Origin: Minisyncoccota bacterium
Lineage (GTDB): Bacteria > Patescibacteriota > Minisyncoccia > Moranbacterales > UBA2206
NCBI GenBank assembly: GCA_031291955.1
Contig: JARLIA010000005.1
Coordinates: forward strand, 74,034-138,033
Length of the DNA: 64,000 nt
Direction: 5' to 3'
Shown here: positions 1 through 64,000 of the stretch, piece after piece
Position numbering within the stretch: position 1 is the stretch's first letter
Layout of the letters: each line of letters starts with the position of its first letter
Program-made: the position numbers and the translations under genes
Notes under the pieces: generated by a model
Databases searched by the model: none
What the model was told of the DNA's origin: nothing
The model's input: the letters and a program-made list of their open reading frames with translations, nothing else

Positions 1-239
1 AAAGCGGGGAAATAAATTCCGACGTGGCCGATAAGGAGGCGGTAATAGAAAAGCTAAGGGGAAAATATGCCGACGGAAAACTGGATACGCTCGACGGCAT
101 CCGGATCGATTATCCCGACTGGTGGTTTAATGTCCGCCCAAGTAACACCGAACCGAAACTGCGTCTTAATCTGGAAGCCAAGACCGAAAAATTGATGGCG
201 GAGAAAAGAGACGAAGTTTTGGCGATAATACGAAATTAA
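1..239 (+). CDS. Phosphomannomutase/phosphoglucomutase, C-terminal fragment; the gene starts upstream of the window
   Basis: The translation ends ...GIRIDYPDWWFNVRPSNTEPKLRLNLEAKT, which matches the conserved C-terminal domain motif (RPSNTEP) of alpha-D-phosphohexomutases. The reading frame is open to base 1. Confidence 0.6.
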   Translation, partial: SGEINSDVADKEAVIEKLRGKYADGKLDTLDGIRIDYPDWWFNVRPSNTEPKLRLNLEAKTEKLMAEKRDEVLAIIRN

Positions 240-273
240 AAAAATAGCCGTTTCTTTTTAAAGAAACAGCCGG

Positions 274-477
274 CTAGAGGTTGTTGTACACGAAATCCAG
301 TTCGTCTTGGATCTTTTCGGCCACTTTCGGCCAATGAGGTTTCAGATAATTTATAATACCCTCGAAGTTCCAGCCAAGGGCTTCGCCTTCTTCTAAAAAT
401 TTCTGATAGAAAGCCTCATCGTCCAAGTCCCAATAGCGAATACAAAAGAGTTTTATTTTTTCTGCCAGTGTTTGCAT
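274..477 (-). CDS. Hypothetical small protein (67 aa)
   Basis: A complete ORF lies in a gap between convergent genes. No motif was recognised. Confidence 0.3.
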   Translation of the reverse strand: MQTLAEKIKLFCIRYWDLDDEAFYQKFLEEGEALGWNFEGIINYLKPHWPKVAEKIQDELDFVYNNL

Positions 478-498
478 TTCGCATCCCTCTGAAAGATA

Positions 499-1485
499 CT
501 ACAGAACAAATCCGATTTTCTTTTTCACTTCCTCCATTTTGGCGGTCGCCAGCAGCCGGACTTTTTCGGCTCCGGCCCGCAAGATTTCCAGCACTTTTTC
601 GTCGTCGTATTCTTTGAGTTTTTTCTGGAACGGTTCCAAGAAAGCGATCGTCACATCGGCGAGACCGTTTTTGAATTCGGCGTAGCCTTTGCCGGCGTAT
701 TCTTTCTCAATCTCTTCCGGCTTTTTGTCGGCCAGCAAGGAATAAATATTGATCAGATTTTTCAGGGCCGGTTTCTCGTCGGAATAAACTATTTCCGAAC
801 CGGAATCGGTGACGGCTTTTTTGATTTTCCGCCGCACCGTTTCTTCGTCGTCGGTGAGCGCGATGTAATTATATTCGGATTTCGCCGATTTAGACATCTT
901 TTTGGTCGGGTCATCCAAGCCCATAATGTTGGCGCTTTCTTTGGTTGTGTAGCCTTTGGGAAGGATGAAAGTCTCGCCAAATTTATTATTAAACCGGCTG
1001 GCCAAATCTCTTGTCAGCTCAATGTGTTGCATTTGATCTTTGCCGACCGGAACTAAATTAGTATCATAAAGAATAATATCGGCCGCCATGAGTACGGGGT
1101 AGTCAAACAGCCCCATACTAATCTTTGATTTGTCCAGCTTTTCCGATTTATCCTTGAATTGCGTCATTCTTTCCATCTCGGGAATTTTGGTAATCGTATT
1201 TAAAATCCAAGCCAACTCGGTGTGTTCAGAAACGTGCGACTGGATGAAGATAGAACACTTGGACGGATCGATGCCGGCGGCCAGATATATTTTGGCGATT
1301 TCGATGGTTTTTTTCTTGAGGGCTTCCGGATCCTGGGGGACGGTGATGGCGTGGAGATCGACCACGCAAAAAATCGAGTCGTACTCGTCCTGGAGTTTGG
1401 CCCAATTTTTGATGGCGCCCAAATAGTTGCCTAAATGCAGGTTGCCACTCGGCTGGATGCCGGAAAAGATGCGAGGTTTATTCAT
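499..1485 (-). CDS. trpS: Tryptophanyl-tRNA synthetase
   Basis: It is a class I aaRS. The HIGH-like motif (GNLHLGNY) and KMSKS are present. N-terminal MNKPRIFSGIQPSG is typical of TrpRS. I placed the start at the internal ATG (M37 of the listed ORF). Confidence 0.9.
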   Translation of the reverse strand: MNKPRIFSGIQPSGNLHLGNYLGAIKNWAKLQDEYDSIFCVVDLHAITVPQDPEALKKKTIEIAKIYLAAGIDPSKCSIFIQSHVSEHTELAWILNTITKIPEMERMTQFKDKSEKLDKSKISMGLFDYPVLMAADIILYDTNLVPVGKDQMQHIELTRDLASRFNNKFGETFILPKGYTTKESANIMGLDDPTKKMSKSAKSEYNYIALTDDEETVRRKIKKAVTDSGSEIVYSDEKPALKNLINIYSLLADKKPEEIEKEYAGKGYAEFKNGLADVTIAFLEPFQKKLKEYDDEKVLEILRAGAEKVRLLATAKMEEVKKKIGFVL

Positions 1486-1490
1486 ATAGC

Positions 1491-1523
1491 AAGTATAAAG
1501 TATCAAGTATAAAGTATCAAGTA
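1491..1523. repeat. Tandem 14-mer (AAGTATAAAGTATC x2.3) in the divergent trpS/pilin promoter region
   Basis: A direct tandem repeat is visible at 1491-1523. Confidence 0.5.
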
Positions 1524-1616
1524 GAGACGGCGATTCATCGCGCTGTCCGCCGTATCTTGTGTGGAACGGTTTTTTGGAATAGAATAAAAGCATAAATCAA
1601 AACATCAAATCCGGCC

Positions 1617-2099
1617 ATGCAAAATAAAAACAAAAAAGGATTCACCTTGATAGAAATTTTGACAATCGTGGCCATAATTTCTATTTTGGTGTCGATGATT
1701 TTGGTCAGCATCTATGGAGCCAAAGTCAAGGCGGGGGACAACGCCGCTTTTACCAGCATTCAGTCTTCGGCTTCGGCCGCCTACATGTGTCTTTTGGCTG
1801 AATCGTCAGGAGTTAGTCTGACTGTACCACATGACGCGTCTTCGCCCGATGTTTGTTCTGTGGGCGGTTCGTCGTCATGGCCGCCACTGACCAAGGATAG
1901 TTGGCACTACGATGTTTCCGGAAGCGACGGTTTTTTCTGGTGTTCTATAAATGGAAGCAACCCGCCAAATACTTGCAGTTCTCCCGGATCGGGCGGTTGC
2001 GGTTACGTGGCTACGAGTGGCACTTTTTGCTATATTCTGCAAAATGGAACCAAAAAAATGTGGTGCACGGTTGACGGCTGCCGCAAGACGGGATTTTAA
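1617..2099 (+). CDS. Type IV pilin / prepilin-type N-terminal cleavage-methylation domain protein. At 160 aa it is the candidate major pilin. The C-terminus is Cys-rich.
   Basis: MQNKNKKGFTLIEILTIVAIISILV is the class III signal peptide motif (G/FTLIE), followed by a hydrophobic helix. Confidence 0.75.
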   Translation: MQNKNKKGFTLIEILTIVAIISILVSMILVSIYGAKVKAGDNAAFTSIQSSASAAYMCLLAESSGVSLTVPHDASSPDVCSVGGSSSWPPLTKDSWHYDVSGSDGFFWCSINGSNPPNTCSSPGSGGCGYVATSGTFCYILQNGTKKMWCTVDGCRKTGF

Positions 2100-2130
2100 A
2101 ATATATTTCTTTTGGGTGAAAAGAAAAAAA

Positions 2131-2150
2131 CGGACTTAGTCCGTTTTTCT
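2131..2150. terminator. Bidirectional rho-independent terminator between convergent genes
   Basis: A perfect hairpin AAACGGAC-TTA-GTCCGTTT is flanked by an A-run and a T-run. Confidence 0.5.
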
Positions 2151-2156
2151 TTTTAT

Positions 2157-2981
2157 TTATTTGCAAGGTTGGGTGAGGATGGGCATGGCGCCGCCGGAAC
2201 AGTGGGGAGGAAATTTTTTGATAACCTGTCTGGTTTGGATCCCTTGGTTGCAAGTGTTCCAATTGCTGTAGGCAAAATTCTGACACTCAAGCGGGACGTA
2301 GTCGCTGCTTTCCGGGCCGCAACTGACTTGGTTTTTGGTAACAAAAATCAGAGCGATAACCAAGAGAACGACAGCAACGAGACCCAAAAAGGTCAGACCT
2401 TTCCAGGTGCGCACCTTTTTCCGGCTGGCCACCACCACTCCGTTTTGCCAAAAGTTTCCCAGCTCGCCCGCGATCTTGTCAATCTCTCGGTCCGAGTCCT
2501 CCTTGAGGCGGGTTTCCATTTGACGGGAACCTTTTCGGACCGTTCCTAAATAATCGGCCAGCGTTACGATGCCGACAATATTTTTCTCGCTATCCACGAC
2601 CGGAAAAGTAGTGAACTTGGTTTCTTTGACTTTGTCCATCAGTGTTGCCACGTCGTCTTCAACTGAAAGCGTCAAAGGATTGGCAGTCATAATGTCTTCG
2701 GCTTTGGCCGTGGCAAGAGTTTCGATCTTTTTTTTCAAATCACTCGGCAAGTGCTCGGCCACTTGGCTTTCTTCCAAGAATTTCAGATAGGTTGGGAAAT
2801 ATATGTCGTCAAATTTCTTGAGGAAGAAGTCGTCTTCGGTGATAAGGCCGACCACTTTTTTTCCTTCTGTTACCGGCACGCCATGGAAGCGATTGGTGAA
2901 CATCAGATCGGAAACTTTGGCAATAGCGGTTTCCGGCGAAACGGTGACGACGTCCCTGGTCATTATGTCTTTTATTTGCAT
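2157..2981 (-). CDS. Tandem-CBS-domain protein with a C-terminal TM segment and a Cys-rich extracytoplasmic tail
   Basis: A CBS pair is present (DIMTRDVVTV..., IMTANPLTLSVEDDV...). A hydrophobic stretch LTFLGLVAVVLLVIALIFV follows, then a 60-aa tail containing eight Cys. Confidence 0.7.
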   Translation of the reverse strand: MQIKDIMTRDVVTVSPETAIAKVSDLMFTNRFHGVPVTEGKKVVGLITEDDFFLKKFDDIYFPTYLKFLEESQVAEHLPSDLKKKIETLATAKAEDIMTANPLTLSVEDDVATLMDKVKETKFTTFPVVDSEKNIVGIVTLADYLGTVRKGSRQMETRLKEDSDREIDKIAGELGNFWQNGVVVASRKKVRTWKGLTFLGLVAVVLLVIALIFVTKNQVSCGPESSDYVPLECQNFAYSNWNTCNQGIQTRQVIKKFPPHCSGGAMPILTQPCK

Positions 2982-3115
2982 ATTTTTTATTTTGGTACAG
3001 TGACTTAGTCTTTGTTAAATTATAGCAAAAATGAGACAGTAGGACAAATGACTGTTTTTGTGCTAGACTTTATCAGCTGGCCGGAAGGCTTATTTAATTT
3101 TTTAAAAATGAAATT

Positions 3116-3469
3116 ATGCGAGACATCCAAGAAGTTTATAATGAACTGCAGGAGAACAAAAAAGAGCAGAAAAGCATCAAGCGCGAATACAAGGACGCCT
3201 TGGTCAATGCCAACGAATATGAAGAGACGGTCGAGGAGACGAAAAAACTGCGCGAAAAGAAAAAGCAGATCGAGACTATGACTCAATCCCGTCTCGGTGC
3301 CCGCTGGGACGAATTCGAAACACTGAAAGCCAAGGCTGATGAACTGGCCCAAATGATGACCGATATCGCCATGAGCAATTTGGCTGAAGGCAAAACCATC
3401 GCCGTGAAAGACCAATTTGGGAATGACTATGAGCCGGTGTATAAAATTTCTTTCAAGAAGATCGGGTAA
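3116..3469 (+). CDS. Hypothetical charged, coiled-coil small protein (117 aa)
   Basis: It is a complete ORF in a clean intergenic context and is followed by a hairpin terminator. Confidence 0.45.
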   Translation: MRDIQEVYNELQENKKEQKSIKREYKDALVNANEYEETVEETKKLREKKKQIETMTQSRLGARWDEFETLKAKADELAQMMTDIAMSNLAEGKTIAVKDQFGNDYEPVYKISFKKIG

Positions 3470-3587
3470 CTCGGAATCATGGAGCGTGGAACAAAAACAC
3501 TACAGGGGGTAGTGTTTTTTGTTTGGGTGCATATTGAGTAGAGGCCTCTATGGAAGCCTCTATCTTTTAAAATAAAAAAAGTCCAGG

Positions 3588-3612
3588 CGAGACGCGACGC
3601 CTGGACTTTGTG
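3588..3612. terminator. Hairpin terminator (GTCCAGGCG...CGCCTGGAC) between convergent ORFs
   Basis: An inverted repeat with a T/A-rich flank is seen in sequence. Confidence 0.45.
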
Positions 3613-3629
3613 GGAAGGGATAAAACTTT

Positions 3630-3818
3630 TTATCGAACCCAAATTCGCGGAATGACACGTGGACCATCTTCTTTGAGTTTGGCCCGTAAAATTGCATCCT
3701 CTTTGGGATCGAGTTTCAAAATAGATTCTAAAGAACTGTCTTCTGCGAGTAAAAACCGCTTTCCTTTTGGGTCAAACTTTTTTATTGCTCGCTCTAATTC
3801 TTCATCTGTTACAGTCAT
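3630..3818 (-). CDS. Hypothetical small protein (62 aa)
   Basis: ORF only. Confidence 0.3.
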   Translation of the reverse strand: MTVTDEELERAIKKFDPKGKRFLLAEDSSLESILKLDPKEDAILRAKLKEDGPRVIPRIWVR

Positions 3819-3854
3819 GGCAGATCTCCTGTCTTTGGCATAATATATAGTATT

Positions 3855-5654
3855 TTACACTTCGATCACCACTGGCAGAACCATCGGTCGCCGCTCCGTC
3901 TTTTGGAAAAGGTAGAGGCCGACAACTTCGCGGATTTTGTCTTCGATGAATTTCTTTTCGACAGAAGTGTTCTTGGAAGTTGTTTCTTTGATGGCCTTTT
4001 GGATCTTGCGTTTGGCTTCGTTCACCAGGTCGAAGTTATCCTTGACGTAGATGAAGCCGCGGGAAGTGACTTGGATGTTGCCGACCACTTTTTTGGTCTT
4101 GCTGTCCAGAAGGATGGTGATGACAAACATTCCGTCTTCGGAAAGGACTTGGCGGTCGCGGAGAACCACCTGGCCGATGTCGCCGATGCCCAGTCCATCG
4201 ACAAAGACGTAGCTCGTGTCGACTTTTTTAGCCAGCACCCGGGCCACGCCCCGTTGTATTTCCAAAACATTTCCATTATCCAAAACGAAAATATTTTCCT
4301 TCCGAAAGCCGATATGTTCGGCCAGTTTGGCGGCCTCTTTCAGCATATAGTGGTTGGCGTAGACCGGTACGAAAATGTCCGGGCGGACCTGGCGCAGCAT
4401 CTCCTCGATATCCGGGGCGCTACAGTGTCCGCTGGTGTGGAGATCCATCAGATTGCCGTGGATGACATTGTCGCATTTCCGGTAAAGGTTGTCTTTCAGC
4501 CGTTGGATGGTGCGTTCGTTGCCTGGAATGACGGAAGAAGAGAAAATTATTGTGTCGGTCTTTTTTATTTTGACGTGGCGATCATTGTCGGTGATGATCC
4601 GGGAAAGCGCGGCGTTATCTTCACCCTGCGCTCCGGTGCAAATGACCACGATCCGGTTTTCCGGAAACTTTCCGATCTCGGAAACCGGAATGAGCGTCTC
4701 TTTATGCGCCTTGATATAGCCCAGGCTTTTGGCGATCTCCACGTTCATCTTCATGCTATATCCCATAAGCGCCACCTTCTTGCCGATTTTTTCGGAGTAT
4801 TCCAGGATATGCCCGATCCTTTTGATCTGGGAAGAAAACGTGCCGATAATGATTTTTCCGGAAGCGGCGCTGATCAGTTTTTCCAAATTGCGATACATCT
4901 CCGCTTCAGTGGTGCGGTTGGGATTGGTAACGATGGCGCCCAAGCTCTCCAGCATCAGGATGCGCGGACTGGGAAGTCCTGTCAGGTGATGATAGGAAAT
5001 CGTTTTGCCCGAAGCGCTGTCTTTTTCCATTGTCCAGTCCCCGGGATGAATGACCGTTCCATCGGGAGTGCGGATGATCACGCCGACCGCGTCCATGATG
5101 GAATGCTCGACTTCAAAGAACGAAATTTCAAATTTGCCCAAGCGTATTTTGTCATCGGCCGAAGCGACTCGTCTGGTTTTGAGATTTTGAGATGAACCTT
5201 TTTCAAAATCTTCCATCCTTCTTTTTACCATGGCGATAGTCAGGTCGCGGCCGATGATCGGCGGATAGCCCAAGCTCTTGAGCAGGATCGGCGCCGCGCC
5301 GATGTGGTCAAGATGGCCGTGGCTCAAGATGACGCCGCGGATGTTTTTTTCTTTCCCTTTCAGATAGCTGATATTGGGAATGATGTAGTCGATACCGGGC
5401 ATGTCTTCCTCAGGGAATTGGATGCCCATATCTAAAATCACGATATCTCCGGCGTATTCGAAGACCGTCATGTTGCGGCCGACTTCCTCGTTTCCTCCCA
5501 AGGGGATGATGCGCAAAGTATCTCTGGTCGAGCCATGTGCTGGACGTCGAGAAGGGGATGATTGTGATTTGGTTGGCTTATTATCAGTCGCGGGAATTGC
5601 GTCCATGTTGTGTGTCCGGCCATAATGGTCAGGTCTGTTTTTTGGCTTATGCAT
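3855..5654 (-). CDS. rnj: Ribonuclease J (metallo-beta-lactamase / beta-CASP family)
   Basis: Motifs present: HGHLDHIG, RIIPLGGNEEVGRNMTV, and the C-terminal VLPVVIEV. There is an N-terminal extension of about 45 aa. Confidence 0.9.
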   Translation of the reverse strand: MHKPKNRPDHYGRTHNMDAIPATDNKPTKSQSSPSRRPAHGSTRDTLRIIPLGGNEEVGRNMTVFEYAGDIVILDMGIQFPEEDMPGIDYIIPNISYLKGKEKNIRGVILSHGHLDHIGAAPILLKSLGYPPIIGRDLTIAMVKRRMEDFEKGSSQNLKTRRVASADDKIRLGKFEISFFEVEHSIMDAVGVIIRTPDGTVIHPGDWTMEKDSASGKTISYHHLTGLPSPRILMLESLGAIVTNPNRTTEAEMYRNLEKLISAASGKIIIGTFSSQIKRIGHILEYSEKIGKKVALMGYSMKMNVEIAKSLGYIKAHKETLIPVSEIGKFPENRIVVICTGAQGEDNAALSRIITDNDRHVKIKKTDTIIFSSSVIPGNERTIQRLKDNLYRKCDNVIHGNLMDLHTSGHCSAPDIEEMLRQVRPDIFVPVYANHYMLKEAAKLAEHIGFRKENIFVLDNGNVLEIQRGVARVLAKKVDTSYVFVDGLGIGDIGQVVLRDRQVLSEDGMFVITILLDSKTKKVVGNIQVTSRGFIYVKDNFDLVNEAKRKIQKAIKETTSKNTSVEKKFIEDKIREVVGLYLFQKTERRPMVLPVVIEV

Positions 5655-5691
5655 AGTTAGGTAATAATTTTTTAATTTAAAATTTTATTTG

Positions 5692-7506
5692 TTAAACTTC
5701 TATTACAACCGGCAGAATCATGGGTCTTCTTTCCGTTTTTTGGTAGAGATATTGGCCGACGACTTCCCGGATGTTGTTTTTGACGTAGTCCCAGTTGACG
5801 GCTTGGTCGGGAGAAGTTTTTTGGGCCACTACTTCTTCGACTTTTTTCTTGGTGGCGTTCACGAGATCAAAGTTTTCTTTCACAAAAATAAATCCGCGAG
5901 AAGTGACTTGAGGTTTCCCGATGATCTTTTTCGTTTTGCTGTCGATAACCACGGTGATGACAAACATCCCGTCTTTGGCCAGGAGCTGGCGGTCGCGCAG
6001 CACTACTTGTCCCACGTCGCCCACTCCCAGTCCGTCCACCATGACGTTGGAAAGCGGAATTTTTTCGTTGGTCACCTTGCCGTTGCTGCGATAATCTAAT
6101 TCGATGACCCGGCCGTTTTCGCCAATGAGAATTTTGTCTTCTTTCATTCCGACCGCGAGTCCCAGTTCGCCGTGGAGTTTCAGCATGAAATAGTTGCCAT
6201 GGACGGGAATCAAGTATTTCGGCCGGATGAGATTGATCATCATCTTGAGATCTTCCTGGCGCGCGTGACCGCCAGCGTGGACATCCATCATTTTATAGTT
6301 GATGACTTTGGCGTCGTGGCGATAGATCGTGTCCATAATTCCTTGGACCGTCCGTTCATTTCCCGGAATGACCGAAGACGAAAGGACGAAGGTGTCATTT
6401 TTGTGGACTTTTACGAACCGGTGTTCGCCATTGACGATCCGCATGAGGACCGCATTGGATTCGCCTTGCGAGCCGGTGCAGAGAATGGCCACTTTGTTGT
6501 CGGGATATTCATTGACTTTGGAAATAGGAATGAACGTATTCTTTTTAGTCTGGAGATATCCGAGCGAGCGGGCGATTTCTACATTGGTTTTCATGGAATA
6601 GCCGTCCACGGCCACTTTTCGGCCGTGTTTTTCGGCGGCCGCTACCACCGATTGGATGCGGCTAATGAGCGAGGAGAAGGTGGCAAAAATAAGGCGCCCC
6701 TCCCGGGTCTGTTCAAAGATCTCATCCAGGGTTTTGGCAATCTTGGATTCGGACAGGGAATATCCGGGTGTGCGCGAATCGGTCGAGTCGCTCATGAGGG
6801 CTAGGACATTTTCGCTGCCGAGCCGGGCGATCTTGGCCACGTCGGCCGGTGCGTCAGAGATGGGGGAATGATCGAACTTGAAATCACCAGTGTGGACCAC
6901 GGTGCCGACCGGCGTAGTGATGGCCAGGCCCACCGCGTCGGGGATGGTATGGTTGACGTGGAAAAATTCTATGGAAAACGACCCGAGCCGGATGCGGTCG
7001 ATTTTTTTGACGGTGTGAATATTGAGCGGAGCCTTGTCTTGGTAATCCTCTTGGCGTTTCATAACGATGCCGCGGGTCAGTTCGGTCATATAGATCGGAG
7101 GATTGCCGAGTTTTTCCATCAGGTGCGGAATGGCGCCGATGTGGTCATAGTGTCCATGGGTGATTAAAACGCCGCGGATGTTATTTTCTTTGCCTTTCAA
7201 GTACGTTACGTCCGGGATGAGATAATCGATGCCGGGCATGTCCTCGTCCGGGAATTGCAGTCCCATGTCGACGATGATGATGTCCTGGCCATACTCAAAA
7301 ACGGTCATATTGCGGCCAATCTCCTCGAGGCCACCGAGCGGAATGATCCGGAGACTAGGGTTGCCACGGCCAAAAACGTGCGCCGCTGGCTTTCTCTGGG
7401 CGATGACGCCGGTTTTTATGACCGGGGCAACAGCTAAACCAGTCTGGCCAAAGTCGGCCGGTTCCTTCGGTTTTCTGAACATAAATTTGGAAGTGAAGTT
7501 GCTCAT
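5692..7506 (-). CDS. rnj: Ribonuclease J, second paralog in tandem
   Basis: Motifs present: HGHYDHIG, RIIPLGGLEEIGRNMTV, and the same C-terminal ...ILPVVIEV. The listed ORF begins with TTG, so I placed the start at the first in-frame ATG. Confidence 0.9.
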   Translation of the reverse strand: MSNFTSKFMFRKPKEPADFGQTGLAVAPVIKTGVIAQRKPAAHVFGRGNPSLRIIPLGGLEEIGRNMTVFEYGQDIIIVDMGLQFPDEDMPGIDYLIPDVTYLKGKENNIRGVLITHGHYDHIGAIPHLMEKLGNPPIYMTELTRGIVMKRQEDYQDKAPLNIHTVKKIDRIRLGSFSIEFFHVNHTIPDAVGLAITTPVGTVVHTGDFKFDHSPISDAPADVAKIARLGSENVLALMSDSTDSRTPGYSLSESKIAKTLDEIFEQTREGRLIFATFSSLISRIQSVVAAAEKHGRKVAVDGYSMKTNVEIARSLGYLQTKKNTFIPISKVNEYPDNKVAILCTGSQGESNAVLMRIVNGEHRFVKVHKNDTFVLSSSVIPGNERTVQGIMDTIYRHDAKVINYKMMDVHAGGHARQEDLKMMINLIRPKYLIPVHGNYFMLKLHGELGLAVGMKEDKILIGENGRVIELDYRSNGKVTNEKIPLSNVMVDGLGVGDVGQVVLRDRQLLAKDGMFVITVVIDSKTKKIIGKPQVTSRGFIFVKENFDLVNATKKKVEEVVAQKTSPDQAVNWDYVKNNIREVVGQYLYQKTERRPMILPVVIEV

Positions 7507-7867
7507 AACGAGCAAACTTTGTTAGTTGCTGCGAATTGAAAATAATACGCGGCAATTTTGATTAAAGACTTTATTAATTCAAATCAAGCTATGATTTTTG
7601 AAGCAAAAGATTCAGAAATATTTTCCGAATTGAAGTGAAATAAAAAAAGTGGCGCCTTGATGAAGAGTTGAACTTCAAAGCCAAAAACTATTTTTTGACT
7701 ACTAACCTGTAAGGCAAAAGATTTTGCGAATAATACAAATAATACTAAAGAAGAAAACAAAAAGAAGACAAAAAGCGAAAGACGGAAGAAGAAGCTGATG
7801 AAGCTATTGTATCACAAGAGTATACACGAGGACAGGGAGAAAGTCAAGTCAAGTAGGATAATCAGGC

Positions 7868-9259
7868 TTATTTAGAGGTTTTTTTGTCCCGGTTGTAGAC
7901 GTCTTCATAGCGGATAATGTCATCTTCGCCCAGGTAGCTTCCGGTTTGGACTTCGATGATTTCCAGATTTATTTTGCCGGGGTTGCTGAGGCGATGTTTG
8001 TTGCCCATCGGAATAAAAGTACTTTCGTTTTCATGGAGGGTGATTTCTTTTTCACCGTTGACGATTTGGGCCGTCCCATAGACCACGATCCAGTGTTCGG
8101 CCCGGTGATTGTGGGACTGCAGGCTCAATTTGGCGCCGGGGTAAACCGTGATTTTTTTCACCTGGTGCTGCGAGCCGGCGATCAAGACTTCATATTTCCC
8201 CCAGGGGCGGTGGACGATGATGTTATGCTCCAGTTCCGGCATCTTGTTTTCCTTGAGATAATCAACTATCTTTTTGACGTCCTGGCCGCAGCCTTTCCGG
8301 TGGACCAGGATGCTGTCGGTGTTTTCCACAATAACCAAGTCTTTCACGCCAACGGTGGCAATCAGTTTGTTGCCGGCCGAAAGGGCGTAGATGTTGTCGG
8401 AATCGACGGCGACAGTGCGGGTGCGGTTGTCTTTGCCTTGGATCTCGCTCAAGTTTTCGAACGAGCCGATGTCGCTCCAACCGAAGTTGCCTTCAAAAAC
8501 GACCATGGTTGTAGATTTTTCACTGATAGCGTAGTCGATGGAAGTGGACGGAAGGTTAGAAAAATTTTTAAGCAGTTCAGAGAGACTTCCTGCGGCAATT
8601 TTGGAAATTTCCGGCGCGTGAAGAGCCAGTTCCCGCCAGAAGGCGGCCGGTGTAAAGAGATACATCCCGCCGTTCCAGACGTAAGCGCCCGAGGCTAAAT
8701 ATTTTTCGGCCGTTTCCTTATCTGGTTTTTCGGAAAAACCGGAAACAGTGGAATAGGCACCCTTGTCTTGGTCTTTTTTAATGTAACCGTAGCCGGTTTC
8801 CGGTCGGGTGGGCGTGATGCCGATGGTGCCGATGTTGGCGCCGACGTTTTCAAAGGCGTTTTTTAGGACGGCTAGATATTTCTCCCGATCGCCGATGTAG
8901 TGGTCGGAAGGCAAAAATGCGATCGGTTCGTTTTTCCCGACGCCGAATTTTTCTTCCATATATTTAACAGCGAGCGTGATAGCCGGCGCGGTATTGAGGC
9001 TTTCTGGTTCCACGATGATTTGCGTTTCGTTGAAATCTCCGTTTTCCATTTCCTTGATCTGGTTGGCCACATTGAAAAAACTTTCGTAATTAGTGATGAA
9101 AAAAATGTGGTCGGCCGGCATGAGAGCCCGCATCCGGGAGTATGTTTCCTGGATGAGTGAACGATCGCTGAAAAGGTCGAGGAATTGCTTGGGGAAATTT
9201 TTTCGGGAAAGCGGCCAGAGGCGCGAGCCCGATCCGCCGCAAAGAATGACGCTATACAT
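7868..9259 (-). CDS. manC: Mannose-1-phosphate guanylyltransferase / mannose-6-phosphate isomerase (bifunctional, type II PMI cupin C-terminus)
   Basis: MYSVILCGGSGSRLWPLSRKNFPKQF is the nucleotidyltransferase signature. A cupin domain with HxH occurs near the C-terminus. Confidence 0.85.
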   Translation of the reverse strand: MYSVILCGGSGSRLWPLSRKNFPKQFLDLFSDRSLIQETYSRMRALMPADHIFFITNYESFFNVANQIKEMENGDFNETQIIVEPESLNTAPAITLAVKYMEEKFGVGKNEPIAFLPSDHYIGDREKYLAVLKNAFENVGANIGTIGITPTRPETGYGYIKKDQDKGAYSTVSGFSEKPDKETAEKYLASGAYVWNGGMYLFTPAAFWRELALHAPEISKIAAGSLSELLKNFSNLPSTSIDYAISEKSTTMVVFEGNFGWSDIGSFENLSEIQGKDNRTRTVAVDSDNIYALSAGNKLIATVGVKDLVIVENTDSILVHRKGCGQDVKKIVDYLKENKMPELEHNIIVHRPWGKYEVLIAGSQHQVKKITVYPGAKLSLQSHNHRAEHWIVVYGTAQIVNGEKEITLHENESTFIPMGNKHRLSNPGKINLEIIEVQTGSYLGEDDIIRYEDVYNRDKKTSK

Positions 9260-9279
9260 ATCGATAAATTTATTTGTTA

Positions 9280-10839
<1,560 letters not shown>

Positions 10840-10850
10840 TTACTTAGCCT

Positions 10851-12665
10851 ATGTCGCCAAAACATATCGCCATTTTGGATTTCGGTTCGCAATATACCCA
10901 TCTTGTCGCCAGAAACATTCGCGAGTTTGGCGTTTTAGCCAAAATTTATCCGACCGACGTGCCGGTTGAAGACTTGAAAGACGCCGAGGGAGTGATTCTT
11001 TCCGGCGGTCCGCAGGCAGTGTATGTCGAAAATTCACTTACTATTGATCCGGATATTTTGAACTTAGGCGTGCCGGTCCTGGGGCTTTGTTACGGACATC
11101 AGTTGTTGGCGCATATCCTGGGCGGGGAAGTGTCGTTGGGAAAAGTAAAAGAGTTTGGTAAGGCAAAATTGACCATCTTAAAGGACAGCCTCATTTTCAG
11201 AGACATCGTCCAAGAGTCGCAGGTCTGGATGAGTCACGGTGACGCAGTCGTCAAAGTGCCGGCTGGATTTGAAATCATCGGAACGACCGTCGATTGTCCG
11301 GTGACGGCTATGGTCGATCCGGCGCGGAAATTTTACGGATTTCAATTTCATCCGGAAGTGGCGCATACGCAAGAAGGCAAAGTCATGTTGTCTAATTTTG
11401 TCCTGGATATTTGCCAAGCGGAAAAAAACTGGCGCGTTGAGAATCTGGTTGACGATCTTTTGGAGAGAATAAAAAAGCAAGTGGGTGAAAAAAAAGTTTT
11501 CATTCTTATGAGCGGCGGCGTCGATTCCAATGTGGCTTTTGCTCTCCTCACTCGGGCGCTCGGTGCTGAGCGGGTGTTGGGACTCTACATCGACACTGGT
11601 TTTATGCGGCAAGACGAGTCGGCGGAAATAAAGCGAGGGTTTGCGCTGGCCGGATTTGAAAACATTCGGACGGTGGACGCCAGCGCCGATTTTTATGCCA
11701 AATTGGAAAATATTTATGAACCGGAGAAGAAAAGAAAAATTATCGGACAAGCCTTTTTGGAAGTTAAGGATAAAATTTCTCAGAACTTAGGACTTAATCC
11801 GGACGAGTGGCTGTTGGGCCAGGGGACGATTTATCCTGACACCATCGAATCGGGCGGCACCCGAAACGCTGACAAGATCAAGACCCACCACAATCGGGTG
11901 GACGCCATTGCCGAAATGATCGAAAAAAGCTTGGTGGTGGAACCCTTGGTGGATTTCTATAAAGATGAAGTGCGGCGCTTGGGGAAATTGCTGGGTCTTC
12001 CGGCGGACCTGATCAACCGCCATCCTTTTCCCGGACCAGGATTGGCCATTCGGACGCTTTGCCGTTCATTGGACCAGGAAGAAAATCTGGTTTTAGTCGA
12101 GCGGAAAGCGGAAGAATTTATTCACAAGAATTTCAAAAATATTTTCAACCGCGTTCTGCCGGTCCGCTCAGTCGGTGTCCAGGGAGACAATCGCACTTAT
12201 TCCCATCCCGTGGCGATCTGGGGCGAGTGCGACTGGCAAAAACTCGGAGAAATTTCCGCGGCGATCACCAATAGCACTCCGGAGATAAATCGGGTGCTCT
12301 TGCTTTTGAACCCGGGAGAAAAAAACGAACTCTTGTCGTCCGGAGAAAATTCATATCTTACTCGGGAAAGAGTGGAAAAATTGCGCCGCATCGATGAAAT
12401 AGTCAATCGGAGCATTAGAGAAGTGGGAATTTACGATTCCATCTGGCAGTTTCCGGTTGTCCTAATCCCAGTCACGGACGAAAGAAAAAAAGAATCAATC
12501 GTGCTTCGGCCGATCAATTCCCGGGATGCCATGACCTTGGATTTTTTTCAAATGGATAAAAAATTGCTGGAAAAAATTACCCAAGATATCTTAGCCACCG
12601 GAGAGATTGGCTATGTCTTTTATGATCTTACTAATAAGCCGCCAGGTACGGTGGAATGGGAATAA
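10851..12665 (+). CDS. guaA: GMP synthase (glutamine-hydrolysing)
   Basis: An N-terminal GATase is present (LGLCYGHQLL), followed by the ATP pyrophosphatase P-loop SGGVDSNVAF and a C-terminal dimerisation domain ending TVEWE. Confidence 0.9.
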   Translation: MSPKHIAILDFGSQYTHLVARNIREFGVLAKIYPTDVPVEDLKDAEGVILSGGPQAVYVENSLTIDPDILNLGVPVLGLCYGHQLLAHILGGEVSLGKVKEFGKAKLTILKDSLIFRDIVQESQVWMSHGDAVVKVPAGFEIIGTTVDCPVTAMVDPARKFYGFQFHPEVAHTQEGKVMLSNFVLDICQAEKNWRVENLVDDLLERIKKQVGEKKVFILMSGGVDSNVAFALLTRALGAERVLGLYIDTGFMRQDESAEIKRGFALAGFENIRTVDASADFYAKLENIYEPEKKRKIIGQAFLEVKDKISQNLGLNPDEWLLGQGTIYPDTIESGGTRNADKIKTHHNRVDAIAEMIEKSLVVEPLVDFYKDEVRRLGKLLGLPADLINRHPFPGPGLAIRTLCRSLDQEENLVLVERKAEEFIHKNFKNIFNRVLPVRSVGVQGDNRTYSHPVAIWGECDWQKLGEISAAITNSTPEINRVLLLLNPGEKNELLSSGENSYLTRERVEKLRRIDEIVNRSIREVGIYDSIWQFPVVLIPVTDERKKESIVLRPINSRDAMTLDFFQMDKKLLEKITQDILATGEIGYVFYDLTNKPPGTVEWE

Positions 12666-12748
12666 ACAAGTTGAAAGTTAAAAAGTAAAAGGTAAAAGTT
12701 CTATTGCCTTTATTTTTAACTTTTATCTTTTATCTTTTAACTAACCTT

Positions 12749-14182
12749 ATGCCATATAAAAAACTTCACGCCAAAATAAAAAAGTCTGTTCGGGCGACTA
12801 ATCTTTTGGAAGACGACGAGCATAGCCGGTTTCGGGTGAATAATCCGCGCTATCGAACCGTGCTCATTGAGAATATTCCATTCATTTTTACCTGCGATGA
12901 GAAGAATAAATTGGTCTGCCGCAAAAACTATTCCCTCATTATCAAAGGTGACACTATCGCCGAAGTTTTGCCGTCACAAAAAGTGACCGGCCGCAATTTT
13001 GACTTGATTTATGACGCCGGCCGGCGGGGCGGCATCGTGGTGACGCCGGGCCTCATCAACGCTCACGCCCATCCGCCGATGTATCTTCTGCGGAGCGCCA
13101 TGATGCTGGACGAAGGGGAAAGCGTGGACGAGACGATCGCAGCCATGCCTCTCTGGGAGCGGGCCATGACCGAGGAAGACTACGCTTTGGCGGCTGTTGG
13201 CGATCTCACTGAAGAACAAAAAAGCGGCATCACTACTACTTTGAGTCACTTCGCCGCTTTTGCTCCGATCGAAGCGGCTGCTCGGGCGACTAAACAAAAC
13301 ACCATTAACGCCGTCAGCGTTGCTTCCAACACCCATCCGCAAAATTCGCCCCGCCTCATCCGGGAAATTCTTGAGAAACACGGAGATGATTTGGAGGCGC
13401 GGCTGGCCATGGCCATCCACTATGTCTATCGGGCCGACGACAAAATATTGGAAGAAGTGAAAGCGCTTTCTGAAGAATATAACCTCCTTCTGACTTGCCA
13501 CATGGCCGAAAGCGAAGGCGTAGCCAGAAAGTGCGTCGAGCGGCACGGCTCGCGGGAAGTGGCGACTTTAGAGCGTAGCGGCCTTTTGAATTCCCGGACA
13601 ATTGTCTCTCATGCTGTCCACATCAACGAACGGGAAATCGAAAAACTGATTGAAAACAAAGTCGGGATCGTCCATCTGCCCACCTCCAACGTCATCCATA
13701 AATCCGGTACCTTCCCGCTCTGGAAATTTTTCGATCTGGAAAAACTCTCGTCGGTAGCGCTTGGGACCGACAGTGTGGTCAGCAAAAGCCGCCTGGATCT
13801 TTTGACGGAAGCCTACCAAGCCCGCCTCACCCATATCTATTCCCGGACGGTAAAATTCGGCACCCTTTTCAAAATGATGACGGTTAATGGCGCCCGTGTG
13901 TTGAATATGCCTGACCGCGGCAAGGTTTTGCCCGGCCTGAAAGCCGACCTGGCTTTTTGGAAGCTGAAAGACCGCGGTTTCATTCCGTTTGACGAGAAAA
14001 ATCCCATGAGCCTTCTCGGGAATCTCATTACCCACGGCGGCCGGACAGTGAGAGACTTGATGATAAATGGCCGTTTTGTCATCAAGGGCCGGCGCCATCA
14101 GCTCATCGACGAATCGAAACTCTTGGAGACGCTCCAGGAAAAACATATGCAAATGCGCCGAAGAGTAAAAAAAGAAAAATAA
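12749..14182 (+). CDS. Amidohydrolase-family deaminase (MtaD/TRZ-ATZ/guanine-deaminase-like)
   Basis: TPGLINAHAHPPMY carries the metal-binding HxH. HMAES and VSHAVH are present. Start placed at the internal ATG (MPYKKLH). Confidence 0.75.
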   Translation: MPYKKLHAKIKKSVRATNLLEDDEHSRFRVNNPRYRTVLIENIPFIFTCDEKNKLVCRKNYSLIIKGDTIAEVLPSQKVTGRNFDLIYDAGRRGGIVVTPGLINAHAHPPMYLLRSAMMLDEGESVDETIAAMPLWERAMTEEDYALAAVGDLTEEQKSGITTTLSHFAAFAPIEAAARATKQNTINAVSVASNTHPQNSPRLIREILEKHGDDLEARLAMAIHYVYRADDKILEEVKALSEEYNLLLTCHMAESEGVARKCVERHGSREVATLERSGLLNSRTIVSHAVHINEREIEKLIENKVGIVHLPTSNVIHKSGTFPLWKFFDLEKLSSVALGTDSVVSKSRLDLLTEAYQARLTHIYSRTVKFGTLFKMMTVNGARVLNMPDRGKVLPGLKADLAFWKLKDRGFIPFDEKNPMSLLGNLITHGGRTVRDLMINGRFVIKGRRHQLIDESKLLETLQEKHMQMRRRVKKEK

Positions 14183-14190
14183 AAAATGAT

Positions 14191-14799
14191 TTAACCAACC
14201 ACCGGCAGTCCGTCTAAGTCTTCTTTGGCGATCGATTTGTAGAGCGGATTTTTCTTGAGAGCCGGCTGGCCGTCGTGCTCGACGACGTAATAGGCAAATC
14301 CCCGCATCTTTTTCACCAAAGTGTAATCGGCGTGACCGGGAAAACTGGTCGGATCGCGTTCTTCAAAATCGACCGGACTGTCGTCGGCCGTGACAAAATA
14401 AGTTTCACCGGTGTTAACCAGGAGATGGCCATATCCTGGCGCCATGTAGATCCGGTTGCCGGGTTTTGTGACAATCGCTTTAAATTCTTCGACCTTGTCG
14501 GCGATCATTTCGCCATTTTCATCCATAGCCAGTTTTTGCACGAGGGCGATGCCTTGGCCGAATAAAATATCATAGTTCTCGTCCAATTGTCCGACGTGAT
14601 AGTGGCCATAGGTTTTGATGTATTCGCCCGAAACGGTGCCTGGCTCCCAGACGGTGATGTTTTTCTGGTTCTTACCGCCGCGGATCATATAGTAGTGGAT
14701 GGAGGGACCGACGCCATTGGGATCCATCAAAACGTCTTCCATCTTTTCGTGCGTTCGGGCTGCGTAGTGCTTAGGGACATTTTTAAAATCGATGTCCAT
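14191..14799 (-). CDS. Candidate cupin-type (archaeal-like) glucose-6-phosphate isomerase
   Basis: YGHYHVGQLDENY and APGYGHLLVNTGE align with the metal-binding motifs of Pyrococcus cupin PGI (GHFHAKLDRAEVY and PPYWAHRTVNIG). The gene sits next to manC and a phosphohexomutase. Confidence 0.5.
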   Translation of the reverse strand: MDIDFKNVPKHYAARTHEKMEDVLMDPNGVGPSIHYYMIRGGKNQKNITVWEPGTVSGEYIKTYGHYHVGQLDENYDILFGQGIALVQKLAMDENGEMIADKVEEFKAIVTKPGNRIYMAPGYGHLLVNTGETYFVTADDSPVDFEERDPTSFPGHADYTLVKKMRGFAYYVVEHDGQPALKKNPLYKSIAKEDLDGLPVVG

Positions 14800-14835
14800 G
14801 GGTTTTTGTTTTAATAATTATTTTGTAAAACAAGA

Positions 14836-16479
14836 CTATTTCCATATTCTCTTTGTCGCGATGTACCATTGATCTACGTTCCAGAAGCGGTCTTCCGGAG
14901 AAATGAGGGTTTGAGCATCAAGGCCATGGAGATTTGTGCTGGTTGGATAGACGTATTCGGGACTATAAAGGAAGACGGCCGGAACCTCTTTTTCCAGAGC
15001 TTGTTGGAATTGGATATAATCCTCCGCACGCTTTTTTTGATCTACTTCTGTCCGGCCATTTTCAATCAGGGTGTCACTGGTGGAGTCGCCATAAAGGGAC
15101 AAGTTTAGTCCGGGATCTTTTTTGTTGTCGGAATGCCAGAAAGAATAGGGGTCAGGATCAGCGCCGACCACTTGGCCGAAAAGGAGGGCATCGTATTCCC
15201 GCGGCCGGATATAATTCTGTTGGATGTCGGAAATAGTATAGGTGCTGACGTTTACCTTGGCTCCGACTTTCTCCCATTGATTTTTCAGGATATCGGCTGT
15301 CTGCGACAACTGGTCCCAGTCGGTTGTAACCAGATTTATAACGAGAGCCGTTCCGTTCTTGGCTCGGAAGCCGTCTTTCCCGCGAGCCCAGCCGGAAGAA
15401 TCGAGAATCTGATTGGCTTTTTCTAAATTAAACGTGCGCGCGCCAATGTCGGTCGAGTAACCAAGCATGCCGGGCAGAAACGGCGAATAAGCCGGCTGAC
15501 CGTCGCCGTTCAGAACTTGGTTGACGATGCCTTGCCGGTCAGTGGCATAATCCAGCGCCAATCTGACGTTGTCGTCGGCCAGCGGCAGGCTTTTGGTCTG
15601 ATTGAAAAAGACGGCATAATAGCGCGGGATGTTATATTTATAGACCGTTACACTTTTTTGGTTTTTGATATTGGCGACATTTTGTGAAGACAAGACACTG
15701 ATGCCCATGATCTTTTTGCTGTTGAGATCAGTTAGGGCCGAATTTTCGTCAGTATAGAAATTGAAAGTGATTTTAGCGATATTGGGCCGGCCACCGAAGT
15801 AGGCCGGATTGGCGTCTAGCGTATAGGCAAGGATATTCCCGCTGTTATCTTTTTGGAGTGAGTCGAATTTGTAGGGACCTGATCCAATCGGCTCCAGATT
15901 GAGTGGGTTAAGGCTGAAACTGTCGGAGGTAACCGAATCCCAGAGATGTTTTGGCAGGATGCTAAAAGTCAGATTATTGAGGAAAGCGGCGTAAGGCGTC
16001 GTAATCTTAAATTGCAACGTGTGATCGTCCACCTTGGTAGTGGTAATGCCTTGCCAATTTGAGCGAAGGGGAGATTTATAGGCCGGATCAGAAAGCAGGT
16101 TGATGGTGAAGACAACATCATTAGCGGTTACCGGCTGGTTGTCTTGCCAAGCGGCATTCTTTTGAAGGCGGACTGTATAAGTGGTGTGGTCGGAAGACAG
16201 GTCATAGCCCTCAGCCAGATCGGGCACAAGCTTTCCTTGCCCGTCATACTTAAAAAGACTGGAGTAAACCAGGCCGGAGATATCGGCGTCTGTCTGATTG
16301 GTTTCGGCCAAAAGCGGATTGATGTTTCGCGGTTGGCCGACGATGCCTTCGATATATTGCCCGCCGTAAGCGGCTACCGGCTTTGTTTTTGAATAATAAT
16401 AAAAAAGGCCCCAGCTGACGACCGAGCCGAGGAACACTAAAACAAGAAAATAAAAAAGCAATTTTTCCTTAAAACTCAT
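14836..16479 (-). CDS. ABC-transporter solute-binding protein, family 5 (Opp/Dpp-like), membrane-anchored. No permease gene is adjacent.
   Basis: An N-terminal TM anchor is followed by GGQYIEGIVGQPRNINPLL...DLAEGYDLSSDHTTYTVRL, which is typical of SBP_bac_5. Confidence 0.8.
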   Translation of the reverse strand: MSFKEKLLFYFLVLVFLGSVVSWGLFYYYSKTKPVAAYGGQYIEGIVGQPRNINPLLAETNQTDADISGLVYSSLFKYDGQGKLVPDLAEGYDLSSDHTTYTVRLQKNAAWQDNQPVTANDVVFTINLLSDPAYKSPLRSNWQGITTTKVDDHTLQFKITTPYAAFLNNLTFSILPKHLWDSVTSDSFSLNPLNLEPIGSGPYKFDSLQKDNSGNILAYTLDANPAYFGGRPNIAKITFNFYTDENSALTDLNSKKIMGISVLSSQNVANIKNQKSVTVYKYNIPRYYAVFFNQTKSLPLADDNVRLALDYATDRQGIVNQVLNGDGQPAYSPFLPGMLGYSTDIGARTFNLEKANQILDSSGWARGKDGFRAKNGTALVINLVTTDWDQLSQTADILKNQWEKVGAKVNVSTYTISDIQQNYIRPREYDALLFGQVVGADPDPYSFWHSDNKKDPGLNLSLYGDSTSDTLIENGRTEVDQKKRAEDYIQFQQALEKEVPAVFLYSPEYVYPTSTNLHGLDAQTLISPEDRFWNVDQWYIATKRIWK

Positions 16480-16587
16480 TACCCGAACTATTCTCGGCCA
16501 TTGGCTGATCTTGAAATGGGACTGGTTTTGGGAAATGGGGTTACGAATATTTTTTGGAATTAATGATAAAACGCGCGAATAAGTTTA

Positions 16588-16809
16588 TTATTTGGCTAGG
16601 AACAGGCTGGCGATGGCCAACAGGATGAAAATGACCGAGAGAACAACGGAGAAAGTGGTCAAGAATTTCTCAAATCCGCGTCGGGTATAATAGCCGCCAA
16701 AACTGCCGCCGAAAGTGCCAGAAAGCCCAGCCCCGCGGTTTTGCAAGAGTATTGAAATGATAAGGAGGGCGGCAATGATGATTTCGGCAAGGTTGATTAT
16801 TTTAGCCAT
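16588..16809 (-). CDS. secG: Preprotein translocase subunit SecG
   Basis: It has two TM helices with the Gly-rich loop LLQNRGAGLSGTFGGSFGG, and is 73 aa long. Confidence 0.75.
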   Translation of the reverse strand: MAKIINLAEIIIAALLIISILLQNRGAGLSGTFGGSFGGYYTRRGFEKFLTTFSVVLSVIFILLAIASLFLAK

Positions 16810-16826
16810 TTTTTTATTCTTATTTC

Positions 16827-17180
16827 TTATTCTTTAATAACAGACAATATGACGTAATTTACTAATCCAATGACAACCGTTCCCCACAGCGCCGCCCAGA
16901 AGCCGGCAATGGATAGGGTTGGGAGGAGCCAGGCCACAAAAAGGAGACATGCAATGTTGACGATAACTGTGAATAAGCCGAGCGTCAGAAGTATTACCGG
17001 CAGAGTCACTAATTTTAAAATCGGTCGGACGAACGAGTTGACAATGCCCAGTACCAAGCCGGCCGCGAGCAGATCCCACATGCCGCCGTGAAAATTAAAG
17101 CCGGGGACGAGCCGCCCGGCCGCCCAGATGGCAGCCGCGTTGGCCAAAATCATGACAATGAGCTTTCCAATCAACTTCAT
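16827..17180 (-). CDS. Holin-like 4-TM membrane protein (DUF360 / phage-holin-4 family)
   Basis: LVPGF...GLVLGIVNSFVRPILKLVTLPVILLTLGLF matches the DUF360/YvlD signature. Confidence 0.55.
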   Translation of the reverse strand: MKLIGKLIVMILANAAAIWAAGRLVPGFNFHGGMWDLLAAGLVLGIVNSFVRPILKLVTLPVILLTLGLFTVIVNIACLLFVAWLLPTLSIAGFWAALWGTVVIGLVNYVILSVIKE

Positions 17181-17208
17181 AGAATGGTAGCAAAGCCAAA
17201 GATAAAAG

Positions 17209-17457
17209 TCAACGGCTTTTATCGCTGGCCCTTGGTTTTGTTTTCTTAATGATTATTTCTCTAATTTTCAGGACGCTTTTGCCCGAGACTGGCATTTTCG
17301 GTTTCTTCTTGTTTTCTCGCTTCTCAGCCCCGCCTGCCGCGCTATGCCGCCAATAATCATTTTCATATTGACTGGCAAAGTTTTTGTCTAGCATTAACCC
17401 TTTGAAGTTATCCCCAGACGCGGCATTGCGGGCAGGTTTTGTTTTTTTGGCAGACAT
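17209..17457 (-). CDS. Hypothetical basic small protein (82 aa)
   Basis: ORF only. Confidence 0.3.
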   Translation of the reverse strand: MSAKKTKPARNAASGDNFKGLMLDKNFASQYENDYWRHSAAGGAEKRENKKKPKMPVSGKSVLKIREIIIKKTKPRASDKSR

Positions 17458-17506
17458 GATTTAATTATAGCACAAGTCGTGGAACGCAAAACACGAAAGC
17501 GAAAAC

Positions 17507-17534
17507 TTGACGAGGATGGCGGTAGTGTTATAAT
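17507..17534 (+). promoter_or_regulatory. Near-consensus sigma-70-type promoter (TTGACG, 16-nt spacer, TATAAT)
   Basis: TTGACG lies at 17507-17512 and TATAAT at 17529-17534. It lies upstream of the 17554 ORF and uvrB. Confidence 0.45.
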
Positions 17535-17553
17535 AACATGCGATTTTAATCTT

Positions 17554-17838
17554 ATGGAATTCCATAACATTAAAAACGAAGCCGGTTCTAATGGTTTTAT
17601 TCTCTCATCTTCGCGCTGGATAAAAAAGAATCCGAAACTGGCCGGGAATGTTCGCGACTGCGCGGATGTGACGCAATTGGTGTGCTTAGCTAATCTTGAA
17701 AATCTTAACGCCGAATATATCCGCGCCGGATTGCCGCAAAAAGAGCGATTGCTAAACCTGAACCAAAGCGCCATTTCCCAAATGAAATCGTTGGCGGACA
17801 GTCCGGGAATCAGGAAGTTGGAAAACAAAAAATTTTGA
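17554..17838 (+). CDS. Hypothetical protein (94 aa)
   Basis: The listed ORF was trimmed to the first ATG downstream of the predicted promoter. Confidence 0.35.
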   Translation: MEFHNIKNEAGSNGFILSSSRWIKKNPKLAGNVRDCADVTQLVCLANLENLNAEYIRAGLPQKERLLNLNQSAISQMKSLADSPGIRKLENKKF

Positions 17839-17845
17839 CAAGTTT

Positions 17846-20068
17846 ATGGAAAACAAATTCAAAATATCCTCCAAATTCAAGCCCGAAGGCGATCAGCCGC
17901 AGGCGATTGAAAAATTGACCGCGGGGCTTGAGGCTGGAAAAAAGTTCCAGACGCTTTTGGGCGTGACGGGGTCGGGGAAGACTTTTACCATTGCCAACGT
18001 CATTGAAAATATCCAAAAACCGACTTTGGTCATTGCGCCCAACAAGACTTTGGCGGCGCAACTGGCGCAGGAATTTCGGACTTTCTTTCCCAAAAGCGCG
18101 GTGGAATATTTCGTTTCCTATTATGATTATTATCAGCCGGAAGCCTACATCGCTTCCTCCGACACATACATCGAAAAGGAATCCCAGATCAACGACGAGA
18201 TCGACCGGCTTCGCCACGCGGCCACCGCGGCGCTCATGAGTCGCCGCGATGTCATCATTTGCGCTTCGGTGTCGTGTATCTACGGTTTGGGCAGCCCGGA
18301 ATATTATCGGAATATTACGCTGGAATTGGCGGTGGAGGACGGTTATTCGCAGGTTCGGGCGTCCACGCCCGAACCGCATAGTCCTGGTAAAACAAAATTA
18401 TCAGTCAAATCTGAATCGAAAATTTCCGCAGATAATAAAAAATTACCAGAAATGGCAGGTTCAATCGGGACGATTGAACCTGCAAAAAAAAATAATAGGG
18501 ACGAGATTGTAAAAAAATTGATCGACATGCAATATAATCGGAGCGATGTTTTGGCGCGGGGGAAATTCCGGCTGACCGGGAATACTCTGGAAATTATGCC
18601 GCCCGGACGGGAAATTGTAACGAGGATTGAAATGGAAGGGGGCAGTATTAAAAAAATATTCGAGTACGATTTTCTTACCGGCGAGGAACTGGGAAAGCTG
18701 GAAAAAGCGGTCATCTATCCAGCCAAACATTTCGTGGTGCCCGAACCGGTGATGGAAGGCGCTTTGGAAAAAATTCAAAAAGAAATGGAAGAGCAAGTGG
18801 AATTTTTCAAGCGTCAGGGAAAGATTCTGGAAGCGGAAAGGATTTCCCGTCGGACGCGCCAGGACATTGAAATGATGAGGGAAATCGGCTACTGCAATGG
18901 AATTGAAAACTATTCCCGCTTTCTCACTGAACGCCAGCCCGGTGAACCCCCCTACACTTTGATCGATTATTTTCCCGACGATTTTCTCATGGTGATTGAC
19001 GAATCGCATGTGACCGTGCCGCAACTCAACGGAATGTATAACGGCGACCACGCCCGGAAAGTCTCACTGATCGACAACGGCTTCCGCCTGCCTTCGGCTT
19101 TTGATAACCGCCCGCTTAAATTTCCGGAGTTCGAGAAAAAAATAAACCAGCTGATTTTCACGTCGGCGACACCGGCAAAATATGAAATGGAAAAATCAAA
19201 AATAGACCCCCTCTCCCGTAATCGGGAGAGGGTTGGGGAGAGGGCAACGCGGAACTCGGCGCCCTCTCTGTCGCGAGTACGCGACATCTCTCCCGAGTAC
19301 GGGGGAGAGGGAAATATTGTGGAACAAATTATTAGGCCGACCGGACTGATTGATCCAGAGCTGGAAATCAAGCCGACCAGAGGACAGGTGAAAGATGTGA
19401 CGGAGGAGATCAAAAAAATAATCGCCCGGAAGGAGCGGGTGCTTATCACCACGCTGACTAAAAAAATGGCCGAAGACTTGTCGGATTTCTTGAAAGAGAG
19501 CGAAGTGAAAGCTGAATATCTCCATTCCGGCGTGGACACTTTGGACCGGGTGCGGATTTTGGAACAATTGCGCCGGGGAAAATTTGATGTTCTGGTCGGA
19601 GTAAATTTGCTGCGGGAAGGGCTCGATCTTCCCGAAGTTTCTTTGGTGGCGATTCTCGACGCGGACAAAGAAGGATTTTTGCGGAGCGAAACGTCGCTCA
19701 TCCAAACCATCGGCCGCGCCGCGCGGAATGTCAAAGGAAAAGTTATTCTCTACGCCGACACCATTACCGGTTCGATGAAACGAGCTATCGACGAGACAAA
19801 CCGTCGCCGGGCAATCCAGACGGAATATAACAAAAAACATCGTATCACTCCAAAAACCATCAAGAAGAAAATCCAGTCGATCGTCGACCATGAAATCAAA
19901 CCTCAGGTGACGCGCGACTTTTCCCAATTGGAATCATTGGAGGATATGGCCGGCTACATTAAACAACGCGAGCGCGAAATGAAAGACGCGGCCCGGAATT
20001 TGGAATTTGAAAAAGCGGCGATCATCCGGGACGAGATAAGTGAGTTGAGGAAGCTGCAGATAAAATAG
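17846..20068 (+). CDS. uvrB: Excinuclease ABC subunit B, with two in-frame palindrome-bearing insertions
   Basis: Motifs present: GVTGSGKTF, the beta-hairpin region YVSYYDYYQPEAY, the helicase motifs, and the C-terminal UVR domain AAIIRDEISELRKL. The protein is 740 aa, against a typical ~660. Confidence 0.95.
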   Translation: MENKFKISSKFKPEGDQPQAIEKLTAGLEAGKKFQTLLGVTGSGKTFTIANVIENIQKPTLVIAPNKTLAAQLAQEFRTFFPKSAVEYFVSYYDYYQPEAYIASSDTYIEKESQINDEIDRLRHAATAALMSRRDVIICASVSCIYGLGSPEYYRNITLELAVEDGYSQVRASTPEPHSPGKTKLSVKSESKISADNKKLPEMAGSIGTIEPAKKNNRDEIVKKLIDMQYNRSDVLARGKFRLTGNTLEIMPPGREIVTRIEMEGGSIKKIFEYDFLTGEELGKLEKAVIYPAKHFVVPEPVMEGALEKIQKEMEEQVEFFKRQGKILEAERISRRTRQDIEMMREIGYCNGIENYSRFLTERQPGEPPYTLIDYFPDDFLMVIDESHVTVPQLNGMYNGDHARKVSLIDNGFRLPSAFDNRPLKFPEFEKKINQLIFTSATPAKYEMEKSKIDPLSRNRERVGERATRNSAPSLSRVRDISPEYGGEGNIVEQIIRPTGLIDPELEIKPTRGQVKDVTEEIKKIIARKERVLITTLTKKMAEDLSDFLKESEVKAEYLHSGVDTLDRVRILEQLRRGKFDVLVGVNLLREGLDLPEVSLVAILDADKEGFLRSETSLIQTIGRAARNVKGKVILYADTITGSMKRAIDETNRRRAIQTEYNKKHRITPKTIKKKIQSIVDHEIKPQVTRDFSQLESLEDMAGYIKQREREMKDAARNLEFEKAAIIRDEISELRKLQIK

Positions 20069-20217
20069 TGAAAAAAGTTATCCACAGGAGGGCGCTTGCT
20101 CATTCTTGTCGGAGTTCTATAATTGAAACAGGCAAGGTTTGGAAACAAAGATACAATTAATGTTTCCGCGTATGAAATGCTATTTGGCTGGAAAATTAAA
20201 TGGCATTGCAATCATAA

Positions 20218-20244
20218 TGAACACGTTTTAGGCGTGTTTTTTTG
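20218..20244 (+). terminator. Rho-independent terminator downstream of uvrB
   Basis: AACACG-TTTTAGG-CGTGTT is followed by TTTTTTTGTT. Confidence 0.45.
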
Positions 20245-20257
20245 TTCCCCGAAAACC

Positions 20258-20286
20258 CCTTGCAATTTTTCTCGAAACGTGCTATA
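20258..20286 (+). promoter_or_regulatory. Candidate promoter (TTGCAA, 17-nt spacer, TATAGT)
   Basis: The elements are visible in sequence. It would drive the ~330-nt structured region below. Confidence 0.35.
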
Positions 20287-20292
20287 GTCGGC

Positions 20293-20620
20293 CGTTAGGA
20301 TAGGAAGATGGTTCTTTCAAAACTTGGTGCGTTTCAATTCTTAAATTAAACTTAGCTGTCTCACTAAAGACAATATGTATGGATGTTATTTTTAGCGAGG
20401 CAGTTAAGTTCTCAATATAAATTTTGCTCGCAGGAGCCACTTGAGCGAAGCACTCGTGGCATTTATCCGAAAGGATTTATACCATGCGCTCGGGAAAGGC
20501 CACTTCTGGGAAGCACTCGCGGCGGAAATCTCACCGTGCCCTAAAGGAGAGAAAAATTTATCTCTGCCAAGCCTCCGGGAAAGAAAGACATGTCTTTCTT
20601 TCCCATCCTCATTTTTGTTT
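20293..20620 (+). other. Candidate structured RNA or riboswitch-like leader: promoter, internally repeated ~60-nt unit, GNRA hairpin, terminator hairpin
   Basis: Two copies of GCCACTT..G.GAAGCACTCG.GGC are present. There is a GAAA-tetraloop hairpin ATCCGAAAGGAT. A perfect 14-bp hairpin GGGAAAGAAAGACA/TGTCTTTCTTTCCC with a T-rich tail lies at 20582-20615. No protein homology is evident for ORF 20441-20653. Confidence 0.3.
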
Positions 20621-20677
20621 GATTATACGGAAAAAGCAGTTATGCAGTTATAAAGTTTATTAGGAAAGGAGTTTGCC

Positions 20678-20890
20678 ATGTACGCTGCAAATGCGATGAG
20701 TGAGAGTCTGGTTTTGGCGGCAGTAACACTGGCGCCTCAGCCTGAGATGGCAGCAGTTCAGGGGATGTTCTTGTGTCGCCGCTGCGATGATTGTGGCGTT
20801 AGAGCTGATTTAAAATCAGCGGAGGGCAGCAGAGTAGTTCTTCAATGCCCCCGGTGTCAGAGGGAGTACACCTTTTTCAGTAGGGAGTAA
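20678..20890 (+). CDS. Small zinc-ribbon protein (70 aa)
   Basis: Two CxxC pairs are present (CRRCDDCG...CPRCQ). A good RBS (AGGAAAGGAG) lies 7 nt upstream of the ATG. Confidence 0.45.
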   Translation: MYAANAMSESLVLAAVTLAPQPEMAAVQGMFLCRRCDDCGVRADLKSAEGSRVVLQCPRCQREYTFFSRE

Positions 20891-21027
20891 TAAAAATGAA
20901 AACATTGAGGATTGAGACCGTGCCGGTAATCGGGACTTGTCAAAAGCATTGCTGACGAGTCCCTTTAAATTTGTCTAAAAATAAATACTAATGTAGAATA
21001 TGGCAGTAACTAATAAGAATAAAATAA

Positions 21028-22065
21028 ATGACGAACATGACGAAAAAAATAATCCTCATCGTGGTGATTGTGATTGTCGCGCTGGGGCTGGCGGGGTATA
21101 AATTTGCCAAGCCGGATTTTTCCAAGATTTTTGCCAAAAGCCAGACGACTAAGGTTCTGACGCCAGACCAGGCTAAAGTCAAAGCCCTGGATTATATCGA
21201 CAATAATCTGGTGCAAAAGGGCACAAAAGTAAGCGTGAAAAACATTGCTGAAGCGAACGGTCTTTATAAATTGGACCTGGATGTCAGCGGCCAGACCATT
21301 ACAGCCTATATGACCGAGGACGGTTCGCAGTTTTTTCCGAACGCTATGGACATGAATGCCGCGCCGGCCAAGCCAGCGGCGGCCGATCAGCAGCAAGCCG
21401 CCCAACAGCCGATTCCCAAAACAGACACGCCAAGCGTTCAACTTTTTGTGATGAGCTATTGTCCTTATGGCACGCAGATAGAAAAAGGGATTTTGCCGGC
21501 TCTTTCCGCTTTGGGAAGCAGTGTGAAATTTAATCTTGAATTTGTCGATTATTCCATGCACAACGATGCTTCGACCGGCGATCAGAAAGAACTCAACGAA
21601 AATTTGCGTCAGTATTGCATCCAGAAGCTCCAGCCGGATAAATTGGGAACTTACTTGAATTGCTTTTTGCAAAAAGGCCAGGGCACGGAAAGCGCTTGTA
21701 TGACCCAAGCCGGTGTGGACGCGGCGCCGGTCGCGACTTGTATGACAGCGACCGACAACCAATACAGCGTCAGTAAGAACTTTAAAGATCAAAGCACCTA
21801 CAATGGTCAGTTCCCGACGTTCAAAGTCGACGAAGCGGATAATCAGAAATATAACGTTCAAGGCTCGCCGACTTTGGTGATCAATGGAGTGGTTGATCAG
21901 GCTGGAAACCGTGATTCGGCTTCGCTGCTTAAGGATATTTGTTCAGCTTTCAATACAGCACCGGCCGCTTGCAGTACCGCTAAACTTTCTTCCACCGCGC
22001 CGTCGCCGGGATTCGGCACCGGTACGGACACGAGCGGTTCAAGCGCTAGTTGCGCGACGAAATAG
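21028..22065 (+). CDS. Membrane-anchored thioredoxin-fold (DsbA-like) thiol-disulfide oxidoreductase
   Basis: There is an N-terminal TM helix. The CPYG active-site motif occurs in VMSYCPYGTQ. Further Cys pairs lie downstream. Confidence 0.6.
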   Translation: MTNMTKKIILIVVIVIVALGLAGYKFAKPDFSKIFAKSQTTKVLTPDQAKVKALDYIDNNLVQKGTKVSVKNIAEANGLYKLDLDVSGQTITAYMTEDGSQFFPNAMDMNAAPAKPAAADQQQAAQQPIPKTDTPSVQLFVMSYCPYGTQIEKGILPALSALGSSVKFNLEFVDYSMHNDASTGDQKELNENLRQYCIQKLQPDKLGTYLNCFLQKGQGTESACMTQAGVDAAPVATCMTATDNQYSVSKNFKDQSTYNGQFPTFKVDEADNQKYNVQGSPTLVINGVVDQAGNRDSASLLKDICSAFNTAPAACSTAKLSSTAPSPGFGTGTDTSGSSASCATK

Positions 22066-22103
22066 AGTCGCGAAAGCAGAGCGAATGGTTAGCGAATAAG
22101 AGC

Positions 22104-22150
22104 GAATCCTTAAAGATTCGCTCTTATTATTATTCGCTTTAATTCGCTCA
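22104..22150 (+). terminator. Hairpin terminator after the dsbA-like gene
   Basis: AATAAGAGCGAATC-CTTAAA-GATTCGCTCTTATT. AGCGAAT/ATTCGCT repeats recur around it. Confidence 0.4.
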
Positions 22151-22241
22151 TCATTTGCGATTAGTTATCCACAGCCGGCGCTTGCGATGATATTTAATCA
22201 GTGCTAGAATAACACTGTAATAAACTTAGATAATAAAAAAT

Positions 22242-22919
22242 ATGCAAAACACACAATCGCTTACCGGAAAGCAAAAGAACCTGCTCGAAACGATCCGGGA
22301 ATATGTTGACCAGCGAAATGAAAATCCGACCAGTTATCGCCTGCATAAATACTTGGAAGCGCAGGGCGTGAGAGACAGTTTGAAGTCTGTCATGCAAGTC
22401 ATTGAAGCTTTGGAGAAAAAAGATCTGGTGAAACGTGACGGCGACAAGCGGCTCTATCTCATTGAGAACGGCAATTATGCCAATCTGAAAAACATTTTTT
22501 CCGTGCCGGTCTATGGCTTGGCCTCTTGCGGCGAAGCCTTGGCCTACGCCGAGGACAACGTGGATGGGTTTTTGCAAATCTCCAAAGCCTTGTTTCGCGG
22601 GGCCGACTCGGCCAAACTTTTCGCCGTCAAAACTTTGGGTGATTCGATGGACAAAGATGGCATAAACGATGGCGATTACGTTATCTTTGAAAAATACGAA
22701 TACGACAAAGGAGAGGAGCTGGAAGGGAAAATCGTGGTGGCGGTCATCAATGGAATGGCGACGATCAAGAGATATAAAAAAGTGAGCGACGAAATCATCG
22801 GTCTTTTCCCGCGCTCGAAAAACACCGTCCACCAGCCGATCTTCATCCATTCTTCCGACTCGATCCTGGTCGCCGGGATTTTCCGGAAAGTGCTGCCGGT
22901 GAAATACGTAAGTTTGTAG
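22242..22919 (+). CDS. lexA: LexA repressor (S24 peptidase)
   Basis: An N-terminal winged-helix DNA-binding domain is present. The catalytic Ser lies in GDSM and the catalytic Lys in ATIKRYKK. A cleavage-site-like LASCG is present. Confidence 0.85.
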   Translation: MQNTQSLTGKQKNLLETIREYVDQRNENPTSYRLHKYLEAQGVRDSLKSVMQVIEALEKKDLVKRDGDKRLYLIENGNYANLKNIFSVPVYGLASCGEALAYAEDNVDGFLQISKALFRGADSAKLFAVKTLGDSMDKDGINDGDYVIFEKYEYDKGEELEGKIVVAVINGMATIKRYKKVSDEIIGLFPRSKNTVHQPIFIHSSDSILVAGIFRKVLPVKYVSL

Positions 22920-23014
22920 GCTTGCTTAAAATATTTTTCCGTACTACCCTGTATTAGATAAAAGTAAATACTAAGTACCCGATCTGGGGAAATTTTTGGC
23001 GTTGGGAAATTTTT

Positions 23015-26000
23015 ATGGACAAAATCATCATAAAAGGCGCGCGGGAGCATAATTTGAAGAACGTCGACTTGGAGCTGCCGCGGAATAAATTTATCGTTTT
23101 TACGGGAATTTCTGGGTCAGGGAAGTCGACCATGGCTTTTGATACTATTTTTGCCGAGGGGCAACGGCGCTATCTCGAAAGTCTTTCCAGTTACGCTCGG
23201 CAGTTTTTGGGGCAAATGAATAAGCCTGACGTGGACTATATTGAAGGTCTGTCGCCGGCCATTTCCATCGACCAGAAAGCGGCGTCCCACAATCCGCGTT
23301 CGACGGTTGGAACGGTGACGGAAATCCACGATTATTTGCGATTGCTATATGCCAAGATCGGCCGGCCACATTGTCCGATCTGCTCCCGGGAAATTACGAA
23401 GTTGTCGACAGATGAGATTGTTGATCGGATTTTGGAGATGTGCGCCGCGAAACCTCATCCGCCCCGGAGTACTGGGGCACCTTCTCCTTATAAAGGAGAA
23501 GGAGATAATGGAAGGGGCTGTTCTATCGAAATTCTATCGCCGGTGGTTCGCCAGCGGAAAGGGGAATATTCGACGATGCTGGCTGAGATGTTCCGGCGGG
23601 GGTTTTCCCGCGCTTACGTCAATGGGGAAAAATACGAACTGTCGGCCAAGATCGGAGACGAGTTGGAATTGGCCCGCTACAAAAAACATAATATTGATAT
23701 CGTGGTAGATGAGGTGGAGATATCTAGCGACAACATTTCGCGAATATTTGAAGGAGTGGAAAAGGCGCTGAAGTTGTCGGACGGACTGGTCAAGATAAGA
23801 TCCGAAATCCGAAATACGAAATCCGAAACAATGTCAAAATCAAAAATTAAAAATTCAAAACAAAACAATACGGAAATTGTTTTCAACCAAAAACTTTCTT
23901 GTCCGATCCATGAGATTGAGTTTCCGGAGTTGGAGCCGCGTTTGTTTTCTTTCAACAGTCCGTTTGGCGCTTGTCCGGCTTGCGAAGGATTGGGAACGAA
24001 AAAAGAAATCGACCCGGCGCTGGTGGCGCCGGATAAAAACAAAACGATTGCTGAGGGTGGCATCTTCCCTTGGAGCTACAAACGGAATAACTGGCAAGGG
24101 TCGGTTCTCCGGGCGGTTTGCAATCATTTCCACATCAAAGACAATGTGCGCCTCCGTGACCTTTCGGAAGATGACCTCAACATCTTAATGTTCGGCGGAC
24201 CGGATGCGACCGATATGATAGATAAGGAAGAAGCGGAAGAAATACCCGTCACTTTGAAATCAAAAACCGGTTCAAGCTGGAAATATTACATGACCTGGCG
24301 CGGAGCGGTCGGATATCTTCAAGATCGATATTTCAAGACCGATTCGGATGCGGTGCGGGCGGATATTGAAAAATATATGTCGCAAAATCCGTGTTCGGTC
24401 TGTCACGGCGCGCGTTACAAAAAAGAAGTCTTGCTGGTGACGGTCGGCGAATCCCGCCCGCAACGCTTCGCTAACGCAAGTGTTAGCTTGCGTAGCGATG
24501 CGGGCGGGAAAAATATTGTCGAAGTCTCAAATGTGTCTGTGGCTGAGACGCTTAAATTTTTCGAAAGACTGGAATTGAATAAAAATGAGCAGATCATCGC
24601 CGGGAGAATTTTGAAGGAAATTATTAATCGCCTAGGCTTTTTGGAAAACGTGGGACTGGGATATTTGACTTTGGCCAGATCCGCGGCGACACTAGCCGGC
24701 GGGGAAGCGCAACGGATCCGCTTGGCATCGCAAATCGGTTCGGGTCTCACCGGCGTTTTGTATATTTTGGACGAACCGTCGGTCGGTCTTCACTCGCGCG
24801 ACAACACTAAATTGCTCGAGACGCTTTTTCATCTGCGCGATCTGGGAAACACGCTAATCGTGGTTGAGCACGATGAAGAGACGATGCGGGAGGCCGACTA
24901 TTTGGTTGACATCGGACCGGGAGCGGGAAAATTGGGAGGTAAAATTGTGGCGCATGGCACGCCGGTAGAAGTTATTCGCGATAAAAAATCTTTAACCGCG
25001 GCATATTTGCGGGGTGACGCGAAAATAGAAATGCCGAAATTCCGCCGGCCAGTCAAGAATAAAAAAACGATTGTTGTCCGCGGCGCGCGCGAACACAATT
25101 TGAAAAACATTACCGTCGAGTTTCCTTTAAAAGTTTTGACGTGTGTGACGGGCGTGTCCGGCTCGGGGAAATCCACATTGGTAGAGGACATCCTTTATAA
25201 AGCCTTGGCGTCAAAAATCATGCGGACGCTCGACCGGCCGGGGAAACATTCGGAGATTGTCGGCACGCAATATGTTAACAAAGTGATCATGATCGACCAG
25301 TCGCCGATCGGTCGGACGCCGCGCTCCAATCCGGCGACTTATACCGGGCTCTTTACGCCGATCCGGGAATTATTTTCCCAGACCCGGGACGCCAAATCCA
25401 AGGGTTATGGTCCGGGGCGCTTTTCGTTCAACATCCGGGGCGGACGCTGTGACAACTGCCAAGGCGACGGCCAGCTTAAAATTGAGATGCAGTTCATGCC
25501 GGATGTCTATTTGCCTTGCGATGTCTGTCACGGAAAAAGATACAACAGTGAGACCTTGAAAGTGAAATACAAGGACAAAAACATTTCCGAAGTTTTGGAC
25601 ATGACGGTCAGCGAAGGGCGCGAGTTTTTTGAGAATTTTCCGGCTATTCACGACAAGCTGGCGGTTTTGGAAGACGTCGGCTTGGGCTATATCCAACTCG
25701 GGCAGTCCGCCACCACACTTTCCGGCGGGGAAGCGCAAAGGATAAAACTGGCCACGGAACTGGCAAGGAGGGCGACCGGCGACACTTTGTATATTCTGGA
25801 CGAACCGACGACTGGCCTCCATTTTGACGACATTAAAAAACTTTTGAATGTTTTGAACCGCTTGGTCGATGCCGGCAACACAGTGGTGGTGATCGAACAC
25901 AATTTGGACGTCGTCAAAACCGCCGATTGGATCATTGACTTGGGTCCGGAAGGCGGAGAAGGCGGCGGAAAAATTATCGTTACCGGTCCGCCGGAAGAAG

Positions 26001-26062
26001 TGGCGAAATATCATAAGGAAAGCTGGACGGGAAAGTATCTGAGAGATGTATTGAAAAAGTAG
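23015..26062 (+). CDS. uvrA: Excinuclease ABC subunit A, with two in-frame palindrome-bearing insertions
   Basis: Both ABC modules are present ([18 protein letters not shown]) with LSGGEAQRI signatures and Zn-finger Cys pairs. Length is 1015 aa. Confidence 0.95.
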   Translation: MDKIIIKGAREHNLKNVDLELPRNKFIVFTGISGSGKSTMAFDTIFAEGQRRYLESLSSYARQFLGQMNKPDVDYIEGLSPAISIDQKAASHNPRSTVGTVTEIHDYLRLLYAKIGRPHCPICSREITKLSTDEIVDRILEMCAAKPHPPRSTGAPSPYKGEGDNGRGCSIEILSPVVRQRKGEYSTMLAEMFRRGFSRAYVNGEKYELSAKIGDELELARYKKHNIDIVVDEVEISSDNISRIFEGVEKALKLSDGLVKIRSEIRNTKSETMSKSKIKNSKQNNTEIVFNQKLSCPIHEIEFPELEPRLFSFNSPFGACPACEGLGTKKEIDPALVAPDKNKTIAEGGIFPWSYKRNNWQGSVLRAVCNHFHIKDNVRLRDLSEDDLNILMFGGPDATDMIDKEEAEEIPVTLKSKTGSSWKYYMTWRGAVGYLQDRYFKTDSDAVRADIEKYMSQNPCSVCHGARYKKEVLLVTVGESRPQRFANASVSLRSDAGGKNIVEVSNVSVAETLKFFERLELNKNEQIIAGRILKEIINRLGFLENVGLGYLTLARSAATLAGGEAQRIRLASQIGSGLTGVLYILDEPSVGLHSRDNTKLLETLFHLRDLGNTLIVVEHDEETMREADYLVDIGPGAGKLGGKIVAHGTPVEVIRDKKSLTAAYLRGDAKIEMPKFRRPVKNKKTIVVRGAREHNLKNITVEFPLKVLTCVTGVSGSGKSTLVEDILYKALASKIMRTLDRPGKHSEIVGTQYVNKVIMIDQSPIGRTPRSNPATYTGLFTPIRELFSQTRDAKSKGYGPGRFSFNIRGGRCDNCQGDGQLKIEMQFMPDVYLPCDVCHGKRYNSETLKVKYKDKNISEVLDMTVSEGREFFENFPAIHDKLAVLEDVGLGYIQLGQSATTLSGGEAQRIKLATELARRATGDTLYILDEPTTGLHFDDIKKLLNVLNRLVDAGNTVVVIEHNLDVVKTADWIIDLGPEGGEGGGKIIVTGPPEEVAKYHKESWTGKYLRDVLKK

Positions 26063-26067
26063 AAATT

Positions 26068-27327
26068 ATGACGACCATCCTCCAAAAGCTGAAAAACCTG
26101 CCTCAATCACCGGGGGTGTATATTTTCTATGATAAAAATAGAAATATTTTGTACGTGGGAAAAGCGACGTCGCTTAAAGATAGGGTTGGTTCGTATTTTC
26201 AGAATAAGATTGGGGCGGTGCGGACGATTGAGATGTATATGAATGAAGTGACGGATCTGGAGATCAAGAAAACCGACACGGTTTTGGAAGCGTATATTTT
26301 GGAACAATCTTTGATCAAAAAACTTCAGCCGAAATATAACGCGATGGGGAAAGACGATAAGTCATTTACGTACGTACTTCTTTCTAAGGAAGAATTTCCG
26401 AGATTCGCGGTGGTACGGGAAACTGATTTGGATAGTGTAAAATCATCGCCCCGTGGGGGGCAAAAATCTTTGCCCCCCACGGCGAAGGTTTATGGTCCGT
26501 ATACGTCGAAACGGCAAATTGAGGCGGCCTTGAAAATCTTACGGAAAATTTTTCCCTATCACAACCGGCCGGAACATTCGGAGTCCCGGTGTTTTGATTA
26601 TCATCTTGGGCTTTGCCCCGGACCGTATGACGGGAAGATTTCCAAAAAAGAATACGTCAAAAATATCCGGGCGATAAAAATGATCTTGGAAGGGAAGAAG
26701 AAAGGACTTATAAACCGGATGAAAAAAGAGATGGAAGAATGTTCAGACAAGGCTGAATTTGAAAAGGCGGCGGAGGTGCGGAACAGGATTTTTGCGTTGC
26801 AACACATCCAGGACGTGGCGCTGATATCTGATCATAGAGACGCAATTAATCGCGTCTCTGTGGACGACGCAATGATGCGCATCGAAGGTTATGATATTTC
26901 CAATATTTCCGGGAAATTTGCGACTGGTTCGATGGTGGTGTTTGATAATTCAGACGGTGAAATGCAGCCGAATAAATCGCAATATCGTAAATTCAAAATC
27001 AAAAATGTTGAAGGCGCCAATGACGTGGGGGCAATGGAAGAAATGCTTACCAGGAGATTTCGGAACAATTGGCCGCGGCCGAATTTGATTTTGCTCGACG
27101 GCGGAGCCGGGCATTTGAATATGGCGCGGAAAGTCCTGCGGAATCACAAAATAGAAATTCCCTTGCTGGCGGTGGCCAAAGGGCCGGCGCGGAAAAAACT
27201 GGATCTGCGAAGTTTCGGGACCGTGCCGGAACTGCCAAAAAATATCATCGAACAAGTGAGAAACGAAGCGCATCGCTTCGCGATCAGTTATCATAGGAAA
27301 TTGAGAGGTAAATCGTTCACGGATTAA
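26068..27327 (+). CDS. uvrC: Excinuclease ABC subunit C, short form lacking the C-terminal (HhH)2 domain
   Basis: A GIY-YIG N-terminus is present (PGVYIFYDKNRNILYVGKA). A UVR motif (FEKAAEVRNRIFALQ) follows. The RNase-H-like endonuclease domain is present (ILLDGGAGHL). The protein ends at 419 aa. Confidence 0.8.
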   Translation: MTTILQKLKNLPQSPGVYIFYDKNRNILYVGKATSLKDRVGSYFQNKIGAVRTIEMYMNEVTDLEIKKTDTVLEAYILEQSLIKKLQPKYNAMGKDDKSFTYVLLSKEEFPRFAVVRETDLDSVKSSPRGGQKSLPPTAKVYGPYTSKRQIEAALKILRKIFPYHNRPEHSESRCFDYHLGLCPGPYDGKISKKEYVKNIRAIKMILEGKKKGLINRMKKEMEECSDKAEFEKAAEVRNRIFALQHIQDVALISDHRDAINRVSVDDAMMRIEGYDISNISGKFATGSMVVFDNSDGEMQPNKSQYRKFKIKNVEGANDVGAMEEMLTRRFRNNWPRPNLILLDGGAGHLNMARKVLRNHKIEIPLLAVAKGPARKKLDLRSFGTVPELPKNIIEQVRNEAHRFAISYHRKLRGKSFTD

Positions 27328-27407
27328 GCCTTGAAGTGGCCAATGCTTTGACATCTCTTGCCAAATCCTCTACAATACATCTCTAGTAAGCAATCTTCTT
27401 TCAAACT

Positions 27408-30221
27408 ATGCCCACTCAAAAATCTTCTCCTAAAAATACTTTCTCACTGAAGGATAAAATCGTCATCCGTGGCGCGCGGGTGAATAATTTGAAGAACATC
27501 GACGTGGACATTCCGCGGGATAAATTGGTCGTAGTGACAGGTCTTTCCGGGTCGGGGAAATCTTCTTTGGCTTTTGACGTGGTCTACGCCGAAGGCAATC
27601 GGCGGTATCTGGAAGGCATGTCGAGCTACGCCCGGCAGTTTTTGGATGTTTCGGCTAAACCGGACGTGGACAAAATAGAGAATTTGAGCCCGACCATCTC
27701 AATTGATCAAAAAAGCTTGAGTCGTTCACCTCGCTCGACGGTCGGGACGCTCACGGAAATTTACGATTATTTGCGAGTGCTCTACGCCAAAGTGGGAACG
27801 CCCTATTGTCCTCATTGTCTCTTGCCGATGGGGCGCAAAAAGAACCAGGAAATTTTGGAGGAAATTTTGGTTTTGCCGGAAAATACCCAAGTGGCGGTCC
27901 TGGCTCGGATAAAAAATGAAGGTCAGAGTGTTAAGGATATTCTCAAAAACATCAGTCAGCTTGGTTATGCCCGGGCGCGGGTTGGCGGTAAAATCGTCTT
28001 GATTGCCGACGCCTTGCTTTTTCCGGAAGAAAACTTGAGCGGCAACGTCGAAATCGTGGTTGACCGGATCAATCTCAAGAAAAAAAATCCCGATCACGAA
28101 CGGATGTTGGATTCTATTGAGACTGCTTTTAAATTGGGGAAAGGTTTTATGGCGGTCGCAATCGATAATGGTGAGAGCCGGATTTATAATCAAAATTTTG
28201 TTTGCAGCAACTGCTATTTCAAAATTTCGGAAATCACGCCCAAGAATTTTTCTTTCAACAGTCCCGAAGGCGCCTGCGAACATTGCGCGGGAATGGGTAC
28301 TATCCAGGAAGTGGACGAGGATCTGATCATTCCTAACAGAAATCTCACTTTGGCCGAAGGAGCTATTATGCCGCTCGCCAAGTCCGGCGGCCGGGCTGGG
28401 TATCTCGATACTCTCACCAAGATCGGCGAGAAAGCGGGTTTTTCCGTGAATGAACCGGCGCGGAACATTTCCAAGGAAAATTTGAAAGTTATTTTTCATG
28501 GTTTTGGTGTGCCTGGTACTCCTGGTTATTTTGAGGGAGTGGTGCCGATGATTCGAAAAAAATATACCGAAGCGGCCACTCAGACGGCCCGGACCGACAT
28601 CGAAAAATATATGCTGGAAAAAGATTGTCCCGAGTGTGGAGGCAAGCGTTTGAAAAAAGAATATTTATCCGTCTTGATGAGCGGGAAATCGATCGACGAT
28701 TTGGTCCGGATGGATATCGATACTCTCATTTTATTTTTAGAAAATTTACGGACTGCCGATTTGAGTGCCGCCAAAGCGGAAATCGTGGCGCCATTGGCAA
28801 AAGAAATGATCGCCAAAGCCAAGGCGCTCAAGAACGTCGGCTTGGAATATCTGTCACTTTCCCGCCGGGCCGATTCCATTTCCGGCGGCGAAGGTCAGCG
28901 CATCCGGCTCGCAACTCAAATTGGATCGGAACTTTCCGGTATTATCTATGTTCTGGACGAACCGTCTATCGGTCTCCATTCCCGAGACAATGAAAAGTTG
29001 ATCGACACGATGGAAAAGCTGAAAGAGAACGGCAATTCTCTGATCGTGGTCGAGCATGACAAAGACATTATCGAGTGCGCCGATTGGGTGATCGACATGG
29101 GTCCCGGGGCAGGGGAGTTCGGCGGGGAAGTTATCTTTTCCGGTTCGGTGAAAAAAATGGAGAGCGTCGCGACATCCACTGCCAAGTTCCTTTCCGGCCG
29201 GGAAAAAGTAACGGTTAAGAAGAAACCGCGAACGGCATCGAAGAACTTTTTGGAAATCCTGGGTGCCGCAGAACACAATTTGAAAAATATCGACGTCCGG
29301 ATTCCACTCGGCCGTTTTGTTGCCGTCTCGGGCGTGTCCGGTTCGGGGAAATCCACTTTGGTAACCGACATTCTGGCTCGAGAGCTGGCCCGGCATTTTT
29401 GGAAGGCTAAGAAAAATCCCGGAAAGCATGATAAAATCACTGGTCTTAACCGCTTGGATAAAGTGATTAATATCGATCAATCGCCGATCGGCCGGACGCC
29501 GCGTTCCAATGCCGCCACCTACACCGGTGTCTTTTCACTTATTCGGGAACTTTTCTCCGCCACCGAAGAGGCGAAAAAACGGGGCTACGATGCCAGTCGC
29601 TTCAGTTTTAATGTCCGGGGCGGCCGTTGCGAAGATTGCCAAGGCGACGGAACAAAAAAGATCGAGATGCATCTTTTGCCGGATATGTATGTCAAATGCG
29701 AAACTTGCCAGGGAACGCGCTATAACGCCAAGACGCTTGATATTGAATATCAGGGTGCTACCGTCGCCCAGGTGCTGGATATGAGTGTTTCCTACGCGCT
29801 TCGCTTTTTCCATAAATCGCCGCTTATCGCGGCTAAACTGAAAACGCTGGAAGAAGTCGGCCTGGGCTACATCAAACTGGGACAGAGCGCCACAAATCTT
29901 TCCGGCGGAGAAGCGCAGCGGATAAAATTGGCTACCGAGCTCGCCCGGAAATCGACCGGCAAGACTTTGTATATTTTAGATGAACCGACCATCGGGTTGC
30001 ACTTTGAAGATGTGCGGAAATTGCTTCAGGTGCTGGACGCGCTGGTCGAAAAAGGCAACACTGTTCTTGTGGTGGAACATAATTTGGACGTCATCAAGAA
30101 CGCCGACTGGGTGATTGATCTCGGGCCGGAAGGCGGAAACGGGGGCGGCGAAATTGTTTACGCCGGCGAACCGAAGGGGCTGAAGAAAGCGAAGAGGAGT
30201 TGGACAGGAAAATATCTGTAA
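27408..30221 (+). CDS. uvrA: Excinuclease ABC subunit A paralog (937 aa) without palindromic insertions
   Basis: Full two-module UvrA architecture is present ([18 protein letters not shown], two LSGGE signatures). Confidence 0.9.
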
Positions 30222-30223
30222 AA

Positions 30224-30290
30224 AATTTTCAATTTTCAATTTTCAATTTACAATCAATTTTCAATGATTCAATTTTCAATTCAGAAGACG
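30224..30290. repeat. (TTTTCAATT)n tandem array
   Basis: AAAATTTTCAATTTTCAATTTTCAATTT...; a near-identical array recurs at 56738-56870. Confidence 0.6.
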
Positions 30291-30360
30291 ATGCGGACTT
30301 GAAAATTGATAATTATTTGAGTTGATCATTCATTGATGATTGATTATTGTAAATTGATAA

Positions 30361-31326
30361 TTGATGACCAATGGATTATCAAAAAAAATTCTCGCTACTA
30401 TTATTTATTACGATATTTTAGATTATCCGCTCACTTCCTTTGAAGTCTGGAAGTATCTTCTGGCAGTGAACGGTGAGCAGGAATCAGTGAATAATAAAAA
30501 GGAGAAAATGAGTTTGGCTGAGGTCATGAAAGAGTTGGAAAGTGAAGACTTGCAAAAACATACTGAGGAATATCGCGGATTCTATTTTTTAAAAGGAAGA
30601 AGAGATCTTGTTGCCCAAAGACTGGAGCGGAACAAAATTTCCGAGCGGAAGCTTAAAAAAATACAGCAGACGGTTTTTTGGCTGCGAATGGCGCCGTTTG
30701 TCCGGATGGCGGCGGTCACGGGACGAGTGGCCATGAAGAACGCCACTAGAAAAAGCGATCTGGATCTTCTGATCGCGCTTAAAAACAATCGCATTTTTAC
30801 CGGGCGACTGCTGGTTACGCTTCTGGTGCATGCTTTGGGTCGGCGGCGTCATGGAAGCAAAATGACTGATCGGATCTGCCTCAACTATTTTATTACCGAT
30901 GGTTCGCTTGAAATCGGATCGCACGATATTTTTTCCGCTCACGAATATTCTTTCACCGTGCCGGTCTTTGGCGGCGAAGTTTTTCAGGAGTTTCAAAAAG
31001 AGAACAGCTGGATCGCGGAACATAAACCCGCTTTCGCGCCGGACGTGGTTTTGGGGATAAAAATTTTGGAAGATACTTCTTGGGTTAGGGCGGTCAGGGA
31101 GTTTGGGGAAAAAATATTCAACTCTGACAAACTGGAGGCGCGCCTCAAAAAATGGCAGATGGACCGGATTGTCGCTGACCCGCGGACTTATCAAAAAGGG
31201 AGCGGGGTGACGGCTGGTAGCGACGCGTTGGTTTTTCTGCCCGATCCGCAGGGACCGCGGGTTTATGAAAAATATCGTGAGAGGGTTGACGCTTTGGCGG
31301 AATCAGCTACAATATATAGTGGTTAG
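30361..31326 (+). CDS. Hypothetical protein with a possible nucleotidyltransferase (Pol-beta-like) motif
   Basis: GRVAMKNATRKSDLDLLIAL resembles the G[SG]x9-13DxD NTase motif. Confidence 0.4.
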   Translation: MMTNGLSKKILATIIYYDILDYPLTSFEVWKYLLAVNGEQESVNNKKEKMSLAEVMKELESEDLQKHTEEYRGFYFLKGRRDLVAQRLERNKISERKLKKIQQTVFWLRMAPFVRMAAVTGRVAMKNATRKSDLDLLIALKNNRIFTGRLLVTLLVHALGRRRHGSKMTDRICLNYFITDGSLEIGSHDIFSAHEYSFTVPVFGGEVFQEFQKENSWIAEHKPAFAPDVVLGIKILEDTSWVRAVREFGEKIFNSDKLEARLKKWQMDRIVADPRTYQKGSGVTAGSDALVFLPDPQGPRVYEKYRERVDALAESATIYSG

Positions 31327-31349
31327 CACTCTTCGAGCGCGACTGCTAA
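31323..31349 (+). promoter_or_regulatory. CIRCE operator (HrcA-binding inverted repeat) upstream of groEL
   Basis: TTAGCACTC-N9-GACTGCTAA differs from the consensus TTAGCACTC-N9-GAGTGCTAA at one position. Confidence 0.7.
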
Positions 31350-31435
31350 CGGTTCATGTAAACATATTAACATTTAAACATATTAACATGTTAAAAAAGT
31401 CTTTTGTTAACATGCTAATATGCTAACAGGCGAAC

Positions 31436-33073
31436 ATGAGTAAAATAATCAAGTACGACGAAGAAGCCCGGGAAAAAATCAAGGCCGGCATCGATGCTGT
31501 AGCCGACGCGGTAAAAATCACGCTTGGGCCGCGAGGACGGAATGTTCTTTTGGATAAGGGTTTTGGAACGCCGATTGTCACCAATGACGGCGTTTCTATA
31601 GCCAAGGAAATCGAACTGGAAGACAAGTTTGAGAATATGGGAGCGGAACTTATCAAAGAAGTAGCCAATAAGACCAATGATGTGGCTGGTGACGGAACAA
31701 CAACTGCGACGGTCCTTACCCAAGCTATTATCGCGGAAGGTCTGAAACTGATGGCGGCCGGTATGAATCCAATTATGGTACGCCAGGGAATCGAAGAAGC
31801 CAAAAATGAAATAATAAAAGAACTCAAGAATAATTCCAAGGCTGTCTCCGGGCGTGAAGAGATTGCACAGGTAGCCACCATCTCGGCCGAAAATCCAGAA
31901 ATGGGTAAAATGATTGCCGACGTGATGGCTGAGACCGGACGGGACGGCGTCATTACTGTTGAAGAATCACAGACCTTCGGGTTGTCCAGGGAAATCGTAG
32001 AGGGGACCAGTTTTGACAAAGGCTACATTTCTCACTATATGATGACCGACAGCGAATCTTTGAAAGCGGAATTGAAAGATCCGTATATCATCATCACTGA
32101 CAAGAAAATTTCCAGCATTCAGGACATCCTGCCGCTTCTGGAAAAGATCGCGGCCTCCGGGAAAAAGGAAATTGTCATCATTGCCGATGACGTGGAAGGG
32201 GAGGCGCTGACGACCTTGGTGTTGAATAAATTGCGAGGTATTTTGAATGTTTTAGCGGTCAAAGCCCCCGAATTCGGCGACACCAAAAAGGAAATGTTGG
32301 AAGATATTGCTATTCTCACCGGCGGGAAAGTAATTACTGAAGAGCGCGGAATGAAAATTGAAAACGCCACACTCTCTGACCTTGGCCAAGCGACTAAAGT
32401 TATTGCTACAAAGGACTTGACCACTGTTGTCAGCGGAAAAGGCAAGAAGAAAGAAATTGAAGCGCGTATCTTGCAACTCAAAACTCGGATCGAAAAATCG
32501 GACAGCAAGTATGACAAGGAAAAACTGCAAAAGCGTTTGGCGAAAATTTCCGGCGGCGTAGCGGTCATTAAAGTCGGGGCGGCCACCGAAACAGAACTGA
32601 CTTATATGAAACACAAAATGGAAGACGCGCTGGCAGCGACGCGCGCGGCTTACGCCGAAGGGGTGGTGGCCGGCGGCGGGACGGCTCTTTTCAAAGCGGC
32701 GGTCGCGGTCGCCAGCAAAATGGAAAACAGCCGGAAAAGCGACGAATACAAAGCTGGCTTTGCCATCCTGGTGAGAGCTTTGGAAGAACCGCTTCGCCAG
32801 ATTGCCAAAAATGGCGGGAAAAAAGATCCGGGCGTAGTGGCCAATGAAGTTTCTAAAAATAAAGGCAAGAACTATGGCTACAATGCTCGAGAAGATCAAT
32901 ATGTTGAAGATATGATAAAGGCTGGTATTATTGATCCGCTGAAAGTGACGCGGACGGCGCTTGAAAACGCGGTGAGCGTGGCAGCTATTCTACTCACCAC
33001 CGAAGCAGCTGTGGCCGAAAAGCCGGCGGAAAAACACGAGTCAGGCATGCCATCGATGCCGATGGGAATGTAA
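31436..33073 (+). CDS. groEL: Chaperonin GroEL (60 kDa)
   Basis: AREKIKAGIDAVADAVKITLGPRGRNVLL and DGTTTATVL are present. The C-terminus is Met/Gly-rich (MPSMPMGM). No groES gene lies immediately upstream. Confidence 0.95.
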   Translation: MSKIIKYDEEAREKIKAGIDAVADAVKITLGPRGRNVLLDKGFGTPIVTNDGVSIAKEIELEDKFENMGAELIKEVANKTNDVAGDGTTTATVLTQAIIAEGLKLMAAGMNPIMVRQGIEEAKNEIIKELKNNSKAVSGREEIAQVATISAENPEMGKMIADVMAETGRDGVITVEESQTFGLSREIVEGTSFDKGYISHYMMTDSESLKAELKDPYIIITDKKISSIQDILPLLEKIAASGKKEIVIIADDVEGEALTTLVLNKLRGILNVLAVKAPEFGDTKKEMLEDIAILTGGKVITEERGMKIENATLSDLGQATKVIATKDLTTVVSGKGKKKEIEARILQLKTRIEKSDSKYDKEKLQKRLAKISGGVAVIKVGAATETELTYMKHKMEDALAATRAAYAEGVVAGGGTALFKAAVAVASKMENSRKSDEYKAGFAILVRALEEPLRQIAKNGGKKDPGVVANEVSKNKGKNYGYNAREDQYVEDMIKAGIIDPLKVTRTALENAVSVAAILLTTEAAVAEKPAEKHESGMPSMPMGM

Positions 33074-33105
33074 GAAAGAAAAATTAAACACGGATTTAAT
33101 TTTGC

Positions 33106-33129
33106 AAAACCCCGTTTAGGCGGGGTTTT
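33106..33129 (+). terminator. groEL rho-independent terminator
   Basis: AAAACCCCG-TTTAGG-CGGGGTTTT plus a T-run. Confidence 0.55.
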
Positions 33130-33229
33130 TGATTTTTAAAATTGGCTGTGGATAACTTTTTTTGGCAAGATATGACAAAACTGAATTTTTGTTATATAAT
33201 TCAAGCAATAAAAAATAAAATAAAAAACA

Positions 33230-35971
33230 ATGAGAAAAATAAAACTTCTAGTTGTCTTAATGGTGCTGTCTTTTTTGGCGGTCTCGCCGGCTCTCGCGCA
33301 GACAGCCGCGCCGAATCAACCGGACGACACTGGTGTTGTAGTTATGCAAACAGTGTCGATTGCCAATGCTAAAATAGTTTCGCAAGATAAGAACAATGTG
33401 AAAGTTTCTTTCGATATCTATGCCGGACCGCAAGTCCAATCGGATGTGCGCTATGGAATAAGTCTGGAACCATTAGACGGGTCTGCTGTTTATGAAAAAG
33501 CGTTCCCAGACAACCTTACTATAGGAGCAAGTAAATCCGTTCACGAAGAAATCACTTATCAGGCTCCGGACTTCCTCGTTGGAGACTATCAACTGTATGT
33601 TGTCAGCAAAAATTCCCGCGGACTGCTTTTGAGCGAGAGATTGGCGGGCCAAGTAAATTTCAGCGGAACCGGCCAATGGATCGAGTTGGGGGATTGTTAC
33701 ATGACAATTCAAGGAGAAGCTGCTGCTACCCACTATGATCTTAATCAGGGCGTAGACATTAAACCCAGCGAAGTTTTGAAGGCTCATTGCAGTGCGACAA
33801 GTCATCTGTCTTCCCAGGCGACACTTCAGCCGTCTTTCGAAATAATGAGGCGGGGAAGTTACGGAGAAAGCGTACTAGTTCCTCAGGATGCTCTCCAGCC
33901 GCTTACCATCGCTCCAAATGAGACCAAAACATTGGATTTCGTCCTGCCGAAAGCTATGGAGCCTCAGGCTTATGATACGATTCTGACCTACAAAAATGCC
34001 AGCGGAGCGTCGGTGTCCAACGACATCGCTTTTCATTATGTTATTTTCGGAGAAAGCGCCACAATTCAAGGCGTTCAGCTTGACAAAAATTCCTACGCCG
34101 CCGGCGATACGGCCCAGGTGAGTTTCTTTTGGACGCCTTCCGCTGATATTTTTTCCGGCTCGCGATTTGGGGGAACTCCGGATAAAACAGCTCAAATAAA
34201 AATATCCATAACCGATTCTAATGGCCAAAAATGCGCCAATGATGTCGAGAAGGCGCTTGTGGATGTTTCGGGACTAGACAAGATGACTGTTTCAGTGGCG
34301 ATATCCAGCGCTTGCGCTAGTCCCAATGTCGCGGTGTCCATCGTGGACAGCACTGGCAATCAAACACTGGACGCGCTTTCTTTTGATATGACTCGCGGAA
34401 AGAATCCAACCACCGCCTCTCCTTCGCCATCCGCGAAAACATCCGGCAGTGATCTGAAAAAAGCAATCGCCCTTATTGTCGGCTTGCTGTTTCTCATTTC
34501 AATTATCTTTATTATCATAAAAAGAAACAACAAAGCGCGGATGATGATTTTTGTCTGCGGCCTCCTGGGAAGCGCGGCTATGTTCTTGGGAGTCGGCAGT
34601 GCCCGGGCGGATACACTGTTCAGTGTTGACAGGCGTTGCACAAAGGTAAATGGCGTAAACCATTGTGACGGTCCTACTGAATATCTTGTGCATATTGATG
34701 GTGTTAATAACGATATAATTGGCTATAATGCTAACGGTTGGCCGGAATTCACGCCAAATTCAAAAATAGATGTTTACGGAGAAACAGAATATAACACCAA
34801 CTGCAGCAATGGCCGCATACAAGGATCAATTTTGGATGTAACAATGAATAAAGGTTCCCAAGGCACCAATTCGTTTAATCTTTATGATACGATATATAGT
34901 TCATCCGGGGCCAATGCCCAAGGCCGTGTCACTCTTTATAACTCCACCAGCCAAAAGGTTACCTTAAGCTATGATTTTAGTACGATGATTACTGACGGGT
35001 CGGGGAAGAGTTATTATTTGTACGGTGAGCGTAGCGCCAAGGTAGCGCCTACTTTGATCATTCCGGCAGCCACCACCAGTAGGAAAGGAATAATAATTCC
35101 GGGTAAAAAAGTTGCAAATGTAATTGCGACAGATTCAGGCCCCAGCTATAACATATCAGGACCGGATAATTTTACGGTCAGCCAGGCTCTAGATGATGGA
35201 TGGTGGGGCGACGATTCTCAATCCGGTAATTACCAACCTGTCTCAGGCGTCACGGCGGAACTAGCTAATAAGGCAAAAATATCAGGCGGAAATTACAAGG
35301 ATTACGCTAAAGGAGACAGCATTGTGAATGCTCCAAGTACTCCAAATATGCTTACTGAGTGGGGCCATTTGTTTAATTATCCGTATTATGTTAAGTTTAC
35401 AGGCCATTTGGGATCAGTGGGCGGAACGCGGAATTATACAAACTCAACTGATATTTCTTATCTTGTCGTGGTCCCTGGCGTCTGCGACAGTGCTACTAAC
35501 GGCAAAACTCTTCCTTCTGTCCCAGCCACTAATTTATGCAGCGCTGGCACCGCTAGTCCAGTTGTTACCAGCACAAGTCCCTGGACGTGGACCTGCCAAG
35601 GAACTGTCGGAACTGCTCCGGCTAAATGCTTCGCCAACCAAACAGCATCCACTTCCTGCACCAACTCAACCCCCCCGGATTCTCATAGTTTAAAGTGCAA
35701 CAATAAAGCTCCGCTCACTAACACTTCCACTAATAAATTAGTTTCCAGTTGTAGCGGCTCAGACAATAATGGATATTGTGAATATTATTGCAATGGATAC
35801 AAATACCAAAACGGAAAATGTGTCCCTAAAGATCCTTCCTGCAGTCCGACCACTTGTCCGCCAGCGAATCAGATATGTTCCGGCGCATCATGCACCGAAA
35901 TCGACAAGTATTGCCATTCGACAAACATTCCCGGCACTAAAACTTGCAATTGGAGAGAAGTAGCGCCGTAA
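33230..35971 (+). CDS. Large secreted/surface protein (913 aa) with an internal TM plus signal-peptide-like pair and a Cys-rich C-terminus
   Basis: An N-terminal signal peptide is present (MRKIKLLVVLMVLSFLAVSPALAQ). An internal hydrophobic helix plus KRNNKAR is followed directly by MMIFVCGLLGSAAMFLGVGSARA. The C-terminal ~150 aa contain more than 20 Cys. Confidence 0.7.
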   Translation: MRKIKLLVVLMVLSFLAVSPALAQTAAPNQPDDTGVVVMQTVSIANAKIVSQDKNNVKVSFDIYAGPQVQSDVRYGISLEPLDGSAVYEKAFPDNLTIGASKSVHEEITYQAPDFLVGDYQLYVVSKNSRGLLLSERLAGQVNFSGTGQWIELGDCYMTIQGEAAATHYDLNQGVDIKPSEVLKAHCSATSHLSSQATLQPSFEIMRRGSYGESVLVPQDALQPLTIAPNETKTLDFVLPKAMEPQAYDTILTYKNASGASVSNDIAFHYVIFGESATIQGVQLDKNSYAAGDTAQVSFFWTPSADIFSGSRFGGTPDKTAQIKISITDSNGQKCANDVEKALVDVSGLDKMTVSVAISSACASPNVAVSIVDSTGNQTLDALSFDMTRGKNPTTASPSPSAKTSGSDLKKAIALIVGLLFLISIIFIIIKRNNKARMMIFVCGLLGSAAMFLGVGSARADTLFSVDRRCTKVNGVNHCDGPTEYLVHIDGVNNDIIGYNANGWPEFTPNSKIDVYGETEYNTNCSNGRIQGSILDVTMNKGSQGTNSFNLYDTIYSSSGANAQGRVTLYNSTSQKVTLSYDFSTMITDGSGKSYYLYGERSAKVAPTLIIPAATTSRKGIIIPGKKVANVIATDSGPSYNISGPDNFTVSQALDDGWWGDDSQSGNYQPVSGVTAELANKAKISGGNYKDYAKGDSIVNAPSTPNMLTEWGHLFNYPYYVKFTGHLGSVGGTRNYTNSTDISYLVVVPGVCDSATNGKTLPSVPATNLCSAGTASPVVTSTSPWTWTCQGTVGTAPAKCFANQTASTSCTNSTPPDSHSLKCNNKAPLTNTSTNKLVSSCSGSDNNGYCEYYCNGYKYQNGKCVPKDPSCSPTTCPPANQICSGASCTEIDKYCHSTNIPGTKTCNWREVAP

Positions 35972-36094
35972 AAATTGCACCGATCTTTGCTAAAAATAAA
36001 AGAGAACGCTTCCGCGTTCTCTTTTTTTACAGGAGTTGCTGCTGCTGTTTTTGTTCTTTGATTTATGGTATAATAATTTCAGAAATAAAAAGCA

Positions 36095-37078
36095 ATGCCC
36101 AAAAACAAAATGCGATTTATCAATGATATTAATTTAAAAAAACAAGCCGATGATTTGGGGGTGAAGGTTTGGCAGACACCCAGTTTTCTTTTTATAATGA
36201 TGGGCTTAATCGCTGTTATCGTAATGACGGCTACCTATTATATTTCCGAAAGATACAATGATCCGCGGATAGTGGTTGTTTCTGAAAGTATTGTCGTGTC
36301 AGTGATTCTTATTATCGGCACGATTATCACTCGGATGGTAGACGAAATCATTCGATTGGACAAAATGAAAAGCGATTTCGTGTCTGTGGCTTCCCATCAA
36401 CTCCGGACGCCTCTTTCAGCGGTCAAATGGGAGACGGAAATTTTATTAGAAAAAGAAAATAAAGGTCTGACCGACAAACAGTTGAAAAATATTGAAAGTA
36501 TCGCGTTTCTCAACCAAAGGATGATCCGGTTGGTAAATGACCTGCTGGATGTAGCCCGTATCGAACAAAAGCGTTTGATCATCCGACAGCGCCGCTTTGA
36601 TTTTGCTAAATTGGTCGGGGATGTGTTTCGCCAGTTTCAGCCGACTTTTGAAGAGAGACATTTGGAAGTGGTTTTGAATGTAAAAAAGAATCTTCCCTGG
36701 GCAGTGGCCGATCCGGAAAAGATAAAAATCGTGGTGGAGAATCTGATCGGGAATGCCGTAAAATATACCACCAGCGGAGGGAAGGTGGAAACTTTGATTT
36801 ATTCTAAAGACGGATTTCTGATTTTTGAAGTCAAAGACAACGGAGTTGGCATTCCCGAGGAGCAGATTAGTCGGATTTTCAACAAGTTTTTCCGATCTGA
36901 CAACGCTGTCAAATATCAGACCGAAGGAACAGGCCTGGGTCTTTACATTGCTAAAAATATCGTGGAGCAATCCAGGGGGAAAATATGGTTTCAGTCTATT
37001 GAAAATGTCGGTTCGCTGTTTGCTTTTTCCATACCGGAAGCCAAAGAAGAACCCGATAAAACCGGGAAAAATGATTGA
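36095..37078 (+). CDS. Sensor histidine kinase (2 TM, HisKA and HATPase_c)
   Basis: The H-box is SHQLRTPLSAV. The N and G boxes are present (GNAVKYT, DNGVGIP, GTGLGL). Confidence 0.85.
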   Translation: MPKNKMRFINDINLKKQADDLGVKVWQTPSFLFIMMGLIAVIVMTATYYISERYNDPRIVVVSESIVVSVILIIGTIITRMVDEIIRLDKMKSDFVSVASHQLRTPLSAVKWETEILLEKENKGLTDKQLKNIESIAFLNQRMIRLVNDLLDVARIEQKRLIIRQRRFDFAKLVGDVFRQFQPTFEERHLEVVLNVKKNLPWAVADPEKIKIVVENLIGNAVKYTTSGGKVETLIYSKDGFLIFEVKDNGVGIPEEQISRIFNKFFRSDNAVKYQTEGTGLGLYIAKNIVEQSRGKIWFQSIENVGSLFAFSIPEAKEEPDKTGKND

Positions 37079-37124
37079 TCCGCAAAGTTATCAAACATAA
37101 TTTTAAAACGGGGGAAAACCAATT

Positions 37125-37502
37125 ATGAACGAGCAAAAAAAAATATTAATCATTGAAGATGAGGCGGCGCTTCAACAGGCCTTGATCGAGTTTTTGGGCG
37201 CGGAAAATTTTGCGGTGGTAAGCGCAGTTGATGGGCAGCAGGGGTTGGAATTGGCCAAATCAGAGGATCCCGATCTAGTACTTTTGGATATAATCCTGCC
37301 CAAGCTGGATGGTTACGCGGTTTTGGAAGAATTGAAAAAAAATGCTGTCACTAAAAACACCCCCGTTATTCTGCTGACGAATTTGGAAAGTGCCGAAGAT
37401 ATCCAAAAAGCATTCGATAAAGGAGCGACGACTTATCTGGTAAAATCGGAATATAGATTGGAAGATATTGTGAAAAAAATAAAAGAAACATTAAAGATGT
37501 AA
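37125..37502 (+). CDS. Single-domain response regulator (CheY-like receiver)
   Basis: ILIIEDE...DLVLLDIILPKLDG...LLTNLES...K. The conserved Asp and Lys positions are present. Confidence 0.85.
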   Translation: MNEQKKILIIEDEAALQQALIEFLGAENFAVVSAVDGQQGLELAKSEDPDLVLLDIILPKLDGYAVLEELKKNAVTKNTPVILLTNLESAEDIQKAFDKGATTYLVKSEYRLEDIVKKIKETLKM

Positions 37503-37503
37503 C

Positions 37504-39270
37504 ATGCGAATCAGCAATACGCAACTTAGGGATTTTATCAAAGACTCCTCCCTGGTCAAGGATGACGAGCTGGAGGCGTCTTTTGCGGAAGCCGAGAGGG
37601 ACAAGAAGAAGTTGGGGGATGTAATGCTTGAGAAAAAACTGGTTGACGGAATCCAACTAAGGAAACTTTACGCGTATATTTTAGGCGTGCCTTACGTGGA
37701 AATTTCCAAGGAAGTCATTCCGCGTGAAATTTTGCAGATCATTCCCGAACCAATCGCTAAAAAATACAAAATCGTGGCTTTTGAAAAAAGCGGCCATGAA
37801 TTGAAAGTGGCCATGCTTAGCCCGGACGATATCCAGACAATTGACTTTATTCGCAAAAAAACCGGCCTCCGGATCGTTTCCTGTTTGACGTCGGAAGAAA
37901 GCATTGAAACGGTGCTTAAGCAATACAGCAAAAGCTTGAAGGCGGAATTTGGAGATATTATAAGCAAAAACGCGGAAGAAATTTCCGAAGCAGAAGATGG
38001 GGAAGATGAACAGGATTCGGAAGATTTGGAGAAAGTGGCCCAGGGACTTCCCATTATTCGGATTGTTGATACACTCATAAAACACGCCATTTTGCAAAAC
38101 GCCAGCGATATCCACATTGAGCCGGACGAAAAAGAAGTGCGGGTCCGGTATCGCATCGACGGGATTTTGCACGAAGCCATGATTCTTCCCAAGCAAGTGC
38201 GCGACGGGATCATTGCCCGCATTAAGGTGCTTTCCAATTTGAAGTTGGACGAGCATCGCGTGCCGCAAGACGGCCGATTCAAAATTGAGCAGGATGGTCT
38301 CAAAATTTCTTTTCGGGTCAGTATTTTGCCAATTTTCGATGGAGAGAAAATTGTGATGCGGTTGCTCAACGAATCATCCAAGGGATTGACACTGGAAGCG
38401 ATGGGACTCTCTGGAGATGGCTTGGAGGCTATTCATCGCGAGATCAAACGTCCCAATGGCATGATTTTGGTAACTGGACCGACCGGTTCAGGCAAAACCA
38501 CCACCTTGTATACGATTATGGATATTCTCAACACGCCCGACGTCAACATCAGCACTGTGGAGGACCCGGTGGAATATCGGATGCCGCGCATTAATCAGAC
38601 CCAGGTCCACCCGCAAGTTGGTCTCACTTTTGCTGCGGGCTTGCGTTCGCTGTTGCGGCAGGACCCGGATATCATCATGGTTGGCGAAATCCGTGACAAA
38701 GAGACGATGGAAATGGCTGTTCAAGCAGCCATGACCGGACACTTGGTGCTTTCAACGCTCCACACCAACAGCGCCGCCGGAACTTTGCCGCGGCTTATTG
38801 ATATGGGAGCCGAACCGTTTTTGGTGGCTTCGACTGCCAACGTGATTATGGCTCAGCGTCTGGTGCGGAAACTTTGCCACGATTGCAAGAAAGAATATGT
38901 GATGAACGACAAAGAACTCAAGACGCTCAAAGACAATTACGATATGGATGACATTCTGGAAAAGATAAAAGGAAACGATTTGCTGGTCGGCAAGCTGAAA
39001 GCCAAGGATGGTTGGGAGGACGTCAAGTTTTATCAACCGGTCGGCTGTGAGCAATGTAATCACGAGGGTTATCATGGCCGGAGCGGAATTTTCGAAGTAC
39101 TGCCGGTGGATGACGATATCAAAAAAATGATCACTCAAAAAGCCACCTCGGAAGAATTGGAGACAAAGGCCAAGGAAAAGGGGATGCTGACCATGATCGA
39201 TGACGGTTTTATTAAAGCCATTCTGGGAGTAACATCAGTGGAGGAAATTTTGCGAGTGACGAAAGAATAG
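37504..39270 (+). CDS. pilB: Type IV pilus assembly ATPase PilB (GspE family)
   Basis: A T2SSE_N domain is present. Walker A is GPTGSGKTTTLY. The tetracysteine motif CHDC...CEQC is present. Confidence 0.9.
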   Translation: MRISNTQLRDFIKDSSLVKDDELEASFAEAERDKKKLGDVMLEKKLVDGIQLRKLYAYILGVPYVEISKEVIPREILQIIPEPIAKKYKIVAFEKSGHELKVAMLSPDDIQTIDFIRKKTGLRIVSCLTSEESIETVLKQYSKSLKAEFGDIISKNAEEISEAEDGEDEQDSEDLEKVAQGLPIIRIVDTLIKHAILQNASDIHIEPDEKEVRVRYRIDGILHEAMILPKQVRDGIIARIKVLSNLKLDEHRVPQDGRFKIEQDGLKISFRVSILPIFDGEKIVMRLLNESSKGLTLEAMGLSGDGLEAIHREIKRPNGMILVTGPTGSGKTTTLYTIMDILNTPDVNISTVEDPVEYRMPRINQTQVHPQVGLTFAAGLRSLLRQDPDIIMVGEIRDKETMEMAVQAAMTGHLVLSTLHTNSAAGTLPRLIDMGAEPFLVASTANVIMAQRLVRKLCHDCKKEYVMNDKELKTLKDNYDMDDILEKIKGNDLLVGKLKAKDGWEDVKFYQPVGCEQCNHEGYHGRSGIFEVLPVDDDIKKMITQKATSEELETKAKEKGMLTMIDDGFIKAILGVTSVEEILRVTKE

Positions 39271-39348
39271 TCAGAACCACTGATTAACACTGATTATGCT
39301 GATTACACGTGAATTAATTTTTTTAATAAGAAATATAAACAACTTAGA

Positions 39349-40569
39349 ATGAAAGTTTTTTATTCGGCTAAAAGTTTCTCCGGCGAAACCAAGAGCGGAG
39401 AAATGGAAATCAAGGACGAGCGGGATCTGGCCATGCAGCTGCGCGCTGATGGTTATATTTTGACGTCCTTTAAAGAACTGAAAAGCAATAAGGAAAAAAC
39501 GGGGCGGATAAAATTCATGAACCGCTTTATTCGAATTTCGCTCACGGACAAACTCATGTTTACCCGTAATTTGAGCGTTATGGTTTCTTCGGGCTTGCCG
39601 CTTTCCAAGGCGTTGAAAAATATCGCCCTGCAGACCAAGAAAAAAAAGTTCGCCTCCATCCTTAATAAAGTATATGATGAAATCCAAGCCGGCAATTCCT
39701 TGGCCGACGGATTGAAGGAATATCCGGGAATTTTCAACGATCTTTTCGTCAATATGATCCGGGTCGGTGAAGCTAGCGGCAACTTGGACGAAGTGTTGGA
39801 CATTCTGGCCATTCAACTGGAAAAAGAACATGATCTGATCAGCAAGATCAAAGGCGCCCTGACTTATCCGGCCGTTATTCTTGTGGCCATGTTTGGAATA
39901 GGAATCATTATGTTGACCTATGTTCTGCCAAAAATTCTTGGGGTCTTTGCGGGGATGAATGTAGAGTTGCCAGAATCGACGAAGGTCGTGATAGCCATCA
40001 GCGATTTCTTGCGCTTCCATAGCATTTTGGCGATTTCTCTTTTTGTGGGCGTGATAGTTTTTCTGAAGTTCTATTTCATGACCGAGTCTGGCAAAAAAAC
40101 CTTGGGATTTCTGGCTATAAACACTCCGCTAGTCAGCAATATGGTCATCAAAATCAATTGCGCCAGATTCGCCAGGATCTACAGCTCACTTCTCAAATCT
40201 GGCGTGTCGGTGGTTGAATCGCTGCGCATTATTTCCGACACTCTGAATAATTATTATTATCATAACGCTTTTTTGGATGGCATGGACAAAGTGCAAAAAG
40301 GAATTCCGCTTTCCGATGTGATCGCCAAAAATACGAAAATCTTTCCCGTTCTGGTGTCTCAGATGATCCAAGTGGGGGAGGAAACCGGCAAGACCGACAT
40401 GGTGCTTTTGAAGCTGGCTGAATTTTATGAAGCGGAAGTTGATCAGCTGTCCAAAAACATGTCTTCCATCATTGAACCGGTGCTGATGATCGTTATCGGT
40501 TCAGCGGTTGGCTTTTTTGCTGTTTCCATGCTTGAGCCGATGTATTCCATCATGAACCAGATACAATAA
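39349..40569 (+). CDS. pilC: Type IV pilus platform protein PilC (GspF family)
   Basis: Two T2SSF repeats and three TM segments are present. The characteristic EAGNSLADGL and EETGKTD motifs are present. Confidence 0.9.
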   Translation: MKVFYSAKSFSGETKSGEMEIKDERDLAMQLRADGYILTSFKELKSNKEKTGRIKFMNRFIRISLTDKLMFTRNLSVMVSSGLPLSKALKNIALQTKKKKFASILNKVYDEIQAGNSLADGLKEYPGIFNDLFVNMIRVGEASGNLDEVLDILAIQLEKEHDLISKIKGALTYPAVILVAMFGIGIIMLTYVLPKILGVFAGMNVELPESTKVVIAISDFLRFHSILAISLFVGVIVFLKFYFMTESGKKTLGFLAINTPLVSNMVIKINCARFARIYSSLLKSGVSVVESLRIISDTLNNYYYHNAFLDGMDKVQKGIPLSDVIAKNTKIFPVLVSQMIQVGEETGKTDMVLLKLAEFYEAEVDQLSKNMSSIIEPVLMIVIGSAVGFFAVSMLEPMYSIMNQIQ

Positions 40570-40608
40570 TCGCAAAACGCAAAACGTGGAACGTAAAACG
40601 AAAACAAA

Positions 40609-42012
40609 ATGAGGAAAAAAATTAAAAAAATAAACAGCGCTCCACGCTCCACGCTCCACGCCCCACGATTTTCGGGGTTTACTCTCATCGAAGCCATGAC
40701 CTTGCTTTTTCTTTTTACCGTTATTGTTCTGACTTTTTATCAAGTATTAACGAAAGGAACGGGGTATATGGATTATTCCAAAAACCGCCTGGGGGCTTTG
40801 GCGGTGGCCAACGAGAAAATGGAAATCGCCCGGAACCTGGATTATGCCGATGTCGGCGCGACAGGAGAAGTTGCAAGTGGCAACATTCCCCAAGACGAAG
40901 ACGTGACCCAGAATGGCCATACTTATCACGTCCACACATTGGTGACTTATGTGGACGATCCGTTTGACGGAAAACTGGGCGGATCGCCCAATGATATGAT
41001 ACCCGAAGATTATAAATTGGTGGAAATTACTGTTTCCTGGAACACTGGCGGAGCGAATGCCGGAAGCGTTTCGCTCTCGTCCCGTTTCGTGCCGAATGGA
41101 TTGGAAATAGCCGATCCGAACACCGGCATTTTGTCGATCAATGTTATCGGGAGCGATGGTTCGGCTGTGACTGGTGCGGCCGTTCATATCGTCAATTCCA
41201 ATGTCGGCATCAATGAAACGCTCCAAACTGACGCGAGCGGAAACGCGATGCTGGTGGGCGCTCCGGCCATCCAAGATTATCAGATCATGGTTTCAAAATC
41301 TGGCTATGAAACCGTGGCAACTTTGCCGCCCTATCCGACTACGCCCTACAATCCAACCTATCCGTATCAGTCGGTGATAGCCGGTTCGCTCAACATAGCC
41401 AATATTATCGAAGATAAAACGTCCAATCTCACCGTCTCAACCACGGACCAATCCGGAAGTCCCGTGCCAGGTGTCGCTTTCAAGCTCTCCGGCGGACGCG
41501 TGCTGGGAACGCAGGCAATACCGCCGTTCGCGTCGGTCTATGATACTGATAATGTCAGCAACCAGACCGGGACGAACGGAACAAAGGAGTATGATGCCAT
41601 CAGTCCGGGCCAGTATACTTTTTCGCTCTCCGGTCCAGTGAGCGGCTACACGCTGGTTGGTATCGAGCCGACCTCGCCGTTCCCGCTGGCGCCAGGACAG
41701 AGTCTTAGTTTGAATGTGGGGCTGGCCAGTACGTCTGTCACCTCTGCTTTGATCAGCGTGTTCGACAGTGTGACTAACAAGGCTCTATCTGGTGCCAGTG
41801 TGGAATTGTCTAGTGCTTCCGGCTATGACAAAACGGTGACCACGGACAGTAATGGTACGGCTTATTTTCCCGTGACTGCCGGAGACGCGACATTTATCGC
41901 TGGCAACTATACGCTTAAAGTCAGCGCCAGCAGCTACCAAGCTGACACGGAGACAGTCATGGTGAGCAATGGCACACTTTTAAACAAATCGGTTTCACTG
42001 GTTGGCAATTAA
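40609..42012 (+). CDS. Large prepilin-type protein (467 aa) with carboxypeptidase-regulatory-like beta-sandwich repeats
   Basis: RFSG|FTLIEAMTLLFLFTVIVL is a class III signal. Downstream are repeated SxxGxAVxGAxVxI... beta-sandwich modules. Confidence 0.7.
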   Translation: MRKKIKKINSAPRSTLHAPRFSGFTLIEAMTLLFLFTVIVLTFYQVLTKGTGYMDYSKNRLGALAVANEKMEIARNLDYADVGATGEVASGNIPQDEDVTQNGHTYHVHTLVTYVDDPFDGKLGGSPNDMIPEDYKLVEITVSWNTGGANAGSVSLSSRFVPNGLEIADPNTGILSINVIGSDGSAVTGAAVHIVNSNVGINETLQTDASGNAMLVGAPAIQDYQIMVSKSGYETVATLPPYPTTPYNPTYPYQSVIAGSLNIANIIEDKTSNLTVSTTDQSGSPVPGVAFKLSGGRVLGTQAIPPFASVYDTDNVSNQTGTNGTKEYDAISPGQYTFSLSGPVSGYTLVGIEPTSPFPLAPGQSLSLNVGLASTSVTSALISVFDSVTNKALSGASVELSSASGYDKTVTTDSNGTAYFPVTAGDATFIAGNYTLKVSASSYQADTETVMVSNGTLLNKSVSLVGN

Positions 42013-42014
42013 AT

Positions 42015-42653
42015 ATGATTATTAACCGAAAAAAAATATTTCAAAACCGTTCCGGTTTGACGCTTGTGGAAATGATGATGGCCATTCTGATTTTTGTCAT
42101 TGGCATGGTCGGTTTCACGTTGCTTTTTTCCCGGACCTGGCAGATAAATTCCTACACGCTCCAGTTGGGCCAGGCTTCTCTCCAGGCTTCTCAAGGGATA
42201 AACAAATTAACCGATTATATCCGGGAAGTCAGCCAGGCGGACAGCGGCGCTTATCCGATTGTGTCGGCCAATAGCAATGATCTGGTGGTTTATTCCGATT
42301 ACAATAATGACGGCGCAGTAGAGCGGCTTCATTTTTATAAATCCGGCTCGAATATTCTTATGGGCGTTACCAATCCGACAACAACTCTGCCAAAAACCTA
42401 TCCGGTTGGCGATCAGCAGACATTTACGCTGGTATCCAATGTCGTCAATAGCGGCGTTCAACCGATCTTTTCTTATTACAACAATAATTATCCCGGCGAT
42501 ACGACCAATAATCCATTGGCCGTCCCCGCTGCGGTGGCCAATATCAGGCTGGTGGAAGTGCACTTGGAAATAAACACCAATCCTGCCCGGATGGCAAATA
42601 ATGTCGAAATGCAAACATTTGTGGAAATGCGGAATATGAATGACTATGATTGA
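42015..42653 (+). CDS. Minor pilin / pseudopilin
   Basis: QNRSGLTLVEMMMAILIFVIGMVG is the prepilin motif. Confidence 0.7.
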   Translation: MIINRKKIFQNRSGLTLVEMMMAILIFVIGMVGFTLLFSRTWQINSYTLQLGQASLQASQGINKLTDYIREVSQADSGAYPIVSANSNDLVVYSDYNNDGAVERLHFYKSGSNILMGVTNPTTTLPKTYPVGDQQTFTLVSNVVNSGVQPIFSYYNNNYPGDTTNNPLAVPAAVANIRLVEVHLEINTNPARMANNVEMQTFVEMRNMNDYD

Positions 42654-42667
42654 TCATATAGCGCACA

Positions 42668-44311
42668 ATGCGAAATCCGAATATGAAGAAAAAAAATAAC
42701 ACAATAAAAAACGTTCCACGTTTTACGCTACGCGTTTCGCGACGCGAAGGATCGGCTTTGGCATACGCTTTAATTATTATGTTGGCTGTGATGATTATTC
42801 TGACGTCCCTTATCAGTTATATCGTGAGCCAAATGAACTACAGTTCCAACCAGGCGGAGAGGCAGGAAGCTTTCGAAGTGGCGGAAGCGGGCGTCTCTTG
42901 GTATAACTGGTATCTGGCCCACCAAACCGACGGCAAAACGGCCCAGCAGATCAATAACTTTTGGCAGGGAACAAGTCCCAGTCCTTTAGGCATTGGTTCT
43001 CTCTATCAGCAAACCTTTACCGCTCCGGACGGACAGACGCTGGGAAGTTACAGTCTGGATGTTCAGCGCCCCGTTCTTGGCTCGACGATCGTGATAGTTA
43101 AATCGACCGGTTGGACCAATCGGGCGCCGAATGAAAAGCGGACGATCCAAGTTCGGTTTCGTCGTCCTTCCTGGAGTGAATATGCTGTTCTGGCTAACGA
43201 TGTGATGAGGTTCGGACAAGGAACGGTGATCAATGGAAAGATCCAATCCAATTATGGTATTCGTATGGATGGAACGGCTAATAACGTCGTCTCCAGTTCA
43301 GTGGCTTCCTATGACGATCCCGACCACAGCGGCAAAGTGGAGTATGGGGTGCATACGCATCTCATTCCGCCGGCAGATACAAGCCTGGCCGATCCTTATC
43401 TTAATAACGAAGCCCCGGCCAACAACGGTCTCATCCCGCCGGATCGGCCGGATGTTTTCAAGGCCGGCCGTAAATTTCCAGTGCCGACAGTGAGCTTTAC
43501 CGGCGTAACTTCCGATTTGGCTTATATGAAAACTCAAGCGCAATCCGGTAGCGGGAAATATTTTGACAATACCGGCAAAGGGCGTCAAATAATCTTGAAT
43601 TCGAACGGTACCTATACGGTTTATACTGTCAATTCTTATGACGCGCCGCCCTCTCCCTTGCCTTCTTCAACTTCCAACACCAATTCCATCACTGGTTACG
43701 CGGGTACCAAAAATTCCAACGGAACCGGCTCGGCTTGCACGGCGTTAGTAACAATGAACGGGCCAAACACGCAATGCAAAAACAAAACAACCGGCTCTAC
43801 TTGCTATTGTTCTTCAGCGACTTATACTATTCCCAATAATGGCATTATTTTCGTAGAGGACAATATTTGGCTGGAGGGCACAATCAATAAAGAAAAGGTG
43901 ACGATTGTGGCCGCCAATATGGGCAGCGGAACGCAGGCCAATATTTTTGTCGGCAACAACAATATTCTTTATACCAATTTTGACGGGCAAGATATTCTGG
44001 GCGTGATTGCTCAAGATGACGTGGAAGTGATCAAAAACAGTCAGACCACTCTGACTTTGGACGGTGCCTTCATCGCTCAGAACGGCCGGGTGGGGCGCGA
44101 TAACTACGGCACTTCTGACTATAAAAATTCCATCACTGTCAATGGCTCCATCGCGACCAATCAGCGTTATGGTTTTTCTTGGACAGATGGATTTAATAGC
44201 TGGGGATATGACGATCGCATCCTGAACTTCGACAACAATTTGATCTATTATCCGCCGCCCTATTTTCCGACCGGTACCGAGTATTCCATAGATCTATGGA
44301 AAGAGCTGTGA
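42668..44311 (+). CDS. PilX-like pilus-associated protein (N-terminal hydrophobic helix, large extracellular domain)
   Basis: GSALAYALIIMLAVMIILTSLISYIV followed by ...EVAEAGVSWYNWYL resembles the PilX N-terminal region. It lies within the pilus locus. Confidence 0.5.
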   Translation: MRNPNMKKKNNTIKNVPRFTLRVSRREGSALAYALIIMLAVMIILTSLISYIVSQMNYSSNQAERQEAFEVAEAGVSWYNWYLAHQTDGKTAQQINNFWQGTSPSPLGIGSLYQQTFTAPDGQTLGSYSLDVQRPVLGSTIVIVKSTGWTNRAPNEKRTIQVRFRRPSWSEYAVLANDVMRFGQGTVINGKIQSNYGIRMDGTANNVVSSSVASYDDPDHSGKVEYGVHTHLIPPADTSLADPYLNNEAPANNGLIPPDRPDVFKAGRKFPVPTVSFTGVTSDLAYMKTQAQSGSGKYFDNTGKGRQIILNSNGTYTVYTVNSYDAPPSPLPSSTSNTNSITGYAGTKNSNGTGSACTALVTMNGPNTQCKNKTTGSTCYCSSATYTIPNNGIIFVEDNIWLEGTINKEKVTIVAANMGSGTQANIFVGNNNILYTNFDGQDILGVIAQDDVEVIKNSQTTLTLDGAFIAQNGRVGRDNYGTSDYKNSITVNGSIATNQRYGFSWTDGFNSWGYDDRILNFDNNLIYYPPPYFPTGTEYSIDLWKEL

Positions 44312-44414
44312 GTCATATTAGCATGTTAACATTTAAACATGTTAACAAGAAATTTTTTCAATAAAAATGTTAATATGCTAAAATAATAATGTGCTAAAAT
44401 GTTAAAATGATCCC

Positions 44415-45482
44415 ATGGCTTTTTGGAATAGAAAAATAATTAATTTGGAAGACGAGTATGTCGGAATCGAGCTGGGTGATTCTTCGGTAAAGATTTTCGA
44501 ATTGGAAAAAAATGGCAATCTGGATCGGATCAGAAGTTTCAGTTCAAAAATCATTCCTGCTGGCTGCGTCAAGGATGGAAAGATTTTGGAAAAAGAAAAG
44601 GTGGCCCGGATCATAAAGGAGGCTTTCGAACAGTCGGGGCCGAAGAAAATAAAAACTAAGAAAGTGGTCTGCTCAGTACCGGAATCAAAAGTTTTTTTGC
44701 GCATCATCAGCATTCCAAAAGTCAGCGAAGAAGAAGCTGCTGAGGCGGTCAAGTGGGAAATCGAGTCCAGTATTCCCTTGGCAGTCGACCAGGTCTATTA
44801 CGACTGGCAGTTTTTGGGAATTGCCGGCGGGAAACAGAATGTCTTGACAGTGGCGGTTGTGAAAGACGTGGCAGACCAACGGCTTGAAGTGCTCAAGCTG
44901 GCCGGATTGTCGGTTTATGGGCTGGAAATGGAGTCAATAGCTGAGACGAGAAGCCTGATACCGAGAAATGCGTCTCCCGAACAAATATTTCTGATTGTCG
45001 ACATTGGAGAAGAAAAGACCAGTTTTATAATCAGCGAAGGATCTGTCCCATATTTTACTTCGAGTATCCCATTTTCTTCGGCCGGGCTGACCGATGTCAT
45101 ATCCAAAGCCACTAGTTCCAGCATGGAAGACGCGGAAAAAATTAAGGCTACTCAAGGAATCGAACATTCTTTCGAAAACAATTCCATTTTTAAGTCAGTC
45201 CAGCCACTTCTGGAAAACCTGTCGGTGGAAATAGAAAAGACTATTGATTTTTATCAAAATATTTCCCAACAGCCGGGTGAAATAGGGCGGATAATTATTT
45301 CTGGAGGCGGTGCCGGCCTGAAAGGATTGTTGCCCTATCTTACTACTCGATTGGAAAAGGAAGTGGTTTTGGGCGATCCTTGGATAAATCTGAATCTGGG
45401 AAAAAACCTGCCGCCCATTAGTAAAGAGGATTCGTTGCGCTTCGCGACTGTCATCGGGCTGGCCATGCGCCGTCCGGACTAA
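44415..45482 (+). CDS. pilM: Type IV pilus assembly protein PilM (actin-like ATPase fold)
   Basis: YVGIELGDSSVKIFELEK... shows PilM family architecture. Confidence 0.85.
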   Translation: MAFWNRKIINLEDEYVGIELGDSSVKIFELEKNGNLDRIRSFSSKIIPAGCVKDGKILEKEKVARIIKEAFEQSGPKKIKTKKVVCSVPESKVFLRIISIPKVSEEEAAEAVKWEIESSIPLAVDQVYYDWQFLGIAGGKQNVLTVAVVKDVADQRLEVLKLAGLSVYGLEMESIAETRSLIPRNASPEQIFLIVDIGEEKTSFIISEGSVPYFTSSIPFSSAGLTDVISKATSSSMEDAEKIKATQGIEHSFENNSIFKSVQPLLENLSVEIEKTIDFYQNISQQPGEIGRIIISGGGAGLKGLLPYLTTRLEKEVVLGDPWINLNLGKNLPPISKEDSLRFATVIGLAMRRPD

Positions 45483-45522
45483 GGTATTGTTACAAATTTT
45501 GATTTTTTTAATTTAAATCCCC

Positions 45523-46077
45523 ATGGATATTCGTTTAAATCTTATCCCACCCAGAGAAAAGGAGGGTATTCTTAAAAAGAAACGGTTGAAGATGGTTATC
45601 CGCCTCGAAATTTCCGCGTCGGTCTTTTTGGTGATGTTTTTCGGCGTGCTGGTAAGTTTCAGATATATTTTGAATACGGGCTTGGCGGCTGATCAGCGCG
45701 CCCAGCAACAAAGTGAAGAAAGTTCCCAATATGGCCAGATCAAGCAGTATGACCAACAGTTCACCAAGATCAACGCGCAAGTTTCCCAGCTGACGGGAAT
45801 TGACCGGGAGCAGCTCTATTGGTCAAGGCTTTTAGACAAATTGGATAATCTTGTTTTTCCCGGCATCACACTTTCCTCGCTCACGACCAATGACTATGTC
45901 GTCAGCATGGGCGGCGTGGCCGATAACCGGGATGACCTGGTGCTTCTCAAGGAAAAACTGGGAAGTGAAAAATGTTTTTCAAATGTTGATCTGCCGCTTT
46001 CAGACCTGGTGGATCGGAACAATGTGTCGTTTCAGATCAATTTCGATATTCAACCAAGCTGTTTGGAAAACAAATAA
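45523..46077 (+). CDS. pilN: PilN-like bitopic membrane protein
   Basis: The N-terminus LNLIPPREKE followed by a TM segment is the PilN pattern. It lies directly after pilM. Confidence 0.65.
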   Translation: MDIRLNLIPPREKEGILKKKRLKMVIRLEISASVFLVMFFGVLVSFRYILNTGLAADQRAQQQSEESSQYGQIKQYDQQFTKINAQVSQLTGIDREQLYWSRLLDKLDNLVFPGITLSSLTTNDYVVSMGGVADNRDDLVLLKEKLGSEKCFSNVDLPLSDLVDRNNVSFQINFDIQPSCLENK

Positions 46078-46127
46078 TTCAAAAGAGTTATCCCAGGGCA
46101 AGTCCTTGGAATGAGCTTTTAAAAAAA

Positions 46128-46811
46128 GTGAAAAATATTTGGACAAATCATAGAATATCGGTCATTGTTCTAGGTTATGCTGTCGCGGTCGCGGTTGTCA
46201 GCTATTTTGTTTTTTGGCCGCTGGTGGCGGACATTCGGAACACTGCGGACGCGATTCAGGAAAATCTGCTTGATCAGCAGATCGACAAAACGCGCCTTCA
46301 AAATCTAGCTGGAATGCAAAAAGACGGAGTGGACTATCAAGCTGAAAAAAATTCTTTGAATGTTATTTTGGATCCGGGCAGTGAGGTGGGTTTTATTGAA
46401 GGCGTGGAAGCGATCGCTTCCAACACTAAAAATGCCATCAATCTTCAAATCGGTGATCATTCCGATCCAGCTCAAATCGCCAAAATGGGGAAAGTCAATG
46501 CCGCTGCCAGTAAGTCGAAAGCTCCCCAGGGTATCTTGGACAGTCTAACCCACAATAACTATTATCCGGTCCAAATAAATCTGACTGGCGATTATTCGGG
46601 TCTGGTTAATTTCATCCACGCTTTGGAAAATATGCAGTTTTATGTCAACATTGTTTCGATCAGTGTTAATAAAAATCAGGTTCCGGCCGATTCTTCCGGG
46701 AGCGTGTCGGGCAATATTTTCTCCAGCCAGCCAAATGCCGGAAATAGCAATGCCGATCAAAAAGAAGTTTTAAATACAATTATAAACGCGGTAGTTTACA
46801 CGCAAAAATAA
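46128..46811 (+). CDS. pilO: PilO-like bitopic membrane protein
   Basis: A TM segment is followed by a coiled coil. It lies at the pilO position after pilN. Confidence 0.55.
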   Translation: MKNIWTNHRISVIVLGYAVAVAVVSYFVFWPLVADIRNTADAIQENLLDQQIDKTRLQNLAGMQKDGVDYQAEKNSLNVILDPGSEVGFIEGVEAIASNTKNAINLQIGDHSDPAQIAKMGKVNAAASKSKAPQGILDSLTHNNYYPVQINLTGDYSGLVNFIHALENMQFYVNIVSISVNKNQVPADSSGSVSGNIFSSQPNAGNSNADQKEVLNTIINAVVYTQK

Positions 46812-47296
46812 TGGACCTCAATATAAACGGCGAAAATTTAAAAAATTTTTTCAAGTGGAGCAACGTCCGGGAAGGTTTTTTCGACTTTTTGGGACGCTGG
46901 GCTAAGTTGCTCTTACTTCTTCTGGCTGTTGCAGGCACGGCCTATTGTGTTTATCTTTGGTATATTTTTATTTATAATCCCGGTTGGAGCGATGTCCAAA
47001 AGCAGCACTATATCCAGACGAAAGGCCAGGGAGTTGTTTTTGACCAAGCCAAATTCAACGCTCTGGTGACGGTTGCCAAGAACCGGGACGTCGCCGAAAA
47101 ACAAGCGCTGACTAACGTGCTGGACATCTTTCGCCTGAAGTCGCTGATTGTGCCGCCCGGCGCGTCTGATTCCAGCACTACTCCCGCCGCCAATCCGCCC
47201 GCCAATTCCGCCACCACGTCCGACTCCAGCGCTGCTCCAGTCGCCAAGTCGCCAGCTTCCAGCCCGCCAGTCGTGGCGAGTCCTTCCGGAAACTAA
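46811..47296 (+). CDS. Hypothetical membrane protein with a Pro/Ser/Ala-rich tail (possible PilP-like component)
   Basis: One TM segment is followed by a low-complexity PAS-rich C-terminus. Position alone suggests a pilus role. Confidence 0.4.
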   Translation: MDLNINGENLKNFFKWSNVREGFFDFLGRWAKLLLLLLAVAGTAYCVYLWYIFIYNPGWSDVQKQHYIQTKGQGVVFDQAKFNALVTVAKNRDVAEKQALTNVLDIFRLKSLIVPPGASDSSTTPAANPPANSATTSDSSAAPVAKSPASSPPVVASPSGN

Positions 47297-47330
47297 AAAA
47301 CAATCCCGCCATGGAATTGTTTTTTTGTCG

Positions 47331-47620
47331 CGTGCGCCCTGAGGGATTCGAACCCCCGACCCCTTGGTCCCCCGCCTGCCACGCCGTGCCCTCGTCAGGA
47401 CTCGAACCTGAAACGCTTGTTCCGAAGACAAGTGTGATATCCCCGCCTGCCTACGCCTGTGCCCCCTAAAGGAATCGAACCTTTAACCTTCTGGTCCGAA
47501 GCCAGACGCTCTATCCATTGAGCTAAAGGGGCGCAGGCATAGGCGGGCACGGCGTTTCACCACGAGGGCGTGTACGGCGGGCAGGGAAGCCAAGTACTCT
47601 ATCCACTGAGCTAAGGGCGC
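47331..47620 (-). other. Nested tRNA-like array: two matched 5'/3' tRNA half pairs bracket tRNA-Arg(TCG) and are joined by long GC-rich helices
   Basis: The outer 5' half GCGCCCTTAGCTCAGTGGATAGAGTACTTGG (47619 downward) matches the 3' half CCAAGGGGTCGGGGGTTCGAATCCCTCAGGGCGCA (47368-47333). A middle pair has acceptor GCCCTCG / CGAGGGC, D-stem GTGA/TCAC, and anticodon arm CTTGTCTTCGGAACAAG. GC-rich inverted repeats flank each layer. Confidence 0.3.
47459..47531 (-). tRNA. tRNA-Arg (anticodon TCG)
   Basis: It is a canonical 73-nt cloverleaf: acceptor GCCCCTT/AGGGGGC, D-arm GCTCAATGGATAGAGC, anticodon loop CTTCGGA, T-loop TTCGATT. Confidence 0.8.
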
Positions 47621-47705
47621 ATAAATACATTCTGGCATTTCTTGGTAATTCCGTCCAGCGCGGATACGTAATTAATTACGTACGCAGTTGATAAGACTAA
47701 TAAAA

Positions 47706-47730
47706 ATGACCGGCAGTCCGGTCATTTTAT
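47706..47730. terminator. Bidirectional hairpin terminator (GACCGG-CAGT-CCGGTC) inside the tRNA cluster
   Basis: An inverted repeat with T/A-rich flanks lies between tRNA-His and the nested tRNA array. Confidence 0.4.
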
Positions 47731-47740
47731 CATGCTCTAT

Positions 47741-47813
47741 GGGCGGTCACTGGGAGTTGAACCCAGCTTCTCGGTACCACAAACCGATGTCTTACCGATA
47801 GACGATGACCGCC
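47741..47813 (-). tRNA. tRNA-His (anticodon GTG)
   Basis: An 8-bp acceptor including G-1 (GGCGGTCA/TGACCGCC) is present. The anticodon loop is TTGTGGT, the T-loop is TTCAACT, and the discriminator is C. Confidence 0.8.
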
Positions 47814-47819
47814 ATATTG

Positions 47820-47892
47820 TGCGCCCACCAGGGCTCGAACCTGGGACCGTTTGCTTAAGAGGCAACTGCTCTACCAACTGAGCTATGGGCGC
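47820..47892 (-). tRNA. tRNA-Lys (anticodon CTT)
   Basis: Acceptor GCGCCCA/TGGGCGC. D-arm GCTCAGTTGGTAGAGC. Anticodon loop CTCTTAA. T-loop TTCGAGC. Confidence 0.85.
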
Positions 47893-47937
47893 GAAAAATA
47901 AAACATTTTAATATGTTCGAATGTTAATATGCTTTTG

Positions 47938-48010
47938 TGCGCCGAGCAGGAATCGGACCTGCGACCAAAAGGTTAGAAACCTTCTGCTCTATCCACTGAG
48001 CTACCGGCGC
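47938..48010 (-). tRNA. tRNA-Arg (anticodon TCT)
   Basis: Acceptor GCGCCGG/TCGGCGC. Anticodon loop TTTCTAA. The T-loop TCCGATT is atypical. Confidence 0.8.
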
Positions 48011-48082
48011 GGGATTCCCGACACACTCAAAATACTAGCGCATTTTAAGCCATTAGTCAACATCGGGACGTTTTCACAATTA

Positions 48083-49393
48083 TTACAAACCGTGCGCTTT
48101 TTTGTAAGCGTTCCACTGTTTGACTGACCAGGCGACCGGTTTTTCAGTTATGATGGTTGGTTGTTGGCCGGGATGGGGATAAAGGGAGGGCGATTTGTAA
48201 TTGCTTTTGAAATCATCCTGGAACATCAGCGCTCCGGTCTTGTCATAGACTTCCTGGGTCCAGACGGTCTTCATGGAGCCATCCGGGTTGCGCTCCAGGA
48301 TGGTTGGCCCGACGGTTTTAACTGTCCGTCCGTCATTGGTCCCATAAAAATCGAAAATCAATTGGGTGCCGACGACCCTTGTTTGGATAAGAATATAACC
48401 GGGTGTGTTGTTGACAAATTTAAGATCCGGAGCGGGGATATAGACAGTGGCGTCGGTACCTTGAGGACTATAATATCCGACTGGATAAGCGTGGTTTTCG
48501 CGCGCGGTTATTTTGAGGCCGGTATTGACGGCTGCTCGGAAAGCGGTAGTGGAAACTTGGCACATGCCGCCGCCGTATTCGGGGATGGTGGCGTTGCCGA
48601 CGATGGAAAGTTCCGGCAGATAGCCGTGCTCGGCGTCCACTGGCCCCAAGGTATTCAAGAAAGAAAATTCTTCATTCGGCTTTATCAATGTTCCGTTGAA
48701 TTTGGCGGCCCCGGTTTCAAGATTGATCACCCTGTTATGCGGAGAGCCGACGAAGTTGGATACGCCTTCACCGATGAGGCTGGTAACGCCCATTTTGCCG
48801 GCTAGGTCGGCAGTGACGGTCGGTTGGGTGGTTATAAAGGGCAAAGTCAGGGCGGTGGCCGGATGGTCTTCTTGCAAATAATTTTCGAGAATGGCGACAG
48901 TTTTGGTTTGGTCAATGGCGATACCGGAACTGCTCAAGGAAAAGGCGGTTATTTTTCCGTCAGTCACCTCGAAGGTGGCGTTCTGGGCGGCCTTGTCGGT
49001 TTCTTTGGTTAAAGTATTTTTCACATAATCAGTCAGTTTGTTTTTATCAAGACTTAACGTTGTAATTTTTTGGATGTGACTTTGGTTCGCGTAGGAAAAA
49101 GTCAGTTGACAGATGGCGCTATTTTCATATGGGCAATAGGCGGTGTCAGCCATCTCGCTTGAATATTCCGGATTATATTTAAGTTCAGTCTTTTCGTTGA
49201 GCCAACCCAGAATAGCGGCTTTGTTTGTGGCGTACGGCGTTTTGTTGACACTCAAGGTGATTTTGTCCGGCAGTTTGGCGGCAAAAGTTTCCTCGTCCAT
49301 TTTGCCGAGAGTGATTTCCTGGGCGCGGCAAAATCCTGGTGAAAGGGCCAGGCAAACAAACAAAACAGCCAAAGTGTGCTTCGCTAATTTCAT
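48083..49393 (-). CDS. VanW-family secreted protein
   Basis: A signal peptide is present (MKLAKHTLAVLFVCLALSPGFCRA). The VanW core GGGMCQVSTTAFRAAVNTGLKITARENH is present. Start trimmed to the internal ATG. Confidence 0.8.
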   Translation of the reverse strand: MKLAKHTLAVLFVCLALSPGFCRAQEITLGKMDEETFAAKLPDKITLSVNKTPYATNKAAILGWLNEKTELKYNPEYSSEMADTAYCPYENSAICQLTFSYANQSHIQKITTLSLDKNKLTDYVKNTLTKETDKAAQNATFEVTDGKITAFSLSSSGIAIDQTKTVAILENYLQEDHPATALTLPFITTQPTVTADLAGKMGVTSLIGEGVSNFVGSPHNRVINLETGAAKFNGTLIKPNEEFSFLNTLGPVDAEHGYLPELSIVGNATIPEYGGGMCQVSTTAFRAAVNTGLKITARENHAYPVGYYSPQGTDATVYIPAPDLKFVNNTPGYILIQTRVVGTQLIFDFYGTNDGRTVKTVGPTILERNPDGSMKTVWTQEVYDKTGALMFQDDFKSNYKSPSLYPHPGQQPTIITEKPVAWSVKQWNAYKKAHGL

Positions 49394-49479
49394 GCTTTCA
49401 ATATACCACAGAACGGGGAGTAAGAAAAACACGGAAGCGCTTCCGTGTTTTGCTTATATCTTTTGTGTTTTTTTGGATA

Positions 49480-50031
49480 TTAGAATCCGCGTACTTGGAT
49501 TTTCTTGGACCGGGTGTGATCGGCTTTAGGCATCCGAATGGTGAGAATTCCGTTTTTCATGGAGGCTTCAATCTTGTCGGCCAAAACGTCCACTGGAAGG
49601 ATCACCGAACGGGAAAAGCCGCCCCAATAACATTCCTGGTAATAATAATTCTCTTCAATCACTTCTTCGTCTTGGCGCCGTTCGCCGCGGATGGTGATCA
49701 TGTCGTTGGAAATGCTCACGTCCAAATCTTCCGGTTTCACGCCGGCAATGGTGGATTTGATGACGATGTCGTTGTCGGTTTGATAGACGTCAATGGTCAG
49801 CTGGCCCTCGCCGTCTTCCTGCGCCGGAGTGTTATAACTCATGCTTTCGCGCGGTCCGGTCTGGTGGTTGGTGGGAGTGATTATCATCTCTTCCTCGACG
49901 TCCTCGGTGTAGATGTTGGGGGATTGGTTAGACTGGTTGGGGGAGAAGCGCTGTTCTCTTTCAAACTCTTCTTCGTCCATTCGCCGGGCGCCGGTTAGTT
50001 TTTCGAAAAACGATTTTTTGACTTTGGTCAT
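49480..50031 (-). CDS. Small heat-shock protein (Hsp20/alpha-crystallin)
   Basis: The alpha-crystallin domain is present (DVYQTDNDIVIKSTIAGVKPEDLDVSI...GILTIRMPK). Confidence 0.85.
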   Translation of the reverse strand: MTKVKKSFFEKLTGARRMDEEEFEREQRFSPNQSNQSPNIYTEDVEEEMIITPTNHQTGPRESMSYNTPAQEDGEGQLTIDVYQTDNDIVIKSTIAGVKPEDLDVSISNDMITIRGERRQDEEVIEENYYYQECYWGGFSRSVILPVDVLADKIEASMKNGILTIRMPKADHTRSKKIQVRGF

Positions 50032-50121
50032 ACTTTTTACAAATTTTATTTTTATCCGGTCGGATAAAATTTCCGCCGGGAGAAATTATTAGTGGGCTGA
50101 TTTCATTATAGGGGAGAATGA

Positions 50122-50688
50122 TTATTTTGACAAGGATTTTGTTTTCAAATATCGCAAGCAGAGAAAAACGCCGAAGATAAGAAGGATTCCGTCAAGCAGC
50201 CAATAGTTGACGTTACCGATAATGGCCGCGTTAAAAAGGAAATGAATGACGATGCCGATGAGGAAAGCCGGCCAAGTCTTCGTTATCGATATTCCTCGGA
50301 GCATGAAAGTGTAGCCGTAAACCAGCGCCGTGACAGTGTGGACAAGAAGAAGGCCGGCGTAAACGCTTAGGAGGAATGATGAAAGATAAGGATAGAGGGC
50401 GGCGTTCTGGATTATTTCGGCCGCGGAAAAGCCTAGGCCGATGAGCATGGCTTGGGGGAAGATAAGATTTTTTTCTGACGCCTGGGCGGCCATTTTCCAG
50501 ACGAAGATGAATGCTAGAATCTCCTCAACCAAAACCAAGACAATCAGAGTGGAACTTAGCTGGGTCTCGAGCGCGGGGTTTATCATTGATGGAAAAATAA
50601 TACTCAAGAGAATCTCCAGAACCAAAGCTCCGGCGGCCGCAAGTATTCCCCAGAAGAAAAATTTGATGTTTGATTTCATAAGTTGCAT
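50122..50688 (-). CDS. Intramembrane metalloprotease of the CPBP/PrsW type
   Basis: It is polytopic and carries EE (VEEILAF), a conserved His (HTVTAL) and HxxxN (HFLFN), consistent with CPBP/PrsW active-site signatures. Confidence 0.5.
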   Translation of the reverse strand: MQLMKSNIKFFFWGILAAAGALVLEILLSIIFPSMINPALETQLSSTLIVLVLVEEILAFIFVWKMAAQASEKNLIFPQAMLIGLGFSAAEIIQNAALYPYLSSFLLSVYAGLLLVHTVTALVYGYTFMLRGISITKTWPAFLIGIVIHFLFNAAIIGNVNYWLLDGILLIFGVFLCLRYLKTKSLSK

Positions 50689-50699
50689 TCCAATGCGGG

Positions 50700-51854
50700 T
50701 TACTTCAACTCCAAATTGGCGTCAGTTTCCAATTTTTTCCAGTTAGCTTTGCATATTTTTTTATCCGGCGCCAGCTTGTGCCGGTAATAGGCGGCGGCAG
50801 CGATCATGGCGGCGTTGTCTAAAGAGTAGCATGTATCAGGCATGATGTATAAAGTATTTTTTAATCCTTCTTTTATTTTTTCGCCGAGCTGGTGGCGTAA
50901 TTCGGAATTGGCGCTGACGCCGCCGGCCAAGAGGATTGTTTTAGGATTATATTTTTTGGCGGCGGAAATTGTTTTGGAAACCAGAACGTCACAGACTGCT
51001 TGCTGGAATTCGCGGCAAACTTCGGCCACAAATTTTTTATCCCCCAGCAATTTTTCATTTTTCTTCACCAAGTATAGCACGGCCGTCTTCAGTCCGGAAA
51101 AGGAAAAATTAAAATTCTTGGAGTTTATCATGGGCCGGGGAAGGGATATCGCATATCGCATATCGCGTAACGTGGAACCTGTATTTATTTTGCGCTCTGC
51201 GTTTTGCGCTTCATGCTCCACGCTTTGCGTTGCGCGTTTTGCGATTTCTGGTCCGCCGGGATAGCTCAAATTTAAGATGCGAGCCACTTTGTCAAAAGCT
51301 TCGCCGGCCGCGTCGTCCAGCGTCTGGCCGATGATTTCATAAACCAAATGTTTTTTCATCAGCACCAACTGCGTATGCCCGCCGGAAACGACGAGGCAGA
51401 GAATGGGGAATTGAATGGAAGAATTTTGAATTTGTTTGGGATTTGAGATTTTGGATTTAGTGCTTACGCGAATTTTGTCTTCGATAAAATTCGCGTAGAT
51501 GTGTCCTTCGATGTGATGGATGCCGATGAGCGGTGTGCGCCAAAGATAGGATAAAGTCTTGGCGGCTGTCGTTCCGACCAGAAGGGCGGGAATCAACCCT
51601 GGGCCGTTGGTGACAGCGATGAGATCGATGTCGCGCGAGGTTATGCCAGCTTCTTTCAGCGCGGCTTCGATTACGGGCGTAATATTTTTGAGATGTTCCC
51701 GGGCAGCCAGGTTCGGCACCACGCCGCCCCATTTGGCGTGGAGTTTGACTTGGGAAGAGACAATGCTCGAAAGCACCGTTAGATTATCTTTTTCTCCCGC
51801 CAAAACGGCCGCCGCCGTTTCATCGCAGGAAGTTTCAAGGCCGAGGATAAGCAT
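50700..51854 (-). CDS. tsaD: tRNA N6-threonylcarbamoyladenosine synthase TsaD, with a ~30-aa repeat-encoded insertion
   Basis: MLILGLETSCDETAAAVL and the metal-binding GIHHIEGH are present. The protein is 384 aa against a typical ~340. The insertion is encoded by a GCGTTTTGCG/CTCCACGCT repeat tract at 51120-51250. Confidence 0.9.
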   Translation of the reverse strand: MLILGLETSCDETAAAVLAGEKDNLTVLSSIVSSQVKLHAKWGGVVPNLAAREHLKNITPVIEAALKEAGITSRDIDLIAVTNGPGLIPALLVGTTAAKTLSYLWRTPLIGIHHIEGHIYANFIEDKIRVSTKSKISNPKQIQNSSIQFPILCLVVSGGHTQLVLMKKHLVYEIIGQTLDDAAGEAFDKVARILNLSYPGGPEIAKRATQSVEHEAQNAERKINTGSTLRDMRYAISLPRPMINSKNFNFSFSGLKTAVLYLVKKNEKLLGDKKFVAEVCREFQQAVCDVLVSKTISAAKKYNPKTILLAGGVSANSELRHQLGEKIKEGLKNTLYIMPDTCYSLDNAAMIAAAAYYRHKLAPDKKICKANWKKLETDANLELK

Positions 51855-52072
51855 AAATTTAACTTATGATTCGTAGTAGTTACTATAGACCAAGGAAAAT
51901 ATTTTTGCAATTTGTCAACATGGCATAACAATCTTTTTTATTTTAATCAGAACAAGATATATTCAATCTGTCAATAAATAATGACTTTATTTTTATCCGA
52001 TCATGTGCTTTAATGGGGACGAATCCGGCGCTTGCCCAGTGAAAGATTGGGCGGCTGTCCGGAGTAATAGCT

Positions 52073-52690
52073 ATGTCTAAAAAATCACAAAAAGAAATAA
52101 TGCGGCCGGTCCTTGAAGTGGAGAAAGAGGATTTGTCCGACAATGAGCTGATAAAGCTCATTCGGCAGGATAATTCCGAGAGATACGCCGAAATTATCGA
52201 ACGCTATCAGGGCAAGCTTTTTGCTTATATTTACCGCCTGGTTGGTTCTCGCGATGAGGCGGAGGATTTGTTGCAGGATGTTTTCATCAAGGCTTACCGG
52301 AATCTCAAAAGTTATGACGCTGAACGGAAATTTTCTTCCTGGATCTATCGTATCGCCCATAATGAAGCCGTTAACCATATCAAGCGCCGGTCGCTGAAGC
52401 GGTTTATTCCTTGGGAGGATGTGACGGCTACCAAGGATAAGTTGGAAATGTCAAGTGCGGAAGAGGATGCCCAATCCAGTTGGATCCGGAAAGAAACCAG
52501 CCAGGAAGTGGACCAGGCTATCAACCGTCTGCCCTTCAAATACAAACAAGTGCTGGTCTTGCGCTACTATTCCGACAAATCTTATGAAGAAATCAGTGCC
52601 ATTCTCAGCCGTCCAGTCAACACGGTTGGAACCCTTATTAATCGAGCCAAGAAAAAGCTGGCGGAAGAATTGAAAGACAGGAAGAACTAA
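52073..52690 (+). CDS. ECF-type RNA polymerase sigma factor (sigma-70 regions 2 and 4)
   Basis: Region 2 is DLLQDVFIKAYRNLKSYD...FSSWIYRIAHNEAVNHIKRR. Region 4 is VLVLRYYSDKSYEEISAILSRPVNTVGTLINRAKKKL. Confidence 0.85.
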   Translation: MSKKSQKEIMRPVLEVEKEDLSDNELIKLIRQDNSERYAEIIERYQGKLFAYIYRLVGSRDEAEDLLQDVFIKAYRNLKSYDAERKFSSWIYRIAHNEAVNHIKRRSLKRFIPWEDVTATKDKLEMSSAEEDAQSSWIRKETSQEVDQAINRLPFKYKQVLVLRYYSDKSYEEISAILSRPVNTVGTLINRAKKKLAEELKDRKN

Positions 52691-52711
52691 GAAATTAAGA
52701 AATTAGAAACT

Positions 52712-52912
52712 ATGAGTGGTAATTCAACTGAAAACGATCCTCAAAAAAATGTCCCAGATGTCAGGGGTAAGGTGATGGAAAAGATAAAATGCCGGGAAAT
52801 AAAAATGAAGAGCCGCCTGGCTTGCGTCACGGGAATTTTCGCGTGGTATTTTCTGGTGGCAGTGGTTATTCTCGGAGCGATGTTTGTCGTTTTGGGAATG
52901 ATGCGGCGTTGA
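52712..52912 (+). CDS. Putative anti-sigma factor (small membrane protein)
   Basis: It is a 66-aa ORF starting 20 nt after the ECF sigma gene stop, with one C-terminal TM helix (VTGIFAWYFLVAVVILGAMFVVLGMM). Assignment is by position only. Confidence 0.4.
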   Translation: MSGNSTENDPQKNVPDVRGKVMEKIKCREIKMKSRLACVTGIFAWYFLVAVVILGAMFVVLGMMRR

Positions 52913-53005
52913 GGTTGACTGGTTGATTTTTTCATGCTAACATATTCTTGACTTTGAAAGATAAAGTGAGCCGGAAGGCCGCTTTATTTGTTATTGTTCC
53001 AATAT

Positions 53006-53077
53006 GGCCTCATCGTCTAGCGGCTAGGACGCCAGGTTTTCATCCTGGTAACAGGGGTTCGATTCCCCTTGAGGCTA
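53006..53077 (+). tRNA. tRNA-Glu (anticodon TTC)
   Basis: A Glu-type 3-bp D-stem is present (TCGTCTAGCGGCTAGGAC). Anticodon loop TTTTCAT. T-arm AGGGGTTCGATTCCCCT. Acceptor GGCCTCA/TGAGGCT. The ends are approximate to 1-2 nt. Confidence 0.75.
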
Positions 53078-53115
53078 CGAAAAATAAGACTCTTCTCGAG
53101 TCTTATTTTTTATTT
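53078..53115 (+). terminator. Terminator after tRNA-Glu
   Basis: AAGACTC-TTCTCG-AGTCTT followed by TTTTTTATTT. Confidence 0.5.
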
Positions 53116-53131
53116 GGCTTAAGTTCTAATT

Positions 53132-53551
53132 TTAATTCCGGCTCAAATTGCGGATGAAGTTTGGAGAGAACGTGCCGTCTGAAAAATGGCCGTAGGCGAC
53201 GAGGTGATCGTTCTTATTGATGTCGCTGATCTTAATTAGCGAACCGTTGCGGCCGACGATCCGGGCCGAGGAGACGTTGAAATAATAATCATTGTTTTGC
53301 GTTTGGATTTTCAAGTGGGACGGGCCGGCGTAAGTGACTGTCCCCATAAGAACCGTCATGTTTTGCCAGTGGTTATTTCCGGATTGGCTATTGTTCCAGT
53401 GCGAACGGTTGATCTGGGGATAATTATTCCGAGAAGCGGCGCTGGCTCCGCTGACGCTGAATGCTCCGGCGCCGAGAATGGCCAGTGTGGCCGCGAGAGC
53501 GAAGGGAGAGATGGCGCTTGTTCGATTTTTTTTCTTGGGATTCTTTTCCAT
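53132..53551 (-). CDS. Hypothetical secreted protein (signal peptide, Asn/Ser/Gln-rich region)
   Basis: The N-terminus is positive and hydrophobic (AISPFALAATLAILGAGAFSVSGASAA). Confidence 0.5.
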   Translation of the reverse strand: MEKNPKKKNRTSAISPFALAATLAILGAGAFSVSGASAASRNNYPQINRSHWNNSQSGNNHWQNMTVLMGTVTYAGPSHLKIQTQNNDYYFNVSSARIVGRNGSLIKISDINKNDHLVAYGHFSDGTFSPNFIRNLSRN

Positions 53552-53777
53552 ATTGTTGTTTTTTTAACATTTAAAAACGGAAAAACTTCGGGCAATTGTA
53601 TATTAATACGCAAATTCTTTTTTGATTCTGTCATCAAGGCCATCCATTTATTTGACAAGGGCGAACTTTTACCAAATTGAAATAAGTGGTATAATAAAGT
53701 CAACGAAACTTTTAGAATGCGACCAGCTTAACGCAACGCTTTCTCCGGCCCGGCGAAGGATGTTTTGCGCCATAAAA

Positions 53778-55469
53778 ATGAAAAACAAAAAAGACATCGC
53801 CCCGATCGATGTGGCTTACTTTTCCATGGAGTTCGCTCTCTCAAGCGATATCCCCAACTATGCCGGGGGACTGGGAGTGCTCGCGGCCGACATGATGTAT
53901 TCGGCGACTGACTTGGGACTTCAAGCCGTCGGTGTTTCTTTGATTTATCATCAGAACGACGACCCGAAGCTGGCCTTCCCGCTCGCGAAATATCTTCAGC
54001 GTTGCCCGGAAACTATCGAGGTTAAGATTGAGAGCCGCGTTGTTAAGGTGGCGATTTGGAAAAAGGAAATCAAATCCGGGCGGCATCGCTTGCCGATTTA
54101 TTTTTTGAGCACTTATCTGCCGGAGAACGAACGCTGGGATCGCGATCTAACTAAGAATCTCTATTCTGATAATGCCTACACCCGGCTTTGTCAGGAAACA
54201 CTTTTGGGTGTGGGCGGCGTACGCGCGCTAGAGGCTTTGGGGTACACCGATATCCGGCGCTATCACATGAACGAAGGCCATTGCTCGCTTCTGACTTTGG
54301 AACTTTTGAAAAAGAACAATTACGACGAAAATAAAGTCCGCTCACTCTGTTCATTCACCACGCACACCCCGATCGCTTCCGGTCATGACTATTTCGACTA
54401 TGATCTGGCCTATCGGACGATCGGCGACGTGCTCACTTGGGACATCCGGCAGTTGGCTGGCAATGATCGGTTAGGCATGACTCAGCTTGGTCTGGCGCTC
54501 TCCGCTAAGGCCAACGCGGTTTCCCGGCGACACACCCAAGTGTGTCGGGAGATGTTTCCCGATCATAAATTTGAGAGCATTACTAACGGCGTCTATCATC
54601 CGCATTGGGCCGGCCGGCACATGCGCAATCTTTTGGATGAAAATTTCCCCGATTGGCGCGAGCGGCCGGAAGTTTTGGCGGACGCGCCCAGCCGACTGGC
54701 TGACAAGGAATTGCTCCGGGCGCGTAGAAGAGAGAAGGAAGATCTGGTTGAATGGATCAACTCAAATCCTGAATTTTTTCCTTTCCGAGATGTGACGGAT
54801 GAAGATTATTTTTCCGAAGACGTGCTGACGATCGGATTCGCCCGCCGTTTCGTGCCATACAAGCGGCCGGAACTGATTTTCCGCCAAGCAGAGGCACTCC
54901 GGAATATCGGAAACAAGAAACTTCAGTTGGTTTTTGCCGGTCATTGCGGGCCGACTGACAATTTTTGCAACAACATCATGCATACTATCGAGGATTATAC
55001 GCAAAAATTCCGCGGTGAGATCAAAGTGGCTTTGGTTCCGGATTATAAACTAGACATCGCTTTTCGCCTCGTCAGCGGTTGTGATGTTTGGCTCAATACA
55101 CCCATCCCGCCGAGAGAAGCCAGTGGAACGTCCGGCATGAAAGCGGCGCTCAATGGATGTCTCAATTTATCCATTCCGGACGGTTGGTGGGTCGAGGGAA
55201 TCAAAAAATATCCCGCATCTGGTTGGGCTTTTGGCAGTCGGACCGCGAGTCTGGACGAAGTCTGCCGGGACGATGAAGACGCGAAGGACCTCATTGCCAA
55301 GCTGCAGAATGTTATTTATTGCTATTATGAAAAAAAGGAAGAGTGGACCGAACGCATGAAATATTCCATCGCCCTTTTGTCATATTTTAATACCCACCGG
55401 GTCGTTCGCGAATATTGTGAAAAGATGTGGAATGTGGAAAATGCTTCGATAACGGATGAAGTGGATTAA
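53778..55469 (+). CDS. glgP: Alpha-glucan phosphorylase (GT35, short archaeal/bacterial type)
   Basis: YFSMEFALSSDIPNYAGGLGVLAAD is present. The PLP lysine context is EASGTSGMKAALNG. Start placed at the ATG giving MKNKKDIAPID. Confidence 0.85.
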   Translation: MKNKKDIAPIDVAYFSMEFALSSDIPNYAGGLGVLAADMMYSATDLGLQAVGVSLIYHQNDDPKLAFPLAKYLQRCPETIEVKIESRVVKVAIWKKEIKSGRHRLPIYFLSTYLPENERWDRDLTKNLYSDNAYTRLCQETLLGVGGVRALEALGYTDIRRYHMNEGHCSLLTLELLKKNNYDENKVRSLCSFTTHTPIASGHDYFDYDLAYRTIGDVLTWDIRQLAGNDRLGMTQLGLALSAKANAVSRRHTQVCREMFPDHKFESITNGVYHPHWAGRHMRNLLDENFPDWRERPEVLADAPSRLADKELLRARRREKEDLVEWINSNPEFFPFRDVTDEDYFSEDVLTIGFARRFVPYKRPELIFRQAEALRNIGNKKLQLVFAGHCGPTDNFCNNIMHTIEDYTQKFRGEIKVALVPDYKLDIAFRLVSGCDVWLNTPIPPREASGTSGMKAALNGCLNLSIPDGWWVEGIKKYPASGWAFGSRTASLDEVCRDDEDAKDLIAKLQNVIYCYYEKKEEWTERMKYSIALLSYFNTHRVVREYCEKMWNVENASITDEVD

Positions 55470-56739
55470 TCCGGATAAATTTTTTGACATGAATCGACCG
55501 AAGCTCCTTATGTTCGGATGGGAATTTCCGCCGCATAACAGCGGCGGCTTAGGTGTAGCCTGTTTTGGTCTTTCCCGGGCTTTGTCCCGTCTGAACACTG
55601 AAATAATTTTCGTCCTGCCGCAAAAGATTCCGACCACAGCTGATTTTATGCGGGTAGTTTTTCCGGAAGATTATTTGAGCGAAGAGATTATCCGTCAGAG
55701 CCGCTTAACTGGAGATTTAATGTTGCACGCATATGTTACTTCCCAAGAATATCAAACCCAACTTGAGAAAGTCTCCTTGCTAAAAGGTGCGGTAACCTAC
55801 GCCAGTGATCTTTACGGCGAAGTGCGCCGCTACGGGGTGTTGGCTCGGGCGATCGCCAAAAAAGAAACTTTTGATGTTATTCATGCGCATGACTGGCTCT
55901 CTTTTCCTGCTGGCATCGAAGCTAAAAGAGTGAGTGGAAAACCGCTGATTGTCCATGTCCATGCTACAGAATTTGATCGCTGTGGCGGACCTGACATCAA
56001 TCGGCAGGTATTTGAAATCGAAAAAGAAGGTTTGGAGAAAGCGGATGGTATCGTGGCGATCAGTGAATTTGTGAAAAACAATATTATCCGAAATTACGGA
56101 GCTGATCCAAAAAAGATCCGGGTCATTCATAATGGCGTGGACGAAGAAGATTATGCGACTGATCCGGGCGCCCACGAAGGCTTCGAAGCGCTCAAGGCGG
56201 CCGGTAAAAAAATAGTTCTTTTCTTGGGACGGATTACTATTCAAAAAGGACCGGACTATTTTATTGAGGCAGCCAAAATTGTTCTCAACTACAATCCCGA
56301 TGTCATTTTTTTGGTGGCCGGCTCGGGCGACATGGAGCGGCAGATGATTCGGAAAGCCGCCGAACTGGGGATCGGAGACAAAGTTATTTTCACTGGATTT
56401 TTGCGCGGCAAGGAATGGCTCCAGGTTTTCCGCTCCGCCGATCTTTTCGTCATGCCATCCGTTTCCGAACCGTTTGGCCTTGTGGCGCTGGAATCGATGG
56501 TCAATGGTACGCCGGTTTTGATTTCCAAACAATCCGGAGTGTCGGAAGTGGCGCGAAATGTCCTCAAAACTGATTTTTGGGACACGGAAGAAATGGCTAA
56601 TAAGATTCTAGCAGTCTTGGGCAGCGAAGGCTTGCCGGCCGTGCTTAAAAAAGAAGGTTTTTCTGAAGCGCGCGAGATTAGCTGGAAAGAGGCGGCCAAA
56701 AAATGTATCGAATTTTATAACCAATTGGCACAGACATAA
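55456..56739 (+). CDS. Glycogen (alpha-1,4-glucan) synthase-like GT4 glycosyltransferase
   Basis: LLMFGWEFPPHNSGGLGVA resembles the archaeal-type GlgA N-terminus. The GT4 C-terminal motif is present (FVMPSVSEPFGLVALESM). An alternative ATG lies at 55489. Confidence 0.8.
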   Translation: MKWINPDKFFDMNRPKLLMFGWEFPPHNSGGLGVACFGLSRALSRLNTEIIFVLPQKIPTTADFMRVVFPEDYLSEEIIRQSRLTGDLMLHAYVTSQEYQTQLEKVSLLKGAVTYASDLYGEVRRYGVLARAIAKKETFDVIHAHDWLSFPAGIEAKRVSGKPLIVHVHATEFDRCGGPDINRQVFEIEKEGLEKADGIVAISEFVKNNIIRNYGADPKKIRVIHNGVDEEDYATDPGAHEGFEALKAAGKKIVLFLGRITIQKGPDYFIEAAKIVLNYNPDVIFLVAGSGDMERQMIRKAAELGIGDKVIFTGFLRGKEWLQVFRSADLFVMPSVSEPFGLVALESMVNGTPVLISKQSGVSEVARNVLKTDFWDTEEMANKILAVLGSEGLPAVLKKEGFSEAREISWKEAAKKCIEFYNQLAQT

Positions 56740-56870
56740 AATTTTCAATTTTCAATTTTCAATTTCTAAACAATTTCCAATGTATGAATTGATAAATTTT
56801 AAAATTGGTAAATTAAATAATTGTTTGAAAATTAAAAATTAGAAATTGAAAATTTAAATAATATGCCTTC
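56738..56870. repeat. (TTTTCAATT)n tandem array plus inverted GAAAAT copies
   Basis: ATTTTCAATTTTCAATTTTCAATTT...AATTGAAAATTT; the first 30 nt are identical to 30224-30253. Confidence 0.6.
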
Positions 56871-58071
56871 CATCTGTTTCTATTTCCAGGTCCATCAACC
56901 CATGCGGATTAAAAAATACCGCTTTTTTGACATCGGTCAGGATCATAATTATTTCAACGACCATAGCGACACCAACTTGAATAATGTCAAAATACTGAAA
57001 AAAGTGTCGGATAAATGTTATCTGCCAGCCAATCGGATCCTGCTGGAAATGATCAGGCAGCATCCGGAATTTAAGATTTCCTTTTCTTTTTCTGGCGTTT
57101 TTTTGGAACAGTTGGAAATGTTTATGCCGGAAGTTTTAGCATCCTTTCAAGAATTGGTGGCCACTGGCAATGTGGAAATTCTGGACGAAACCTACTATCA
57201 TTCTTTGTCTTTTCTTTATTCGCCGGAGGAATTCAAACATCAAGTGGGAAAGCACAAAAAAATGATCCGAAGACTGTTCGGTCTCACTCCGCGGGCTTTT
57301 CGGAATACCGAACTTATTTATAACAATGACCTGGCTCGAGCAGTGGAAGAAATGGGCTACAAAGTTATTCTGGCCGAAGGAGCCGACCACATCCTGGGCT
57401 GGCGCAGTCCCAATTTTCTCTATCGGCCGCAAGGCTTGGATAAAATTAAATTATTAGTTAAAAATTACAAACTGTCAGACGACATCGCCTTTCGTTTTTC
57501 GGAGCGTAGCTGGAAGGAACATCCGCTGACAGCCGGAAAATTCGCCCATTGGGTGGCTGAGCATAACGGCAATGGAGAAGTCATCAATCTCTTTATGGAT
57601 TATGAAACTTTCGGCGAGCACCAGTGGGCCGACACCGGTATTTTTGAATTTCTGCGCCATTTGCCCGCCGAATTGGCCCAAAAATCTGATATCGATTTTG
57701 TCACCCCGAGCGAGGCGGCCGCGCGCTACCGCCCGGTAGGTGAGTTGGACGCGCCGCATTTTGTTTCCTGGGCCGACACCGAGCGCGATCTCTCCGCCTG
57801 GCTCTCCAATGATATGCAACGGGAAGCGATGGAAAAAATCTATGCCCTGGAAGAGGAAATTAAAAATATTAATGACGATCGTTTGCTCGAAGACTGGCGG
57901 CGACTCCAGACTTCCGACCATTTCTATTACATGTGCACCAAATGGTGGAACGACGGGGACGTCCATAAATATTTCAATCCGTACGATTCTCCCTATGATG
58001 CTTTCATCGCTTTCATAAACGCCCTAAATGATGTAAAATTAAGAAGTCAGAACTTGGTCGCGAAAAAATAA
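56863..58071 (+). CDS. Glycoside hydrolase family 57 (alpha-amylase / glucanotransferase / branching-enzyme type)
   Basis: The N-terminal ICFYFQVHQPMR (GH57 HQP motif) and the downstream catalytic region are present. Confidence 0.85.
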   Translation: MPSICFYFQVHQPMRIKKYRFFDIGQDHNYFNDHSDTNLNNVKILKKVSDKCYLPANRILLEMIRQHPEFKISFSFSGVFLEQLEMFMPEVLASFQELVATGNVEILDETYYHSLSFLYSPEEFKHQVGKHKKMIRRLFGLTPRAFRNTELIYNNDLARAVEEMGYKVILAEGADHILGWRSPNFLYRPQGLDKIKLLVKNYKLSDDIAFRFSERSWKEHPLTAGKFAHWVAEHNGNGEVINLFMDYETFGEHQWADTGIFEFLRHLPAELAQKSDIDFVTPSEAAARYRPVGELDAPHFVSWADTERDLSAWLSNDMQREAMEKIYALEEEIKNINDDRLLEDWRRLQTSDHFYYMCTKWWNDGDVHKYFNPYDSPYDAFIAFINALNDVKLRSQNLVAKK

Positions 58072-58111
58072 AGACACCTATAAAAATAAATAATTATTAA
58101 AAAACAAACCT

Positions 58112-58474
58112 ATGCTTGATATGATCTTTGGACGATCGAGAAAGCAGACGGTCGATCTCAAGCCGATGAGAGCCAAAACAAAACCGGTGGTCAAAAGAAC
58201 CGCCGCCAAGGCGCCGACGCGTATTTTCATGGAAGCGACGGATGACATGTGCTTCTGGGTGAATAACGGTCCGGTGCTGAAGAATCTTCATGATCTGGCG
58301 AACGCGCTCGAAACCATGAGCGATGAGCAGTATGATTATCATACGCTCCGCGATGGCAACGATTTTGCCCGTTGGACAGAAGGCGTTTTGGGTGACAAGG
58401 ATTTGGCCAAAAAGATCGCTCGTGCCAAGAACTGTTCGGCGGCCGCGGCTGTGCTTCAAAAATATCTGGCCTAA
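58112..58474 (+). CDS. Hypothetical protein (120 aa) embedded in the glucan locus
   Basis: ORF only. Confidence 0.4.
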   Translation: MLDMIFGRSRKQTVDLKPMRAKTKPVVKRTAAKAPTRIFMEATDDMCFWVNNGPVLKNLHDLANALETMSDEQYDYHTLRDGNDFARWTEGVLGDKDLAKKIARAKNCSAAAAVLQKYLA

Positions 58475-58548
58475 AACATTCATTTAATCAAAACACGTCC
58501 AGTTCTCTGATATTGGGAAATGGAAATGTTTTGGTGTAACTGAAAACA

Positions 58549-60234
58549 TTGGTTAATAACATGCTTGGCAGTAAAAAAAAATATAATGGCCGGCAATGGT
58601 GGAAAGAAGCCGTGTTCTATCAGGTATATCCGCGCAGTTTTCGCGATACCAACGGCGACGGCAACGGAGATTTGGCGGGGATAATTGAAAAATTGGATTA
58701 CCTTCATGATTTGGGTGTGGATGCCATATGGCTGACGCCGATTTACGCTTCTCCTATGGCGGATAACGGTTATGATGTTTCTGATTACTATGCTGTCAAT
58801 CCGATGTTTGGCGCCATGGCTGATTTCGAGAAATTGCTCGAAGGTCTTCATTTCCGCGGGATGAAACTGATGATGGATCTGGTAATTAATCACACCTCCG
58901 TTTTTCATCCTTGGTTTTTAGAGTCGCGATCGAGCCTGGATAATCCGAAGCGTGATTGGTATATTTGGAGATATGGCCGCGATGGACACGAGCCGAACAA
59001 TTGGGCAAGTCACTTTATGACCTCAGCTTGGGAATTTGACGAAAAAACAAATCAATACTATTTACATATGTTTTCCAAAGAGCAAGCAGATTTGAATTGG
59101 AGAAATGCGGAAGTGAAGGAAGAAATTTTCCAGATGGTCAGATTTTGGCTGGGAAAAGGAGTGGATGCATTTCGCATGGATATGGCGAACTATCTCATGA
59201 AATCGGAAAGTCTGCCGGACGCTCCGCGGCGTGAGGGAGACACGCGTCCCTATGTCCATGGCGAAGGCTTGTATGCCAATCAGCCTGGGATGCGCGAGCT
59301 CCTGACTGAGCTTCGCTCTGAAGTTTTGGACAAATACGGCGCTGTCATTTTCGGCGAGATGTATTTTTTGACGCCGGAAACCGCCTTGGAATATGCGGCT
59401 TATGATCAGCGGAGGATGGACATGCTTTATCAATATGAAATCGTGGGCGCGAGAGGTGACTGGGAAAAAGTCAAAAAATCCGTCCGTGTTTGGTATGAGG
59501 CTTTTAAAGGGAAAGCGTGGAGCTCAATCACGTTTTCCAATCATGATTCGCCGCGGCCGGTTTCGATTTTTGGTGATGACAAAAACGCGCGCGCGGAGTC
59601 GGCCAAGTGCTTGGCAACTTTTCTTCTGACCGCTCCGGGGACGCCGTTTTTTCTGGAAGGGGAAGAGCTTGGCATGACCAATGTGACCTATCCTGATTTG
59701 GCCAGCTATTCTGATATCGAAATGAAAACCAAGTATGCGGAGCGGGTTTCCCGCGGTGAGGATCCGGGTTCTATTTTAATAGATCTTGCGCGTTGGAGCC
59801 GGGATAACGCCCGGACGCCGATGCAATGGAATGCTGAAACCGAGGCGGGCTTCACGACCGGACGGCCGTGGCTTCCCGTTAACCCGAATTATCCCGAAGT
59901 AAATGTTGATTTCGAACAGGAGGATACGGATTCAGTCTTGAATTTTTATAAAAAGCTCATCGCCCTCCGCCGCAAACACCGGGCGCTTATTTACGGCGAA
60001 TATGTTCCGCTCACGCCTGATGATTGGGAAACTTACGCTTATAAGCGCGTCTTGGGGGCGGACGTTTATATTATTATTCTCAACACTTCTCCCCGGGAAT
60101 GGCATATGAAGATACCGGACGAACTGAAAAACCACCGTCACAAGCTTCTGCTTTCTAGTCTCGCGCCAAACAGCGACATGGAAGAAGAATTTCTGCTCAA
60201 GCCGTGGGAAACAAGGATCTACAAGTCATCTTGA
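58549..60234 (+). CDS. GH13 alpha-glucosidase (oligo-1,6-glucosidase / trehalose-6-P hydrolase subfamily)
   Basis: Motifs present: WWKEAVFYQVYPRSFRDTNGDGNGDLAGI, DAIWLTPIY, GVDAFRMD, and the EE/HD catalytic regions. Confidence 0.9.
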   Translation: MVNNMLGSKKKYNGRQWWKEAVFYQVYPRSFRDTNGDGNGDLAGIIEKLDYLHDLGVDAIWLTPIYASPMADNGYDVSDYYAVNPMFGAMADFEKLLEGLHFRGMKLMMDLVINHTSVFHPWFLESRSSLDNPKRDWYIWRYGRDGHEPNNWASHFMTSAWEFDEKTNQYYLHMFSKEQADLNWRNAEVKEEIFQMVRFWLGKGVDAFRMDMANYLMKSESLPDAPRREGDTRPYVHGEGLYANQPGMRELLTELRSEVLDKYGAVIFGEMYFLTPETALEYAAYDQRRMDMLYQYEIVGARGDWEKVKKSVRVWYEAFKGKAWSSITFSNHDSPRPVSIFGDDKNARAESAKCLATFLLTAPGTPFFLEGEELGMTNVTYPDLASYSDIEMKTKYAERVSRGEDPGSILIDLARWSRDNARTPMQWNAETEAGFTTGRPWLPVNPNYPEVNVDFEQEDTDSVLNFYKKLIALRRKHRALIYGEYVPLTPDDWETYAYKRVLGADVYIIILNTSPREWHMKIPDELKNHRHKLLLSSLAPNSDMEEEFLLKPWETRIYKSS

Positions 60235-60304
60235 ATTGTGTCGAATTTGAGTTGAAAGATAATTCAAGCTTGTTAATTTTTCATATTCTTCCTACAATAT
60301 ATTC

Positions 60305-60922
60305 ATGCTTGAACTCGGACAAGACATTTTTCAGTTTCTTCATCAATACGGCTATTTCGTCATGCTACCGCTTATGGTGATTGAGGGGCCGGTAGTGACG
60401 ATCATTGCCGCCATGTTGGCCTCGCTCGGCGCGTTCAATGTTTTCGCGGTTTTCGGTTTTTCCGTTTTGGGAGATCTTATTGGTGACGTAATTTTCTATT
60501 CTTTAGGCTGGAAATTCGGGATGGAGTTTGTGCGCGGATTCGGAAAATATTTGGGAATTACCGAAAGTCTAGTGCTCAAAATGGAAAAATATTTTGCCCG
60601 GCATGGCGGAAAAACCATCTTCGCCGTCAAATCTACGACCGGTCTTTGCTGGGCCACTTTCACGGCGGCGGGCATCGTGAAGATGGATTTCAAAAAATTC
60701 CTGAAATATTCTTTTTACGGCGGCTTGGTCTGGAGCGCTCTTTTGGTGGCTCTGGGGTATTTCTACGGCTATCTCTGGCGGGAAATTAAAACGTACATTG
60801 AATGGATCGGGTATGTGATTTTCTTTGCCGGCATCGCCACTATCGTGATTGTCAATATTTGGAAAGGCCGGGAGGCCAAACGGATTTTGGCGGAAAAAAA
60901 TAACGCCGAAGAAAATGAATAA
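60305..60922 (+). CDS. DedA-family (VTT/SNARE-associated) membrane protein
   Basis: GYFVMLPLMVIEGPVVTIIAAMLASLG is present and the topology is polytopic. Confidence 0.8.
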   Translation: MLELGQDIFQFLHQYGYFVMLPLMVIEGPVVTIIAAMLASLGAFNVFAVFGFSVLGDLIGDVIFYSLGWKFGMEFVRGFGKYLGITESLVLKMEKYFARHGGKTIFAVKSTTGLCWATFTAAGIVKMDFKKFLKYSFYGGLVWSALLVALGYFYGYLWREIKTYIEWIGYVIFFAGIATIVIVNIWKGREAKRILAEKNNAEENE

Positions 60923-62057
60923 TCTTCAAAAAATCCGGGGCATTATTCTTTCGGATTTCAGGGCTTGCTATCGTCCGCAAGGCATTTTGGCTTCCAATCT
61001 TAACTTCAGCGATTTCTGGGCCCGGGACAGTTTTTGGGCATCGCTTGGAATGCTTCATGCCGGCGTCGACGTGGAAAAAGTGCGGGACTCGCTAGAACTT
61101 TTTTTGAAATATCAAAGAGAGGACGGCAAGATTCCGCGGAAAATCGTTCTGGACTACAATGGCCTGAAATACCTCGGCGCGAGAATCAAGCGGCGCGTGC
61201 CGCGCCCGATTTATTCCTCTTCGCTCAAATGGAATTTTTCGGTCGATGATAACCTGCTTTTCGCCATCGCTTTTTGCCGCTGGGTCGAAAAAACAGGGGA
61301 CACGGCTTTTGCCGAAAAATATTTTTCCCATGTGGCGCGTGCTTTGGAATTTTACGCGAAAAAGAATCTGCTCCGGGAGGATCTGATCTTTGAGACCGGT
61401 TTTGCCAATTGGGAGGATACGATTTATAAAAAGGGTTTCGTTTTATATTCCAACTGTCTTTGGTACGAAGCGGTGCGGAGTTTTGAAAAATTATGTGATA
61501 GATTAGAAAAAAATCACGAAAGCAAGATTCCGAATTCAGCTATGATTGTTTTTCAGATCCGAGACAAATTCTGGTTGGACGACAAAAATTATTTTGCTGA
61601 CAGTACCGTTGAAAATAAACCGGAGAAATATTTCGATCTGGCCGGAAATGCATTGGCAATCATTTTTGATATCGCCCATCCAGAGCAGGCGGAAAAAATA
61701 TTGCAGAATATAAATAATGAAAATGTTCTGCATCCCATAAATTATCCGCACTATCCATGGCATAAAATCAGCCCAGTGCTGTTTCTTTTCGGCATCCAAG
61801 ATTATCAGAACGGCATCTCTTGGTCCTGGATTGAAGCGCTTCTTATTCTCGCTCAACTCAAAGTGGGCAAAACGGAAGAAGCGAAAAAAACTTTTGAAAA
61901 CTTCGCGGAAATAATTTCCAAAAATAATCACATCCACGAAACTTACTTTCTCGACGGCCGACCGTTCGATCACTTGTTTTGGAAATCAGCCGTTCCCTTC
62001 GCCTGGGGCGCCGGGCTTCTACTTTGGACAATCTCCGAGTTGGAAAAAATCGCTTAA
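60915..62057 (+). CDS. (alpha/alpha)6-barrel glycoside hydrolase (GH15/GH63/glycogen-debranching-like)
   Basis: FSDFWARDSFWASLGM and multiple W/F-rich hairpin repeats are present. The start overlaps the dedA stop (ATGAATAATC). Confidence 0.6.
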   Translation: MNNLQKIRGIILSDFRACYRPQGILASNLNFSDFWARDSFWASLGMLHAGVDVEKVRDSLELFLKYQREDGKIPRKIVLDYNGLKYLGARIKRRVPRPIYSSSLKWNFSVDDNLLFAIAFCRWVEKTGDTAFAEKYFSHVARALEFYAKKNLLREDLIFETGFANWEDTIYKKGFVLYSNCLWYEAVRSFEKLCDRLEKNHESKIPNSAMIVFQIRDKFWLDDKNYFADSTVENKPEKYFDLAGNALAIIFDIAHPEQAEKILQNINNENVLHPINYPHYPWHKISPVLFLFGIQDYQNGISWSWIEALLILAQLKVGKTEEAKKTFENFAEIISKNNHIHETYFLDGRPFDHLFWKSAVPFAWGAGLLLWTISELEKIA

Positions 62058-62143
62058 GAATTTCCGCCGCCGGAATATTTCGGGAAATGGTTCTTCTTTT
62101 GGGCGGCGGCCATCGCGCATTATCTGGATGGCTGACTGCAGCT

Positions 62144-62189
62144 AAGTCCGGGCGAGGAATTTCCTCTGCCCGGACTTGTTTTATTTTTT
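62144..62189 (+). terminator. Rho-independent terminator
   Basis: AAGTCCGGGC-gaggaatttcctc-GCCCGGACTT followed by GTTTTATTTTTT. Confidence 0.55.
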
Positions 62190-62266
62190 GGATATAGTAG
62201 GCTTTAAAAAGCCTATCAAACCCTAGCCCGGTTGCTTAAACCGCGCTTTGGGGTAGAATATAAAGT

Positions 62267-63088
62267 ATGGTCGAACGATTATTTAAGAAAGTCAAAAGCG
62301 TGCTCCTGGCGGACCCGGAGCTTTTATATAAGGAAGAGCGTAAATTGGCCAATCAGCCTTTTTATTTTCCCGGTGAAAACGGCCAGGCGGTCCTGTTGAT
62401 TCATGGCTGGACATCGGTGCCGTATGAAGTGCGGCGACTGGGGATATATCTCAATGAAAACGGCTACACCGTTTCCGGCCCGATGCTTCGCGGTCACGGG
62501 ACTGTGCCTAAAGACTTGGAGCGCGTCAAATGGACGGAATGGCTCCACGACGTGACGGCCGCTTACGACGAGCTCAAAAAAAACCATGAGAAAGTTTACG
62601 TGATCGGGACTTCCATCGGCGCTAGCCTTGCTGTCATCCTGGCTAAGAACCGTCAAGATGTCGCCGGAATGGTTCTTTTGGCCATGCCATACAAGATCCG
62701 GTTGGAGCGGACGGCTATTCTCCTCGCGAAACTTTCAAGTCTTTTTAGGAAGTACAACAAAAAATATTACCCGCCCACTTTCGGCGTCTCCACTACCATC
62801 ACCCGCGTCATTTCCTATCAGACCTACCCTATAAAATCCGCTTTGGAAGTTTTCGAACTGATAAAAATCTCGAGAAAAGAATTGCCCAAAGTCAAACAGC
62901 CATGTCTTCTTATGGAGTCGACCAGCGACCATATCACCGCCCGGAAAAATCTTGATATAATCCATAAAAAGATCGGTTCTAAAGTGAAAGAGAAAAAATA
63001 CATTCCGCGGGCGTACCACACTTTCATTTCGGACATTAAGAATGAAGGAGTGTTTGAAGATATATTGAATTTTATTGAAGAGAATTAA
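62267..63088 (+). CDS. Alpha/beta-hydrolase (carboxylesterase / lysophospholipase type)
   Basis: The nucleophile elbow GTSIGAS (GxSxG), the HGWTS oxyanion region, and a C-terminal His are present. Confidence 0.8.
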   Translation: MVERLFKKVKSVLLADPELLYKEERKLANQPFYFPGENGQAVLLIHGWTSVPYEVRRLGIYLNENGYTVSGPMLRGHGTVPKDLERVKWTEWLHDVTAAYDELKKNHEKVYVIGTSIGASLAVILAKNRQDVAGMVLLAMPYKIRLERTAILLAKLSSLFRKYNKKYYPPTFGVSTTITRVISYQTYPIKSALEVFELIKISRKELPKVKQPCLLMESTSDHITARKNLDIIHKKIGSKVKEKKYIPRAYHTFISDIKNEGVFEDILNFIEEN

Positions 63089-64000
63089 TGAATATTGCCA
63101 TCTTCACCAACAACTATCTTCCCAATCCCTATGGCGTAACTGGATCGGTTGAATCTTTTAGGAAAGAATTTGAAAAACGGGGGCACGCCGTTTTTATTTT
63201 CGCGCCGCGTTTTCCGGAATATGTTGATCGGAATCCGAATGTTTTCCGCTATCCGGCCATCGAAACCAATTTTAAATTCCGCTTTCCGTTGGCCATTCCG
63301 TATTCGTTCAGGATTCATAAAATTCTCAAAGATCTTGAAATCGACATTATCCATGCCCAGCATCCCAATCTTTTGGGCTCGGCGGCGGCGCGTTGGGCGA
63401 GAAAATTTACCCGCCGGCGAGGCGGGAAGAAAGTCCCACTGGTTTTTACCTGGCACACGCTCTACGACCACTACGCCCATTTTGCCAAATTCGTGCCGAA
63501 AAAATTGGCAGCCGGCTACATGATTAAAAAAGCCGCCCGTTATGCCAACCAGGCCGACGCGGTGGTGGTGCCAACTGATTCGATCATACCCATCCTGCGG
63601 AAATGGGGCGTAACGAATAAAAATATAATCCCGGTCGCGACGGGTGTGATTGAGGAAGAATTTGAAAATCCCGACCGCGAAGTTATCCGGAAAAAATATA
63701 ATATATCCAATGAAAATATTGTTTTGATTTTGATCACCCGGCTGACCGCCGAAAAAAATATCGAGTTTTTGTTTAGGGCAGTGAAAGATATTCTCAAGAA
63801 AAATAAAAATATTAAATTCATTCTGGGCGGCGGCGGGTATCTCCTGCCGGAAATAGAAAAACTGGCGCGGGAGGAAAATATTTCCGCGCAAGTGATTTTG
63901 CCAGGCGTGATTGCGCGAAACGAACTGAAAAACTATTTCGCGGCCGGCGATATTCTGGTGGACGCGTCACTTTCGGAAACGCAAGGGATGCATCTTTCTG
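63088..64000 (+). CDS. GT4 (group 1) glycosyltransferase, N-terminal part; the gene runs off the window
   Basis: I translated from the ATG at 63088. It reads MNIAIFTNNYLPNPYGVTGSV...IDIIHAQHP...ILITRLTAEKNIEFLF...GGGGYL... with no stop before position 64000. The listed antisense ORF 63085-63891 is therefore spurious. Confidence 0.8.
   Translation, partial: MNIAIFTNNYLPNPYGVTGSVESFRKEFEKRGHAVFIFAPRFPEYVDRNPNVFRYPAIETNFKFRFPLAIPYSFRIHKILKDLEIDIIHAQHPNLLGSAAARWARKFTRRRGGKKVPLVFTWHTLYDHYAHFAKFVPKKLAAGYMIKKAARYANQADAVVVPTDSIIPILRKWGVTNKNIIPVATGVIEEEFENPDREVIRKKYNISNENIVLILITRLTAEKNIEFLFRAVKDILKKNKNIKFILGGGGYLLPEIEKLAREENISAQVILPGVIARNELKNYFAAGDILVDASLSETQGMHLS

Follow-up and report, generated by a model that had tools for sequence, protein, structure and literature searches.

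Three tRNA-Arg(UCG) genes lie one inside the other within 288 nt of the minus strand (47620-47333) of the window, i.e., the whole 64-kb stretch of bacterial chromosome (~47% GC) analyzed here, and the locus, which is real and not a product of chance, belongs to a large family of such nests. The concentric architecture, the order of the insertions, the fixed termini of the inserted elements, the rule that interrupted and inserted tRNA share an anticodon, the exclusive use of loop positions and the mixed fate of the interrupted genes can be read directly from the sequences. On balance, we lean towards the reading that a non-autonomous hairpin cassette disrupts a tRNA gene, supplies a replacement for it and acts repeatedly, without any splicing being involved.

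Architecture of the Nested tRNA Locus

The inner layer is a complete tRNA-Arg(UCG) gene (47460..47532, minus strand; CCA not encoded), presumably the working one, which both ARAGORN and Rfam called as tRNA-Arg(TCG) at 47532-47459/47460, with 73.3 bits to RF00005. This confirms the tRNA-Arg(TCG) of the initial annotation, whose coordinates were off by one base; all strings quoted there were found on the minus strand where it had placed them. It had further described the halves of a second and a third tRNA-like molecule around this gene. Both are real, as excision in silico of 47552-47442 and of 47585-47371 yielded an ARAGORN call of tRNA-Arg(tcg) for the middle and the outer layer, respectively, and the outermost molecule, formerly termed "tRNA-like," is likewise a tRNA-Arg(UCG). 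The middle tRNA is split in its D-loop, where every reasonable junction yields a tRNA and one G can be assigned to either side of the boundary, and its 3' two-thirds gave a sub-threshold Rfam tRNA match (47455-47393, 24.5 bits). The outer tRNA is split between anticodon bases 35 and 36, and joining CTTC/GGA restores the loop CTTCGGA, identical to the loops of the other two layers. When segments of the same lengths were excised at random, a tRNA across the junction was called in 4/4000 and 14/4000 trials (0.1-0.35%). All three layers feature a cloverleaf with a 7-bp acceptor stem, the arms, a 7-nt loop and G18G19/TPsiC, with every stem intact in both shells, and the intact natural counterparts of the layers score 61-70 bits. 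A reading of the outer layer as tRNA-Gly(UCC), with the junction CTTCC/GA, was rejected, as the loop of the intact genes in L056 and L004 is CTTCGGA and the tRNA body is of the Arg type.

Along the minus strand, the unit begins with the 5' exon of the outer tRNA (47586..47620), comprising positions 1-35 with the acceptor, the D-arm, the anticodon stem CTTGG and the loop bases CTTC. It is followed by the 5' terminal arm CCTGCCCGCC of cassette A (47576..47585), which equals the family consensus terminus, and by the 5' spacer GTACAC of this cassette (47570..47575; GAACAC in the relative L055). The 5' exon of the middle tRNA (47553..47569; GCCCTCG TG GTGA AACG) then leads into cassette B with the 5' terminal arm CCGTGCCCGCC (47542..47552) and the 5' spacer TATGCCTGC (47533..47541), which pairs with 47459-47452. 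Beyond the inner tRNA, cassette B closes with the 3' spacer CAGGCGTA (47452..47459) and the 3' terminal arm GGCAGGCGGG (47442..47451), the middle tRNA with its 3' exon (47387..47441; GATA TCAC, the anticodon arm CTTGT-CTTCGGA-ACAAG, T-arm, acceptor and discriminator A), cassette A with the 3' spacer CGGCGT (47381..47386) and again the arm GGCAGGCGGG (47371..47380), and finally the outer tRNA with its 3' exon (47333..47370; GGA, CCAAG, variable loop, T-arm, acceptor and discriminator A). The non-tRNA part of the insert amounts to 32 nt in cassette A and 38 nt in cassette B. The former matches the family consensus exactly, the latter carries one extra G in its 5' arm, and both belong to the family described below, with tRNA-Arg(UCG) hosts and the sites 35/36 and D-loop. 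For the whole 288-nt unit, a fold of -149.7 kcal/mol is predicted, in which concentric acceptor stems and cloverleaves are linked by long GC helices.

The intron mode of ARAGORN did not find the shells, as the inserts hold a tRNA or fall outside the anticodon loop, and with lowered stringency one spurious tRNA-Pro was called over the outer 3' half. A permissive Rfam search over the region returned tRNA; its other matches, to miRNA and plastid UTRs, were spurious and fell on the hairpin or on antisense tRNA. An independent Logan assembly (L001) is identical to the window, base for base, across the 788-bp intergenic region.

Type IV pilus genes, TsaD, VanW, UvrABC, GroEL and glycogen enzymes are also encoded in the window. 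A protein encoded next to the locus has an identical counterpart in an NCBI MAG, annotated as "Candidatus Pacebacteria bacterium," and the nearest neighbors belong to Moranbacteria/Parcubacteria within the Patescibacteria/CPR. On the minus strand, 3' of the VanW gene, a promoter (48060-48032) is followed by tRNA-Arg(UCU), tRNA-Lys(CUU) and tRNA-His(GUG), in that order, and by a terminator (47728-47703) ahead of the nested unit. Directly upstream of the unit lies a conserved block (47629..47682, minus strand), which differs from L055 at 6/72 positions and contains the 18-bp palindrome TACGTAATTAATTACGTA (47682-47665), a -35-like TGGACG (47657-47652) and a -10-like CAGAAT (47634-47629). The block is possibly the nested unit's own regulated promoter; no consensus sigma-70 site was reported there by the promoter scan. 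On the other side, a hairpin with T/A runs (47292..47328, no strand assigned), recognized from the inverted repeat I1 and the sequence itself, looks like a bidirectional intrinsic terminator which would close both the nested unit and the pilus operon running towards it. It is absent from the list of the terminator scan.

Insertion States in Related Genomes

The gene order VanW, tRNA-Arg(UCU), tRNA-Lys and tRNA-His is kept in relatives, and the slot of the nested unit was found in three states. In L056 (VanW identity 74%), it holds an uninterrupted tRNA-Arg(UCG) of the outer type (6711-6785, loop CTTCGGA). In L055 (VanW identity 82%), the outer gene is split at C35/G36 by CCTGCCCGCC-GAACAC, the intact middle tRNA and CGGCGT-GGCAGGCGGG. 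The window features the same arrangement, and here the D-loop of the middle tRNA holds a further cassette, which reads AACG/CCGTGCCCGCC-TATGCCTGC, inner tRNA, CAGGCGTA-GGCAGGCGGG/GATA. This series at one slot provides the exact junctions, with a 1-nt ambiguity for the second, and the uninterrupted slot, being an empty site, proves the insertion. The ancestral gene of the slot was accordingly an ordinary tRNA-Arg(UCG), the present outer layer. The middle-tRNA cassette inserted precisely between its anticodon bases 35 and 36 without target-site duplication, as seen from the empty CTTC/GGA (L056) and the filled CTTC(CCTG...CGGG)GGA (L055, window), and the inner-tRNA cassette inserted later, into the D-loop of the middle tRNA.

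As the related locus holds a single uninterrupted gene and not tandem tRNAs, the nested structure described in the initial annotation stands. Its proposal of nested palindromic insertions followed by duplication is borne out with regard to the insertions, given the series of 0, 1 and 2 cassettes in relatives, and not supported with regard to the duplication. The three layers are not local duplicates, since their pairwise identity is 64-75% and each type occurs elsewhere as an ordinary single gene, i.e., the outer type in L004 and L018, the middle type in L011, L013, L016 and L022, and the inner type in L005 and L006. The P0002 relatives (L050-L054) are without tRNAs beside the pilus gene and are uninformative on the slot.

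Some 45% of four-fold sites differ between window and L055 (dS 0.7-1.2), and the spacers of the ordinary tRNAs cannot be aligned. Changes in the outer shell are limited to 4/74 positions, all of them structure-neutral and among them a compensatory 31:39 pair; 1/32 positions differ in the arms and spacers and 0/72 in the middle tRNA. Divergence is uniformly ~4% over the promoter block, shells, arms and middle tRNA. Either purifying selection acted on the interrupted gene or the block was exchanged long after the lineages had split. The uniform ~4%, which includes the presumably neutral promoter spacer, favors a late exchange of the block, and the compensatory 31:39 pair favors purifying selection. 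In L055, the outer gene encodes CCA.

A Family of tRNA-Carrying Cassettes

A scan of JGI metagenomes with a pattern consisting of the shared arm cores and the T-arm revealed at least 120 loci. The pattern bounded the length of the guest tRNA; guests which themselves carry hairpins would be missed. Among the matches listed, 113/121 contain a whole tRNA between the arms, with guests of the isotypes Thr, Arg, Pro, Val, Leu, Gln, Gly, Ala, Ile, Trp, Cys, and Asn. The 8 tRNA-less ones among them lie in GC-rich DNA, and the real matches listed lie on contigs of median 41% GC. A scan of viral contigs with the family pattern, serving as chance baseline, likewise gave 2 tRNA-less matches in DNA of ~60% GC. 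No phage vector was found in this viral scan, and a search of phage DNA returned ordinary tRNA similarity only. All carriers with a named relative among the matches listed are Patescibacteria, and proteins encoded next to four nests either match proteins named Moranbacteria, Niyogibacteria, Uhrbacteria, and Magasanikbacteria or share a 90%-identity cluster with them. Within the 64-kb window, the arm motif was rejected as a dispersed repeat: it occurs in the nest and as a single other exact 11-mer inside coding-looking sequence, and no REP-like dispersal is seen.

The cassettes are of the type 5'-CC(G)TGCCCGCC, spacer, tRNA, spacer, GGCAGGCGGG-3' and end in fixed 10-nt inverted termini, 5'-CCUGCCCGCC ... 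GGCAGGCGGG-3'. The length of the termini is defined by bases which the pattern did not force: among the matches listed, CCT precedes the 5' core in 94% and G follows the 3' core in 92%, and then conservation collapses. Comparison of CCTGCCCGCC with the reverse complement of GGCAGGCGGG shows 8/10 identical positions in the terminal inverted repeats. Arms and spacers form one helix in exact register, with 77.7% paired vs. 28-46% when slid, and the observed score of spacer covariation was reached by 0/500 shuffles. A duplex-energy test of the spacers against mismatched partners was weakly discriminating due to the shared spacer consensus, and a column-wise pair count was used instead. The 10-bp arms do not vary across the family, and this extends to a U.G at pair 3 and a C.A mismatch at pair 7. 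In 88/92 elements, the first base of the insert pairs with the last one, no bulges occur at the junctions and the C.A mismatch is the sole interruption; the MFE fold of the nested unit shows the same. The helix contains G.U and A.C in equal numbers (75 vs. 75) and thus no RNA-strand asymmetry. In addition, cargo-less versions of 20-60 nt with the same ends exist, one of which lies in tandem with a cassette at the same 35/36 site in L140. A cargo-less element of 36 nt recurs in L066, L084, L145, and L158.

Hosts of the Cassettes and Their Fate

Nearly every element among the matches listed sits within another tRNA. Single excision rebuilt 56 hosts from these matches, 43 with exactly the anticodon of the guest and 13 with over-long or ambiguous calls; the cleanly reconstructed hosts listed therefore share the guest anticodon in 43/43 cases. 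Identity between host and guest ranges from 63 to 97% (mean 77%, among the matches listed). The insertion points in the reconstructed hosts of the matches listed are loop positions and specific to the isoacceptor, comprising the D-loop (Arg-CCU, -UCU, -CCG, and -GCG; Thr; Leu), 35/36 (Arg-UCG; Pro; Thr-UGU), 37/38 (Val-CAC), 34/35 (Cys; Asn) and T-loop 56/57 (Gln; Gly-CCC).

About half of the hosts among the matches listed are pristine, and the others are truncated, mismatched or full of further hairpins. In 36 non-redundant intact hosts, 21.4 stem pairs were counted, and 21.6 in their guests. Some 40/113 hosts among the matches listed cannot be restored, and removing 1-2 further hairpins rescued only ~5-9/57 unresolved hosts. 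Truncated hosts are present in L100, L124, L127, and L095/L132, and one with mismatched halves in L155. The stand-alone tRNA of L016 is surrounded by a decayed host, those of L006 and L011 are accompanied by 3'-arm remnants only, and in L119, an independent triple nest, decay rises outwards. The extra hairpins occur in hosts that also contain a guest; among stand-alone tRNAs in 1.39 Mb of nest-biased data, no credible tRNA interrupted by a cargo-less mini version or by any perfect hairpin alone was found. The same-anticodon rule, the decayed hosts and the extra hairpins within hosts suggest that the guest would be the working copy and the host expendable.

Proposed Mechanism and Alternative Explanations

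From these patterns we infer which of the layers mature, by what route the cassette moves and how its ends are recognized. According to the replacement reading, the locus would have been struck twice in succession by a small non-autonomous, GC-rich hairpin cassette with the ends CCUGCCCGCC ... GGCAGGCGGG, whose tip carries a complete tRNA with the anticodon of the target tRNA gene. The whole nested unit would be transcribed as a single RNA, in which arms and spacers are predicted to zip into a helix of ~18 bp and each layer to fold independently. RNase P, RNase Z and the CCA-adding enzyme may then free the innermost tRNA as the working tRNA-Arg(UCG), and the two shells would represent former resident genes, now interrupted and dispensable. 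That they are still pristine in the window would be owed to young insertions or to a recent exchange of the block between lineages, and the uniformly low divergence from L055 fits a block younger than the split of the genomes. The strict same-anticodon rule is proposed to arise because a cassette survives only if its cargo replaces the broken gene. Spread between related genomes probably takes place by recombination through the conserved tRNA exons. The invariant terminus sequence and the missing excess of G.U are as expected for ends acting at the DNA level.

Several observations stand against this reading, and many of them count in favor of its main rival, a new protein-dependent bacterial tRNA intron by which outer, middle and inner tRNA-Arg(UCG) would all mature from one transcript. 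We regard this rival as possible, albeit unlikely. Its fixed terminal helix, with the conserved U.G and C.A, would act as the recognition element for a putative endonuclease and ligase. Dead shells would allow insertion anywhere, yet all insertions lie in the D-loop, at 34-38 or at T-loop 56/57, i.e., in isoacceptor-specific loop positions only. The helix closes exactly at the junction in an intron-like manner, with first and last base paired in 88/92 elements and no target duplication, and the invariant termini include two non-Watson-Crick pairs. All stems are intact in both window shells, and structurally perfect shells also occur in L055 and in 36 other hosts, which match their guests in stem pairs (21.4 vs. 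21.6). Moreover, the outer shell and the arms diverge from L055 in the pattern of a functional tRNA at dS ~1, with the compensatory pair and 1/32 differences in the arms, and CCA is encoded in the outer gene of L055. The tandem of cassette and cargo-less mini at 35/36 in L140 also speaks for an intron. Besides, no tRNA-carrying cassette was found outside a host tRNA among the matches listed, which under the replacement reading implies that insertion is targeted or homology-dependent, and we know of no enzyme for such an insertion. Nevertheless, the same-anticodon rule (43/43) would be needless if splicing restored the host, and ~40/113 hosts among the matches listed are degraded while their guests are intact. 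Likewise, hairpin-only interrupted tRNAs are missing among the stand-alone tRNAs of the 1.39 Mb of nest-biased data, the helix is without RNA-strand asymmetry, and none of the 40 window ORFs scanned contains a candidate enzyme domain. We are slightly more doubtful about the specific proposal of a third, protein-dependent class of bacterial introns in Patescibacteria, in which the 10-bp terminal helix CCUGCCCGCC/GGCAGGCGGG would be served by a putative endonuclease-ligase pair which excises the element from D-, anticodon- and T-loops, and three mature tRNA-Arg(UCG) would result, with the cargo co-released. Intron-containing or interrupted tRNA genes had already been considered in the initial annotation. 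The intron-like architecture holds true with regard to the loops, the junction helix and the missing duplication, but neither a group I signal nor bulge-helix-bulge (BHB) geometry was detected, and the same-anticodon rule, the decayed hosts and the host-only hairpins of the family suggest that hosts are usually not rescued.

A different fate of the transcript, which appears improbable, resembles that of intervening sequences (IVSs): RNase III would cleave the long GC helix and no ligation would follow, hosts interrupted in the D- or T-loop would survive as two-piece tRNAs whose stems keep the pieces together, and anticodon-loop hosts, e.g., the outer layer of the window, would be destroyed. 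The helix is continuous over ~18 bp, a typical length of RNase III substrates, and cargo-less minis with the same ends exist. Additionally, the many short ORF-less insertions at stem-loop tips of CPR rRNA genes are presumed to be RNase III-processed IVSs (PMC11270868). There is, however, no evidence of functional split tRNAs in bacteria, and cleavage alone leaves unexplained both the same-anticodon guests in D-loop and T-loop hosts and the conservation of the terminal sequence beyond structure. Far less probable is that the whole 288-nt unit forms an RNA which does not supply tRNA, e.g., a tRNA-like regulator or decoy. The very stable predicted fold and the conserved upstream palindrome with the promoter-like block are consistent with it, but close relatives have one to three layers, hosts decay freely in other lineages and Rfam gave no match except tRNA; the large tRNA-like structured RNA suggested in the initial annotation thus found no support beyond the predicted fold. 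The probability of an accident without general mechanism, i.e., scrambled or decayed tandem tRNA duplicates or a mis-assembly, is close to nil, even though three similar tRNA-Arg(UCG) lie within 290 bp and chimeras can occur in assemblies of metagenomes. It is effectively refuted by the identical sequence in the independent assembly, the precise empty and half-filled sites in relatives and the same termini in more than 100 independent nests; in addition, the layers are just 64-75% identical and random excisions almost never make tRNAs.

Implications

If the replacement reading is true, the cassettes pursue a new selfish strategy, being tolerated in an essential single-copy gene through the spare copy they carry, and their repeated strikes leave a readable stack of former genes. 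The tRNA genes of these ultra-small bacteria would then be a site of continual lateral allele replacement, which could matter for the escape from tRNA-targeting toxins and for the minimal tRNA set of reduced genomes. If, instead, the intron reading is true, bacteria possess an undescribed protein-dependent tRNA splicing, which bears on the origin of archaeal and eukaryal tRNA introns. In either case, standard tRNA finders report the innermost gene only and miss the shells, and the fixed 10-nt ends provide a simple handle for finding every copy and for planning experiments on the RNA.

Comparison With Known Systems

Group I introns possess a catalytic core (P3-P9) of ~200 nt or more, and no Rfam match to them was obtained in 47150-48150 at E ≤ 10. 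Group II introns comprise six domains and several hundred nt or more, often with an RT ORF; the size of the inserts is incompatible with them, and neither an Rfam match nor an RT domain in the 40 window ORFs scanned was found. In BHB introns, the splice sites lie in two 3-nt bulges flanking a 4-bp helix (hBHBh' or relaxed), and 92 elements as well as the fold of the nested unit are without bulges at the junctions. A Pfam scan of the 40 large window ORFs revealed no splicing endonuclease, RNA ligase, RT or transposase and, more specifically, no domain of an EndA-family endonuclease, an RtcB-type ligase or a Y1/HUH transposase.

The archaeal BHB introns, including the non-canonical, multiple and "transposed" ones of Thermoproteales, resemble the cassettes as short protein-free inserts in D-, anticodon- and T-loops with a junction helix, with several per gene and related introns in different tRNAs, and they may carry a functional RNA, e.g., the C/D-box RNA in the tRNA-Trp intron of Haloferax. 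In contrast, the cassettes are bacterial, form a blunt helix without 3-nt bulges, have sequence-conserved termini and carry a whole tRNA with the anticodon of the host; many of their hosts are decayed, and splicing is hypothetical here. The group I introns in tRNA anticodon loops of bacteria, among them those of Patescibacteria (PMC13011429), share the phylum, the anticodon-loop target, even 35/36, and the absence of a duplication. Unlike these, the cassettes have a non-tRNA part of 32-41 nt without a core and also use D- and T-loop sites. Split and permuted tRNA genes (Nanoarchaeum equitans, Caldivirga, Cyanidioschyzon merolae) likewise feature separated halves with GC-rich complementary flanks, but it is the splicing machinery of archaea or eukaryotes that joins them, whereas here the halves flank a complete tRNA in a bacterium.

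REP/BIME, MITEs and Correia elements are comparable in being short and GC-rich with imperfect inverted ends, in cargo-less copies of 20-40 nt, in many copies across related genomes and in a hairpin that is equal on both strands. The cassettes possess terminal inverted repeats as well, yet they show no target duplication and no partner transposase among the 40 window ORFs, their copies in the window are confined to the tRNA nest, and they occupy loop-coding sites and carry a complete tRNA. REPs are extragenic palindromes scattered in high copy number over a genome, often accompanied by a RAYT transposase.

A literature search on the motif and on nested, interrupted or intron-encoded tRNAs found no description, and the most relevant survey, on 95 complete Patescibacteria genomes, reports group I introns only. 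Accordingly, the cassette family appears to be undescribed.

The IVSs of bacterial rRNA genes and the short insertions common in the rRNA of CPR bacteria (PMC11270868) are GC-rich hairpins at loop tips, sporadic, laterally spread, without ORF and presumably removed at the RNA level by RNase III. The cassettes agree with them in that an extended hairpin replaces the loop of a structured RNA and differ by targeting tRNA, by their fixed 10-nt termini, by carrying a tRNA and by recursive nesting. Elements integrating into tRNA genes (prophages, genomic islands, ICEs) also break a tRNA gene and bring a replacement, so that the insertion is harmless. They are kilobases long, use the att site of an integrase and replace the 3' part only, whereas the cassettes place a whole tRNA of ~73 nt within the former gene and come without an integrase. 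By analogy, the cassette would work most like the hairpin IVSs of rRNA combined with the disrupt-and-restore logic of the tRNA-gene integrators.

Nested and Tandem tRNA Insertions in Related Loci

An independent three-level nest of tRNA-Arg(UCG) genes was found in the metagenome-scan locus L119 (minus strand, reverse-complement offsets ~2586-2990). Its inner tRNA is perfect, the 5' and 3' halves of its middle tRNA no longer match, and its outer tRNA features a hairpin in the D-loop, a mini element with cassette termini but without tRNA cargo in the T-loop, and a malformed anticodon arm. A tandem arrangement was observed in L140 (~2262-2407, plus strand), where a tRNA-Thr(UGU) host harbors a cassette that carries a tRNA next to a mini that lacks cargo, both at 35/36. 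In the related locus L016 (7950-8260, minus strand), a middle-type tRNA-Arg(UCG) seemingly stands alone. It is nevertheless bordered by variant arms on both sides (CCAGCCCGC ... GGCGGGCAGG), and a decayed 5' fragment resembling the outer type (GTTCTTAGCTTAGTGAATA) comes before it. This tRNA is thus a guest with a degenerated host.

Cargo-Less Elements and Other Hairpin Families

A recurrent cargo-less element of ~36 nt (CCTGCCCGCAATGCTNCGCATAGCGTTGCAGGCGGG) with cassette-family termini is located outside recognizable tRNAs, namely on the plus strand in L066 (2291-2326), L084 (1225-1260) and L136 (1013-1052), and on the minus strand in L145 and L158. Further small GC hairpin families are contained in the host tRNA shells of L066, L077, L107, L153, L157, and L114, comprising TCCGCC-N3-GGCGGA, (T)CAGCC-N3-5-GGCTGA, and CCCCGAC...GTCGGGG. 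In addition, a perfect 20-nt palindrome (CCTGCCTGCCGGCAGGCAGG) is present in both L095 and L107.

Other Features of the Window and Its Relatives

The window encodes two tandem, full-length RNase J paralogs on the minus strand (3855-5654 and 5692-7515), as well as two UvrA paralogs (23015-26062 and 27408-30221) flanking uvrC. Among the relatives lacking tRNAs beside the pilus gene, the homologue of the pilus-operon gene p161 features a long downstream (AG)n microsatellite, the length of which varies among assemblies. The ranges in L050 (~4693-4725), L051 (~3433-3484), and L053 (~931-957) begin at (AG)n and continue downstream into the p161 homologue; that in L052 (from ~1005) comprises downstream p161 sequence only, without (AG)n.

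Surroundings of the Nest

Upstream of the nest, minus-strand positions 47629-47682 contain TACGTAATTAATTACGTA, a perfect palindrome of 18 bp, and after it TGGACG, which resembles a -35 element, and CAGAAT, which resembles a -10 element, spaced by 17 nt. Transcription from this promoter-like pair would start at approximately position +1 of the outer tRNA. Between the window and L055, the relative with an intact middle tRNA, the 72-nt upstream block is 92% conserved, while ordinary spacers are unalignable. In L056, where the outer tRNA is uninterrupted, this block is absent and the outer tRNA lies 19 nt downstream of tRNA-His. Moreover, L055 carries a small GIY-YIG-like ORF (MDWLLYIPRSKSRPDKIYIGSTNDTERRLADHNRG...; ~6925-7250, minus strand), labeled from its motif alone, with an intact tRNA-Lys(CUU) on one side and a decayed Lys-like tRNA copy on the other. 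Distinct from the cassette, this ORF appears to represent a second mobile element linked to tRNA genes in the same operon.

Follow-up and report, generated by a model that had tools for sequence, protein, structure and literature searches.

Why do the same short words recur within tsaD, the gene of a universal essential enzyme, and at the 5' ends of two pilin genes, and how do they come to lie in frame there? The stretch of DNA in which this is seen (64,000 nucleotides, here called the window) had been given a preliminary description, according to which the words form a separate family of short dispersed repeats. All of the strings quoted in it were located in the window sequence where it had placed them. 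CGCAAAACGCAAAACGTGGAACGTAAAACG occupies positions 40571-40600, ahead of the large pilin gene, and AACGTTCCACGTTTTACGC lies at 42710-42728, within the PilX-like ORF, as had been claimed for the 5' end of that gene. A perfect (ATATCGC)x3 run was identified at 51146-51166, within tsaD. The tracts and the genes that host them are listed in Table 1.

Table 1. Repeat tracts, inserts and host genes in the window, with the content or evidence that defines each of them.
Feature	Position	Strand	Content or evidence
In-frame heptamer tract of UvrA paralog, coding KIRSEIRNTKSETMSKSKIKNSKQNN	23797-23870	+	CGAAATC CGAAATA CGAAATC, then AAAATCA-type units
Duplicated 5' module, about 105 nt (array, ATG with Lys-rich codons, array)	40566-40669	+	Paralogous to the PilX-like 5' module
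5'UTR heptamer array (CGCAAAA CGCAAAA CGTGGAA CGTAAAA CGAAAAC)	40571-40605	+	Sequence, TRF
Large pilin gene, prepilin G/FTLIE motif then CarboxypepD_reg-like domains, 467 aa	40609-42012	+	ORF, homologs and Pfam domains
Leader-coding heptamer array (CGCTCCA x3, CGCCCCA, CGATTTT)	40638-40674	+	TRF, alignment to L001
PilX-like gene 5' module	42645-42745	+	Upstream degenerate array GCGCACAATGCGAAATCCGAAT, ATG at 42668 or 42683, Lys-rich codons, leader array
tsaD (tRNA t6A37 threonylcarbamoyltransferase), 384 aa	50700-51854	-	ORF; TsaD-named homologs with PF00814; 3ZET and 4YDU, E = 1e-77
tsaD site-B tract, CG-phased heptamer foldback	51144-51245	-	Alignments to relatives and PDB chains, RNA fold, pLDDT
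Site-B right arm, coding sense GGTTCCACGTTACGCGATATGCGATATGCGAT	51148-51179	-	Perfect (CGATATG)x3; aligned to right arms of L186, L187 and L188
Site-B left arm, coding sense ATCGCAAAACGCGCAACGCAAAGCGTGGAGC	51215-51245	-	Units CGCAAAA, CGCGCAA, CGCAAAG, CGTGGAG
tsaD site-A insert, residues 126-145, IRVSTKSKISNPKQIQNSS	51420-51479	-	AT-type heptamers AAATCCA, AAATCTC, AAATCCC, AAACAAA

The words are more frequent in the window than expected. ACGTGGAACG occurs twice (0.11 expected), GCGTTTTGCG three times (0.50 expected) and CCACGCT 11 times (5.1 expected), counts that none of 100 shuffles reaches. A CG repeated every 7 bases, four times over (CGN5CGN5CGN5CG), was found 12 times versus 1.54 expected, again with 0 of 100 shuffles reaching the count. 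Nine of these 12 occurrences lie within the three flagged sites (tsaD and the two pilin 5' ends), as do five of the eight period-7 CG runs of four or more. Thus, the motifs are not simply common k-mers, and the shared vocabulary of tsaD and the two pilin sites is real, in the form of a CG-phased 7-nt pattern. It is extremely improbable that the shared words are chance k-mers of a CpG-containing genome. A single shared 14-mer would be unremarkable in 64 kb, where about 15 such pairs are expected, our repeat search lists 810 inverted pairs in the window, and CCACGCT is present at eight other places. However, no shuffle equals the observed counts, period 7 is specific in both the window and related loci, and modules of the two pilin genes (see below) align with z = 12-17.5. 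We rejected chance on the basis of the shuffles and this module alignment.

Each tract consists of degenerate heptanucleotide repeats in tandem, in which CpG keeps a fixed phase. CGCAAAA, CGTGGAA and CGTAAAA are the units and are linked mostly by transitions, and a left arm of such units is followed by an arm of complementary units (TTTTGCG, TTCCACG, CGATATG), so that the DNA can fold back. What had been taken for short dispersed repeats are units of these arrays, lying in inverted arms. Strict period-7 arrays number nine in the window, where periods 4-6 and 9-13 have none. Across 686 kb of related loci, period 7 accounts for 112 arrays, any other non-multiple period for at most nine, and shuffles give none; a reverse-complement partner lies no more than 150 nt away for 37 of 132 arrays, compared with 5-7 in controls. 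Other arrays in the window include an in-frame tract in a UvrA paralog, an AT-type copy pair at 30222 and 56738 (87% identical; repeat family D17), and several that stop 2-5 nt ahead of start codons. The flagged arrays are one flavour of a clade-wide period-7 excess with many different units, and not autonomous short repeats that inserted as such. We discarded the idea that period 7 is special to Patescibacteria, as it was also seen in the controls Dethiothermospora (L044) and Alkaliphilus (L059). A literature search for these repeat strings, or for such arrays in Patescibacteria or the Parcubacteria group, found no specific report.

Two heptamer-type inserts are hosted by tsaD (sites A and B). 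An extra segment of about 30 aa had been described for TsaD. The segment is present at site B, but its length is 20 aa when set against the solved E. coli and Salmonella proteins (query residues 212-237, window 51144-51221) and 16 aa against L001, the closest relative. Alignment to orthologs delimits the insert (4YDU, 3ZET) and places the outer 22 nt of the tract outside of it, as these code native residues: positions 51222-51245 are native IAKRATQS codons and, at the same time, the outer left arm of the tract. In the minimum-energy fold the two arms are paired, and TRF reports period 7 at 51146-51166 (3.0 copies, 100% match). The RNA fold of the tract has an energy of -39.2 kcal/mol (z = -3.1 versus shuffles), and the PGGP..PRPM stretch has z = -3.8. 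In the AF2 model of TsaD, pLDDT falls below 50 only at the termini and the two inserts (residues 213-231 at site B and 126-145 at site A), and the site-B loop is predicted to be disordered. Site A adds 18 aa relative to 4YDU and 3ZET, has period 7 by TRF at 51435-51458, and lies in a region whose length differs among relatives. Site B measures 18-55 aa in Patescibacteria loci versus 15-16 aa in two non-Patescibacteria TsaD, and period 7 is the top autocorrelation of its DNA in most Patescibacteria loci. The notion that CG-type units are stop-free in all frames, and are tolerated for that reason, holds only in part: of six frames, six are open in the pilin leader array and three in the site-B tract, compared with about 39% in random windows of 102 nt. 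There is no exact match to the TsaD protein of the window on record.

At site B, it is the DNA rather than the peptide that is common to the window and three other Parcubacteria (L186, L187 and L188). The DNA can be aligned over both arms in these four lineages, in which TsaD identity is just 63-67%, while the aligned stretches code different peptides and are even read in different frames. In tsaD, the tract is of old origin and its outer arm is made of native codons; it is not one copy of a dispersed repeat. In L188, the first 22 nt of the left arm, ATCGCAAAACGCGCAACGCAAA, are identical to those of the window, and the tract ends in TGCGTTGCGCGTTTTGCGA, a near-perfect inverted copy of its start. 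L188 tsaD also contains an identical 17-mer, CGCAAAACGTGGAACGT, which it has in common with the pilin 5'UTR of the window. In L029, CGTGGAG-CGCAAAA-CGCATAA-CGTGAAA lies directly 3' of uvrB. The vocabulary thus extends to further loci and genomes, and these last two cases suggest dispersal or strong convergence. Two features look like footprints of slippage: the window has perfect (CGATATG)x3 where L186 has CGATATG CGTTACG CGATATG, and L188 has a tandem duplication of 49 nt (7 x 7) that is read in two different frames. L001 (about 80% nucleotide identity) has (AAATCTA)x3 in tsaD and lacks the window's foldback there. Fold z-scores at site B are -4.7 in L187, -7.0 in L009 and -0.9 in L186, and 10 of 27 long site-B inserts of relatives fold far better than shuffles. 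A consensus hairpin of the window, L186, L187 and L188 has 20 pairs that are kept in nearly all of the four sequences; compensatory double changes are found in only two of these pairs and the covariation term is close to 0.

The arrays of the pilin genes include one that is not translated. The array at 40571-40605 (TRF: period 7, 5.1 copies, 79% match) fills the 39-nt spacer between pilC and the large pilin gene and stops 3 nt ahead of the ATG; it has no counterpart in the L001/L063 ortholog. In-frame residence, which had been proposed for the repeats in general, applies to two pilin tracts and the tsaD tract and does not apply to this spacer. The array at 40638-40667 (TRF: period 7, 4.3 copies, 95% match; three perfect CGCTCCA and one CGCCCCA) codes APRSTLHAPRFS of the leader MRKKIKKINSAPRSTLHAPRFSG, which is followed by FTLIE. 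It had been read as (CCACGCT)x4, and is indeed a leader-coding run of period 7, although just two of the CCACGCT copies are perfect and two are imperfect. The array is a 30-nt surplus relative to the L001 ortholog, equivalent to about 10 extra leader codons, and the leader of 23 aa compares with mostly 9-15 aa in orthologs. In the PilX-like gene, the leader array at 42712-42745 (CGTTCCA CGTTTTA CGCTACG CGTTTCG CGACGCG) codes VPRFTLRVSRRE, ahead of a predicted transmembrane segment. The L001 ortholog of this gene has (GCTTCAC)x4 in the same position. Arrays are absent from the L001 large pilin gene and from both pilin genes of the more distant L184. Between its pilin genes L001 has a 140-nt foldback where the window has 2 nt.

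Over its full length, the 5' module of the large pilin gene matches the PilX-like module of L001 at 76% identity (local score 65, z = 17.5). The z-score is 12 against the window's own PilX-like module and 1.6 against the 5' end of the L001 large pilin gene. The alignments show that the two pilin genes came to share a module of about 105 nt by copying, and its distribution in relatives suggests that the PilX-like gene was the donor and the large pilin gene, 2 kb upstream of it, the recipient. Both pilin sites thus represent a single duplicated 5' module and not separate insertions. We considered a conserved RNA hairpin that sequesters the pilin start codons and rejected it: fold energies of the modules are like those of shuffles (z = -0.37, -1.48 and +0.56), and the three-way consensus fold is weak (-4.6 kcal/mol) with an unfavourable covariation term.

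Near-identical DNA was found only in GCA_031291895.1 (L002/L060) and in the Logan contigs L061 and L062. Comparison of the window with this assembly and the two contigs revealed no copy-number variation (0 gaps over 12.4 kb); strain-to-strain length variation, for which a check had been suggested, was not seen among them. The large-pilin tract has the same length in the window and in GCA_031291895.1 (L060), and position 40639, the first base of this tract, is exactly where contig L061 begins. Between related species there is turnover of units and lengths: each of the three sites differs between the window and L001, and L184 lacks the pilin arrays.

We consider it somewhat probable that the tracts are heptanucleotide arrays born by slippage and extended by inverted duplication, with selection leaving those at permissive in-frame places. 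The arrays would arise by 7-nt replication slippage, for which this clade would have an extreme propensity. The second arm would be made by inverted duplication, probably via template switching; in tsaD, the native IAKRATQ codons would serve as the outer left arm and the outer right arm would be an inverted copy of them. The large pilin gene would have received its copy of the module from the PilX-like gene. In an essential gene, only frame-preserving, stop-free versions would survive, and only in places where extra peptide is harmless. These places would be the predicted disordered loop in tsaD, the leader in the large pilin, which is presumably cut off by prepilin peptidase, and an extension before the predicted membrane segment in the PilX-like protein. 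Probably, the encoded peptides have no function themselves and are carried along as passengers. In our best reading, the tracts are a local case of the known, unexplained accumulation of 7-base repeats in bacteria rather than a new mobile element. Several results count against slippage as the whole explanation. Purely neutral, fast evolution of an array would hardly preserve its sequence for as long as the site-B DNA has been kept, the 10 of 27 long site-B inserts that fold far better than shuffles are more than slippage alone predicts, the 17-mer common to L188 tsaD and the pilin 5'UTR and the vocabulary 3' of uvrB in L029 suggest dispersal or strong convergence, and near-identical assemblies show no length change that would indicate current slippage.

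The retention of site-B DNA in four lineages while the peptides differ hints at a nucleic-acid constraint or at continual self-correction from arm to arm. It is unlikely that the foldback is a functional nucleic-acid structure, namely a periodic hairpin with CpG clamps each 7 nt and small internal loops between them. Such a structure could act in mRNA stability, processing, pausing or translation initiation (on tsaD mRNA or DNA and at the pilin start codons), or could be bound by a protein that reads 7-nt steps, e.g., a cold-shock-domain protein; CspB binds with one protein per heptamer (PMC4679880). The divergence of the peptides over conserved DNA, the 20-pair consensus hairpin, the low fold z-scores of the window, L187 and L009, and arms that flank the region of the RBS and ATG in two pilin genes and the L001 ortholog are consistent with this. 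So are the other window arrays that end just before start codons, like the TAACTGA repeats of Beggiatoaceae, which directly precede start codons and for which a translational role has been proposed (PMC4679880). However, compensatory changes in the consensus hairpin are few and its covariation is near zero, the pilin modules fold like shuffles, the L186 fold is unremarkable, and the closest relative, L001, lacks both the tsaD foldback and the large-pilin arrays. A related proposal, which we regard as doubtful, is that the CpG-phased foldback of site B is maintained as nucleic acid, with related copies at pilin 5' ends and 3' of uvrB, either as an embedded functional RNA or DNA structure or as a self-maintaining, self-copying foldback that makes new protein segments. 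If true, the self-copying version would be an in-frame selfish element of Patescibacteria that needs no transposase.

A small non-autonomous palindromic mobile element (RPE-, MITE- or REP-like) that inserts into genes and persists where in frame is, in our view, a rather improbable source of the tracts. Inverted-arm architecture, a vocabulary common to unrelated loci and genomes, differences in presence between species (the large-pilin arrays and the L001 foldback between pilin genes) and the AT-type pair with 87% identity point towards such an element, and Rickettsia palindromic elements provide a precedent for in-frame residence (review PMC10969869). The tsaD insert does reside at a tolerant position, with a continuous ORF, a delimited insert and low pLDDT, and it forms a palindrome (z = -3.1 to -3.8), but the pilin modules do not fold beyond shuffles. 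Nor did we identify a common full-length consensus. End-to-end alignment was obtained only for the two pilin modules; apart from these, sites share at best 39 nt at 77% (the tsaD tract with the pilin modules), while the window repeat search gives matches of 37-38 nt at 70-71% (D14, I8). In the 64 kb covered, neither a target-site duplication nor terminal inverted repeats other than the array itself were seen at the boundaries, as defined against L001, L063, L184 and E. coli. In tsaD the outer arm consists of native codons, orthologous sites hold arrays of different units, and lengths vary continuously in 7-nt steps. Extragenic REP/BIME palindromes were rejected since two of the three tracts are within ORFs and the arms are 7-nt periodic with no compact REP stem. 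More improbable still is a contingency locus, in which 7-nt slippage of the perfect (CGCTCCA)x3 and the upstream array switches or tunes translation of the large pilin. In its favour, a surface-filament gene has a perfect heptamer tract within its 5' coding region and another array adjoining the ATG; a polymorphic copy number could break the assembly graph exactly where L061 begins, and heptanucleotide phase variation has precedents (PMC13001214, PMC8262952). However, there are only three perfect copies, their number is the same in the window and GCA_031291895.1, the arrays are mostly degenerate, and like arrays are found in the essential tsaD and in uvrA, where on/off switching would be senseless.

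Heptanucleotide arrays are a known class. In two papers that cite Mrazek et al. (2007), heptanucleotide repeats are given as the most abundant long simple sequence repeat (SSR) class in most bacterial genomes, and polymerase slippage is the proposed cause (PMC4679880, PMC4692102). The tracts described here have at least three head-to-tail 7-nt copies, an excess of period 7, and turnover of units and lengths between related genomes, the features by which we recognise such SSRs. Like the class of Mrazek et al. (2007), cyanobacterial STRR, TAACTGA (PMC4679880) and GGGAATC of Xanthomonas and Nostoc (PMC4692102), they have 7-nt units head to tail, period 7 strongly above all other periods, some inverted pairs, and large turnover of length and sequence between close species. 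They are mostly intergenic, often immediately before start codons, and occasionally within ORFs in a stop-free orientation. Unlike these SSRs, they are hosted by a Parcubacteria-group (Patescibacteria) bacterium, their units are mixed and CpG-phased (CGYRRAA) rather than one fixed heptamer, they occupy, in frame, a site of a universal essential enzyme that several lineages have in common, and one arm is recruited from native codons.

Other systems share single features. Rickettsia palindromic elements likewise form hairpins in DNA and are translated in frame, so that some tens of residues are added at tolerant positions in conserved proteins. However, each is a copy of 100-150 bp from a family whose consensus can be recognised, whereas here no consensus spans the full length, lengths change in 7-nt steps and the palindrome is partly native sequence. 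The 5' coding repeats of neuO and the 7-bp promoter repeats of hmw1A/hmw2A are likewise 7-nt repeats in or near the 5' end of a surface-structure gene, where frame is kept only by multiples of three units, but those are long perfect tracts with documented polymorphism, compared with three perfect copies and no variation among the assemblies compared here. Borg tandem repeats resemble the tracts in being fast-evolving tandem DNA that gives low-complexity or disordered segments in ORFs (PMC9879509). Those in ORFs are perfect direct repeats with units that are multiples of 3 nt (PMC9879509), whereas ours are degenerate and inverted, and a unit of 7 nt gives, unlike in Borgs, a peptide period of 7 aa (21 nt).

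Some odd low-complexity inserts of Patescibacteria proteins, e.g., KSKISNPKQIQNS, NFQFPISNFQ and TKYEIRNTKYEI, may originate as translated 7-nt DNA arrays rather than as protein-level inventions, and could be treated as passengers by annotators and structure predictors. The unusually clean period-7 signal of this clade and the conserved insertion hotspot in a universal gene make a good test system for why bacteria favour 7-nt slippage, a question that dates from a proposal attributed to Mrazek et al. (2007), and could show if inverted heptamer arrays are selected as hairpins. Similar arrays of the CG type also occur in unrelated metagenome contigs: a metagenome scan identified at least 120 CGYRRAA x3 arrays, mostly in contigs of 55-70% G+C.

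Every string quoted in the preliminary description was recovered at its position, and the observation as a whole is confirmed: the words exceed chance expectation from shuffled sequence and share a 7-base register. In the window, ACGTGGAACG occurs twice (0.11 expected from shuffles), GCGTTTTGCG three times (0.50 expected) and CCACGCT 11 times (5.1 expected); none of these counts was reached in any shuffle. The large-pilin 5' end, the PilX-like gene 5' end and the tsaD tract all consist of heptamer arrays in which CG recurs at one constant phase, and the same arrays were detected independently by Tandem Repeats Finder. CGN5CGN5CGN5CG was found 12 times (1.54 expected; reached in 0 of 100 shuffles), nine of them inside the three sites.

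Genes, heptamer arrays (in register) and site-B peptides of tsaD
Feature	Window position	Strand	Description
Large pilin gene	40609-42012		leader MRKKIKKINSAPRSTLHAPRFSG, followed by FTLIE
Large-pilin 5'UTR array			CGCAAAA CGCAAAA CGTGGAA CGTAAAA CGAAAAC
Large-pilin leader array			CGCTCCA x3, CGCCCCA, CGATTTT
PilX-like gene	42668-44311		
PilX-like leader array			CGTTCCA CGTTTTA CGCTACG CGTTTCG
tsaD	50700-51854	minus	384-aa ORF
tsaD array, coding sense			CGCAAAA CGCGCAA CGCAAAG CGTGGAG ... CGTTACG CGATATG CGATATG CGATATC
Paired arrays	12668-12744		
Paired arrays	56739-56855		
Site-B peptide, window			KRATQSVEHEAQNAERK...STLRDMRYAIS
Site-B peptide, L188			KRATQNVERGTKITSRK...YALRVLR
Site-B peptide, L186			AAKCGSRIVDRGSKNDTRYALRDMR
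Site-B peptide, L187			AAKRVARSVKRETKNAMRSTIHAMR

These CG-phased arrays belong to a broader tendency towards 7-nt periodicity. When 17 of 21 self-matches were required at the lag tested, a strict cutoff, the window contains nine period-7 arrays and none of periods 4-6 or 9-13, and shuffles contain none. Once two over-extended ORF starts were corrected, six of the nine proved intergenic, most of these abutting start codons; the three in-frame arrays lie in a uvrA paralog (at 23797, translated as KIRSEIRNTKSETMSKSKIKNSKQNN), the pilin leader and tsaD. Across 45 related loci (686 kb, mostly GTDB genomes fetched via their tsaD) we identified 112 period-7 arrays and at most nine of any other non-multiple period. 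Their units are diverse, AATTTTC-like ones being commonest. A reverse-complement partner lay within 150 nt of 37 of 132 arrays, compared with 5-7 of 132 in reverse-only and complement-only controls. The uvrA tract (23797-23870) is carried by the first of two UvrA-like paralogs (23015-26062, 1015 aa; 27408-30221, 937 aa), which are 71-74% similar in nucleotide blocks.

The large-pilin leader is 23 aa long in the window versus mostly 9-15 aa in orthologs (e.g., MKKTKNNSG before FTLIE). The ortholog in the closest relative (L001; L063) has neither the 5'UTR array nor the leader array, and the window has a 30-nt surplus over it precisely at the leader array. Over its full length, the large-pilin 5' module of the window (40566-40669) can be aligned with its PilX-like counterpart, with a higher z against that of L001 (~76% over 104 nt, score 65, z = 17.5) than against the window's own (z = 12) or the L001 large-pilin 5' end (z = 1.6). 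The match extends to protein (MRKKIKKINSAPRSTLHAPRFSG in the window large pilin, MKKKIKKINNVSRFTLHASRSEG in the L001 PilX-like protein). Because neither pilin gene of a more distant relative (L184) has an array, the array probably arose first in the PilX-like leader, in the common ancestor of L001 and the window. The large pilin gene, 2 kb upstream, later received a copy of the module in the window lineage, with the PilX-like gene as the probable donor. Other lineages have large-pilin leaders of independent origin whose peptides repeat every 7 aa (e.g., TKYQIQNTKYK), the period that a 7-nt DNA repeat would give.

The window is Patescibacteria DNA (Parcubacteria group), and its TsaD has its closest homologs in MAGs of Moranbacteria and Parcubacteria. 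Alignment with relatives shows two regions hypervariable in length and sequence, site A after HIYANFI and site B between PGGP and PRPM. Residues 1-211 and 238-361 align with the solved E. coli and Salmonella proteins (4YDU, 3ZET), leaving a surplus of 18 residues at site A and 20 at site B (212-237, window 51144-51221), so the extra segment is shorter than the ~30 aa first proposed. The AlphaFold2 model (mean pLDDT 77) has low confidence only at 126-145, 213-231 and the ends, and thus both inserts look like disordered loops. Among 44 TsaD loci, site B spans 18-55 aa in Patescibacteria versus 15-16 aa in the two non-Patescibacteria proteins. In most loci, its strongest DNA autocorrelation is at period 7, which accounts for peptides such as NFQFPISNFQ, KFEIRNSKFEI and YEIQDTRYEIQ.

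Site-B DNA of three Parcubacteria loci (L186, L187, L188; TsaD identity 63-67%) aligns with that of the window across both arms, and the encoded peptides differ despite the alignable DNA. Site B of L188, whose host genome has a G+C of only 38%, opens with 22 nt identical to the window, ATCGCAAAACGCGCAACGCAAA, the native IAKRATQ codons (aligned to E. coli LSKMAAQG), and closes with TGCGTTGCGCGTTTTGCGA, a near-perfect inverted copy. The insert probably originated when native coding sequence was duplicated in inverted orientation, and was then lengthened via 7-nt slippage. Two slippage footprints were identified. The window carries (CGATATG)x3 without mismatch at a place that reads CGATATG CGTTACG CGATATG in L186, and L188 (2880-2990) contains 49 nt (7 x 7) duplicated in tandem and read in two frames as TQNVERGTKITS and RNAKRGTWSENHIP. 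L001, at ~80% nucleotide identity, has a different site B (50 nt, (AAATCTA)x3, no hairpin); thus, the tract is replaceable.

We consider it most likely, with moderate confidence, that 7-nt slippage produced the arrays, that arms were added by inverted duplication and modules spread by local copying, and that selection left tracts at permissive in-frame positions. The main live alternative, a nucleic-acid-level constraint on the foldback, appears unlikely. The tsaD tract folds as a long interrupted hairpin (-39.2 kcal/mol, z = -3.1, equalled by 1 of 200 shuffles), and among the long site-B inserts of relatives, fold z is below -2 in 10 of 27. Conserved pairing is evident in the four-way consensus hairpin (20 pairs); compensatory changes occur in only two pairs, the covariation term is near zero, and selection acting on the pairing is not demonstrated. 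At the pilin arms that bracket start codons, predicted RNA structure was no better than in shuffles (z = -0.37, -1.48 and +0.56), and the three-copy module consensus structure is weak. Very strong site-B hairpins were also seen in relatives' loci L035, L009 and L005/L006 (z = -8.7, -7.0 and -4 to -5), at least one with a weak period-7 signal; thus, site B seems to attract palindromic DNA generally.

Polymerase slippage has been proposed to explain the abundance of heptanucleotide repeats, described as the most abundant class of long SSR in most bacterial genomes (PMC4679880 and PMC4692102, both citing Mrazek et al., 2007). The window tracts show the defining features of this class. Beggiatoaceae carry TAACTGA arrays immediately upstream of start codons (PMC4679880), and Xanthomonas GGGAATC arrays include inverted pairs and show extensive turnover between species (PMC4692102). 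Rickettsia palindromic elements are likewise translated hairpin DNA, but unlike them the window tracts are not copies of a consensus. The likeness to neuO-type heptanucleotide phase variation is in position only, as we saw no copy-number polymorphism in the near-identical assemblies compared. A contig of GCA_031291895.1 (a MAG labelled 'Candidatus Pacebacteria') differs from window 39137-51533 by 11 mismatches and no gap. A Logan contig from the same population (L061) starts exactly where the (CGCTCCA)n leader tract does (window 40639), which could reflect an assembly-graph branch from copy-number heterogeneity, or chance; it ends within a cluster of tRNA-like repeats (family D7, 47498-48010). 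The papers searched made no mention of these strings or of such arrays in Patescibacteria.

The CG-type arrays had been interpreted as a family of short dispersed repeats, which holds in part: the vocabulary recurs across loci and genomes, but no full-length consensus, element ends or target duplication were found in the window repeat search, the L001/L063 alignments or the module comparisons. The 17-mer CGCAAAACGTGGAACGT is common to L188 tsaD and window 40578-40594, and L029 has CGTGGAG CGCAAAA CGCATAA CGTGAAA directly 3' of uvrB. A metagenome scan for CGYRRAA x3 returned at least 120 stretches; the matches listed are mostly on unrelated contigs of 55-70% G+C, with CGTGAAA, CGTAAAA, CGCAGAA and CGCGGAA the commonest units. 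Among the listed arrays with both flanks (n = 77), a complementary array lay downstream in 18 and upstream in five (control, 0). Thus, CpG-phased heptamer foldbacks are a widespread class, convergent or dispersed, and not a mobile element private to this genome.

AT-type foldbacks (12668-12744, 30219-30365, 56739-56858), with arms (AAAGTTA)n/(TAACTTT)n and (AATTTTC)n/(GAAAATT)n, fill whole spacers between co-directional genes; the 3' arm stops 2-5 nt short of the following start codon, and no Shine-Dalgarno sequence is obvious there. Two copies of an AATTTTC-array element, at 30222-30274 and 56738-56790 (87% identical over 53 nt, non-array sequence included), make up a true dispersed repeat within the AT type. 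In L001, a ~140-nt foldback (20165-20312; arms (AAGATAC/AAACAAG)n and complement) separates the large pilin from the pilin gene that follows it, compared with 2 nt in the window. The likely true ATG (1485, minus strand) of a TrpRS-like gene (MNKPRIFSGIQPSG...) has a period-7/14 array (AAGTATA/CAAGTAT, 1487-1525) 2 nt upstream; the mechanically assigned start at 1593 probably extends the ORF too far. About ten (AAAGAAT)n/(ATTCTTT)n arrays, several in inverted pairs 100-150 nt apart, occur in a Firmicutes control, Dethiothermospora halolimnae (L044 310-16810); thus, heptamer foldbacks are not confined to Patescibacteria. Period 8 is the only other period enriched in the window, in intergenic arrays (CATATTAA, CATGTTAA and TAACATGC types) at 31347-31439, 44313-44409 and 47902-47934 that are mutually related in direct and inverted orientation.
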